In this document: positions 1 through 49,265 of the stretch, piece by piece | Layout: each line of letters begins with the position of its first letter | How positions within the stretch are numbered: position 1 is the first letter of the stretch | Source of the DNA: a bacterium | GTDB taxonomy: Bacteria; J088; JAWLBW01 | Length of the DNA: 49,265 bases | Assembly: GCA_041687475.1 (NCBI GenBank) | Contig: JAWLBW010000003.1 | Coordinates: 1-49,265, forward strand | Direction: 5' to 3' | Translations under genes and position numbers: made by a program | Notes under the pieces: generated by a model | Databases searched by the model: none | What the model saw: only the letters and a program-made list of their open reading frames with translations | What the model was told of the DNA's origin: nothing

Positions 1-139
1 GGTTAGTTCGTATGCATACCGAGGGCATCGAGGCGCCCGAGTGGCAAGGCGCGATGAGGAGTCGATGCCGTAGCATCGGCGACGAAGAGCAACGCAGCCT
101 ATCGGGACGCATCGGTGTCGGAATATATGCGAATTAATC
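1..139. repeat. REP/MITE-like structured palindromic element (may extend left of the window)
   Basis: Positions 1-22 pair with 118-139 (20/22 pairs counting G-T wobbles). Internal hairpin GTCGATGC-cgta-GCATCGGC at 61-80. The core CAAGGCGCGATGAGGAG...GACGAAGAGCAACGCAG resembles dispersed intergenic repeats. Lies just past the stop of the 150..1013 gene. Confidence 0.6.
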
Positions 140-149
140 AAACGGGATA

Positions 150-1013
150 CTAGAGGCGGGCACGGGCCGTTTCGAGCAGCGTGCGGGCCCGCTTCAAATC
201 GCGGCTATCGAGGTACGTGCGGCTGCGCTTCTCGAGCCTGGCGATGTTGCCTTCGAGCACCTTCACGGCTTTGGCAATGTCACCCGTGGCCAGGTAGACC
301 TCGGCCAGCAGATTGTGGTTGATGCCGTAGTCGCCGCCTTTGACGAGCGATCTTTTCAGGTACTCTTCGGCCTTGCCCCGATCGCCTACCGAAACGGGAA
401 AGCCGGGCAGCTTGGTATATACGCCGCCGATAATGCGGTAGCAGCCCCCACGCTCGAAGTTTCCCTCGGGATCGAGCTCGATGCAACGCTGGGTGTACTT
501 GAGAATGTGGGGAACCTGGGCAAGCGAATCGAGTACGCCGTTACTCATGCCCCAGAGCGCAAGATTGGCCGACAACCAGAACAGGCCTTCGACCCCGTCG
601 GCATTGATCTGCTGGGCCAGGCGACCCGCCTGCGCGCCGTGCTTCGAGTAGGCCAGCAATTTCGCCTGCTTCGAGCCCTCGTTGGTATCCCATCCCGAGG
701 CCGCTTCCCAGAGGTAGTAGCTGACTTCGGACAGGCGCCAGGCGGCTTCGTAGTTGCGGCTGTCTGCGCGAAGCGCTTCCTCGTAAAACGCCTTGGCCTG
801 CAGCATGGCCTCCTGGTTTCCCAGTTCGAGAACCGAAACTCCCTGACGCACCAGCGCGGCGGCATCCTGCGCCCCGACCTGCCCCGGGGTTGCGGCCAGG
901 ACGATGGCGGTGGCCAACCCCAGGAGCATGCGCGCGAAAGGAGAACGGCTGCCGGCCGCCGTTGTGTCGACGGCGGTTCGTACTGGCTTGCGGTCAAGGA
1001 CGTCGCACTTCAT
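150..1013 (-). CDS. Exported TPR-like alpha-helical protein (TRAP T-component/TatT-like family)
   Basis: Signal-peptide-like LLGLATAIVLAATPGQVGA and helical TPR-like segments. The motif GGCYRIIGGVYTKLPGFPVSVGDRGKAEEYL is typical of TatT-like TPR proteins. Alternative start at ATG 929. Confidence 0.65.
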   Translation of the reverse strand: MKCDVLDRKPVRTAVDTTAAGSRSPFARMLLGLATAIVLAATPGQVGAQDAAALVRQGVSVLELGNQEAMLQAKAFYEEALRADSRNYEAAWRLSEVSYYLWEAASGWDTNEGSKQAKLLAYSKHGAQAGRLAQQINADGVEGLFWLSANLALWGMSNGVLDSLAQVPHILKYTQRCIELDPEGNFERGGCYRIIGGVYTKLPGFPVSVGDRGKAEEYLKRSLVKGGDYGINHNLLAEVYLATGDIAKAVKVLEGNIARLEKRSRTYLDSRDLKRARTLLETARARL

Positions 1014-1089
1014 GATGGCCCCCGTGGAACGAACCCGCCCTTTCAGGCCTGAGTATCATACCGCCCGAAGACCGACAGGCGCAAACGCC

Positions 1090-2013
1090 TCACTCGGTTT
1101 CTTCGGCAGGGCACTCGCGAATGGTGAGCACGCGCTGGTGTATTTCATCGTCGGGCGTGCCCCACGTCTGGTCGGGGCCCCGGCCGCCGTAAAGGGTGGT
1201 GGCCGTGGTGCGTCCTTCTTCGTCGTACTCGTACACGGTAATGGAGCCGACGAGATCGTCGGCCGTGCCCCAGCGCCTGTCAAAGCCTGCCTCGAGGTAG
1301 TCGACGGTACGCACGAGGCGCCCCTGCTCCCAATCCGATACGGAGCGGCTGACCTCGGGCTGTGCGACGGCATCGGTCGATGCGGTCTGGTAACCGACGA
1401 CCCGGCTGCGGCGGCCCTTCCGGTCGTATTCGAACGCCAGCCGGCTTTCGAGCATTTCGTCGGTTACTTCGTCGCGGGTCCGGATACGAATACCGACCTC
1501 GCGGCCATCCTTCCACTCGTGAAGGTTCTCGGCCAGCAGTTCGTCGTCTTCGGTGCGCCAGACGGCGTCACTGCCCGGACTTCCGTAGCTGCGCTCTTCG
1601 AGAATGTGCCCGAAGGGGTCGTACGCCATTCGGTTGTCGTAAATCAGATCGTCGTCGGCGGTCTTCCACACGCCGTCGGCGCCGGGGCCGTTGTATACCA
1701 GGCTCTGCACGCGGTGGCCGAGCCCATCGTAGCCATGCACGACACGCGTGCCCATGACATCGTCTTCCGTGCCCCAGAGGCCGTCTACGCCGGCCCCCGT
1801 CACGGTGCGTTCGGCAACGACCCGCCCCTGCTCGTCCCAGATGAATTCGGTGACGGAGAAGATGGCGTCGTCAAGGGTGGCCCATTTCCCGTCTTCGCCC
1901 GGCCCCATATAGGTACGCACGGCCTTCTCGCGGCAAACCTCGGCCGCCGGAGCCGATGCCGGAAGGGCAAGCCCGAGTAGAAGGAGTGAAGTGATCATGG
2001 CGATGCGAGGCAC
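1090..2013 (-). CDS. Secreted YD/RHS-like beta-repeat protein with six GxDxxWxTxDD loops
   Basis: Signal peptide LLLLGLALPASAPAA. YD-like turns (WDEQGR, YDGLGH, YDPFGH, YDRKGR, YDEEGR) alternate with acidic W-x-T-x-D-D loops. Alternative start at ATG 1998. Confidence 0.7.
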   Translation of the reverse strand: MPRIAMITSLLLLGLALPASAPAAEVCREKAVRTYMGPGEDGKWATLDDAIFSVTEFIWDEQGRVVAERTVTGAGVDGLWGTEDDVMGTRVVHGYDGLGHRVQSLVYNGPGADGVWKTADDDLIYDNRMAYDPFGHILEERSYGSPGSDAVWRTEDDELLAENLHEWKDGREVGIRIRTRDEVTDEMLESRLAFEYDRKGRRSRVVGYQTASTDAVAQPEVSRSVSDWEQGRLVRTVDYLEAGFDRRWGTADDLVGSITVYEYDEEGRTTATTLYGGRGPDQTWGTPDDEIHQRVLTIRECPAEETE

Positions 2014-2060
2014 CCTAGCATCTTAGCCCCATGGTGCTTCCGTGGCAAGGGAGGGCAGGC

Positions 2061-3329
2061 TCAGCTCCGAGGCGCCTTGAAGTTACGCAGGAACCACCCG
2101 GCAAAGGCTATCGAGCCGGTAACGAGCCAGGCCTCATCAGGCTGCGCCCCCTGCAGCCGCTCGATCAATTCGCGGGGCGTCTCGATTGTGGTCGGAAGAC
2201 CGGTCAGGGACGGAGTTTTGGCCAGCTCGCGGGCCGGCAGGGCGCGGGGTTCGCCGGGTATGTCGGTGAGCACAAAGGAAACACCCTCACGCGCAAGGGC
2301 CGCCAGCATGGCGTTGTGCTCCTTGCCCGCCAGCGAGGCGAACGCGATCTTCAGGGCCCGATCGCCATAGCGCCGGCGGAACGCCGACGCCAGCACCCGT
2401 GCCCCCGCCGGGTTGTGGGCGCCGTCGACGACAATGAGCGGCGCAGCCGAAAGCTCCTGAAAGCGCCCCGGCCAGGAAACGCCCGCCAGCGCCTCGCGAA
2501 CCGAATCGGCGCATGTCGTCAGGTCGACCCCCACGATGCGTTCGAGCGCGGCAAGAGCGCAGCCGGCATTCTGCCACTGGTAATCACCGGCAAGGCCCAG
2601 CCGGGGAATGGACAGGCATGAAAGCCCCTCGAACGTAAAGCCTTCCGCGGTCGGTTCGACCTGCCAGGCGCCGCCCTGCGTGTAAAGCATGGCGTTACGC
2701 TCGGAAACGACGGTGTCGACGACGCCGGCCGCCTCGGCCGGCAGCGCCCCCGTCACGACGGGCCGGTACTCCTTGATCACACCGGCCTTTTCGCGGGCAA
2801 TGGCCTCGATGGTGTCGCCGAGAAGCTCGCGATGGTCGAGGGCGACGGTCGTAATGACCGACCCTGCCGCCGGAGCCAGGTTGACCGCATCAAGCCGACC
2901 GCCGACACCCACTTCGAGTATGACCCACTCGGCCTCCATGTCGCGGAACCAGTCGAAGGCAATGGCGGTCAGCGCTTCGTAGTAGGTCAGACCGTCGAGC
3001 AGGCCGTGGGCGTCGTAACTCAGAACCCACTCGGCCAGCTCTTCACGGGCGATGGGCGACTCCATGCGCATGCGTTCGGTCACCTCGAAGAGATGGGGCG
3101 AGGTGTACAGCCCCACCCGGAACCCCAGGCGCTGCAGCATGGCGTGCAGCATGGCCGATGTCGATCCCTTGCCGTTGGTACCCGCTACGATAACGGCCTT
3201 GCAAGCCCGTTCGGGGTGAGCGCGCTTTTCGAGCACGCGCTGCATGGCCCCCAGATCGTAGTTGATGCCCCGCCCCTGAAGCCCGTCGAGGCGGGCCATG
3301 GCACGCGCGATTTCGTCTTCAGTCATCAT
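2061..3329 (-). CDS. folC: Bifunctional folylpolyglutamate synthase/dihydrofolate synthase
   Basis: Motifs VAGTNGKGST, YTSPHL, EVGVGGRLDAVN, IAREKAGVIK, WPGRFQ, DGAHNP. Start placed at ATG 3329; the ORF extends to GTG 3380, next to the terminator. Confidence 0.95.
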   Translation of the reverse strand: MMTEDEIARAMARLDGLQGRGINYDLGAMQRVLEKRAHPERACKAVIVAGTNGKGSTSAMLHAMLQRLGFRVGLYTSPHLFEVTERMRMESPIAREELAEWVLSYDAHGLLDGLTYYEALTAIAFDWFRDMEAEWVILEVGVGGRLDAVNLAPAAGSVITTVALDHRELLGDTIEAIAREKAGVIKEYRPVVTGALPAEAAGVVDTVVSERNAMLYTQGGAWQVEPTAEGFTFEGLSCLSIPRLGLAGDYQWQNAGCALAALERIVGVDLTTCADSVREALAGVSWPGRFQELSAAPLIVVDGAHNPAGARVLASAFRRRYGDRALKIAFASLAGKEHNAMLAALAREGVSFVLTDIPGEPRALPARELAKTPSLTGLPTTIETPRELIERLQGAQPDEAWLVTGSIAFAGWFLRNFKAPRS

Positions 3330-3381
3330 GGTGTAACTCTTCGAGCCGGGCGGCGGTACGAGGCCGACCGTCTTCCGCACG

Positions 3382-3406
3382 AAAAAACCCCCGGATACCG
3401 GGGGTT
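3382..3406 (-). terminator. Rho-independent terminator of the Crp/Fnr gene
   Basis: Minus strand reads CCCCCGG-TAT-CCGGGGG followed by TTTTTT, about 30 bp after the stop at 3438. Confidence 0.8.
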
Positions 3407-3437
3407 GGAAAACCGGAGCCTGTGTGGTTGAACGGTA

Positions 3438-4091
3438 TCAGGCGAAGTCGGCGAACTGCTCGCGCATGGCGAGAAATTCGAGAAACTTGTTCAGTTTTTC
3501 AGCCGGCGCCACGTCCATACCGTCGGCGGCGACCTTGACCAGACCGGCCTTGACCAGCTTGCCAAGAATCTCGTCGAGCTTGCTCTCGTCGAGACCGGTC
3601 TGCGCCACCAGATCGGTCTTCTGCAGCCCGATGCGGGTCATGCCCGTTTCCGACGCCTGGCCCGTGGCCTTGACGGCCCGCAGCAGCACGTAAACCACTT
3701 TCTGGTTGTGATCCTTAATGCTCAGCGCCTCGAGCTGCTCGTTGGTGGCCCGCACACGCTCGGCGAGCTTCTTGATGATGCGGTAGGCGATTTCGGTGTT
3801 GCTCTTGATCATGGCCTCGAACGTATTCGAGTCAATGACAAGCGCCTTCACGTCTTCGAGTACCGTGGCGGTGGCACTGCGGTTGTCGCCGAGAAGCACG
3901 GCCATTTCGCCGAGAAACTCGCCGGCCGGAATCACCGCGAGGGTTTTTTCTTCTCCCCCGATGCGCTTCGAGATTTTCACCTTGCCCGTCTGAAGAACGA
4001 ACATGGTAAGGCCCTGCTCGCCTTCACGAAAGAGCACCGTACCGGCAGGAAACGTCTTGCCGAAACGTTGAAAAAGCGGATCGTCTGCCAC
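3438..4091 (-). CDS. Crp/Fnr family cyclic-nucleotide-binding transcriptional regulator
   Basis: cNMP domain (LFREGEQG...GEFLGEMAVLLGDNRSATA), C-helix and C-terminal winged HTH. GAGGGAGG RBS before the GTG start. Confidence 0.9.
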   Translation of the reverse strand: MADDPLFQRFGKTFPAGTVLFREGEQGLTMFVLQTGKVKISKRIGGEEKTLAVIPAGEFLGEMAVLLGDNRSATATVLEDVKALVIDSNTFEAMIKSNTEIAYRIIKKLAERVRATNEQLEALSIKDHNQKVVYVLLRAVKATGQASETGMTRIGLQKTDLVAQTGLDESKLDEILGKLVKAGLVKVAADGMDVAPAEKLNKFLEFLAMREQFADFA

Positions 4092-4195
4092 CTCAGGCCT
4101 CCCTCAGATTCAATGGAAATGGAAAGCTTATTTGTAGCACGGCACGACGCACCGCGCAAGCGGGCGCCTGCTCTGCTTTCACGCAGGAATACACG

Positions 4196-6568
4196 TTACT
4201 TCGTCTTCATCTCATAGACGCCGTCCCAGCCCTGGGGCACCGGATTCCTGCGGAATTCTTCGATGCGCTTGAGGAAGATACGGGTGGTCTCGTCGTCGGG
4301 GTTGTGAATGAGCAGCTTCTGCCAGACCTTCTCGGCCATGTCCCACTCGGTCTTGCGATACAGGGCAAGCCCCTGCTCGAACAACGCGACCTTTTCGAGC
4401 ACGCGATCTTCGACCTGGCCCTTTTTGCCGATGAGATCGAAAATACGCACGGGTTCGAGCTTGCCCTTTACCCGCACCGAATCAAGCTCACGCACCACGA
4501 TGGCATCGCCGGCCACACGGCGGGTGAATTCGGAAATGATGATGTTGTTGGCGTACTGCTTGGTCGTACCTTCGAGACGGCTTGCCAGGTTGACGTTGTC
4601 GCCCATGACGGTGTAATCGAAACGTTGGTCCGACCCCATGTTGCCCACGGTCATCGAGCCGGTGTTCAAACCGATGCCGATATCGATGGCCGGTATGGTG
4701 CCGGCCGGAATCGTCTTGAGCCCGTCCTTGATCCACCGGGGCTTGAGCTCCTTCTCGAGTACCTCGAGCATGTCGATGGCCGTGTAGCAGGCGCGTACGG
4801 CATGATCGTCCTGCACCACCGGCGCGCCCCAGATGGCCATGAGGGCGTCGCCGATGTATTTGTCGAGCGTGCCGTCGGACTCGAAGACCAGGTCGGTCAT
4901 CTTCGAAAGATAATTGTTCAGCAATTCAACGAGCTGCTCGGAAGTCAACTTCTCGGAAATGGTGGTGAACCCGCGTACGTCGGAGAACATGACGGTCAGC
5001 TCGCGGGTTTCGCCGCCCAGTTTGAGTCGCTCGGGCTCGCGCAGCACCGACTCGACGACGCTGGGGGTCACATAGCTCTGGAAGGCCCCGCGAATCTGCC
5101 TGGCCTGTCGTTCCTCGGTAAAGTACTTGTAGGTGAGAATGATGCCGAACACCGCCACGATTTCGAGAATCGGGTACACCGTCGACAACCAGATGCCCCA
5201 GCGTTCGAAGGCCACCTGGGTGAAGAAGTAGTAACCGAACGCGAGAAACAAAGCGGCAAAGGCGCCGGGCAGACTCTTGAGACGGCCGAGAACCAGGCCC
5301 AGAACAAGGCCCAGCGAAACGATGATGCCCAGGTCGAAGAGCTTCATCCACGCCGGTTTACGAATGAACGACTGGTCGAGAATGTTGCCGATGACGTTCG
5401 CGTGAACGCCGACCCCGGGATACACCGCCGAGAAGGGCGTGTTTCGCATATCGTAAATACCGATGGCGGTCGGTCCCACGAGAAAGATGCGGTCCTTCAA
5501 CTCTTCGGGGGGAATACGGCCCTGCATGATGTCGGCGAAGGAGAAGACATCGTAGGTGACCAGATTGCCGTCGTCATCGGTCATCGGTCCGGCGAAATTG
5601 ATGAGCAGCCGCCCGGTTTCATCGGTCGGAATGCGAATGTCGCCCAGGCGCACCTCGACGATATTGCCGTGCTCGCGCTTGACGATGATCGGCTTATCGA
5701 GCGCGACGCTGGCCGTCTTGAGCCCCAGCGAAGGGTAGTAACCGTCCTGGAAACGCAACACCAGATGGTTCCAGCGAATGGTACCGTCTTCGGCGTCGGG
5801 CGTCATGTAGAAATGGCCCGCGTGCGGCGTCTGCATCGAAATCGGGGCGATGTTGGGCACGACGCCGGCCATATCGGCCATGTAAACCGGTTCGTTGTCG
5901 CCGAGAATGACCTTGATGCGTGAGTCGGCGATGAGCGAGGCCGCCTCGGTAACCTGCCGGGCCGCCATTTCGCCCCGTCCGCTCGATCCGTAGAAGAAAT
6001 ACCCAAGCACGGTGTTGTCGGCAAAAGCGGCGATGGAAGCGGCCAGGGTTTCGTCGCTGTTGGCGCGGGCTTCGCTTTCAACCAGCTCGCGGTAGAACTG
6101 ACCGGCGCCTCGTGTGTAGGTACGCGCCCGGTCGGTGGCCGCGTAGGCGTATTCGACGGGCAGATCGCTGAAGTCGGGCGAGCGGTCGAGCCCGTATTCA
6201 CGGAACAACTGCCGCAGCTCGCGAACCTTCTTCAACTCGGAGTTCTGATCGGGCTCGGCAAAGACGATATCGAATCCGACGGCTGCGGCGCCGGCGTCGC
6301 GCAGCCGATCGACGAGCTTTGCCATCGTCCACCGCGGCCAGGGCCAGCGGCCGAGTTCCTGCAGACTTTTTTCGTCGATGGCGATGATGGCCACACGTTC
6401 GTTGCCGCGTACGACGCCCCGGGTCTTGAATTTCGCATCGAGGGCCTTTACCTCGATGATCTGAAGAAATTCGGGTTCGGTGAAGTCGGCCGCGATAACC
6501 ACCACGGTAATGACGAACGCCAGCCGAACGGCCGACATCCTGAACAGACGCTTGAAGAACTTTTGCAC
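4196..6568 (-). CDS. CHASE2-domain class III adenylate/guanylate cyclase (ATP-type specificity residues)
   Basis: CHASE2 motifs (IAIDEKSL..LGRWPWPR, GFDIVFAEPD, PGVGVHAN), three TM helices, cyclase motifs FSDVRGFT, DKYIGDA, DYTVMGDNVNLASRLEG, and C-terminal WDGVY. Confidence 0.93.
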   Translation of the reverse strand: MQKFFKRLFRMSAVRLAFVITVVVIAADFTEPEFLQIIEVKALDAKFKTRGVVRGNERVAIIAIDEKSLQELGRWPWPRWTMAKLVDRLRDAGAAAVGFDIVFAEPDQNSELKKVRELRQLFREYGLDRSPDFSDLPVEYAYAATDRARTYTRGAGQFYRELVESEARANSDETLAASIAAFADNTVLGYFFYGSSGRGEMAARQVTEAASLIADSRIKVILGDNEPVYMADMAGVVPNIAPISMQTPHAGHFYMTPDAEDGTIRWNHLVLRFQDGYYPSLGLKTASVALDKPIIVKREHGNIVEVRLGDIRIPTDETGRLLINFAGPMTDDDGNLVTYDVFSFADIMQGRIPPEELKDRIFLVGPTAIGIYDMRNTPFSAVYPGVGVHANVIGNILDQSFIRKPAWMKLFDLGIIVSLGLVLGLVLGRLKSLPGAFAALFLAFGYYFFTQVAFERWGIWLSTVYPILEIVAVFGIILTYKYFTEERQARQIRGAFQSYVTPSVVESVLREPERLKLGGETRELTVMFSDVRGFTTISEKLTSEQLVELLNNYLSKMTDLVFESDGTLDKYIGDALMAIWGAPVVQDDHAVRACYTAIDMLEVLEKELKPRWIKDGLKTIPAGTIPAIDIGIGLNTGSMTVGNMGSDQRFDYTVMGDNVNLASRLEGTTKQYANNIIISEFTRRVAGDAIVVRELDSVRVKGKLEPVRIFDLIGKKGQVEDRVLEKVALFEQGLALYRKTEWDMAEKVWQKLLIHNPDDETTRIFLKRIEEFRRNPVPQGWDGVYEMKTK

Positions 6569-6793
6569 TGCGAGCCTCTCGGGCAGGGAAATGGAGTCAG
6601 CTTACCAAGGGAGAAGGCGAAAAGCCATGGTTCGAAAAAGGACTCTGTCGCCTGGCTAGGGCAGGCTCAAGGCAGCCGAAGTCGTAACCCCTTGCCGGCA
6701 CGTGAACGCGGGCGACGCCACCATTCATAAAGTGAAATTGCCCACGCCACCTTGCCCCCGTCAGGCTCGGCCGGCCAGGTCCGCGCGCATTTT

Positions 6794-9700
6794 CTACGGC
6801 AGCTTCAAGGTGATCCACGAAGAGCCGACCGCCGAAACATAGACCCGGTTACCGGTGGCGGGCACCGAGACCGGCTGGCCGGCCTGCGTGCGCACACTGT
6901 ATACACCGTAAGGAAGCGCCGCCACGACCTGGCCGTCGCGCACCGGCAGCACGATGCTTCTGCCCAGCAGCAGTTCTTCGAACACCAGAACCTGATCGGG
7001 AGGTTCGACACCGCCGGGGCCCTCTGCAACGGCCGAAAGGTATCCGAGTCCCGTGTGCTTCGGAGCCCCCAGGGTGTTCAAGTTCGCAAGTATATAGGTC
7101 TGGTACTCGTCATGGGCCACCCAGCTCCAGCAATCGCCCTGCGCGAGCACGATGCCCAGAGAGGCCTGGCGCCACTGCCCGCACCTGGCTTCCTGCGCGA
7201 GCATCTGCAGCCCCCACCCTCCGGGAAGCACGAACGGCAGCAGATTGGGAGCGGCCAGGGCCGGCAGCAGCCCGGGAAGCAGAAACGCCCGGGCCATGAC
7301 CCCTTCCCAATCGGCCCACCACGCTCCCGGCATCGAAGCCGTGGTAACCAGTGACCAGTAGGGCGGTTCCTGATACATGTCTTCGACCAAGGTTGCCGGC
7401 GCCGGCTGGGCACAGGCAGAGGTCGAAGAAAACTCGGCGCAGACCCGGTCGGGCGCCCCCTGATGAACGACCATGCCGCGCGGGTCGTCGGCATTTCTTT
7501 CCCGGGGAAGCGTGAACTCGACCCAGGCGCCCGCGGTCACGGTGCGAGACCACAGAAGGTCGTCGTGCGCCATCGACACCTCGCCCGTGTCGCCGCTCAC
7601 GGGCAAGGAGAAGTATCCTTCGTCGTCCGACGTCGACTCGGAAAGATAGCCGTTGTTGTTCCACCGCACGACGGCTCCCCGCACCGGTGTTCCACCTTGG
7701 TCGACCACCCTTCCCCCCAGCGTGTCCGAGGTTTCCAGCATACGGAGAACCACGGCCTCGGTGGCTTCGGTAATGCTTCTCTTTTCAAGCAGGCGGTTCT
7801 GCCTGAAGGCGTGAAGCCGGCTGCCCACGGCAGGCGCTTCGTCGAGGTATGCAGTGCCCGTCGCGTCGGAGCGCCCGACCACCGTATCGCCGACGTAAAC
7901 CAGCGCCGGCGCGGGTAAGCCGGCTTCGTCTTCAATAGAGACTTCAAAGCCGCACGCCGAGCAGGTAGAAGCGGCCGAGGTCGAGAAGTATTGCGGCGCA
8001 AGTGCTTCGCCCTCGTTCCACAACACGACTTCGGCGTCGAGCAGCGGGTAACGCCAGTTCACCATGAGCCAGGCGGCCCCGGGCGTCGCCTCTTCAAAGT
8101 CGGCGGTTACGGCGTAGGAGGCGACAACGCCCGCGTCGGACAGGTTACCGGGTGCACGATAGCGAATCTCACCGGTTACCAGACTACCGTAGGAAACTCC
8201 CGTCATGACGACGAAAATCGAACCGAGCGGCGCCGACTCGCCGATATCGACCACGCTAAACGGGCCCGGTCGCGTCGCGACATTCACCTCGTCGACCCAG
8301 CAGGGTACGGTATTGCGCGCTTCGCCCTTGCTCAGAATTCCATCGGCACGCACGCCGGTAACGTCGTCGGCGTAAAAGGTACAGTAACCACTCGCAGGTA
8401 CCGAAACCGCTGCGGGAAACGCCAGGTCATCGTACGTCACGTGCGAGACCGGAAAGCCGAACCGTTCGCTGCGCCATTCAAAGACCAGCCGAGAGGCGTC
8501 GACTCCACCTTCGACGGTAACCGTCATTTCGCGCACGTAGTCGGGTTGCTGAGGTGCGAGCGCAAGGGGCGTCAGGCTCAACGGCGCGCCGCGTGAACGC
8601 CAGGGCTCGGCATCATCGACCCCGGCAAACCGATCGGTCGGATCGGTGAAAGCCCTGTCGAATGTGCTCCAGCGCCCGTCGCCGTCGACGTCTTCGACGA
8701 AGAGAAGGTGGGGAATGTTGAACCAGTCGCGGGCGTATTCGCCGCCTGCATCAAGGTAGAGGTCTTCGACCGGTCGCCATTCTCCGGCCGGGCTGGTCGC
8801 GTTCGAGGCGTAAACCAGCCATCGTCGATCGCCCGGAAGCACGGCGGCCAGGCCGGCATGGTAAACGGCATGGGTTTCCCATTCATGACGTCCGTATCGC
8901 CGGTAGGCGAACTCGTTCCACCCGCTTGCCAGCGCGATGTCATGCAAGGAGCCCGTATAGGGTTCCCAACCGTCGACGTGCAACAGCCTGACTTCGCTCG
9001 GGGCCTCGCCTACATGTCCGGTCAGGTCGAATACCGACTCGGTGCGCATGACGATTGGCTCGGGCTCCTGCACCTGCCGCATTCCGGCGAAGGCCGTGAG
9101 GTCAAGGTTCTTCGGCGCCGCCGTTCGCTCGTTGCCCGACCGGTCGACGGCGCGGGGTTGCAGCTGCGCAAGACTAGACGTTCCCTCGGTCAGGGCGGTG
9201 GCGAAGGTGTAAACCCCCGGCAATTCGGGCTCGGCCGCCAGCGCGAGGCAGGCTTCGCTTGCCGGGTTGCACATTTCAACCCGTTCAAGCCCCGCCAGAC
9301 CGTCCGAGGCTTCGAGCAGCAGGGCGTTCTTCCACGTATCGCGATCGAAGGAAAATCCGGTCGTTTTCCAGGCAATTTCCGGCGGTGTGCCGTCGACCAC
9401 GAAGTCCCAGGCATTGCCGACATGGGCGCTGCCCCCGGGCAAACGCACCAGGCACTGGGCGCGATGCTCCCGGTCCGTGTCGAAAGGGCCGACCTGGGCC
9501 GTTACCTGGCCCGCGAAGTCGTCGACCGACAGGGGCACCGATTGGCCGTCGATGGACAATTCCGGATAGGAGAGCGCCACCGGCAAACGGTAGCGAACAC
9601 TGAGGGGTATGGCGACGCCGGTCTTGAAGAACCGCTCGGGCGGCGTTACGAGTTCGCACCAGGCGTCTGTCGACACCCGCTCGAATACGTACTCGTGAAC

Positions 9701-10045
9701 CATGGGGCCGAAACGGTTGCCCTCGTCATCTTCGACGATGACCTGCAACTGCGTCGACGTAACGAGGCGTACCGAAAAGCTACCCTCGAACCGTCGCTCG
9801 GGCGACACCACGGGGGCTTCGTTCACGCCGAAGTACAGGCCGTAGGAGCTGTCGGGCGCTCTGACGGTGACATCGAGCGTGTAGGCCTGGTAGCGCCCGG
9901 GCGAAGGCGAAAAGGTCAGAACGGGAGCCCGTGGAGAGATCACGGCCCCCGGCCCGCCGGTATCGGTACCGTCTGCCCCGCAGGCAGACAGCAATACAAC
10001 CAACCAGGCCAGAATTCCGAATCCGAGCCCCCCTCCCCTGAACAC
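6794..10045 (-). CDS. Large multidomain lipoprotein (Ig-like / carboxypeptidase-regulatory-like domains), copy A
   Basis: Lipobox LSAC. FSPSPGRY (Fn3-associated/CHB_HEX_C-like start), Ig-like VVDGTPPEI...AVDRSGNE, DVDGDG loop, GRVVDQGGTPVRGAVV...SDDEGYFSL. Colinear paralog of 15984..19235; both are 1083 aa. Confidence 0.8.
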   Translation of the reverse strand: MFRGGGLGFGILAWLVVLLSACGADGTDTGGPGAVISPRAPVLTFSPSPGRYQAYTLDVTVRAPDSSYGLYFGVNEAPVVSPERRFEGSFSVRLVTSTQLQVIVEDDEGNRFGPMVHEYVFERVSTDAWCELVTPPERFFKTGVAIPLSVRYRLPVALSYPELSIDGQSVPLSVDDFAGQVTAQVGPFDTDREHRAQCLVRLPGGSAHVGNAWDFVVDGTPPEIAWKTTGFSFDRDTWKNALLLEASDGLAGLERVEMCNPASEACLALAAEPELPGVYTFATALTEGTSSLAQLQPRAVDRSGNERTAAPKNLDLTAFAGMRQVQEPEPIVMRTESVFDLTGHVGEAPSEVRLLHVDGWEPYTGSLHDIALASGWNEFAYRRYGRHEWETHAVYHAGLAAVLPGDRRWLVYASNATSPAGEWRPVEDLYLDAGGEYARDWFNIPHLLFVEDVDGDGRWSTFDRAFTDPTDRFAGVDDAEPWRSRGAPLSLTPLALAPQQPDYVREMTVTVEGGVDASRLVFEWRSERFGFPVSHVTYDDLAFPAAVSVPASGYCTFYADDVTGVRADGILSKGEARNTVPCWVDEVNVATRPGPFSVVDIGESAPLGSIFVVMTGVSYGSLVTGEIRYRAPGNLSDAGVVASYAVTADFEEATPGAAWLMVNWRYPLLDAEVVLWNEGEALAPQYFSTSAASTCSACGFEVSIEDEAGLPAPALVYVGDTVVGRSDATGTAYLDEAPAVGSRLHAFRQNRLLEKRSITEATEAVVLRMLETSDTLGGRVVDQGGTPVRGAVVRWNNNGYLSESTSDDEGYFSLPVSGDTGEVSMAHDDLLWSRTVTAGAWVEFTLPRERNADDPRGMVVHQGAPDRVCAEFSSTSACAQPAPATLVEDMYQEPPYWSLVTTASMPGAWWADWEGVMARAFLLPGLLPALAAPNLLPFVLPGGWGLQMLAQEARCGQWRQASLGIVLAQGDCWSWVAHDEYQTYILANLNTLGAPKHTGLGYLSAVAEGPGGVEPPDQVLVFEELLLGRSIVLPVRDGQVVAALPYGVYSVRTQAGQPVSVPATGNRVYVSAVGSSWITLKLP

Positions 10046-10048
10046 CTT

Positions 10049-13000
10049 CTACCTGCTCCGTTCCCGTCTGCGCCAGGCAAGCACGGTCAACACCCCGGCC
10101 AGCAGGAGCCCTCCGATGTCGCCCGACTTGGCCTGACCGCAGGAAATACCGAACGTGCGTTCCCACCAGGGGGCTTCGCCACCGTTGTAGTGCATGCGGG
10201 CGCCGCTTTCGTTACCGGCGGCATCACGCGCTCTTACCTGCAATACGTGCTCGCCGCGGGTAAGTCCCCGCAACGGTACCGTATCGCCCGTCAGCGTCAT
10301 CCAGTCATCGCCGTCCCAGGTGTACTCGACGGTAATCGCGTCGCGGCTGGCCTGGGCGTCGGAAACGTCGACGGTAATGGGCGCGCCGCCCGTTCCCCCG
10401 CGCAGGTCGATGCGCGGAGCAACCGTGTCGACCCGGAAGGTGTAGTCGCTGGCTTCCAGGGCGACCTTCGGACCGGCATCGGTGTATTCGACGGCCCTCA
10501 CCTTCAAAGTATGCTGCCCTTCGGTCAGCCCCGAGAGCGAAATGGCCTCGTCGTTTTCGGGTGTGTGCCAGAAGCCCCCGTCAAGCGACCAGGTGTAACC
10601 GACGCGGGTTTCCTTGCCCAGGTGCGCGAAGGAGCCGAACGACTGCACCGGTATTTTCGGCGAAGTCGAACCGAACCAGGTCTGACGTTCGGCCAGGGGC
10701 ACGAGCGCCTTCGGTTCAATGCTGCCCGGCGGCGAAAGAAGCGCCGCGGTTTCAAGCAGGCTGAAGACGTTCAGATTGCCGAGGAAGCGGGCATAGACGC
10801 CCAAGTAGTCGCCCTGCCCGATGCCGTCGTCGTTCGGCCCGTCGGGGCCGACGTAAAGCGCATCGATGGTGAAGTTGGCGAAGTTCATGCGCGAGACGAA
10901 AAACAGGCTCACGAACGAATTCATCAACGTCGGCACCGCCTGCGAAATACCCATGCGGTTGCATCGCGCCGAGCCGTCGCAGAAAGTGCGCTCGATGACG
11001 ACCGACGAAGACCCACGCGTGGTGCCGATATCGCTGAAATAGCCGGCGGGGAAGTCGGTGCCGTTCTCCCAATCGTTGATCAGCGTTTCACTGTTCAGAT
11101 CGACGTATATCTCATAGTAACCCGACACCGTACGCACGTTGACGTAGGGACTGGTGCACTGCGGATCGTTGAAGAGCGGATCGAGGTGGAAACATCTACG
11201 CACCGACTGCACGTGAAGGCCGAGCACCGGCGTCCAGTACATGGTGAGCACCGAAACCTCGCCCCCCTCGGGATCGTCGAGCACGAAGTCGAGCTTGATA
11301 TCGGGCACGGCAATGCTCAGCGAGTACGGGCCGCGCATGGGCAGCGGCGCCTCGGCCGGATTGTCGCCGGCCTGCGGCACGAAGTCCAGATTACCCAGTC
11401 CGGTACGCACCCGCGGCGTGGCCGTGGGGGTAAGACGAACCTTCATGTATCTGCCCGGAAACAGCGAGGCCACTTCGGGAATGAAGGCGCTGAAGCGTTC
11501 GGTCGCCAGCAGGTCTTTCCAAGGCGTATCGGCCCCGGTCGTATCCTGGGCGGCAAATTCGAGGCACCCGGCTCCGGAAGCGAACACCGCCTGCAGGAAC
11601 TGGGCGATTGATCGCTGGTGCAGATGCAGGCTGAAGTCGTAGCGCACCGGGTTCGGTTCGCGGCTGTTCCAGTCGTTTGCATTCTGCTGGAAGACATAAT
11701 TTCCCGGCACCTCGTCCCAGGCACCGATGGTCGCCCGCGAACCGGGGGTAATCATGCCCGAGCCGACCGGCGCCGGATCGTAGGTCGGGTGGAAGCTTGG
11801 CCAGGTCGTGCGCGGATACAGCGCGGCAAAATCGGCCGCGGTGCCACCGTTACTGCGCAGCGTGCGCGGCCCGGCAACGCCGTCGGCCGACAGACACCAC
11901 GACGGCGGGCGCTTGTCTTCGGGAATCGGGCCCGAGAAATACTCGGGTATGCGCGCATACTGGCCGAGGGTTACCTGACCGCCCGTCTTCGGGTTGATAT
12001 AGGTGCCGCTTGCTCCGGTCACGTAGTCATTGCCGTCGATGACCTGGTCGACATCGCGGGTGGCCGGATGGCTGCCCAACGAGCAGTTGCCGCCACACCC
12101 CGTCGTATCGGGGTTCATGAGGGTCGGCACGCCGAAGACCGAGTCGGGCAGCGGCGGGTCGTTGTTGTCGATGTCCATGACGTTGTTCGGCCCCACCGGC
12201 GGGCGGAAGGCCAACGGTTTGAACCCGAGCGAAAGTCGCAGGTCGGCGGCCTCGGAGTTGGCCGTGGGCCCGGGCTGCATGAAGACCGGCCACCGCACCG
12301 TGCCGTCGGGCATGGTCTTGTAGGCGCCCGGGTAATTGCCGCCGACGGCATAAATGCCGTTGTCGATGAGCGCCGTACCCATGTTGATCGGGTCGCCGAG
12401 CACCGAGTTGAGGTTCGGAATTTCAGCCGCGAATTCCTCGAGGAAGGGCGCGATCATATCGGTGAGTGCGTCTTCGATAATCGGAATGAGCATGTCGGGC
12501 ACGCCCAGGGGAATACCGATACCGAGAATGGTAACGTCGTCGTTCAGTACGTCGCAGAACGAAAAATCGATCGAGCCCAGAATGCCGGCGTCAAGTGAGA
12601 CGTCATCGGGACAGTCGGCCGACGGAAACACGAACGGGTCGGTACGGTTCAGCCGCAGATCCTGGACCGTAGCCTCGAAGGTCAGGCGCGACGGGTTCAG
12701 CTTTCCGTCGTTGAACTGGTTGAAGACATCTTCGCAGGCAGCCGGATTGGCCGGGGTGCACGAAGAGTCGTCGACGCTGAAAATGCGAAGGGTGGCGTCG
12801 ACCTCGAGGCTGTGGAAGCCCACGTAGCCCATGATGCGACGATTCGGATTGTTCGAAACGTCGGGCAGGGGCCAGGGCATATCGCTCAAGCGCAGGTCGG
12901 CGGCTGCCGCCAGCTCGAGTCTGATATCGGGGGCGCTCAGCTTGATCTCGATGCGCGGGTCGGTGCCGCCGAACAGCTGGAACTGATCGAGGCTCAACAT

Positions 13001-14548
13001 GTACCAGCCGCCGCCGGGGGCAAAACGGTTTTCCATGTTCGTGAGCCGGTAATTGGCAGGTCTCGGCGTACCGCCGTTGATGGTCGTGCAGGCGGCATTG
13101 TCGCAGGGCGGCTGTGCGCCGCAGCGACCCGGCGAGCTGTAACCGCCCGTATCGGGATGCCCCGGATACAACCACTTGTTGTCGTCGTTGTCGATATTGT
13201 AAGAGCCGTCGGCGTTCCAGGTATCGAAGGGCCGGCACGCCTGCCAGCGGTTTTCCTCGAAACTCCAGTACGACTTCGGAAGCACGCAATTGGCAACCGG
13301 CGTGTTGGCTCTGATGTACCGCGGCTTACCGTTGCCGTCAAGCTGTCCGGTATAGAAGTGATCGGGACCGCAACCCCGGGTTCCATTGAAGGAACTGCGG
13401 TTGACGCTGTGCACCTGCATCTGCTTGTAATTGATGTACAGCGCCTGATCGTCGCCGCCACGGAAATAGGTGCCCGACAACCGGTTGTATGAGCTCGAAG
13501 AATTGTAACCGCTCGCCGTGGTGGGCAAATTCTTCATCCACGTGTCGTAGCGCACGTAACCGTTCAGCGGGTTGCAGACCGGTCGGTACTTGTTCTTGTC
13601 GGACAGTGGCCAGACACAGTCGTGCTTACCGTCGACCACGCAATAGTGGCCGGTAGGGCAGTCGAAATATTCGCCGACCAGGTAGGCCGACAGGCTGTCG
13701 AGTCCGTAATAGGAGCCGCGCTTGACCGTGGGCGTCCAGTTGTCCATGGCAGGACGAGAACCGCCGACGGTATCGACCCGCTCATGCTCGACGTGCGAGT
13801 TGGGGTACAGGAACAGTCGAATGCTGTAGTCGAGGTCGATGCCCAGGGCGACATCGTTCAACGTCGCGCCGCAGGCCCCCGTATCGCCCGAACCGGCATC
13901 CTTCGAACCGTAGTAGGTCGTGCAGAACTGAAGCTGGTAGAAAGCGTTGGTGCCCTTTGCGATGTAGAAACCGTTTTCACGAAAATGAGGCCTTACCTGT
14001 GTGGGAATCGAGGGATAGCCGGCAAGGGTTCCGGGGCGCCGCACCTGCAGCCACAAGTTACTCGGTGCTCGCTTATTGGTCTTGTTGCAGGCGTAGCCGC
14101 ACTGCACGCTGCGCGATTCGCCGCCGCCGATGCAGTTGCTCCAGTTGCAGGTTTCGTAGTTTACGGGCCGCGAGATGGTGTCGTAGCGTACCCAGTCCCA
14201 CAGCATGGGGGTCGTGCGCATCAGGCCGGCCGTACCATGGGTCTGAAAATCGTAACCCGGGTCGAGAATGAGGTTGGCGCCCGCACTATCGAGATGCGGC
14301 GTACCCCACTGGTTGAACGTGTCGCGAATGGTTATGCGCAGGTAGTCCCATGCGCCCTTTGTCAGACGTAGCCTGGCAGCAGTACCGGTGACGTTGGGGT
14401 CGGAAATGGGCAGGGCCTTGCTGATCGGCCCGTCGTAGGTTGCCGTGCCCCCATCGTAAACGTTCTGCGTGTTCGCGTCGGCGACGCGAACCGTCGTCGA
14501 CAGGACCAGTAAGCTGAGTAATGCGGTAAGAATGGGCTTTTTCATCAT
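10049..14548 (-). CDS. Giant Cys-rich surface protein with BPI/LBP(TULIP)-like motifs, C-terminal Ig-like domains and MYXO-CTERM-like sorting tail, copy A
   Basis: Signal peptide, GTAARLRLTKGAWDYL and FSLHLHQRSIAQFLQAVFASGAGCL. Ig-like GLTEGQHTLKVRAV, VDTVAP and VRARDAAGN. Tail SC-x8-GLLLAGVLTVLAW-RRR. TAATG overlap with the upstream gene. Confidence 0.8.
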   Translation of the reverse strand: MMKKPILTALLSLLVLSTTVRVADANTQNVYDGGTATYDGPISKALPISDPNVTGTAARLRLTKGAWDYLRITIRDTFNQWGTPHLDSAGANLILDPGYDFQTHGTAGLMRTTPMLWDWVRYDTISRPVNYETCNWSNCIGGGESRSVQCGYACNKTNKRAPSNLWLQVRRPGTLAGYPSIPTQVRPHFRENGFYIAKGTNAFYQLQFCTTYYGSKDAGSGDTGACGATLNDVALGIDLDYSIRLFLYPNSHVEHERVDTVGGSRPAMDNWTPTVKRGSYYGLDSLSAYLVGEYFDCPTGHYCVVDGKHDCVWPLSDKNKYRPVCNPLNGYVRYDTWMKNLPTTASGYNSSSSYNRLSGTYFRGGDDQALYINYKQMQVHSVNRSSFNGTRGCGPDHFYTGQLDGNGKPRYIRANTPVANCVLPKSYWSFEENRWQACRPFDTWNADGSYNIDNDDNKWLYPGHPDTGGYSSPGRCGAQPPCDNAACTTINGGTPRPANYRLTNMENRFAPGGGWYMLSLDQFQLFGGTDPRIEIKLSAPDIRLELAAAADLRLSDMPWPLPDVSNNPNRRIMGYVGFHSLEVDATLRIFSVDDSSCTPANPAACEDVFNQFNDGKLNPSRLTFEATVQDLRLNRTDPFVFPSADCPDDVSLDAGILGSIDFSFCDVLNDDVTILGIGIPLGVPDMLIPIIEDALTDMIAPFLEEFAAEIPNLNSVLGDPINMGTALIDNGIYAVGGNYPGAYKTMPDGTVRWPVFMQPGPTANSEAADLRLSLGFKPLAFRPPVGPNNVMDIDNNDPPLPDSVFGVPTLMNPDTTGCGGNCSLGSHPATRDVDQVIDGNDYVTGASGTYINPKTGGQVTLGQYARIPEYFSGPIPEDKRPPSWCLSADGVAGPRTLRSNGGTAADFAALYPRTTWPSFHPTYDPAPVGSGMITPGSRATIGAWDEVPGNYVFQQNANDWNSREPNPVRYDFSLHLHQRSIAQFLQAVFASGAGCLEFAAQDTTGADTPWKDLLATERFSAFIPEVASLFPGRYMKVRLTPTATPRVRTGLGNLDFVPQAGDNPAEAPLPMRGPYSLSIAVPDIKLDFVLDDPEGGEVSVLTMYWTPVLGLHVQSVRRCFHLDPLFNDPQCTSPYVNVRTVSGYYEIYVDLNSETLINDWENGTDFPAGYFSDIGTTRGSSSVVIERTFCDGSARCNRMGISQAVPTLMNSFVSLFFVSRMNFANFTIDALYVGPDGPNDDGIGQGDYLGVYARFLGNLNVFSLLETAALLSPPGSIEPKALVPLAERQTWFGSTSPKIPVQSFGSFAHLGKETRVGYTWSLDGGFWHTPENDEAISLSGLTEGQHTLKVRAVEYTDAGPKVALEASDYTFRVDTVAPRIDLRGGTGGAPITVDVSDAQASRDAITVEYTWDGDDWMTLTGDTVPLRGLTRGEHVLQVRARDAAGNESGARMHYNGGEAPWWERTFGISCGQAKSGDIGGLLLAGVLTVLAWRRRERSR

Positions 14549-15492
14549 TACTCTCCGGCAGGTTCGCAGGCGGTGAGATCGACTCCGGGCGGCGCGCCGT
14601 CCGGATTGCCGCAGTATTCAATCGCCAGTCTCTTCCGACCATGCTTGAGCAGAGCCTGCTCGGCCCGGGCCGGTTCGTGCGCCGCGATCAGCGATGCCAG
14701 GGCATAAGCCTCGAGCATGGCGCTGTCCTGGCGTCCGGCGCGGTTGGCGACATATTCGGGCTTCGCTTCAACCAACCGTTCGATGTGCCGGCTGGTGAGC
14801 CATGCCCCGAAACCGCCGCGCAACAGGTCGACGACTGCAAGCAGGAATTGGTCATCGCTGCGATAGTCGGCGCCCGCCACGAACGCGACCAGCGGCCAGG
14901 CTTTGGCGTCGTACCACGCCTGCGACACACAGTCATTGGTTTTCAGGAAGTGCAGCACGCGCAACTTGCCGAGCTCAAGCTGTACGGGCACACGGGTCAT
15001 GAGGCGATCAACCATCTGTTCGTTCCACGAGCGCTGGTCGCTGCGACAGGAAGAAACCAGAATGTTCAGGTCGGCAACGGCCTGCATTGCGTACCTGAAC
15101 TGCTCTCTTGGCGTCGAGCCTGGCGACATGCTGTCGCTCTTCAGCACCATGCCCGTCGATCCCGGGCGCACCGGCAGCGGCACCCCACGGGTCAGGCGAT
15201 CGTCATCGGACAGTTTCGAAACATAGGCCTCAAAGCCCATTTCGATGGGAAAAGCGGCTTCGATGCTCTGCAGTCCGTAGGCAAGGAAGCGCCCCTCGGT
15301 AAGGCCTCCTGAAAACGCCCGACTGAGCGCCTCTTCGAGCTTCGCAGCAAGGCTGTCGACCGTATAGCCGTAGTAAATGGGGCCGGAAACCGCCTTTTCG
15401 CCGGAAGGCGATGCATGCACCGTCTGCCCCGACAAAAGGATGCCGACCATGCCAAAGACGCCCATGAACAACGCGAAAACCAGCTTTCTCAT
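14548..15492 (-). CDS. Secreted alpha-helical hypothetical protein, copy A (first gene of the operon)
   Basis: Signal peptide MRKLVFALF...VHA, purine-rich RBS, four Cys conserved with the paralog 23717..24670. ORF extends to 15516. Confidence 0.75.
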   Translation of the reverse strand: MRKLVFALFMGVFGMVGILLSGQTVHASPSGEKAVSGPIYYGYTVDSLAAKLEEALSRAFSGGLTEGRFLAYGLQSIEAAFPIEMGFEAYVSKLSDDDRLTRGVPLPVRPGSTGMVLKSDSMSPGSTPREQFRYAMQAVADLNILVSSCRSDQRSWNEQMVDRLMTRVPVQLELGKLRVLHFLKTNDCVSQAWYDAKAWPLVAFVAGADYRSDDQFLLAVVDLLRGGFGAWLTSRHIERLVEAKPEYVANRAGRQDSAMLEAYALASLIAAHEPARAEQALLKHGRKRLAIEYCGNPDGAPPGVDLTACEPAGE

Positions 15493-15629
15493 CTCCCACT
15501 CCCCTACAACTGACACTGCAAGGCTTCATCCTGGAGTCGAGCTCGTTGCCGGAACTCAAAGGGGGAAGCAAGTACCTTCGGGCTCGCCGAAAAAGCACCG
15601 TCTACCCATTCACCAAGGTAAAAAGCAAC

Positions 15630-15660
15630 CACATAATACCACAGCCCATAGGGGGCGCAA
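15630..15660 (-). promoter_or_regulatory. Putative sigma70-type promoter of operon copy A
   Basis: Minus strand TTGCGC-16 bp-TATTAT with an extended -10 (CTGTGGTATTATGTG). The same motif occurs upstream of copy B. Confidence 0.6.
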
Positions 15661-15983
15661 AGCCGAACAAGCAGAAGCTTACCCCCCTGTAACAAAGCGC
15701 TTCGCCCGACCGTGGGGTTACTACCTCGTTAGTTAATACGAAGGACTACTAAACAACTGTTTACTTAAAAATGTTCCAGGTTCATCCGCGCCTTTCTCCA
15801 TCAGGGATTCAGGAGCGCCTGCTCTACGTAGAAATATAACCGTGCAAAGAGCCGGCCGCGCAACCGTGAGGGTCACGCTCCATGCATGGGTACCTTTCTG
15901 GTGGAAAACCGCAAAACAGAATCGACAGAGTCGACCGGTACCGGCACTCGTCGTTCTACGACGCCTGGACTTCCGGCATCGGC

Positions 15984-18900
15984 TCAGGGAAGCGTCAGTG
16001 CGTGGTTCGTAGGGTGAACGGGCGAAATTCTGATCAGGTTGTCCGGGTCGTCGGTGAGAAGTCGGCGACCGTCGAGCACGTGAGCTTCGTATACGCCGTG
16101 CGGCACCGAAGCTTCCAGGTACCCGTCGTTCATCCAGGCCTGAATACTGCGTCCCAGAATAAGCTCGGTTAGAACCACGAGTTGGTTGCCAGGCGTGCCT
16201 CCACCATGATTGTTCACCGTGGCCGACAACAATCCGAGGCCTGCGTGGGAAGGCGCACCGAGCGTATTCAGGTTGGCCAGCACATAAGTCTGCCGGGCGT
16301 CGGATGCCAGCCATGTCCAACAGTCGGCGTGGGCCAGAAGCGCGCCATTCGGCTCTTGCCGCCACTGCCCGCACCAGGCTTCCTGGGCAAGCAAATCAAG
16401 CCCTTCGCTGATCGGCAGCTGAAATCCCGCCGTGTTCTCGGCACGAAACGAGGGAAGCGAACCCGGCAGAACAAACTTCCGCGACATGTACTCCCACTCG
16501 GCCCACCATTCGCCCGTCATGGACGCAGCCGTAACAAGCGTCCAGTAGGGTGCATCATAGGCGCTGCGGGTAACCAGCGAAGCCGGAGGGTCGCTCAGGC
16601 ACATACCGGCTCCGGCGAAGTGCCCGCATACCCTGACAGGTGCGCCGTCGGCTGAAATCAGCCCACGCGGATCGTGTGCCGCCGGCGGGCGGGGCAGCGA
16701 AAAGTCGACAATCGCCTCTGCCGAAACAGACTCGGACCGCGTGAATTGGCGGCCGTTTCCGCTCCAGCTCATCGTGATGGTGCCCCAGGGGTCGCTTACC
16801 GGCAAGGCATAGGCGCCGCTGTCATCCGAAGTGGTTTCCGACAGATAACCGTCGCTTTCCCAACGTAGAACCGCACCGCGAACGGCACTTCCCTCATGGT
16901 CCCTGACCACGCCCGTTACGGTCAGGGAATGTTCGAGAAGGCGCAGGTTCACCACGTCGGTGGGCGCGGTCACGTAAAGTTTTTCGAGCAGGCGATTCTG
17001 GCGGAAGGCCCATAGCTCCTGGCCGAACACCAACGAGTCGGACAGCATGGCGCGTCCCGTTACGTCGGAAAGCCCGTCAACCTGACCATCGACGTGAATC
17101 AACGCCTGAAGGTCGCCCCCCTCTTCGTCGATGACCCGTACCTCGACGGCACACCCGACGCATGCTTCTTCGGGAGCCGCGGTAAAGGACTGCGCGGGAA
17201 CCGATGCGTCAAGATTCCACACGCGAAGCTCGGCTTCGAGGCGAGGGTAAAGCCAGGGCTCGAAAAACCAGGCGGCGCCGGGAACAGCTTCATCGTAGTC
17301 GCCCGTCAACGGATAACGGGCAATCACCCCACTGTCGGAAAGACTGCCCGGCACGCGGTAAACCACTTCACCCGTCACGGCGGAACCGTACGCGACTCCG
17401 TATACGACCAGCGCAAGGATCTCTTCGGGTGGAAGCTCGCTCATTTCCATGGGCGCAAACGGCGCCGGGCGCGTTGCAATCTCAAAGCCGGTTGCGCCGC
17501 AGGGGCCTGAAACCCGCGCCTCGCCCCGGTTGAGAATTCCGTCGGAAACTCCCTCGCTGACGCGGTCGGCAAAGAAGGTACACCAGCCGCTTGCCGGTAC
17601 GGATACGTCGGCAGGGAAACTCAGGCCGTCCCACGAGTGATGGAGCGCCGGATAGTCGTTTCGTTCGGCCCGCCACTCGAAAACCACCCGGTCGGCCGCC
17701 ACACCCTCTTCGACCGCCAACACCGCCGCTTCCGTCAAGGCAGGCGGCGGGGGATTCCACTGAACCGGCGCAAAGACGACAGGTTCGCCCCGCGAACGCC
17801 AGGGAGGCGAATCGGCTCTACCGGCAAACGCGTCTGCGGCATCGGTGAAAACGCGGTCGTAGCTTCCCCAGCGGCCATCGGGCTCGACGTCTTCGACAAA
17901 AAGAAGATGCGGCACGTCAAGCCATGCTTCTTCCCAGAGACCGCCGCCCGGCAACTCGGCCGACAGGCGCCATTCGCCGGCGGGGCTGGTGCCGTTCGAC
18001 GCGTAAACCAGCCAATCGGCGCCTTCGGGCAGGCTTATCGACAGGCCTGCCCGGTAAACGGCGAAGGTTTCCCAGCTCTGCTTTCCGGTTCGCCGGTAGG
18101 CGAATTCATTCCACCCGGGAGAAAGCGCAACGGCATGCAGCGCGTCGGTGTACGGCTGCCAGCCGTCGGCGTGCAGCAGGCGAACATCGGCCACCGAGCC
18201 TCCCAGGGCTTCGAGCAGGTCGAAGTGGGCGGCCGTTACCATGGCAATGGCACTTCCCGCCTGGGCCGACCAGGGTTCGGCAAAGGCCGTCAAGTCAAGC
18301 GTTCGCTGTGGAGCAAGTCTCTCGTTGCCCGCAAGATCGATGGCCCGGGCATAGAGAACGGGCTGTACCGAAGTGCCGTCGGTCAGCGCAGTCGAATAAA
18401 CGTAGGCGCCCGGGCCGGACCCGGCCTCTTCGAGCGCAAGGCAGACGTCGTCGGGTGCGCGGCAGATCTCGACGCGCTCAAGCCCCGTGAAGGCATCGCC
18501 GGCCTCGAGACGAAGTTCATTCTTCCACGTGTCGCGATCATGCGTAAAGTCGGTCGTGATCCACCCGATTTCGGGTGGCGTGCCGTCGACCACGAAGTCC
18601 CACGTATTGCCGGCCCATGCCGTACCGCCGGGTAGTCGCACCAGACATTGCACTCGGTGCGAGCGGTCGTGCGAGAAAGGGCCCACGTCGGTCGTTACCG
18701 CTCCCGCGTAGTCGTCGGCGGCAAGCACGATGACTTCGCCGTCGAGCACGAGCTCGGGCCGGGCAAGCGACACCGGAAGCTTGTATTTCACGGCGACGGG
18801 CACCTTCTGCCCGGTCTGGTAATAAACCCGTGGGGGAACGTCAAGCTGGCACCAGGCATCACTCTGGGTGGGCTCGAGTATGTATTCGTAGCTCACAGGG

Positions 18901-19235
18901 CCGTACAGACGGCCGTCGGGCGCTTCGACGATGACCTGCAACTGCGTCGACTTCGCCAACTGAACGGCAAAACGCCCTTCGGCACGCAGGTTGGCAGCCA
19001 CCCGCGGCTCGTCGTCGAGGGCAAAGTATAGACCATACCCCTCGTCGGGGGCGGTCACCGATACCTCGAGCCGATAAGCCTGGTAGCTGCCCGGCGCCGG
19101 CGAAAGCTCGAGCGTCGGAAACTGCACCGGCACGGTAACCGGGGGGCGTCGGTCGTCACGGGTATCGCCCTCGCACCCCGCCGAAGCAAGGACCGACAGC
19201 AGTACCCCCCAGGCAACGCCCCGTGGCCCCCGCAT
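15984..19235 (-). CDS. Large multidomain lipoprotein, copy B
   Basis: Lipobox SAGC. Same domain order and length (1083 aa) as 6794..10045, with shared blocks STQLQVIVE, WDFVVDGTPPEI, GWNEFAYRR, AFRQNRLLEK and QTY.LANLNTLGAP. Confidence 0.8.
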   Translation of the reverse strand: MRGPRGVAWGVLLSVLASAGCEGDTRDDRRPPVTVPVQFPTLELSPAPGSYQAYRLEVSVTAPDEGYGLYFALDDEPRVAANLRAEGRFAVQLAKSTQLQVIVEAPDGRLYGPVSYEYILEPTQSDAWCQLDVPPRVYYQTGQKVPVAVKYKLPVSLARPELVLDGEVIVLAADDYAGAVTTDVGPFSHDRSHRVQCLVRLPGGTAWAGNTWDFVVDGTPPEIGWITTDFTHDRDTWKNELRLEAGDAFTGLERVEICRAPDDVCLALEEAGSGPGAYVYSTALTDGTSVQPVLYARAIDLAGNERLAPQRTLDLTAFAEPWSAQAGSAIAMVTAAHFDLLEALGGSVADVRLLHADGWQPYTDALHAVALSPGWNEFAYRRTGKQSWETFAVYRAGLSISLPEGADWLVYASNGTSPAGEWRLSAELPGGGLWEEAWLDVPHLLFVEDVEPDGRWGSYDRVFTDAADAFAGRADSPPWRSRGEPVVFAPVQWNPPPPALTEAAVLAVEEGVAADRVVFEWRAERNDYPALHHSWDGLSFPADVSVPASGWCTFFADRVSEGVSDGILNRGEARVSGPCGATGFEIATRPAPFAPMEMSELPPEEILALVVYGVAYGSAVTGEVVYRVPGSLSDSGVIARYPLTGDYDEAVPGAAWFFEPWLYPRLEAELRVWNLDASVPAQSFTAAPEEACVGCAVEVRVIDEEGGDLQALIHVDGQVDGLSDVTGRAMLSDSLVFGQELWAFRQNRLLEKLYVTAPTDVVNLRLLEHSLTVTGVVRDHEGSAVRGAVLRWESDGYLSETTSDDSGAYALPVSDPWGTITMSWSGNGRQFTRSESVSAEAIVDFSLPRPPAAHDPRGLISADGAPVRVCGHFAGAGMCLSDPPASLVTRSAYDAPYWTLVTAASMTGEWWAEWEYMSRKFVLPGSLPSFRAENTAGFQLPISEGLDLLAQEAWCGQWRQEPNGALLAHADCWTWLASDARQTYVLANLNTLGAPSHAGLGLLSATVNNHGGGTPGNQLVVLTELILGRSIQAWMNDGYLEASVPHGVYEAHVLDGRRLLTDDPDNLIRISPVHPTNHALTLP

Positions 19236-19241
19236 TACCCG

Positions 19242-22200
19242 TTACCTCGAGTCGTAGCGCCTGCGCACGGCAAGACCGGCCAGCACTACGGCCAGCAACA
19301 GCGCGCTTGTGTCGCGAGCCTCCGACTGCGCGCAAGAGAGCCCGAAAGCTCGCTCCCACCAGGGGTCGGATCCGCCCGAGAAGCGCATGCGCGCCCCGCT
19401 TTCGTTACCCGCGAGGTCGCGGGCCCGCACCTGCAGCACGTGGTCGCCGCGAACCAGGCCGTCACGAGGTACGACGTCGCCGGAAAGTTGCCGCCAGTCT
19501 TCGCCGTTCCACGCGTATTCGACCGTAACGTAACCGGCCGGGGTCTGCGCGTCGGAAGCGCGTACGGTAATCGGGCTGCCGTCTTCGCCGCCCGAGAGCG
19601 TTACCTCGGGCGCGACGGTATCGACCCGGAACGAATACTCGGTGGCTTCGAGCGCCACCTTCGGCCCCGCCTCGGTGTACTCGACGGCCCGTACCTTGAG
19701 TTTGTGCGGCCCTTCGGTCAGCGTCGGCAGAATCAAGCTTTCCTGCTCCGTCGGCGTGTGCCAGAAACCGTCGTCGACGGAATACGTGTAGCCGACCGTC
19801 GAGTCCTGTCCCACGTGGGCAAAGGACCCCAGGGCCTCGATGGGAATTTCGGGTGTTACCGAGTTGAACCACTCGCGCCGCTCAGCGACGGGTACGAAGG
19901 CCTGGGGCTCAATGCTTCCGGGGGGCGACAGCAGCGCCGCCGTTTCGAGCAGGCTGAACACGTTCAGGTTGCCCAGGAAGCGAGCATAGACGCCCAGGTA
20001 GTCGCCACCGCCCACACCGTCGTCGTTGGGGCCGTCGGGACCCACGTGAACGGCGTCGATGGTGAAGTTGGCGAAGTTCATGCGTGAAACGAAAAACAGA
20101 TTCACGAACGAGTTCATGAGGGCCGGAATGGCGTTTGAAAGTCCGATGCGATTGCAGCGCGAGGTGCCGTCGCAGATGGTTCGCTCGATTACGATGCTCG
20201 AGTCGCCTCTCGTCGTTCCGATGTCGTTAAAGTAGCCCGCAGGAAAATCGAGCCCGTTTTCCCAGGCCGCCTGAAGGTTCGGGCTGTTCATGTCGACGTA
20301 GAATTCGTAGTACCCCGAAACGGTACGCACGTTAACGTACGGACTGGTGCACTGCGGATCGTTGAACAGCGGATCGAGATAAAAACATCTTCGCACCGAC
20401 TGTACGTGCAGACCGAGCACCGGTGTCCAGTACATCGTAATAATCGAAATGTCGCCGCCGTCGGGGTCGTCGAGCACGAAGTCGAGCTTCAAATCGGGTA
20501 TGGCTATGCTGAGCGCATAGGGACCGCGCATGCGCAGGGGCGCCTCGCCGGCACTCGCCCCCTGCGAATCGGGCAGGAAGTCGAGAAAGCCCATGCCCGT
20601 GCGTACCCGCGGGGTCGCCGTGGGCGTCAGCCGCACCTTCATGTGACGGCCGGGGTACAGCGATGCAATCTCGGGCATGAAGGCCGCAAACCGCTCCGTC
20701 GCCAGCAGGCTCTTCCAGGGCGTGTCGCCCCCTTCCGCATCCTGGGCGGCAAACTCGAGACAACCGGCCCCCGAGGCGAACACCGCCTGCAGGAACTGGG
20801 CAATGGATCGCTGGTGCACGTGCAGGCTGAAGTCGTAGCGCACCGGGCTGGTTTCGCGCAGGCTCCAGTTGTTCGTATTCTGACGGAAGACGGCGCTGCC
20901 CGGAACCGTATCCCAGTTGCCGAGCGTGTTCTTTACGCCGGGCGTCACAAGACCCGAACCGGCAGGGGCCTGGTCGTACGTCGGATTGAAGCTGAGCCAG
21001 TGCGTCTGGGGATACAGCGCCGCAAAGTCCGACGCAGACCCGCCGTTATCGCGCAACGTGCGGGGGCCGCCGTTGTTGCCTGCCTGCAGGCACCACGAGG
21101 GCGGCCGCTTGTCTTCGGCGATGGGGCCCGCCCAGTACTCAGGCAGGCGCGCATGGCGGGAAAGATATTGACGCACACCCGTCTTGGGATTCAGGTAGCT
21201 GCCGCTCGCCCCTGTCACGTAGTCGTCGCCGTCCATGACCTGGTCTTCGTCTTCGGTCGCGGCGTGGCTGCCTCGCGAGCAGTTCGAACCGCAGCCCGAG
21301 GTGTTCGGATCCATGAGGGTCGGCACACCATATACCGAGGTCGAGAGCGGCGGGTCGTTGAGATCGACGTCCATGACATTGTTCGCCCCTACGGGCGGGC
21401 GGAAAGCCATGGGCTTGAAGCCTACCGACATGCGAAGATCGGCGACCTCGGAACCTCCGCCGGGTCCCGGTTGCATGAATATGGGCCACCGCACGGTTCC
21501 GTCGGGCATCGTCTTGTAAGCCCCCGGGTAGTTTCCCCCCACCGCATAAATGCCGTTTTCGATGAGCGCCGTGCCGATGTTCATCGGATCGCCAAGGGCC
21601 GTGTTCAGATTCGGAATCTCGGCGGCGAACTCTTCGAGGAAGGGCGCGATCATGTCCTTGAGCGCGTCTTCGATGATGGGAATGAGCATGTCGGGCACGC
21701 CCAGGGGAATGCGAATGCCGAGAATCCTGGCATTGTCGTTGAGAATGTCGCAGAACGAGAAGCTGATGCTGCCGAGAATACCCAGGTCAAGCGATATGCT
21801 GTCGCAGTACGCCGACGGCATGAGAAAGGGATCGGTGCGATTGAGCTTCAGACTGTCGACCGTGGCCTCGAAGCTCAGCCGCGAAGGGTTGAGCTTACCG
21901 TCGTTGTAGGGGTTGAAGATGCCCGTGCAACCGGCAGCACTCGCAGAGGTACAGGAGGTGTCATCGACATTGAACAGACGCAGGGTCGCCTCGACCTGCA
22001 GGCTGTTGAAGCCCACGTACCCGAGCACCCGCTTGTTCTCGTTGTTCGAATTGGGGAACAGGGGAATGTCGCTGAGATACAGATCGGCCGCCGCCCCCAG
22101 CTCGAGCCGGATGTCGGGAGCCCCCAGTTTGATTCGAATGCGCGGATCCGTTCCACCGTAAAGTTGGAACTCATCAAGCTTCAGCATGTACCAGCCGCCG

Positions 22201-23720
22201 CCGGGGCTGAAGCGATTTTCCATCTGGGCGCTCGACAAGGCTTTTGGGTTGGGTATGTTCGAGCACCAGGCGTCGGAGCAGGGAGGCTGGGCGCCGCAAC
22301 GCCCCGGCGAACCGTAGCCCCCTGAGTTCGGATTACCCGGATACATCCATTTTCTGTCGTCGTTGTTCGGGTTGTACGTGCCGTCGGAGTTCCAGGTATC
22401 GAAGGGGTTGCATTGCACCCAATCGCTCTCTTCGTAACTCCAGTAGGACTTGGGCAACACACAATTGGCAGCTTGCCCCGCCGTCAGGTAGCGGGGCTGA
22501 CCGCTCACCAGCTGCCCGGTATAAAAACGCTCGGGACCGCAGCCGTACGTACCGTTGAACGATGATCGGTTTACGCTGTGCACCTGCATCTGATTGTAGT
22601 TCAGGTACAGCGACTGATCGTCGCCGGGGCGGAAATAGGTGCCGAGCTGCCTGCTGTACGCAGCCGTACGGCTGTAGGCCCCGGCGCTGGTGGGCAGGTT
22701 CTTCAGCCAGACATCCCAACGTTGGTAGGTATGGGCATTGCAGTCACCCGGCTTGTAACGGTAGCGCCAGACGCCGACGCAGGCGCCCCAGGCCATGCCG
22801 CCGCAACAGTATCGGCCGTCGCCGAGACACTGAACGCCGTTTTCACAGTCCCAGGTTTCGGTAATCAGGCGCCGCTGCAGGCTGTCGAGGCCGATATAGG
22901 GCCCGCGCTTGACTGTCGGCGTCCACGAGTCGGTGGGTACCCGTTCGTGCTCGACGTGCATGTTCGGGAAAATGAACAGGCGAATGTTGTAATCGAGATC
23001 GATGCCGAGCGTGATGTCTTTAAGCTGCGGTCCGCATGCGGCAGTATCGCCCGACCCCGAATCCTTGGAGTACCGGCTGGTGCAGAACTGAAGTTGGTTG
23101 AAGCTGGCGCCGTCGTCGGCAATCCAGAAACCGTTTTCGCGAAAGTGGGGGCGAATGTCCGAATGCACCGACGGCTTTCCGCCCATGTAGGCCGTTCCGG
23201 GGCGCCGCACCTGGAGCCAGCGGGTTCCGGGCGCCATCTGGCTGGTCTTGCGGCACTCGAGCCCGCAGTACTTGGTGCGATAATCGAAGCCCCCGAGACA
23301 ACCCGAGGCGCTGTCGCAGCCGGGGTCGTTACGCACGCGCGAGCGCCCATCATAGCGCACCCAGTCCCACAGCATGGGCGTGGTACGGGCCAGACCGGCA
23401 TTGCCGTGATTGATGTAGTCGTAGCCGGGGTCGAGAATGAGGTTGGCTCCGGTCGGGTCCTTACCGGGCGTGCCCCAATCCTTGAACGTGTCCCGCACGG
23501 TTATGCGCAGGTAGTCCCAGGCGCCGCGGGTGAGTCGCAGACGGGCGGCGGTACCGGTGATATTGGGGTCGTTGAGGGGCAACGCCTTTTTAACCGGCCC
23601 GTCGAACGAAGGCCCTGAAGACAGTTCGATGACCTGGCCCTCGTCCTCGACTGCTGCTCGGGCCGTTCCAGGGTAGAAGAGGAAAAGCGAGAGTAACGCA
23701 GTGACTATCGGTTTCTTCAT
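19242..23720 (-). CDS. Giant Cys-rich BPI/TULIP-like MYXO-CTERM surface protein, copy B
   Basis: Start MKKPIVTALL at ATG 23720 (ATGA overlap with the upstream stop). Colinear with 10049..14548. Tail SC-x8-ALLLAVVLAGLAV-RRR. Confidence 0.8.
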   Translation of the reverse strand: MKKPIVTALLSLFLFYPGTARAAVEDEGQVIELSSGPSFDGPVKKALPLNDPNITGTAARLRLTRGAWDYLRITVRDTFKDWGTPGKDPTGANLILDPGYDYINHGNAGLARTTPMLWDWVRYDGRSRVRNDPGCDSASGCLGGFDYRTKYCGLECRKTSQMAPGTRWLQVRRPGTAYMGGKPSVHSDIRPHFRENGFWIADDGASFNQLQFCTSRYSKDSGSGDTAACGPQLKDITLGIDLDYNIRLFIFPNMHVEHERVPTDSWTPTVKRGPYIGLDSLQRRLITETWDCENGVQCLGDGRYCCGGMAWGACVGVWRYRYKPGDCNAHTYQRWDVWLKNLPTSAGAYSRTAAYSRQLGTYFRPGDDQSLYLNYNQMQVHSVNRSSFNGTYGCGPERFYTGQLVSGQPRYLTAGQAANCVLPKSYWSYEESDWVQCNPFDTWNSDGTYNPNNDDRKWMYPGNPNSGGYGSPGRCGAQPPCSDAWCSNIPNPKALSSAQMENRFSPGGGWYMLKLDEFQLYGGTDPRIRIKLGAPDIRLELGAAADLYLSDIPLFPNSNNENKRVLGYVGFNSLQVEATLRLFNVDDTSCTSASAAGCTGIFNPYNDGKLNPSRLSFEATVDSLKLNRTDPFLMPSAYCDSISLDLGILGSISFSFCDILNDNARILGIRIPLGVPDMLIPIIEDALKDMIAPFLEEFAAEIPNLNTALGDPMNIGTALIENGIYAVGGNYPGAYKTMPDGTVRWPIFMQPGPGGGSEVADLRMSVGFKPMAFRPPVGANNVMDVDLNDPPLSTSVYGVPTLMDPNTSGCGSNCSRGSHAATEDEDQVMDGDDYVTGASGSYLNPKTGVRQYLSRHARLPEYWAGPIAEDKRPPSWCLQAGNNGGPRTLRDNGGSASDFAALYPQTHWLSFNPTYDQAPAGSGLVTPGVKNTLGNWDTVPGSAVFRQNTNNWSLRETSPVRYDFSLHVHQRSIAQFLQAVFASGAGCLEFAAQDAEGGDTPWKSLLATERFAAFMPEIASLYPGRHMKVRLTPTATPRVRTGMGFLDFLPDSQGASAGEAPLRMRGPYALSIAIPDLKLDFVLDDPDGGDISIITMYWTPVLGLHVQSVRRCFYLDPLFNDPQCTSPYVNVRTVSGYYEFYVDMNSPNLQAAWENGLDFPAGYFNDIGTTRGDSSIVIERTICDGTSRCNRIGLSNAIPALMNSFVNLFFVSRMNFANFTIDAVHVGPDGPNDDGVGGGDYLGVYARFLGNLNVFSLLETAALLSPPGSIEPQAFVPVAERREWFNSVTPEIPIEALGSFAHVGQDSTVGYTYSVDDGFWHTPTEQESLILPTLTEGPHKLKVRAVEYTEAGPKVALEATEYSFRVDTVAPEVTLSGGEDGSPITVRASDAQTPAGYVTVEYAWNGEDWRQLSGDVVPRDGLVRGDHVLQVRARDLAGNESGARMRFSGGSDPWWERAFGLSCAQSEARDTSALLLAVVLAGLAVRRRYDSR

Positions 23721-24670
23721 TGCCCACCCCCATTGGCTTCGCACATCGACAGGTCTTCGCCCGGCGGCGCGGCTTCGGGATCGTCGCAGTAAACGCTTGC
23801 GCCGTACCGCGTGCGACCGTGCTTGAGCAGACGGGATTCGGCCGCCTGGTAGTCGTGGGCGGCAATCAACGAGGCCAGCGAGTAGGCCTCGAGCATGGCG
23901 ATGTCGCGGCGCGCATAACGCTCGTCGGTGTCGCCCCGCATGCCCTCAATGAGTTTCGAGACATGTTCGGCGGTAATGTAGGCGCCGAAGCCCCCGCGCA
24001 GCAGGTCGGAAATCGAAAGCAGCAGCTCTTCGTCGGTCTGGGTCGCCACTGCGGCAGCCACGACGGAGGCCAGCGGGTAGGCGGCGGCATTGAACCAGGT
24101 ATCGGACACGCACTGATTGGCCTTGAGCACGGTAAGTACCCGCAATTTCCGGGCCTCGAGCTCGCCGGGCAACCGCGAAAGCAACGACTGTGCCTTCGCC
24201 TGATTCCACTCTTTCTCATCGCTGCGGCATGCAGAGAGCAGCAGGTTCAGATCGTAAACGGTATGGAAGGCCTGGCTGAGCTGAGCCTTGGCCGTGGTGG
24301 GTCGGGCGGTCGAGTCGCTCTTGAAAGTCATGCCCTGGCGGCCGGGTCGGGTCCGGAAGGGAATGCCCCTGCCCAACCGCTCTTCGTCGGGCACCCCGGC
24401 AATATGCTCTTCATAGCCCATGTCGAGTTCGAACGACACTTCGAGGCTCTGCATGGCGTGGGCCAGATACTTGCCGTCGGGCAGGTGAGAAGAATACGCA
24501 CGAGTCAAGGCACTCGAAAGGGCCTCGAGCAGGCTGTCGACCTGGTATCCGTAATAAACGGGGCCCGAAACCGCAGCGTCGTCCGATGCATGCGAGGGCG
24601 TCGCGGCGGGAAAAGCACTCAGCGCAAGACAACCGAGTCCGGCGAGCATTCGTGTAATACGCTTTTTCAT
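23717..24670 (-). CDS. Secreted alpha-helical hypothetical protein, copy B
   Basis: Signal peptide MKKRITRMLAGLGCLALSAFPA. Shares AVSGP.YYGY.VDSL, DLLRGGFGA, AMLEAY.LASLIAAH, LLKHGR and YC..P..APPG.DL..C with copy A. Confidence 0.75.
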   Translation of the reverse strand: MKKRITRMLAGLGCLALSAFPAATPSHASDDAAVSGPVYYGYQVDSLLEALSSALTRAYSSHLPDGKYLAHAMQSLEVSFELDMGYEEHIAGVPDEERLGRGIPFRTRPGRQGMTFKSDSTARPTTAKAQLSQAFHTVYDLNLLLSACRSDEKEWNQAKAQSLLSRLPGELEARKLRVLTVLKANQCVSDTWFNAAAYPLASVVAAAVATQTDEELLLSISDLLRGGFGAYITAEHVSKLIEGMRGDTDERYARRDIAMLEAYSLASLIAAHDYQAAESRLLKHGRTRYGASVYCDDPEAAPPGEDLSMCEANGGGQ

Positions 24671-24801
24671 CTTTCCCACCTGTTTCCGCGATCCACAGTT
24701 TGCGGCAGGCTGCTTCTCGCAGAGAAGTCATTCTGCCGTTTGAGTTGCCCCCAACCGAATCAAGCGGACGCACCGAGGTTCGGATACCGATCAAAGGCCA
24801 T

Positions 24802-24832
24802 CACATAATATCACAGGTTTATGACATAGCAA
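24802..24832 (-). promoter_or_regulatory. Putative sigma70-type promoter of operon copy B
   Basis: Minus strand TTGCTA-16 bp-TATTAT with CTGTGATATTATGTG, 14/15 identical to the copy A motif and at a similar distance from the start codon. Confidence 0.6.
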
Positions 24833-25095
24833 GGGGGGCTTCGAAACTTCGTCGTGCCCCTCTGTTTCGACCTGCTGCGTCATTTTCGCGGAATGTTAAG
24901 ATAAAAAATATACATCGGCGTCTTATATAAACAGTTAGTATCAGCGTGACGCGAGTGTAATCCACAGCGGAAAACTGAGGAAAGTGATTTCGCGTGGCAC
25001 TTGCCAAGTTGTGTGGGAGCCATCATGGCGGGTAAAACTGCCTGCGCCCCACTCATCAAGCCGGTAAGCGCAACCACGCAACAGGTATGTTACAT

Positions 25096-25105
25096 CCCCC
25101 CCCCC
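25096..25105. repeat. Poly-C10 homopolymer in the divergent promoter region
   Basis: TACAT-CCCCCCCCCC-GTCTG between operon copy B and the symporter gene. Confidence 0.9.
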
Positions 25106-25223
25106 GTCTGAAGTTTCTCACCCGAAAATATTCCGAAAAGGCGAGGGCATTCCGCCCTTGCCAACAAGTCTGAAACCCCGCTGTGTGGTACACTCCCCCT
25201 TTGCCTCGCTTTCCGTAACCTTG

Positions 25224-26225
25224 ATGTCGATCTTCCTTCGAAAGCACTATTTCAACCTGCTTCTGCCGCTCGTACTCCTGCTTGCCTGGGCAAGTCGCGA
25301 CGTCGCACTTTCCGAGCATGTCTCGCGGTCGGCCCTGCAAAGCGGCGCCGTCATAGTCATCTTCCTGATTACGGGCTTTTTGCTTCCGCTCAAGGAGTTC
25401 CTGGCCGGCGTAGCCAATGTTCGGCTGCACGTCTGGGCCCAATCCTTTTCGTTTCTGGCGTATCCGCTTGCCATGCTGGCGGTGGTCACGGTGGGGCAGG
25501 CATGGCTTACGCCGGAAATTCGCCAGGGCATGCTCGTGCTGGCGGTCGTGCCCACGACGGTCAGTTCGTGCGTCATTTACACAACGCTCGCACGTGGAAA
25601 CATCGCCGGGGCGGCCTTCACCGCCATTGCGGGCAACTTCGCGGGCGTCATCATAAGTCCCCTGTTGTTTTCGCTGCTGGTGGCCACCACCGCGGGTATT
25701 TCGGTCGACTGGAACCAGATTGGCAGCCTGCTGCTCGAGATTCTGGTGCCTCTGCTCTTCGGGCTAGCGCTGCGAACCCGGGTACGCCTGCTTCCACCCT
25801 CGTTGGGAAACACCCTGCGCGTCGTTTCGGGGCTGGCGCTCCTGCTCATCATTTACTTCGCCGTGCAGTCGGCACTGGGGCCCAAAAGCAGCATCTGGCG
25901 CTGGAGCCTTGGCGAGCTGGTCGGCCCCGTGCTTACCCTGACGGTTTTCAATCTTTCCATGCTGGCCGCCATCTGGTGGTCAAGCCGGTTGTCGGGCCTG
26001 CCGCGCGACGATCGTAAGACCATGCTCTTCGTGGGGTCGCAGAAGACCGTTACCGTGGGGCTTCCCCTGCTGCACGCCTTCTACAGCGATACGCCCGAGC
26101 TGATGGGGGTCGTATCCATACCCCTCATTATTTATCATCCGCTTCAACTGGTAATCGCCGGGTTCGTCGCCCCCCGTCTGGCCGAAGACCCCGAAGACGA
26201 GCACATGGTCGAAAACGCCACATGA
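25224..26225 (+). CDS. Bile acid:sodium symporter family (SBF-like) membrane transporter
   Basis: About 10 hydrophobic segments. Motifs IFLITG..L, LAVVPTTVSSCVIYT..ARGN, GN..GV..SP, SQKT...G.P and P.IIYHPLQL. Start placed at ATG 25224; the ORF extends to TTG 25158. Confidence 0.88.
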   Translation: MSIFLRKHYFNLLLPLVLLLAWASRDVALSEHVSRSALQSGAVIVIFLITGFLLPLKEFLAGVANVRLHVWAQSFSFLAYPLAMLAVVTVGQAWLTPEIRQGMLVLAVVPTTVSSCVIYTTLARGNIAGAAFTAIAGNFAGVIISPLLFSLLVATTAGISVDWNQIGSLLLEILVPLLFGLALRTRVRLLPPSLGNTLRVVSGLALLLIIYFAVQSALGPKSSIWRWSLGELVGPVLTLTVFNLSMLAAIWWSSRLSGLPRDDRKTMLFVGSQKTVTVGLPLLHAFYSDTPELMGVVSIPLIIYHPLQLVIAGFVAPRLAEDPEDEHMVENAT

Positions 26226-26499
26226 TACCCTCCAGTCGCATTCTGCAGTCTGCCCACACGCCCGGGCGTCACTGCGCCGGCACCGGTATCGCCGGTCTGG
26301 TGAACTTTCACGGAGCGGGCTTTTCCGATGCCATGTGCTTCGGTCTGGGCGAGGGGCTGAGCTTACGGCGTGGACGGAGCTGGCCCTGATTCTCAAGGCA
26401 ATTTCCGAAGGCCCCGCGCCTGACTTCACATCTGCGGTCGACGCACTTCGGCGCGTCATCGACCGCGAAGACCGATATCACCGGGCGGTTCTGGGTTAA
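26222..26499 (+). pseudogene. Internally deleted, frameshifted BtrH-N/DUF4872-like gene remnant
   Basis: ATG 26222 overlaps the symporter stop (ATGA). It reads MIPSSRILQSAHTPGRHCAGTGIAGLVNFHGAGFSDAMCFGLGEGL, like a BtrH N-terminus, and stops at 26389. A second frame 26365..26499 reads TAWTELALILKAIS...AVDALRRVIDREDRYHRAVLG*, like the family's C-terminal helices. Confidence 0.6.
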
Positions 26500-26540
26500 G
26501 CCGCCCTTCGCGAATCCGAACCACTGGGGGAGGAAGAGAT

Positions 26541-27245
26541 ATGCAACGCGTCGCACTGGTTACCGGAGGCGCCATTCGCGTGGGCCGGGCCATTTCCGAA
26601 GCCCTGTACGAAGCCGGCTTTACCCTTGCCCTGCACTACCACGGCAGCGCCGAAGCGGCCGTGCGCTTTCAGGACGAGCACCCCGGCAGCACGTTACACC
26701 GGGCCGACCTGGCCGAGGTAAGTGAAGTCAATCGCCTGGCCGACGAAGTGGCCGGGGCGCACGGCCGAATCGATGTGCTCGTGAACTCGGCGGCCCTCTT
26801 CTACCCCACTCCCGTGGGAGAAGCGACGCAGGAACAGTGGGATCGGCTGCACCACGTGAACCTGCGCGCCCCCTTCTTTCTCGCGCAAGCCGTACGGCCC
26901 CATATGCCGGCGGGTGGCGTCATCATCAACATCGCCGACGTCAACGCCGTCGTACCCTGGGCCCGTTATCTTGCCTACGGCACCACGAAGGCCGGCATTG
27001 TCTCGCTCACGCACGGTCTGGCTCGCGAGCTGGCCCCCGATATTCGCGTGAACGCCGTGGCCCCCGGCCCCGTGCTCCTGCCCGAATCCTATGCTGCAGA
27101 CAAGCGCAGTGAGAGCGTCGAGCGCACACTGTTGAAGCGCGAAGGAACGCCGGCCCATGTGGCGCACGCCGTACGGTTTCTGGTCGAAAACGATTACATC
27201 ACGGGCGCCGTGCTACCCGTCGATGGGGGGCGGGCGCTCACGTAA
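26541..27245 (+). CDS. Short-chain dehydrogenase/reductase, pteridine reductase (FolM/PTR1-like)
   Basis: LVTGGAIRVGRAI, LHYHGS, LVNSAALFYPTP, VNLRAPFFL, Y..TK, RVNAVAPG and VDGGR. GGAGG RBS. Confidence 0.85.
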   Translation: MQRVALVTGGAIRVGRAISEALYEAGFTLALHYHGSAEAAVRFQDEHPGSTLHRADLAEVSEVNRLADEVAGAHGRIDVLVNSAALFYPTPVGEATQEQWDRLHHVNLRAPFFLAQAVRPHMPAGGVIINIADVNAVVPWARYLAYGTTKAGIVSLTHGLARELAPDIRVNAVAPGPVLLPESYAADKRSESVERTLLKREGTPAHVAHAVRFLVENDYITGAVLPVDGGRALT

Positions 27246-27343
27246 CGGGGAACCGACGCAAACGCGGAACGGGGAACTCGAAACGCGGAACCCAACGCAA
27301 ACGCGGAGCGCGAAAAACGGGAACCAACGCTAATGCGGAATGG
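27244..27343. repeat. Degenerate 7-bp tandem repeat (AACGCGG/AACGGGG)
   Basis: AACGGGG, AACGCGG (x3), AACTCGA and AATGCGG units between the convergent SDR and polA genes. Confidence 0.65.
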
Positions 27344-27424
27344 CAACTGTGCCCGTGGCCATGCCTGCGGCTGGAGCAGACGACGGACGACCGACGTCCG
27401 CCGACCTCCGTGCAGCCGTGCACG

Positions 27425-30097
27425 TCAATGCGCTTCGGCCCAGCTGATTCCTTCGCCCACATCGACCACGAGGGGAACGGTAAGCGCAATCACGCCTTCC
27501 ATAATCTCGCGCACCAGCCCGCGAACGGTTTCCTTTTCGTCGTGGGGAACCTCGAACAGCAGCTCGTCGTGTACCTGCAGGGTCATGCGGGTACGCAGCT
27601 TGCGCTCGCGCAGAGCTTCGTCGACACGCACCATGGCAATCTTGATCATGTCGGCCGCCGTGCCCTGAATGGGGGTGTTGATGGCCGTTCGCTCGGCGAA
27701 CTGACGGACCTGCATGTTGCGGGCCATGATGTCGGGCAACAGGCGGCGCCGACCGAACAAGGTCGAAACGAATCCGCCCTGCCGCGCCTCTTCGGGCATG
27801 CGTTGAATGTAGCGCTTGACGCCCTCGTATCGCTCGAAATATCGGTTGATGATATCCTGCGCTTCGGCAGTGCCGATGCCCAGCGCCGTTGAAAGGCCGT
27901 AGGCCGTCTGTCCATAGGCAATGCCGAAATTCACGGCCTTGGCCTTGCGGCGCATGTTGTCGTCGACCTGCGTGGGGTCGACGCCGAACACCTCCGAGGC
28001 GGTGCGGCGGTGCACGTCTTCGCTGTTGCGGAAACTTTCCTGCAGAATGGCGTCGTCGGCAATATGGGCCAGCAGACGCAGCTCGACCTGGCTGTAGTCG
28101 AAGCTCATCATGACCATGCCCTCTTCGGCCACAAACGCCTGGCGAATACGGCGCCCCTCTTCGTCGCGAATAGGTATGTTCTGGAGGTTGGGGTCGGAGC
28201 TCGACAGACGCCCCGTGGCCGTCACCAGCTGGTTGAACCGGCAGTGAATGCGGCCGTCATCCCGGATAAGCGGGGGCAGCGCGTCGACATAGGTGCCCTT
28301 CAGCTTGGCGACCGTGCGATACTGCAGAATCAGCCTGGGCAGGGGATATTCGAGCGCCAGCTTTTCCAGGGCATCGCTGTCGGTCGTGAACTGACCGGTT
28401 TTCGTTTTTTTGATGCCCTTCGTCGCATAACCGAGCTTCTCGAACATGATTTCGTTGAGCTGCCGGGGCGACTGAATGTTGAATTGGCCGCCGGCGATGT
28501 CGAAAATCTTCGCCTCCAGCTCGCCCATGGTCTTGGCCAGCTCTTCGCTCAACTTGCCCAGGTGATCGCGGTCGACCTTGACGCCGGCACGCTCGAGCCG
28601 GGCAAGCACCGGCACCAGCGGACGCTCGATGTCGACATACAGCGACATCAGCCCCGAGGCAATGAGCTGGGGTTCGATTTCGTCTAGCAGACGCAACATG
28701 GCGTCGGCTCGATGGCAGGTAATACCGGCTACTTCTTCGCCCGTACACGCTCCCAGGGCTCGCGTGTTGCGCCCGGTTCCGCAGATCGTGTCCCACCCGG
28801 GCAACCGGCGCTGCAGGTATTCGTTGGCGAGCGCCCCCAGCTCCTGGCTCGGTCGCGACGGATTGAGCAGGTACGACATGAGCCCGATGTCGTCGACCGG
28901 CCCCACGGTCTCGCCGTCTTCGAGCATCAACGCAAGGTACAGCGACTTTGCGTCGACGGCCACGCGACGCACGTCTTCCCGCTCAAAGAAAGACTGTACC
29001 GTGGGCAACACCGCCTTCCACGTCAGTTCGCCCGTGAGGGGCAGGTAGAAGCCGGCCTCGTCGCTTCGCCGGGCGAAGGCGAGCCCGACGGGGGCATCCG
29101 ACAACGAATCGCCGTCTTCGAGCAACAGTTCGAAGGCGTACACGTCGCCCGCGCCGGCCGTGGCAAAGGCATCATCGAGTTCATCGACGCTCGTAAGCAC
29201 CCGCGACGATTCGACGTCGTGCACGGCCACTTCGGCGCGAACGGCTTCTTCTTCTTCAAAGGCGGCGGTGAGGCGGTTGAACTCCAACTCGCGGAAAAGC
29301 TTCACCAGCGCTTCCTTGTCAGGCTCAATGCGGGCAAAGTCTTCGATGGACTCCGGAATCTCGCACTCTTCGTGCAACGCCACCAGCTTGCGCGAGAGGC
29401 GCGCCTGGTCGGCATATTTCTCGACATTCTCGCGCTGCTTGCCCTTCAGGCTTGTCGTGCACGAGAGCAGGTTTTCGAGGCTTCCGAAATCGTTGACCAA
29501 CTTGACGGCGGTTTTCTGACCGATACCCGGAATACCGGGCACGTTGTCGATCTTGTCGCCCATCAGCGCCAGCACATCGCCCAGCTTCTCGGGGGGAACG
29601 CCCCATTTTTCGATGACGCCGTCACGGTCGTACAGCTTGTCCTTCATGGTGTCGAGCAACATGACCCTGTCGTCGTCGACCAGCTGCATGAGGTCTTTGT
29701 CGCCGCTGACGATGACGACGCGCCAGCCTTCGCGGCGCGCGCGGCAGGCCAGCGTGGCGATGATGTCGTCGGCCTCGAACCCCGGCATTTCGAGGCGCTT
29801 CACGCGAAAGCCGTCGAGCACCTGCTTGATCACCGGAAACTGCGGCGAAAGCTCAGAGGGCGTCTCGCCCCGCTCGGCCTTGTACTCGGCAAACATCTCG
29901 TCGCGAAAGGTCTTTTCGGGCGCGTCGAAGGCCGCCACGATGGCGTCGGGCTTTTCTTCGCGGAACAGCTTGATGAGCATGTTCGAAGTGCCCATGACGG
30001 CGTTGGTCGGAAAACCGCGCGAATTGGTAAGCAGCGGAAGCGCATGAAAGGCGCGGAAAATAATGTTCGGCGTGTCGATGAGGTAAAGAGACTTCAT
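27425..30097 (-). CDS. polA: DNA polymerase I
   Basis: 5'-3' exonuclease motifs (FRAFHA, EADDIIATL, SGDKD, GDKIDNVPGIPGIG) and polymerase motifs TATGRLSSSDPNLQNIP, DYSQVELR, KAVNFGIAYG and QVHDELLFE. Confidence 0.98.
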   Translation of the reverse strand: MKSLYLIDTPNIIFRAFHALPLLTNSRGFPTNAVMGTSNMLIKLFREEKPDAIVAAFDAPEKTFRDEMFAEYKAERGETPSELSPQFPVIKQVLDGFRVKRLEMPGFEADDIIATLACRARREGWRVVIVSGDKDLMQLVDDDRVMLLDTMKDKLYDRDGVIEKWGVPPEKLGDVLALMGDKIDNVPGIPGIGQKTAVKLVNDFGSLENLLSCTTSLKGKQRENVEKYADQARLSRKLVALHEECEIPESIEDFARIEPDKEALVKLFRELEFNRLTAAFEEEEAVRAEVAVHDVESSRVLTSVDELDDAFATAGAGDVYAFELLLEDGDSLSDAPVGLAFARRSDEAGFYLPLTGELTWKAVLPTVQSFFEREDVRRVAVDAKSLYLALMLEDGETVGPVDDIGLMSYLLNPSRPSQELGALANEYLQRRLPGWDTICGTGRNTRALGACTGEEVAGITCHRADAMLRLLDEIEPQLIASGLMSLYVDIERPLVPVLARLERAGVKVDRDHLGKLSEELAKTMGELEAKIFDIAGGQFNIQSPRQLNEIMFEKLGYATKGIKKTKTGQFTTDSDALEKLALEYPLPRLILQYRTVAKLKGTYVDALPPLIRDDGRIHCRFNQLVTATGRLSSSDPNLQNIPIRDEEGRRIRQAFVAEEGMVMMSFDYSQVELRLLAHIADDAILQESFRNSEDVHRRTASEVFGVDPTQVDDNMRRKAKAVNFGIAYGQTAYGLSTALGIGTAEAQDIINRYFERYEGVKRYIQRMPEEARQGGFVSTLFGRRRLLPDIMARNMQVRQFAERTAINTPIQGTAADMIKIAMVRVDEALRERKLRTRMTLQVHDELLFEVPHDEKETVRGLVREIMEGVIALTVPLVVDVGEGISWAEAH

Positions 30098-30204
30098 GGC
30101 AAGGGTACTTGGGGCCGCAACGGATACGCGAGGCCCCTGAAATGCAGGTCAACGGCTGACCGGGCGAACGCCGGAAATGGCGCACGCAAACGGCGTAACC
30201 ACGC

Positions 30205-30213
30205 ATTATACCA
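30205..30213 (-). promoter_or_regulatory. Extended -10 promoter for polA
   Basis: Minus strand TGGTATAAT (perfect TGn-TATAAT) about 110 bp upstream of the polA start. Confidence 0.6.
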
Positions 30214-30242
30214 TTCACGTGCAGGACGGTTGCATGGTGAAC

Positions 30243-30321
30243 GCAGACGGCAGACGGCGGACGGCAGGGGGAGTGATAGGTGATAGGTGATAGGTGAGAG
30301 GTGAGAGGTGAGAGGTGAGAG
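30243..30321. repeat. Compound 7-bp microsatellite
   Basis: (GCAGACG)2 GCGGACG at 30243-30263, then (GTGATAG)3(GTGAGAG)4 at 30273-30321. Confidence 0.9.
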
Positions 30322-30348
30322 GTTAATCGCCCAGTCCGGTGGCGCGCG

Positions 30349-30407
30349 TGTGACCTGTGGCCGGTTCACGGTCGGCACGGGTGCAGGGTTGTGACCTGTG
30401 GCCGGTT
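30349..30407. repeat. Exact 18-bp direct repeat
   Basis: TGTGACCTGTGGCCGGTT at 30349-30366 and 30390-30407. Confidence 0.85.
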
Positions 30408-30603
30408 GCGTGGCTAAGGGGGCCACGTTCAGCTATCCGGGCGCTGCCTGCTGCCCGCAGAAAGAAAATTTACGAAAGACACGGGAACGAAGTGGCGCGT
30501 CGCCGGTAGCAAGCCCACCCCTCTGCGCTCCCTGCGGGCTCCTGTAAAACGCACTTCGCTTACAAGTGGGCGCGAAGCGCGACCGAAGCCGACCACCCAG
30601 GAA

Positions 30604-30634
30604 ACAAAAAGGGCGGCCTGCGCCGCCCTTTTGT
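30604..30634 (-). terminator. Rho-independent (possibly bidirectional) terminator after the M16 protease gene
   Basis: AAAAGGGCGGC-ctgc-GCCGCCCTTTT immediately past the stop at 30636. Confidence 0.85.
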
Positions 30635-30635
30635 C

Positions 30636-33347
30636 TTATTTCACCAGAACGAAGGTTACCCGATCGGATAACAGGTACTCACGCGCAACCCGGTTGACGT
30701 CTTCGACCGAAACGGCATCGATACGCTCCGGATATTCGTCGAAGGCAAACCGGAAGCCGAGGCCGCTCAGTTCGCCATTGGCCATGGTCGACGCGCGGGC
30801 GATTCGAGTCTGCAGGTCGACGGCCATGTTGCCGATGAGAAAGCTCTTGGCCTCTTCGACCTCACGTTCGCTTACCCCCCGCTCGCGCAACAACCGAATC
30901 TGCTCCTTCACGCCGGTAACGGCTTCGTCGACCTTGTCGGGTGCGGTCGCGATGTACACCAACCAGGTACCGGCCTCGTAGCGCAGCGGAAGAATACTTG
31001 TGACGGAATACGCCAGGCTCTGCCTGTCGCGCAGTTGCAGGAACAGACGGCCGCCCATGCCGGCCATGATGGCGTTCATGACCTCGAAGGCATAACGATC
31101 ATCGGAACGAATATCGGGCCCCGGCCAGCCGTAGAAGATGTGACTCTGCGCCTTGCCTTTCTCGACCACCCCGGAAACCGGACGGTTGTGCGCGGGAAAA
31201 TCAAGCTCGGCAACCCGGAATTCGCCCTGGGCACGGTGGCTCGCAAATCGCCGTGCGTACTCTTCTATGAACCGCTCGGCTTCGACGTTGCCCACCACCG
31301 AAACGACCATGCTGTCGGAACGCAACACGTCTTCCTTGTAGTCGCGCAGATCGTCGCGTTGAATGCGGCGCACGACTTCTTCATCGCCCAGGCCCATGCG
31401 GCCGTAGCCGTTCTCGCCGAACATGGCCGGAAGGAATTCGAGCAGCCCGAGCTCAAAGAGATTGTCCTGACGCAACCGGAACTGGGGCAGAATGCGCTGA
31501 CGCACGCTCTCTACCTCTTCGGCCGGGAATGATGCACGCTGCACGACGTCGGCGAAAATGTCGAGGCCCGGGTAACCGACGGTTTCCTCGTCCTGAATGT
31601 AGCGCATCGAGAAAGACACGTTGTCGTAGTTCTCGCGGAAGCTCAAGCTGCCGTTGATATCTTCAAGACGGGCCACGAGCTGCTCGCGGGTCAGGTTTTC
31701 GGTGCCCAGCGTCAACGCCCCCGTCATGAAGTTGGTTATGCCCGCCCACTCGGCAGGCTCGTTCCTCAGCCCACCCAGGAAGCCGCCGGTAATCGAGACA
31801 ATGGGAAGCGAGGGATCGGGCGTTACGAGCAATGACGTGCCGTTGTCGAAACGTACCACGGTCGTTCCTTCGATCTGTTCACGCTCGACCACCTTCAATG
31901 CAGGAGCGCGCTTGCGGGCCCGCTCCCACTCGTCGGAGACGATGGAGGCGACTTTCACTTCATCGGCCTTACCCGCGTCTTCGTCGCTGACGACGGCCAA
32001 CGTCAGGTTCTCGGGATGCAGATACTTACGAGCGACCTCGGCAATATCGGTCGGCGTCAGGCCGGCGATGTAGTCGAGATACTTACGGTCGAAATCGATA
32101 TCGCCGGCGATGACCTTGAAGAAGCCCAGCTGGCTTGCCATGCCCTGCGCCGTTTCCATCTGGTAAACGAAGTCGGCGGCCACCTTGCTCTTGGCAAACT
32201 CGAGCCGGTCTTCAGGCACGTCGCCGTTGGCAAGGTCGAACAGGATGCGCAGACTCTGCCGAATGACCTCGGGCCGCTTCTGCGGGTCATAGGTGGCGCC
32301 GGCCACGAAGTATCCGGGGTCTACCGGCGTCCAACTGTAGGTATACACGGAAGTCGCCAGGCGCAACCGATGCACCAGCTCGCTGATGAGCAGGCCGTTC
32401 GAACTTCCCGACATCATGTCGGAAATGACGTCCATGGCCCACGATTCCTCATCGTTGATGGGGGGAATGTGAAAGCCCATGGCCAGGCGCTCTTGCTGGA
32501 AGGGCTTGATCTCATGAACGAAGCGGAACTCATTCTGCGCTGCCTGCCCGGGGCGCTCACGGCTGAGATCGGGGTTGGATTCGAACCCGCGGAACGCGGC
32601 CGCAATCTTTTCCCGTGCCTCGGCCGTTTCAAAATCGCCTACGATGACGAGGGTCATGTTGTTGGGCGCGTACCAGTTCTTGAAGAAGTCGAGAATCTGC
32701 TGCCGGGTCAGCGAGCGCACGGTCTCTTCGCTGCCGATGACCGGGCGTCCATACGGGTGGCGCGGAAACATCTTTCCGCTCATGGCCTCGTGCAGCGCAC
32801 GGTCGGGGTTGTCGCGGCCGCGCCGGATTTCCTCGACCACGACTTCGAGTTCCTTCCGCAGCTCTTCGGGGTCGAACGAGCTGTTCTGGGTCGCATCGGC
32901 CAGAATGTCGAGGCCGGTGTCGAAAAACCGTGACGCCAGCGTCAGATGGTAAACCGTCTGGTCGTTGGACGTGTAGGCGTTGATGTCGCCGCCCGCGGCA
33001 CTTACCTCACGCCCGATCTGGCCCACTTCGCGCTTGTCGGTACCCTTGAAAAGCATGTGCTCGAAGACATGGGCGATGCCGGCCTGGCTTTCGACTTCAT
33101 CGGCGCCGCCGACCCGCACCCACATCTGCATGGCCACCACCGGCGCCGAGCGCTCCTCACGCAGAACGACAGTCAGACCGTTGGGCAGTTGGTACACCGT
33201 GGGCCGGGCAACCGCCTCGTCTTCCCCTTGCGCGGGGGCGGCCCTGCCCTCTTCCCTGACATTGGCTTTACCGCCGGCACAGGCCGAAACGAACGACAGA
33301 ACGAGAAGAAGCAACCAGAAAGGGTACATCCGCAGAGTATTCAGCAT
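30636..33347 (-). CDS. M16 (pitrilysin/insulinase family) zinc protease, lipoprotein
   Basis: Lipobox VSAC, LPNGL, inverted zinc motif AHVFEHMLFKGT, NAYTS, YAPNN, and a second half with RLFLQLRDRQSLAYSV. Confidence 0.93.
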   Translation of the reverse strand: MLNTLRMYPFWLLLLVLSFVSACAGGKANVREEGRAAPAQGEDEAVARPTVYQLPNGLTVVLREERSAPVVAMQMWVRVGGADEVESQAGIAHVFEHMLFKGTDKREVGQIGREVSAAGGDINAYTSNDQTVYHLTLASRFFDTGLDILADATQNSSFDPEELRKELEVVVEEIRRGRDNPDRALHEAMSGKMFPRHPYGRPVIGSEETVRSLTRQQILDFFKNWYAPNNMTLVIVGDFETAEAREKIAAAFRGFESNPDLSRERPGQAAQNEFRFVHEIKPFQQERLAMGFHIPPINDEESWAMDVISDMMSGSSNGLLISELVHRLRLATSVYTYSWTPVDPGYFVAGATYDPQKRPEVIRQSLRILFDLANGDVPEDRLEFAKSKVAADFVYQMETAQGMASQLGFFKVIAGDIDFDRKYLDYIAGLTPTDIAEVARKYLHPENLTLAVVSDEDAGKADEVKVASIVSDEWERARKRAPALKVVEREQIEGTTVVRFDNGTSLLVTPDPSLPIVSITGGFLGGLRNEPAEWAGITNFMTGALTLGTENLTREQLVARLEDINGSLSFRENYDNVSFSMRYIQDEETVGYPGLDIFADVVQRASFPAEEVESVRQRILPQFRLRQDNLFELGLLEFLPAMFGENGYGRMGLGDEEVVRRIQRDDLRDYKEDVLRSDSMVVSVVGNVEAERFIEEYARRFASHRAQGEFRVAELDFPAHNRPVSGVVEKGKAQSHIFYGWPGPDIRSDDRYAFEVMNAIMAGMGGRLFLQLRDRQSLAYSVTSILPLRYEAGTWLVYIATAPDKVDEAVTGVKEQIRLLRERGVSEREVEEAKSFLIGNMAVDLQTRIARASTMANGELSGLGFRFAFDEYPERIDAVSVEDVNRVAREYLLSDRVTFVLVK

Positions 33348-33581
33348 AGAAACCTACAAGCAATAACACGGCAAAGCCTCATTATACAGAGCCCTACCGA
33401 CGTGGGGAACGTGGTCTGCCAAAAATCGCTCGCGGGTGTGCGGACTCGAGAGCGTTCGGAAGTGGAACGCCCCTATCGGCGGCGCCCTTTTCCCGGCAGG
33501 CCTCGCCCAAAAAAGAAAACGCCGAACCACGGGAACATTCCGCATTCGGCGCTCGCACAATTTCCACAATGGAGCTGAGGC

Positions 33582-34010
33582 TCAGTAACCCTTTTCGAGT
33601 ACCCAGACACCGTGTTCATACCGCCAGTGTTCGACTTTACGAACCTTACGCAGCGTGACGTCGGGTATCTCGATTTCCCGGCGCAGCACGAAAACGGTGG
33701 CGGTAGTGACCTCGTCGGGGGCCTGGCCGGGTTTGCCGTACGCAAGGCTCTCGATGACGATGCTCTCGATGTTCAGCACGTCGGTGCTGTCGCCGTAGCG
33801 TTCGAGAAAGTCGGCCCGCTCTTCGGGGTCGACATGGGAAGCAGCCTGGGGAACGCGCTTCCAGCGCAGGTTCTTGTGGAAGTCGGCCACCTGCTCATTC
33901 AACTGGTCTTGCCGCTTCTGCGCCTGGCGCCGGGCCGCGCAGGCGGAAAAGGCGCCCTGCCCGAAAACGAGCAGGAGGGCCATCACGAAAATGCGTCGAA
34001 AGCTACGCAT
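33582..34010 (-). CDS. Small hypothetical lipoprotein
   Basis: Signal peptide with lipobox FSAC, 6 bp downstream of the 34017 gene. Resembles 40533..40958. Confidence 0.75.
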   Translation of the reverse strand: MRSFRRIFVMALLLVFGQGAFSACAARRQAQKRQDQLNEQVADFHKNLRWKRVPQAASHVDPEERADFLERYGDSTDVLNIESIVIESLAYGKPGQAPDEVTTATVFVLRREIEIPDVTLRKVRKVEHWRYEHGVWVLEKGY

Positions 34011-34016
34011 GCAGGC

Positions 34017-35837
34017 TTACAGCCCGACCAGGTCGAGAATGCCGTCGAGCGAGGTCGACAGCGCCGCCAGCCAGGCGTTGAAGGTGCGGTTGTCGGCCCG
34101 GTCGAAACCCGAGCGGCTGTCGACATTGCGCAGCGCATCGGCCACGTCGCCGCCCGTTGCATCGGCAAGACCTTCGAGGTCGAGCCACAGAACGCCGTGG
34201 AAGCTGGCATCCTGGAAAGCAATGTAGGGGAAGCTGCCTTCGATACCGTCGGCTTCAATGGGCGTCAACGTAACGGCCGCATCGGTTACCGCAGCGGCGA
34301 AGTGAGCCGTATCGGCACGGGCATCGCCCTCGCCGCAGGTCAAGCCGTCGAGCAGGTCGTCGAAGCTCGCCGGGCGGAAGGCGACCGGAAGCGAACCGGC
34401 GTCGCTGCGGCATTCACGCTCCATGACGAAACCATTGGCCGTGGCAAGACAATCGGCCATGTCATTGCAGGCGATATCTTCCCACACCGGCAGCAGGCCG
34501 CGCAGGTTACCGGCAAGGTCGCTGTCGTCGACGGCGAAGAAGGCGTACAGGTCAATCTCAAGGCTGTCGCCGAGGAAGCTGCGAACCGTGTTCTTGATGA
34601 GCGTCGGGGTCGCAATGGCCAGACCGGCCGATTCGGCAATGCTCGAACCCAGCGAAGCCACCAGCGGCAGCAGGTCGTGGTCGAAATTGATACGCGGACG
34701 CTCGTCGTAGAAACCTCCCAGGGCCTCAAGCTGAACGCGGTCGCGCTCGGCGTATTCGGCCGGAATGCTCACGACGTCGTCCCAGTGCAGGTTCACGCGC
34801 AGCTTCTGGAAGAGGCAGGCCGAATGCTCCATGAGGTTCGGCAGCTCCGAGCTGTTGCCGATTTCGGCAAGCCCCAGCAGGCTGAACGATTCACGGGCGG
34901 TCTCTTCATCATAGACGGCCGTTTCGTCGTCGATACCGGCGCAGCTGTCGGCCAGCGGGTTGAGCGCCGGGTCGTAGCGGCCGTTGTCGTTGGCGTCGAC
35001 GTACTGGAGCATGTCGTCGCTCTGGTCGTCGGTTTCAATGCTGGTCAGGTACAGGGCCGTCTGCCAGTTGTGAACCGCCTTGCCGATCTGCCAGCCGGCC
35101 TTGGCCAGCAGCTCGTTGCCGCCGTCGGGCTTGACCGACAGGAAGTTCGGGTAGTTCGGGTCGTTGAGAATGTAGGTAATCAGGCTCTGCAGGTGCTGCA
35201 AATTATCCATGCTGAAGCCCGACTGCGACAGGTAGTCGTACGCGCGCAGCACGTCGAAGCGCAGGTCGATGCTGTCGCCCAGGTTCAGCGCGCCGAGAAG
35301 GCCGGTCACCAGGGTATCGACCAGGAACAGGTCGGCGCGATCCCACTCGCCGCCGAGATCGATCGTCGGCTCGGTGCTGGCCGAAAGATAAATGGGCAGT
35401 GACTTGATGCGGAACGTGAAACCCGGGTTCCCCTGGGCAAGCAGCAGATTGCGATCGATGCTCTCGAACTTCGAGCGAAGGTCGTGAATGACGTCGGTCA
35501 CCAGCTGATTCACGAATTCGTTCTCTTCGGCCGAGGCAGGAGCGAGGCCGCCGGCCAGCGACGAAACCAGGCGAATCGTATCGGTGAAGCTCAGGAGGTC
35601 GGCCAGCACCATGCCGAAGCGGGCTTCGGAATGGGTCGGGTCGTAATTGTCGACCACGTAGGCGAAGTTTTCCCTGGCCTGTCCCCAGCGATTTTCGCTG
35701 AGGTACTTCTTGCCCTGGGTGACAAGGCGTTCGGAATCTTCCTGGAGGGCTTCATCGCCATTATAGCCGCGACAACCGGCGGCAAAGGTCGATAGAGCAA
35801 GGGTGAGGGCAAGGATCGACTTCACGAATGTACGCAC
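34017..35837 (-). CDS. Large acidic hypothetical lipoprotein (N-terminal TPR-like region, EF-hand-like loop)
   Basis: Lipobox AAGC, TPR-like LVTQGKKYL...ARFG, DANDNGRYD loop and GGAG RBS. Confidence 0.75.
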   Translation of the reverse strand: MRTFVKSILALTLALSTFAAGCRGYNGDEALQEDSERLVTQGKKYLSENRWGQARENFAYVVDNYDPTHSEARFGMVLADLLSFTDTIRLVSSLAGGLAPASAEENEFVNQLVTDVIHDLRSKFESIDRNLLLAQGNPGFTFRIKSLPIYLSASTEPTIDLGGEWDRADLFLVDTLVTGLLGALNLGDSIDLRFDVLRAYDYLSQSGFSMDNLQHLQSLITYILNDPNYPNFLSVKPDGGNELLAKAGWQIGKAVHNWQTALYLTSIETDDQSDDMLQYVDANDNGRYDPALNPLADSCAGIDDETAVYDEETARESFSLLGLAEIGNSSELPNLMEHSACLFQKLRVNLHWDDVVSIPAEYAERDRVQLEALGGFYDERPRINFDHDLLPLVASLGSSIAESAGLAIATPTLIKNTVRSFLGDSLEIDLYAFFAVDDSDLAGNLRGLLPVWEDIACNDMADCLATANGFVMERECRSDAGSLPVAFRPASFDDLLDGLTCGEGDARADTAHFAAAVTDAAVTLTPIEADGIEGSFPYIAFQDASFHGVLWLDLEGLADATGGDVADALRNVDSRSGFDRADNRTFNAWLAALSTSLDGILDLVGL

Positions 35838-36060
35838 GGGGCATTCTCCGGGCTTCCAAAGGTTTGGCGTACAGAATATTCAGCAGTAACCGAATTGTCA
35901 AATAACCGGTCGGCGTTTCGGGCCTCGCCCCGATGCAGCAACGACGAATGTGCCCGATTTCCACGCGGTCGAATGAGATACCGGTGTCACTGTCGGGGCA
36001 AGAACGAGCGCCTCGCCAATCGGGGGCGTCGGCCGGGAACGCTTTGCCTGCCGCCACGCT

Positions 36061-37131
36061 TCAGAAAAGAACGCGCATGCCGACATTCAGGCGGGTAGCG
36101 GGCACGAAACGGCGGGTGGTTTCGCCGCTCGTGTCGGGGTAGTAGCGAAGCGCCGCGAACAATACGACAGGCAGCGTGATCTGCGCGTCGAGGCCCGCTT
36201 CGCCGTAGGGCAGAAGCAGGGCACGCCGCAACGCAAGCGCGCCGGTAATCTGTTGCCAGGCCACCTCGGCCCCCAGCGAAGCCGTGGCGTCGAGACCGCC
36301 GGTGACACCGTCCCAATGCAGAAGCGGTTGGCGGTACCGGCTGAACAGCCCGGCCCGCCACTCGGAAAGACGCGTGCGCTCGCCCGTGCCGTCATCGACC
36401 AGAAATCTTTCGTCTTCGAGGTATCCTCGCACGATGGTGCGGGAAAGGCCGGCGCCGATTCCGAGCCTGGGCATGGGCAGCCATTCAAGCTCGAGACCGG
36501 TCGACAGGTAGGGGTCGCTGCCGAAGACGTCGCGCTGAAAGTCGATGCCCAGGTAGTTCAGGCTGAAGGCGAAGGGGCGGCGCTCGGTAATATAGCGTAC
36601 TTTGCTTCCGTCGACGACGGCGGTGCCCACCTCGGTGCCTGCCGGAAATACGGCATCGCCGGAAAGGTATTCAAGCGCGAAGGGCGGCTCTTCGACGCCC
36701 TCGCCTATCGGCTGCCCCGACAACGCCCGCACGACATGCACCCGATCGGGCGTGCCGACCGAAGCCCAGGCGGTAACGAGGGCACTTACCGGCAACAGGA
36801 ATGTCGCGACGGTGGGGCCGGCCAGCAGAAACACCCCGTTCAGCGGCAGCGCAAGCGCCGCCACACCCGTACGCGCAAACGCCCGATCGGCAGGCACCAG
36901 CCGCGTAACGGACGTAACGCTTTCGCCCACCTGCAGCCGGTTCAGGGCGAACGCCTCATCGTCTTCGACGGCAAGCGGCGTAACCCCCACGGCGGCTCCG
37001 TTCCACGTAACGGGCAGGCCGGGCGGGTCCGACGTAACCAGCATGCGGTGCGTACAGCCCGCCGCTACGATGACCGGCAAAAGCAGAAGCCCCACCATAC
37101 GCGGCAACAACCGGGCGCTGAAGCGACGCAT
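36061..37131 (-). CDS. PEGA-like domain lipoprotein with a probable C-terminal beta-barrel region
   Basis: Start MRRFSARLL at ATG 37131 (GAGGAAGG RBS), lipobox AAGC, PEGA-like VTSDPPGLPVTWNG..VGVTP, and amphipathic strands ending ...NVGMRVLF. Confidence 0.65.
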   Translation of the reverse strand: MRRFSARLLPRMVGLLLLPVIVAAGCTHRMLVTSDPPGLPVTWNGAAVGVTPLAVEDDEAFALNRLQVGESVTSVTRLVPADRAFARTGVAALALPLNGVFLLAGPTVATFLLPVSALVTAWASVGTPDRVHVVRALSGQPIGEGVEEPPFALEYLSGDAVFPAGTEVGTAVVDGSKVRYITERRPFAFSLNYLGIDFQRDVFGSDPYLSTGLELEWLPMPRLGIGAGLSRTIVRGYLEDERFLVDDGTGERTRLSEWRAGLFSRYRQPLLHWDGVTGGLDATASLGAEVAWQQITGALALRRALLLPYGEAGLDAQITLPVVLFAALRYYPDTSGETTRRFVPATRLNVGMRVLF

Positions 37132-37138
37132 ACCTTCC

Positions 37139-37693
37139 TCAACCGGGGTAAAGATAGTCGCCCAGAACGCGCAACGCGAAAAGCGTGTCGATTTCCCGCT
37201 TGCCTCGCAGCGCGGCCTCGGCCTGCAGGCGCTGCAGGGCGCCGATGACACGGGCCGGCGTCTGCAGCCGTTCAACCAACGTAGCCAGGGCTTCGGGGTC
37301 GACGACCAGCGATAGAGCCGCCGCCGTTTCACGAGCCACGGCATGCACGATTTCGGTTTCCATGGCCACGGAAACAATACGTCCGCCCAATTGCTGAAAG
37401 CGTTGCCTGATTGCGCCCGCATCGGAGGCCTCGTCGTCAAGCGCCGCAATCAGGCGCTTATCGCCATAGCCGCCGTGGGGAAGGGGTAGAACGAGCGGGT
37501 CTTCGAAACAGATGTCGTTCTGCCCTGCTTCAGCCGCGATTTTTCTCGCCCGACGCACGAGCGTCGACTTTCCGCTGCCCTGTGGGCCGCAGAGAAGAAT
37601 ACGCCGGAAATATTCGTCGCCCGCCACACAGGCGCTGACGCCCTGATAGGCCAGCGTATTGGCGGGTGTGACCAGAAAGGTATCTGTTTCCAT
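37139..37693 (-). CDS. Short DnaA/Hda-like AAA+ protein
   Basis: TFLVTPANTLAY and Walker A GPQGSGKST, then a lid-like region VDPEALATLVERL...GALQRL resembling DnaA domain III. Confidence 0.6.
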   Translation of the reverse strand: METDTFLVTPANTLAYQGVSACVAGDEYFRRILLCGPQGSGKSTLVRRARKIAAEAGQNDICFEDPLVLPLPHGGYGDKRLIAALDDEASDAGAIRQRFQQLGGRIVSVAMETEIVHAVARETAAALSLVVDPEALATLVERLQTPARVIGALQRLQAEAALRGKREIDTLFALRVLGDYLYPG

Positions 37694-37870
37694 TGAACAA
37701 CCGTACTAACAAAGTACCCGTGGGCTTACCGGAACGCCAGCCCCGGTATCTTCAAGGTTTGCGCGGCCCTTCGTAAGCGCTTTCACCGTACGAACCTGCA
37801 TACCGGCGACACTGGTGCTATGCTTATGTGTCAGGCACCCGAATACCAAACCGTTCCTGCAGTAGAAACC

Positions 37871-39274
37871 ATGGCCGTAGATACCCGCAAGCTGAAGGAT
37901 GACGCCAACGCCCTGTATCTGAAGGGCAAGATCAAGGACGCCATCAAACTTCTTGAAACCGTCGTCAAGACAGACAAACGCGACGTCAAGTCGATGGTCA
38001 AGCTGGGCGACTGCTTTCGCAAGGTCAACGACAAGAACAACGCGATCGCTTCGTACAAGCAGGCCGCGCGCCTCTACGCCGCCCAGGGCTTTCTCGTAAA
38101 CGCCATCAGCGTAAGCAAGATGATTCTCAGTCTCGACCCCAACGAGAAAGAGATACAGGAAATGCTGGCCGGCCTTTACGCCAAACGCGAGCGGGAAACG
38201 GGCGGCGGCGATACGGCCGCCGGGGTCAAGGGAGCAAGCCTCGACATACTCGAACAGTTCCGCAAGAAGCCTGCGGCGGCAACACCGGCCGGGGCCCCGG
38301 CCGAGGCCCCGGCACCGGCTGCGGCCCCGTCCGCGCCTGCACCGGCTGCCGTAGAAGCCGCCCCGGTAGCCGAAACCGACGACGAAATCATTCTTGGGGC
38401 CGACGACGATCTCGATGTCGACGGCGAAGACATTCTTTCCCAGATTCCGAGCATTCCCCTCTTCTCGCACCTTACGCGCGACGAGTTCATTCACATCATC
38501 GACCAGTTGCAGCTGCTGGTGTACGAACCCAACGATCTCATCATCTGCGAGGGCGATCACGGCGACTCGTTCTTCGTGATTACGCGCGGAACGGCGGTGG
38601 TAACCAAGAAGGACCCGAGCGGACAGGAGGTCGAGGTGGCCGAACTGAGCGAGGGCAACTTCTTCGGCGAGTTCGCCTTCCTGGCCGACTCCGACCGGCG
38701 GGCTTCGGTCATGGCACGTACCGAACTCGAGGTGCTCGAGTTCAGCCGCGACAAACTCGACGCCATGATTGCTCGCTACCCCCGCGTGCGCGAGGTCATG
38801 CTCGAATTCTACCGCGAGCGGGTCATGAAGACGCTGCTGGCCATCAGCCCCCTCTTCCAGCCGTTTCAGGAGCATGAGAAGCAGGAACTGGCCGGACGCT
38901 TCGAGCACACCGAAGTGCCCAAGGGCACCGTCGTCATTCAGGAAGGCACCGAAGGCGACGGCCTGTACCTCATCATGAGCGGTTCGGTGCGCGTGACGAA
39001 AAACATCGACGGAAAGGAAGTCGAGTTGGCCACCCTGAACGACGGCGAGTTCTTCGGCGAAATGTCGCTGCTGCTGCGGCAGAAGACCACGGCCACCGTT
39101 GCCGCCCTTTCGTCGGCGAGCTTCTTCAAGCTGCCCAAAGCCGTGTTCAACGAGCTCATTCTGACCCACCCGCAGATTCTCGAGGTGGTTTCGGAGTTCA
39201 CCGACAAGCGCAAGGCAAGCACCCAGCGCGTGCTGGCCGGCAGCGGCGCCCTCGCGGGCGCCGGCATGGTCTGA
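37871..39274 (+). CDS. TPR plus tandem cyclic-nucleotide-binding domain protein
   Basis: N-terminal TPRs, Ala/Pro linker and two cNMP domains (EGDHGDSFF..GNFFGE..RRASV; EGTEGDGLY..GEFFGEM). Start placed at ATG 37871; the ORF extends to 37820. Confidence 0.88.
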   Translation: MAVDTRKLKDDANALYLKGKIKDAIKLLETVVKTDKRDVKSMVKLGDCFRKVNDKNNAIASYKQAARLYAAQGFLVNAISVSKMILSLDPNEKEIQEMLAGLYAKRERETGGGDTAAGVKGASLDILEQFRKKPAAATPAGAPAEAPAPAAAPSAPAPAAVEAAPVAETDDEIILGADDDLDVDGEDILSQIPSIPLFSHLTRDEFIHIIDQLQLLVYEPNDLIICEGDHGDSFFVITRGTAVVTKKDPSGQEVEVAELSEGNFFGEFAFLADSDRRASVMARTELEVLEFSRDKLDAMIARYPRVREVMLEFYRERVMKTLLAISPLFQPFQEHEKQELAGRFEHTEVPKGTVVIQEGTEGDGLYLIMSGSVRVTKNIDGKEVELATLNDGEFFGEMSLLLRQKTTATVAALSSASFFKLPKAVFNELILTHPQILEVVSEFTDKRKASTQRVLAGSGALAGAGMV

Positions 39275-39321
39275 GCCCGGTACGAGCGCGGTCGACAGCC
39301 GTTCGAGCGCGGTCGTAGAAG

Positions 39322-40566
39322 TCAGGGCCCGGGTAAAAACAGGCGAATACCGACCGAACGTGAATCGGCTCGCATGAGCGAAGCCCGACCGCGTTCTCCC
39401 GACCAGCTGCCGTCGGCCGACTCGCCGAACCGGCCGGCCAGCAGCCGCGAAATACGGTCGGCGAATTCGCGGGCATGGTGTTCGTCGTCCCAGACCGTAT
39501 CCCACGCAAAGCCGATACCGGGTGCTTCACCCGCCACGGCATACAGTCCATAGCGGTCGCCGCCCCACCCTTCGGCGGCAATGCGTGCCTGTTCGAACCC
39601 CAGGTCCTGCTCCAGTAAGGCAAGCACTCCCAGTTCGCCGTATGTGTCATCGGTAACCGCGCGGGCCCCCTGCCATTCAGGCAACGGAGGCGGCACGGCC
39701 ACCACGACGGGCTCATCGCTCTCGTTCAGGTATTTTTCGGGATGCAGAATCTGCTCGGTCGAGCGCGGCGGACGTACGTAGGCACGGTTCAGAGCGGCGG
39801 TCCCGGCGCGGTTGTACAGCGCCATGACAAACCGCAGCCCTTCGCCGTAGGCAAAGAGAAGCTGACGCTTGAGAAAGGGGGGCGCCGCATTCCACCCGGT
39901 TTCTTCATGCTCGGCATGGGCGGCCCAGGCCACCTTGCGAAGCGGCTTGCCGATGACGTAGTACAGGCCGACCAGCATGGCCTCGCCCTCGACGAAGGCG
40001 CTTCGCGCCGCATCGGCGTCGCTGTTGCCGACCGGTTGCATGTAGGCCCGCAGGTCGAAGTTCTGGTCGCTGAGCGCGTGGGCCAGCTCGTGGGCCAGCA
40101 GAAACTCGCCGCCGATGTCGCGCTGAAGGACGGTACCGAGAACGTCGAGCATTCCCCCCAGGCTGGTGTTGCCGTCGACGAGGCGCATGACTCGCTGTTC
40201 GGTGTCGTAGTAACCGGCCGTCTGTTCGGTAAGCAGATCGACGAGCACATCGTGCAGGGAAAGATCGGCCGGCAGCAGGCCCAGGCCCCGGTAAAGCGCT
40301 TCCTCGGCCGCAAGTGTTTCAGCGCCGACATCGCGCTCGATGCTGGCGATGAGCTCACCGCGCAGCTCGCCCGCTTCCACCAGTTCAATCGGCAGGGGGC
40401 CCCGCAACGGCAGACCGCGCACCTCTGCGGTGCGGGCGGCCACGTCGCGTACGAATTTTTCATTGAGGCTTCCGTCGCGCAGCAGACCGTTGCGGCTGCA
40501 CGACGGAAGAAAGCATGCAAAAAGAAGGACGCTCAGTTGGAAGATACGGGACCGTACCAGCGCCAT
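39322..40566 (-). CDS. Putative zincin-like metallopeptidase lipoprotein
   Basis: Lipobox LPSC, AGYYD, LAHELAHALSDQNF (HExxH), EGEA, PPRSTEQILHPEKY and GWGGDRY. Confidence 0.75.
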   Translation of the reverse strand: MALVRSRIFQLSVLLFACFLPSCSRNGLLRDGSLNEKFVRDVAARTAEVRGLPLRGPLPIELVEAGELRGELIASIERDVGAETLAAEEALYRGLGLLPADLSLHDVLVDLLTEQTAGYYDTEQRVMRLVDGNTSLGGMLDVLGTVLQRDIGGEFLLAHELAHALSDQNFDLRAYMQPVGNSDADAARSAFVEGEAMLVGLYYVIGKPLRKVAWAAHAEHEETGWNAAPPFLKRQLLFAYGEGLRFVMALYNRAGTAALNRAYVRPPRSTEQILHPEKYLNESDEPVVVAVPPPLPEWQGARAVTDDTYGELGVLALLEQDLGFEQARIAAEGWGGDRYGLYAVAGEAPGIGFAWDTVWDDEHHAREFADRISRLLAGRFGESADGSWSGERGRASLMRADSRSVGIRLFLPGP

Positions 40567-40958
40567 TCACCACCTTCGTACCGCCACAGGTGCTCATGGC
40601 GATCAACCTCGCGGGCGGTCGGCGCCTTTCCGGGACCCGTGCGCTTTGTTGCTTCCAGATAATTGATCGGCGCCCGCGCTTTTCCCTTGAGGAAGTCGAT
40701 TTTCGGCTCGCCCGCGGCAACGACCGAGTCGTATCGCCGCTCGGCCAGACCGCCGGTCAGCTGCTCGAATGCGGGCAGCGCCTCGTCGGCCACGTATGGG
40801 CGGGCCTGGTCGAATTGCCTGGAGTTCACAGCCTTGTTCATGCCGTATACCGCTCTGCCGAGCGAAAGCGTCATGTCCTTGGCCGACTTCTTCGGCTGGC
40901 TGTCGCAGGCGGCAACCAGTATCAATGCAAACGCAAACAGCGTAACAACTCGACGCAT
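40533..40958 (-). CDS. Small hypothetical lipoprotein
   Basis: Start MRRVVTLF at ATG 40958, lipobox VAAC, overlaps the next gene by 34 bp. Similar to 33582..34010. Confidence 0.7.
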   Translation of the reverse strand: MRRVVTLFAFALILVAACDSQPKKSAKDMTLSLGRAVYGMNKAVNSRQFDQARPYVADEALPAFEQLTGGLAERRYDSVVAAGEPKIDFLKGKARAPINYLEATKRTGPGKAPTAREVDRHEHLWRYEGGEWRWYGPVSSN

Positions 40959-41216
40959 AATCTCAGTATACACGGAAGGTGGTTTTTGCAGAGGGTGCGC
41001 GGGTTGCGCCCCATCGACGAAAGCAGACGACGCTCGCCCGTAGAGGCCGGGAACGTCTTCCGGGCAGTAAGCATACCTTCTTTCGCGACCGCACGGCAAG
41101 CCGGTTTGCCGAATCTTGAGCGCTCAATACCCGACCATGTCGGTCGCCGATCCTTTGGCATATCCGACGTAGAAGTGGGAAAATAGAGGATTCAGCCTCT
41201 GTCACGAAAGGATGTC

Positions 41217-44927
<3,711 letters not shown>

Positions 44928-45033
44928 GACGGCTCTGGGCCGATGCGGCGGCCGTCGGCACCGGGCGCGTGGACGCTACCCGCCGCCTGCGTGTATGCTG
45001 TAGAGTACTTACCGCCGCAAGGGATGAGGGGTT

Positions 45034-45243
45034 GTGAAGCAGGCAAATTGTCTATCGTGCATGCATTTCGAACGCGTCGACCACGCCTGCCGATTCGACA
45101 CGGCAAGCAAGCGGGGTGAAGCCCCCCGCATTGCACCGGGAACCGACGTGCGCACCTTCCGATGCGCCGATTATCTCGGCTGGGAAAACGAGTCTCTGCC
45201 CTTTGCGCCGAGCGGAAACGTAAAGCGCGTTCGCGAGGGATGA
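45034..45243 (+). CDS. Small four-Cys hypothetical protein (possible metal binding)
   Basis: GAGGGG RBS before GTG and C-x2-C-x-HF...C...C pattern. The 3' end overlaps the convergent gene. Confidence 0.5.
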   Translation: MKQANCLSCMHFERVDHACRFDTASKRGEAPRIAPGTDVRTFRCADYLGWENESLPFAPSGNVKRVREG

Positions 45244-45452
45244 CGCAGGTGATTGACCAGATCGGAAAACCCGCCGATCATGCGCTCGCCCTGCATGACA
45301 AGCGGTAGCGACTGGCCGGTTTCGTTTTCGAGGCTCAGGGCCTGCGCGTCGTCGACCCTGATTTCGACGAAGGGTTGATGGCGATCCATCAACGTAAGCA
45401 TGATGCGCTCGACCTGGGGACCCTCTTCCCGCGTGTAGATTTCGTAGTGCAT
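45171..45452 (-). CDS. Glutaredoxin-fold protein lacking active-site cysteines
   Basis: ATG 45452 with GAGGGAG RBS. EIYTREEGPQV aligns to IYT..xCPYC, and TGQSLPLV...MIGGFSDL matches the Grx T-V-P...IGG.DL pattern. Confidence 0.65.
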   Translation of the reverse strand: MHYEIYTREEGPQVERIMLTLMDRHQPFVEIRVDDAQALSLENETGQSLPLVMQGERMIGGFSDLVNHLRHPSRTRFTFPLGAKGRDSFSQPR

Positions 45453-45581
45453 CGTTCTTCTCCCTCGCAGAAATGTTCCTGCTCGACCGTAGAACCGCTG
45501 TGCCCACCGACGGCCTGCACCGTAATTCCGGGTGCGAATGCCGCCATTTCGTCGGCCGGCAACCTTGTGCCCCGGCACTTG

Positions 45582-45590
45582 TGGTATGAT
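45582..45590 (+). promoter_or_regulatory. Possible extended -10 promoter
   Basis: TGGTATGAT about 80 bp upstream of ATG 45668. Confidence 0.4.
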
Positions 45591-45667
45591 CCGACCGTCA
45601 CGCCTCTGATGAGGCGGAAAGGACCATCATATACAGAATTTCAGAATTTGCAATTTTTTCTGTAACA

Positions 45668-46285
45668 ATGCCTGAAGTTTCCCTGCCAAACGTTCTCGTT
45701 CCCCTTGCACTGGGCCTGGCGCTGGTGCTCTCGCGGCTCGAGGTACTCGTGCTGCGCAGGCGGCAACGCAGGCTGTTGAAACGCGAGGCCGCGCTCGAGG
45801 CGCGGGCCCGCGTGGCCGACGACACCGAACGCCTGCATGCGAAGTATCGCGATCAGGCGTTTCGCGAGGGGGTACTGGAAGGTCTCCGGCAGGCCGACGG
45901 GCAGGTTCGCGCACAGGACGACAGGGTATGGCGCCAGGGTTACGAGCACGGACTGCTTGAAGGCGAGCGCAAGGCCGAAGAGCACTTTCGCGTCGACTAC
46001 TGGACCGAAATTCACAAGAACCAGGGCTACTTCTTCACCTCGGCCGAGGTCATTGCCTACACCCAGCTGATGTACAAGAACATTCCCATCGGCCAGCCGC
46101 AGCGCCACGTGCTCGAAAAGTCGGAGAGCGTCGATCGCGAAAGCATCGAACGCGCCGTCAGCCGCATGCTGGGCGAAAAAGCGCCGGTCGGGCCGGAAAC
46201 GGGCGCCCTCGACGAAGGCACAGGCCCCCGCCTGCGCGTCGTGCCCCGCGAACCGGCCAAGGCCCTCGCCGGCGGCAAGGGCTGA
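45668..46285 (+). CDS. Membrane-anchored hypothetical protein with coiled coil and GxxxG (FliH/Yae1-like) repeats
   Basis: N-terminal TM helix, then FREGVLEGLRQA and WRQGYEHGLLEGERKA. Confidence 0.65.
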   Translation: MPEVSLPNVLVPLALGLALVLSRLEVLVLRRRQRRLLKREAALEARARVADDTERLHAKYRDQAFREGVLEGLRQADGQVRAQDDRVWRQGYEHGLLEGERKAEEHFRVDYWTEIHKNQGYFFTSAEVIAYTQLMYKNIPIGQPQRHVLEKSESVDRESIERAVSRMLGEKAPVGPETGALDEGTGPRLRVVPREPAKALAGGKG

Positions 46286-46419
46286 CCGATTCACCCGAAC
46301 GATCGACCTTGCTACCCGGCTGGTTCCGCCCGGGTTCACCGCGATCGAGCGCAGAACAGCTTCAGCACTTCGAACCGGTTAGGGCCAGCCACTTACCCCA
46401 GTATTTCCCACGCTCGGTA

Positions 46420-46983
46420 TCAGCGCCGTGCCATGCCGCCGGCGCCCATGCGCGACATCCACTGCTGCATTTCCTGCTGCAACTTTTCGCGTTGTTGATC
46501 GTTCAGCGCCTGCATGACGGCTTCGCGCTCTTCCCACAAGCTGCGGGCCCACTGCTGGTATGCTTCGTTGTGCGCCTCGACCTGCTCGGTAACGGCATCG
46601 CGGTCGGCCGCAGGATCCATGATGATGGCCGACATGCCGTGCATCGAGGTCATCATCGAGCGGCGCATTTCCTGCCGTTGTGCGCGGTAGTCTTGCTGCA
46701 GGCGCATGATTCGGCCCAACTGTTCGTCGGTCAGCTCCAGTTCTTCGGCATTGGCGAGCACCGGATGCGAGAAGCTGCTCATGCCTCCACGCATCATAGC
46801 CCCGCGCATCTGGGCCCCGCGCATCTGGCCGCGCATGCGGGTGCGCTTGCCCCCCTGCATGTCATCGTCCATGCGGCTCATGCCTCTTCCATCCTGCGTT
46901 CCCTGGGCACGCTGCTGTTGCTGCGCGTGCGCGGTACCCGTGATCATCGCCGATATCGCCAGAGCGGCGAGTACGCGTTTCAT
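46420..46983 (-). CDS. Spy/CpxP-family periplasmic protein (Met-rich, LTxxQ motifs)
   Basis: ATG 46983 with GAGGAG RBS, signal peptide ...TAHA, Met/Gly-rich N-terminus, LELTDEQ and ALNDQQ. Confidence 0.8.
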   Translation of the reverse strand: MKRVLAALAISAMITGTAHAQQQQRAQGTQDGRGMSRMDDDMQGGKRTRMRGQMRGAQMRGAMMRGGMSSFSHPVLANAEELELTDEQLGRIMRLQQDYRAQRQEMRRSMMTSMHGMSAIIMDPAADRDAVTEQVEAHNEAYQQWARSLWEEREAVMQALNDQQREKLQQEMQQWMSRMGAGGMARR

Positions 46984-47199
46984 AAACTTCTCCTCACATG
47001 GTATTTTCCGCCACTCTAGCACGGCGCTTCGTTGCCGCGCGCTTTCCGGCTCCTATCGCGAACCGGGGGCTCGACATGCCTCTGTCGTTTACAGGCATGG
47101 GCACCAACCCATGTTTGTCGTTCGGGCCGTCCGTGCGACACTCGGCCCCTTCTGATACACTCTGCCTTCTGCACTCTGCTTTCCTTCCGGGTTTTCCAC

Positions 47200-48285
47200 A
47201 TGTATGACGCACTCAGGCCCCTGCTTTTCAAGCTCGACGCTGAAACCGCGCACGGACTCGGCCACCGCGCTCTCGGCATGGCCGAAACCTTTCCACCACT
47301 GCGGCACGCCTGGGAACGACGTTTCACCCGCCACGACGAGCGGCTGACCACCACGTGCTTCGGGCTGCGGTTTCCCAACCCGGTCGGACTGGCTGCAGGG
47401 TTCGACAAGGACGGCGAGCACCCGCGCGCGCTGGCGGCGCTGGGGTTCGGTTATATCGAAGTCGGTACGGTCACGGCCTTTCCGCAACCGGGAAATCCGC
47501 CGCCGCGTCTTTTCCGCCTTCCGCCCGACGGCGCGCTGCTCAACCGCATGGGTTTCAACAACCATGGCGCGAAAACCCTGGCCGACAACCTGCGGGGCAA
47601 GCAGGTGCCCGTTCCCCTCGGCATAAACCTCGGTAAATCGAAGATCACGCCGAATGAGGCGGCGCTTGACGACTACCTGGCAAGCCTCGACGCCGTGCAC
47701 GATCTGGCCGATTATTTGGTCGTGAACGTGTCGAGCCCGAACACCCCCGGTCTGCGTGCCCTGCAGGAAAAGGAACCGCTGCGCAATCTGCTTGCGGGCC
47801 TGGGCGAAAGACTGCGCGCCCTTTCGGGTGGAACCGGCCCCAAACCCCTTCTGCTCAAGATTGCGCCCGACCTCAGCGACAGCCAGCTCGGCGAGATCGT
47901 CGACCTGTTGGGCGAAGTACACGTCGACGGCCTCATCGCCACGAATACAACCATTTCACGCGAGGGCCTTCGCACCCCGGCGCCTGCCGTCGAAGCGTTG
48001 GGCGCGGGGGGAATCTCGGGGAGACCGGTCACCGCCCGGTCGACCGAGGTCATTCGCTTTCTGCACCGGCAAACCGCCGGCAAGACACCCATCATCGGCG
48101 TCGGCGGCATCTTCACCGGCCAGGACGCGGTCGAGAAAATGAAGGCCGGGGCCTCGCTGGTGCAGGTGTACACCGGCTTCATTTACGGCGGCCCCGGCAC
48201 CATCGCCCGCATTCTCGACGAAATGCTCGTGCTGGCCGTGCGCGACGGCGTCAAGAACGTGCGCGACTGGGTGGGAGCGGCGTAA
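47200..48285 (+). CDS. pyrD: Quinone-dependent dihydroorotate dehydrogenase (class 2)
   Basis: LDAETAH, NPVGLAAGFDK, LNRMGFNN, NVSSPNTPGLR, LKIAPDL, TNTT, GGISG and IIGVGGI. Start at ATG 47200. Confidence 0.96.
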   Translation: MYDALRPLLFKLDAETAHGLGHRALGMAETFPPLRHAWERRFTRHDERLTTTCFGLRFPNPVGLAAGFDKDGEHPRALAALGFGYIEVGTVTAFPQPGNPPPRLFRLPPDGALLNRMGFNNHGAKTLADNLRGKQVPVPLGINLGKSKITPNEAALDDYLASLDAVHDLADYLVVNVSSPNTPGLRALQEKEPLRNLLAGLGERLRALSGGTGPKPLLLKIAPDLSDSQLGEIVDLLGEVHVDGLIATNTTISREGLRTPAPAVEALGAGGISGRPVTARSTEVIRFLHRQTAGKTPIIGVGGIFTGQDAVEKMKAGASLVQVYTGFIYGGPGTIARILDEMLVLAVRDGVKNVRDWVGAA

Positions 48286-48300
48286 GCTTTGCTTACGCCG

Positions 48301-48335
48301 AATGCCCGATGCCCAATGGCCAATGCTCAACTACC
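48301..48335. repeat. Degenerate 7-bp tandem repeat
   Basis: AATGCCC GATGCCC AATGGCC AATGCTC AACTACC just after the pyrD stop. Confidence 0.6.
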
Positions 48336-48568
48336 TATTATCCATGGCCGAGGTGGGAACCCACGTTACAGCCCTGCCCACGGTGACCAACTCTGCGCGA
48401 AGGCGCTTCTTGCACCGGGCGCCGGCTTGTGCCATATTATCGGCTCTGCAACGTGCGGTTCGCGGTCGCGTGAACGGCACTTCGTGACTCTGCCGGAAGG
48501 GTTTTCCGGCTTTCATTCGTAGAATCTGCTTGAAACGCAATCGTGCAGGCGGCGCGCAGCCGCAATAC

Positions 48569-48919
48569 ATGCTTCCGCTCGTATCGGGTCCGGGCATTGC
48601 CCCGGTGCGCTACGGATTGAGCCATGAAGACGGGCTCGAGCCCGAGCAGCTTGCCTTTCTGCAGACCTACCTGCGGCGTCACCTGCCCCGCTCGCTGCCC
48701 TGCCTGAGCGAATCGGCGCGACGGGCCCTCTCCGACCGCGAGCGGGAACAATACGAGGCCGAATCGCGGCGACTCGACGAGCAGCGGCGGCTCATGCTGG
48801 AAGCGGCCCTCTACGCCGCCCGGCGCCAATGGCCCAGGCTGCGCCTGCACCCCAAGTGTCACGTCGACGTGCAGCTCGTCATGCCCCTCGGCGACGACGA
48901 CCCCACGATACCGTTCTGA
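48569..48919 (+). CDS. Hypothetical protein
   Basis: GC3-rich codon usage typical of this genome and an acidic DDDPTIPF tail. Start uncertain (ATG 48569 or TTG 48530). Confidence 0.55.
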   Translation: MLPLVSGPGIAPVRYGLSHEDGLEPEQLAFLQTYLRRHLPRSLPCLSESARRALSDREREQYEAESRRLDEQRRLMLEAALYAARRQWPRLRLHPKCHVDVQLVMPLGDDDPTIPF

Positions 48920-48960
48920 ACGTGCTGCTCGGTGGTCGGCGGACGGCAGACGGCGAACGG

Positions 48961-49068
48961 CGGTGCGTGCTGCACGGGTTGACCTTCGGAGCTTCAGACT
49001 CTCAGACCTTCAGATCTTCAGACTTTCAGACTTTCGGACTTTCGGACCACGGCGCGTGCTGCACGGGT
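48961..49068. repeat. 8 x 8-bp tandem array flanked by 19-bp direct repeats
   Basis: Units YTTCRGAC at 48984-49047. Flanks CGGTGCGTGCTGCACGGGT (48961-48979) and CGGCGCGTGCTGCACGGGT (49050-49068). Confidence 0.85.
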
Positions 49069-49193
49069 GCACGGTTTACCCCCGACCGTGACCCCGCTTG
49101 TCGCACGTGCCCCCTGAGAGGCTGATCATTGATCACATTTTCAGGCAATGTCCTGCGTCGACTCTAATGACTGGTTTCCGGATTAAGTGCTGA

Positions 49194-49241
49194 GGCCCGG
49201 AGGGCCGGCTTATGCTAAGCCCAGGACGTAAGTCCTGGGTT
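49194..49241. repeat. REP-like double hairpin
   Basis: GGCCC-gga-GGGCC followed by GCCCAGGAC-gtaa-GTCCTGGGT. Confidence 0.6.
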
Positions 49242-49265
49242 ACGTGGGAAAAGGCCCTGGGAACC

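Follow-up and report, generated by a model that had tools for sequence, protein, structure and literature searches.

The window, by which we mean the whole 49,265-nucleotide stretch of DNA analysed here, contains two cassettes, A and B, each with a gene for a giant protein, a gene for a small secreted protein and a gene for a lipoprotein:

6794..10045, minus strand: lipoprotein of cassette A, 1083 aa, with Ig-like and CarboxypepD_reg-like domains
10049..14548, minus strand: giant gene A (P0001), 1499 aa, an ORF whose translation begins with a signal peptide
14548..15516, minus strand: small secreted protein of cassette A, 322 aa, start/stop-coupled to giant gene A
15984..19235, minus strand: lipoprotein of cassette B, 1083 aa
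19242..23720, minus strand: giant gene B (P0003), 1492 aa counted from the ATG at 23720
23717..24679, minus strand: small secreted protein of cassette B, 320 aa

Giant proteins A and B are tandem paralogs with 68% identity, and the start of giant gene B overlaps the stop of the upstream gene in an ATGA. The partners have diverged beyond the giant protein, the small secreted proteins being 46% and the lipoproteins 50% identical between cassettes, so the variable loops described below are not the sole fast-changing part of the cassette. The small protein had no family match and no match among PDB sequences, and comparison of the lipoprotein with PDB sequences gave nothing meaningful (best E 0.15). 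The trio of small gene, giant gene and ~1080-aa gene was kept at all five complete loci inspected in two genomes. A sixth copy, split over contigs C416 and C92, has the giant gene and the ~1080-aa gene in the part inspected, which excludes the upstream end. Downstream of the C8-type loci, the only Pfam match among the membrane genes was to the UbiA family, in the sister genome. The giant family itself is rare, with 16 matches among 1.84 billion protein representatives and, across 185,579 species, a single further genome that has it; a profile search of contigs with the family alignment (A3) returned only the two loci of that sister genome. Four giant paralogs are present in the genome studied here.

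Giant protein A was divided into a signal peptide, a BPI-like double TULIP carrying a Cys-rich head insert, two Ig-like domains and a tail with Cys, transmembrane and Arg elements. The assignments to TULIP parts are predicted from a structural model:

14312..14392, minus strand: A residues 53-79, N-terminal strand and helix A of TULIP barrel 1 (DSSP of the model)
12995..14311, minus strand: A residues 80-518, Cys-rich head insert, which holds all three variable loops
10649..12994, minus strand: A residues 519-1300, remainder of the double TULIP (Foldseek, VIA and sequence profile)
10184..10648, minus strand: A residues 1301-1455, two Ig-like domains (sub-threshold OmpL47-type, PKD and Big_13 matches)
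10052..10183, minus strand: C-terminal tail with a single Cys, a hydrophobic stretch and an Arg cluster (MYXO-CTERM-like)

The first-pass annotation had called this architecture antibody-like, a description that does not hold for the scaffold, the core of which instead matches BPI, LBP and CETP. An AlphaFold2 model of A residues 36-1235 (mean pLDDT 65, pTM 0.61) was compared by Foldseek with known structures, and the human proteins BPI (PDB 1bp1/1ewf; E 1.2e-7), LBP (4m4d; 2.9e-5) and CETP (2obd; 4.7e-4), represented in Pfam by PF01273 and PF02886, were the sole matches at E <= 0.001 (5 chains). With VIA, BPI aligned at Z 10.6 and rmsd 5.6 over 410 of its 456 residues, spanning model positions 14..1181, while the single-TULIP proteins Der f 7, JHBP and Takeout aligned to model positions 28..675, a span which indicates that the head interrupts barrel 1. 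Two helix-beta-sheet-helix barrels and a central sheet were found in this model of pLDDT 65. DSSP placed a strand at model positions 18-27 and a helix at 29-44 (model index + 35 = A residue), so that the head insert of ~440 residues falls after helix A and ahead of the first long strands of the TULIP; A residues 519-1300 would then supply the long strands and helix B of barrel 1, the central sheet, barrel 2 and further insert sites. Sequence comparison gave a weak match in the same direction: the family profile matched BPI among PDB sequences (E 4.4e-4, 20.7 bits) at profile positions 930-981, which fall on the C-terminal barrel of BPI, and LBP at the same segment with E 0.85. No match to PF01273 or PF02886 above threshold was found in A, B, the C8 paralog, P0005, P0007 or P0013-P0017, the C8 paralog scoring a sub-threshold 16.4 bits against LBP_BPI_CETP_C (cut-off 23), and weak Atlas leads also pointed toward a BPI-like fold. 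Taken at the strength of the model, the giant protein looks like a BPI/LBP/CETP-like double TULIP with a head that interrupts the N-terminal barrel after helix A. The head insert alone had no Pfam match at E up to 10 and no Atlas match. Folded alone by AlphaFold2 it gave an unusable model (pLDDT 40), with 0 Foldseek matches at E <= 0.001, and for this reason we do not call the head fold new.

At the other end of the protein, the translated tails of A and B combine a Cys motif, a hydrophobic span and an Arg cluster at the extreme C-terminus, and the tail cysteine C1470 is invariant in 15/15 members. Membership in the MYXO-CTERM class is defined by the models TIGR03901 and TIGR03382 with a curated cut-off of 20 bits. 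The proposed analogy with TraA, a MYXO-CTERM-sorted receptor, stands in this respect for the family, in which three of eight tails tested exceed the TIGR03901 cut-off (P0013, 25.4; P0015, 23.7; C8 paralog, 21.1 bits), but not for A and B themselves, which score 15.0 and 15.8 bits; P0011 and P0016 (both 19.7) and the G001 paralog (17.7) also fall below it. The genome has 8 MYXO-CTERM matches of its own, seven above 20 bits alone and one only with its neighbours in frame. The Ig-like module of A is common to other proteins of related genomes.

The three variable loops of the head were located in both paralogs:

14081..14182, minus strand: loop 1 of A, residues 123-156, 4 Cys; A/B identity 14/35
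13571..13663, minus strand: loop 2 of A, residues 296-326, 4 Cys; A/B identity 10/37
13031..13105, minus strand: loop 3 of A, residues 482-506, 2 Cys; A/B identity 8/25
23247..23351, minus strand: loop 1 of B
22740..22850, minus strand: loop 2 of B, 6 Cys
22218..22280, minus strand: loop 3 of B

It had been proposed that these Cys-bounded loops vary on a near-invariant scaffold. Re-reading of the coordinates found the loops of A and B where they had been placed, and all flanks quoted for them (RTTPMLWDWVRYD, WLQVRRPGT, WTPTVKRG, QMQVHSVNRSSFNGT, SPGRCGAQPPC and MENRF.PGGGWYML) are identical in the A/B alignment. The extra Cys pair of loop 2 in B was likewise recovered (6 Cys against 4 in A). 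Variable loops on more conserved flanks are thus borne out by A/B identity, by indels and by other homolog pairs. The scaffold is indeed more conserved than the loops, but "near-invariant" overstates it: outside the loops the mature proteins are identical at 964/1334 positions (72%). The difference between loops and rest is significant for A and B (Fisher p 1.9e-14), a test that is circular because the segments were picked from this very pair. Sliding-window identity gave the same picture: when non-overlapping 30-column windows of the mature A/B alignment are ranked by identity, the lowest three are the three loops, with starts at A residues 307 (0.17), 124 (0.37) and 481 (0.40), and the next lowest is at 0.47. 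In all seven other homolog pairs tested the three segments, pooled, were less conserved than the rest (p 6.8e-3 to 3.9e-11); in P0005/P0006, loop 1 by itself was not lower (0.59 vs 0.59). At the DNA level, a repeat finder returned collinear A/B blocks at 13037-13079, 13541-13775 and 13991-14180 that break at the loops, where shifts in the spacing of the blocks indicate indels.

Divergence of this kind could arise if the loops were ordinary surface loops that tolerate insertions and drift under relaxed constraint, with no role in specificity. We regard this reading as possible but doubtful. Low model confidence fits it, pLDDT being below 50 in loops 1 and 2 and ~52-59 in loop 3 of A, as does the greater overall divergence of the cassette partners. 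It sits less well with the comparison to ordinary loops: the three loops are more divergent than seven of the eight low-confidence model segments outside them, which are 0.44-1.00 identical between A and B, the eighth being a 6-residue indel site at A 259-264 (0.17).

The cysteines provide a second line of evidence. Across 15 full-length homologs the loops are hot spots of insertion and deletion, with anchored segments ranging from 6 to 45 aa and 0 to 6 Cys for loop 1 (A 122-165), from 3 to 55 aa and 0 to 16 Cys for loop 2 (A 296-330), and from 2 to 48 aa and 0 to 4 Cys for loop 3 (A 477-512). Cys makes up 3.6% of the head insert vs 1.3% of the rest, and 15% of the loops, which are depleted in Tyr and Phe. 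Although the head contains anywhere from 8 to 32 Cys among the full-length homologs, the count of mature, non-tail Cys is even in 14/15 of them, which makes the proposal that the loops are disulfide-stapled a reasonable one for an exported protein. Judging from the homologous sequences, loop cysteines are gained and lost in pairs across the family, which is a clear example of such pairwise change. Cys parity held over so wide a range runs against drift, and the 16 Cys within 55 residues of loop 2 in P0007 are beyond what pure drift would build. On the other side, the loops are short, Cys-poor or missing in whole clades, as drift would allow. In the clade of C8, its G001 counterpart, P0016 and P0017, loop 1 is short and Cys-poor (21-27 aa, 2 Cys) and loops 2 and 3 are absent (2-18 aa, 0 Cys), suggesting that the loops are dispensable for the core function.

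The same cysteines could serve other ends. Were the loops structural braces, their disulfide knots would protect an exposed head from proteases or harsh conditions and take no part in recognition. Even Cys counts and a composition of 15% Cys with few aromatic Tyr and Phe residues agree with this idea, which nevertheless leaves unexplained why the fastest change of all occurs between the cysteines; we consider it improbable. It is more improbable still that the loops are metal-thiolate sites, in which metallothionein-like CxC and CC clusters would bind Cu, Zn or Cd at the surface. Runs of CC, CCC and CxC do occur in loop 2 of P0005, P0006 and P0007, but the protein is exported, as its signal peptide indicates, the even counts fit disulfides, and the loops of A and B have only 4-6 well-spaced Cys each.

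Diversifying selection on the loops, also suggested by the first-pass annotation, did not find support in substitution rates. By the Nei-Gojobori method, dN is 0.67 and dS 1.25 in the loops of A and B (dN/dS ~0.54; pN/pS 0.73, bootstrap 0.54-1.02), against a dN of 0.20 and a dS of 1.17 in the rest. The amino-acid-changing rate of the loops is therefore about three times that of the rest yet does not exceed the synonymous rate, and with dS saturated (~1.2) these ratios are uninformative on positive selection. A loop dN/dS below 1 is compatible with near-neutral change and to that extent favours drift. No close orthologs of A or B were found in the protein collections searched. The sole sequences that three sequencing runs contributed were near-identical unitigs of 151 nt and depth 2-4, each with 0 to 3 differences, which carry no information on variation, habitat or expression; no RNA dataset was among those listed. 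That a dedicated diversification mechanism generates programmed hypervariation here, as in antibodies or DGRs, appears extremely improbable. The one thing in its favour is the look of localised variability, while A and B differ throughout with dS ~1.2, which points to an old duplication. The window showed no DGR-like template repeat of the loops, all 20 direct-repeat families listed, of 24 found, being collinear blocks of the A/B cassettes, and none of the window ORFs scanned, a subset of the total, showed a reverse transcriptase.

Further evidence on the role of the head came from a paralog. In the copy split over C416 and C92, Ricin_B_lectin domains lie within the head after a QMQxxS motif (E 2.9e-21), and in P0014 a Ricin_B_lectin domain is likewise inserted in the head after this motif (E 5.4e-30). 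The presence of ricin-B lectin domains in the same insert of another paralog favours a head that binds a target. Neither drift of the loops nor a bracing function accounts for it: the first does not predict a lectin module in the same head of another clade, and the second leaves a lectin domain inserted nearby unexplained.

The reading we prefer, and to which we give somewhat better than an even chance, is that the giant protein is an exported BPI-like tube with a disulfide-rich head whose loops set the target, held at the surface by its tail and Ig-like domains. In such an arrangement, the tail and Ig-like domains would anchor the protein on its own cell surface, and the lipid-binding tube would project outward with the head at its far end. 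The head would contact a glycan or envelope component of another cell, and the disulfide-stapled loops, or ricin-B lectin domains in another paralog, would determine what binds. The small secreted protein and the 1083-aa lipoprotein, presumably co-transcribed, may work with the giant protein, and the A/B duplication would have given rise to two heads that differ mainly in three loops. In an extension of this reading, which we think unlikely, a single protein would direct lipid traffic between cells to chosen targets: an exchangeable head at the tip, stapled by disulfides or bearing a lectin, would pick a foreign envelope, of kin or prey, the tube, anchored through its MYXO-CTERM tail, would extract or deliver lipids, and the heads of the four paralogs would provide several specificities.

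The study of bacterial BPI-like lipid carriers is only beginning; TipA is reportedly the first such carrier from a predator, and to our knowledge it is not understood how bacterial BPI-like tubes are aimed at a target membrane. Among the papers listed by a literature search for bacterial or myxobacterial LBP_BPI_CETP, none contained that term. In the giant family, the tube would be joined to a large head with fixed sites where disulfide knots or lectin domains can be inserted, which makes the question of aiming testable by swaps of heads or loops. If the unlikely extension to lipid traffic is true, lipids would pass between cells, or prey membranes be attacked, by a route independent of TraA in a barely sampled lineage. 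As the family is extremely rare, all of this rests on sequence and a medium-confidence model.

Among known systems, human BPI, LBP and CETP resemble the model of the giant protein in having two TULIP barrels back to back. The giant protein is three times larger, shares 8-11% sequence identity with them, and has in addition the Cys-rich insert of ~440 residues, inserts in barrel 2, two Ig-like domains and a sorting tail. A bacterial counterpart is Bdellovibrio TipA/TipB, in which the gene for a BPI-like double TULIP shares an operon with that for a partner protein (10.1101/2025.09.09.675085). In TipA, as in the model of A, an N-terminal strand locks helix A into the central sheet; unlike the giant protein, TipA is described there without a head insert, Ig domains or a sorting tail, and dimerises through a hairpin (10.1101/2025.09.09.675085). 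TraA governs the outer-membrane exchange of lipids and proteins (PMC6372800). Like the giant protein as predicted here, it is secreted to the cell surface, varies in its N-terminal region, has stretches rich in Cys and ends in a tail of MYXO-CTERM type (PMC6372800). The giant protein, for its part, has a predicted lipid-transfer fold; homology is not claimed. No Pfam match to the PA14-like variable domain of TraA was found in whole A or B, or in the head alone, at E up to 10. [quoted passage not shown] Finally, although its loop-bearing part is built without an Ig or C-type-lectin frame and its loops are Tyr-poor and Cys-rich, the giant protein resembles antibody CDRs and DGR variable proteins in that a few loops carry most of the variability while the frame around them is better conserved.

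Two tandem three-gene cassettes lie on the minus strand of the window, each encoding a secreted protein of ~320 aa, a protein of ~1500 aa and a lipoprotein of 1083 aa. The genes are coupled through their starts and stops (TAATG at giant gene A, ATGA at its paralog B), with a 3-nt gap ahead of the lipoprotein gene.

Features of the window
10049-14548, minus strand: giant A, 1499 aa
start at the ATG at 23720 (best reading), minus strand: giant B, 1492 aa, recorded in this form as family homolog P0003
4196-6568, minus strand: CHASE2-domain adenylate/guanylate cyclase, immediately after cassette A and in the same orientation; not conserved at the matching locus in the sister genome, a family-mate
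1090-2013, minus strand: candidate ORF with an RHS-repeat match (E 4e-7), overlapping a 358-aa candidate ORF on the opposite strand
36061-37449, minus strand: ORF of 462 aa, no Pfam match at E <= 0.001
37706-39505, minus strand: ORF of 599 aa, no Pfam match at E <= 0.001

Identity is 68% between A and B and lower between their partners (46% for the small protein, 50% for the lipoprotein). Synonymous divergence between A and B is saturated (dS ~1.2), indicating that the duplication is old, and gives no sign of recent gene conversion between them. A motif of the type PPE(I/V) ... D..GNE can be read in both the lipoprotein (6794-10045, minus strand) and the C-terminal Ig-like domains of the giant protein (10184-10648, minus strand), which suggests that these domains may be related.

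The first-pass annotation had described three Cys-bounded loops that vary between conserved flanks, and this observation was confirmed. A and B agree exactly at every flank motif it quoted, and its loop sequences were found where it placed them. Over the full mature A/B alignment, the three loops are the non-overlapping windows of 30 columns with the lowest identity (0.17, 0.37 and 0.40), compared to 0.47 for the fourth-lowest window and 0.72 for the remainder of the protein. Testing loops against the rest in this pair (Fisher p 1.9e-14) is circular, because the segments were chosen from it. In a fairer test, the pooled segments were less conserved than the rest in 7 of 7 other homolog pairs (p 6.8e-3 to 3.9e-11), with a partial miss for loop 1 of P0005/P0006 (0.59 vs 0.59 for the rest). 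Independently, a DNA repeat finder interrupted the collinear A/B blocks at all three loops, and the shifts in block spacing there indicate indels. When 15 full-length homologs are compared, indels concentrate in the three segments.

Loop segments in the 15 full-length homologs
A residues 122-165: length 6-45 aa, 0-6 Cys
A residues 296-330: length 3-55 aa, 0-16 Cys
A residues 477-512: length 2-48 aa, 0-4 Cys

Long, Cys-rich loops characterize the group of A, B, P0004-7, P0011 and P0012. The group of the paralog on contig C8 of the same genome has a short loop 1 (21-27 aa, 2 Cys) and lacks loops 2 and 3 (2-18 aa, 0 Cys). Loop composition in the eight Cys-rich members is 15.4% Cys, with Ser over-represented and Tyr, Phe, Leu, Pro and Gln under-represented; antibody CDRs differ from this. 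The label "antibody-like" is not apt. Outside the tail, mature Cys counts range from 22 to 44 (8 to 32 in the head, the Cys-rich insert that holds the loops) and are even in 14 of 15 members, where at least 14 would arise by chance with a probability of ~5e-4 by our own arithmetic. These even counts are the best support for the proposal that the loops are disulfide-stapled.

Between A and B, the loops (82 codons) have dN 0.67 and dS 1.25, compared to dN 0.20 and dS 1.17 for the rest (1317 codons). Replacement-site change in the loops is thus ~3 times that of the rest, yet not above that at silent sites, where dS is saturated; loop pN/pS is 0.73 (bootstrap range 0.54-1.02), with little power in either direction. 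No close alleles were found in protein collections of 5.8 billion clusters and 1.84 billion representatives, three sequencing runs shared words with the gene but held only 151-nt unitigs, and the window contains no template-like repeat. These results speak neither for nor against diversifying selection, and the first-pass annotation's reading of the segments as specificity loops that would be under such selection is plausible. The main rival account, that the loops drift under relaxed constraint without function, stands against the even Cys counts; we consider it rather unlikely.

The scaffold was modeled with AlphaFold2 for A residues 36-1235 from 18 aligned sequences (mean pLDDT 65, pTM 0.61, loops 1 and 2 below 50). 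Low-confidence segments outside the loops are mostly less diverged than the loops: 7 of 8 are 0.44-1.00 identical, and one 6-residue indel site is at 0.17. Foldseek against the PDB returned five matches at E <= 0.001, all BPI, LBP or CETP (best 1bp1, E 1.2e-7), followed by weaker proteins of the same TULIP barrel fold. VIA-align superposed BPI across model positions 14..1181 (Z 10.6, rmsd 5.6, 410/456 residues), while the single-barrel TULIPs Der f 7, JHBP and Takeout covered 28..675 with only ~185 residues aligned (Z 5.8-8.0). Independently of the model, a family profile matched BPI in the PDB (E 4.4e-4) and LBP over the same segment (E 0.85); the Pfam BPI C-terminal model scored 16.4 bits on the C8 paralog (cut-off 23), and the Atlas gave BPI-family clusters as sub-0.9 leads only. 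The order of elements in the model (strand 18-27, helix 29-44, long strands only from 484 on, helix 648-674), together with the alignments, indicates that A residues ~80-518 are inserted into the first barrel, following helix A. Folded alone, the head reached pLDDT 40, and it had no match by fold (searched with that model), Pfam or Atlas. A preprint (10.1101/2025.09.09.675085) describes the N-terminal strand of double TULIPs as locked into the central sheet, and we infer that the insert is therefore directed off-centre, toward the far end of barrel 1.

The head also accepts modules. At a fourth insert site, after a QMQxxS motif, both P0014 (E 5.4e-30) and the paralog split across contigs C416 and C92 (Pfam E 2.9e-21, above cut-off) carry ricin-type lectin domains, and the start of the insert in the P0019 fragment reads like one of this type. 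Outside the head, P0013-P0016 and the C8 group carry an insert of ~130-170 aa after a VPTLxxPDTSxC motif, and barrel 2 of P0017 is longer by ~550 residues of repeated modules with Cys; neither insert has a Pfam match.

The family is very rare. Against Pfam and NCBIfam, the giant protein had nothing above threshold and only sub-threshold C-terminal Ig-like matches. A word-indexed search of the 5.8 billion clusters found seven family proteins, including A and B; a full scan of the 1.84 billion representatives gave 16 matches at E <= 0.001; and genome_contigs (185,579 species) held two loci, both in one other genome. Of 41 related genomes, only that of the window and its single family-mate had full-length matches; in six others the match covered only the last ~180 residues. 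The window's genome has four paralogs: A, B, one on C8 and one split across C416 and C92. The split pieces (L007:1-1776, minus strand, and L028:1-4152, plus strand), broken within tandem ricin-B lectin repeats of the head, are probably one P0014-like gene of ~2000 aa. At the five complete loci inspected in the two genomes, the giant gene always lies between a small gene and one of ~1050-1080 aa, and a ~1080-aa gene lies beside the split copy. In a maximum-likelihood tree built from the conserved core, with all 16 rows kept, three groups resolve, each with one member in the window's genome; A and B are sisters (100/100 support). Membrane-protein genes lie downstream of the C8-type loci in both genomes (L025:14821-18999, L027:1114-4545); in the sister genome, a 1144-aa ORF there matches the UbiA prenyltransferase family (E 2.9e-9), and in the window's genome the three ORFs after this locus had no Pfam match.

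The tail combines a Cys, a hydrophobic span and an Arg cluster. Against the MYXO-CTERM model (cut-off 20 bits), A and B score below cut-off (15.0 and 15.8 bits), as do P0011 and P0016 (19.7) and the sister-genome paralog (17.7), while the homologous tails of P0013 (25.4), P0015 (23.7) and the C8 paralog (21.1) exceed it. The genome has eight MYXO-CTERM matches, seven over cut-off alone and one only with its in-frame neighbours. Surface anchoring is likely from these tails. The explanation that we favour, by a modest degree, is that the giant protein would be held on the cell surface as a lipid-binding tube, whose variable head would bind a target.

The first-pass annotation drew an analogy to TraA, whose variable N-terminal domain is PA14-like and which also has Cys-rich repeats and MYXO-CTERM. 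The likeness lies in the type of tail and in the pairing of a variable region with Cys-rich parts; unlike TraA, the giant protein has no PA14 match and its operon no TraB-like partner. Among characterised bacterial proteins, the nearest in kind is TipA of Bdellovibrio, which the same preprint (10.1101/2025.09.09.675085) describes as a BPI-like double TULIP opened by its operon partner TipB. TipA lacks the head, Ig domains and sorting tail. Two features are new here: the giant form laden with inserts, and the large head, which is rich in disulfides and accepts modules.
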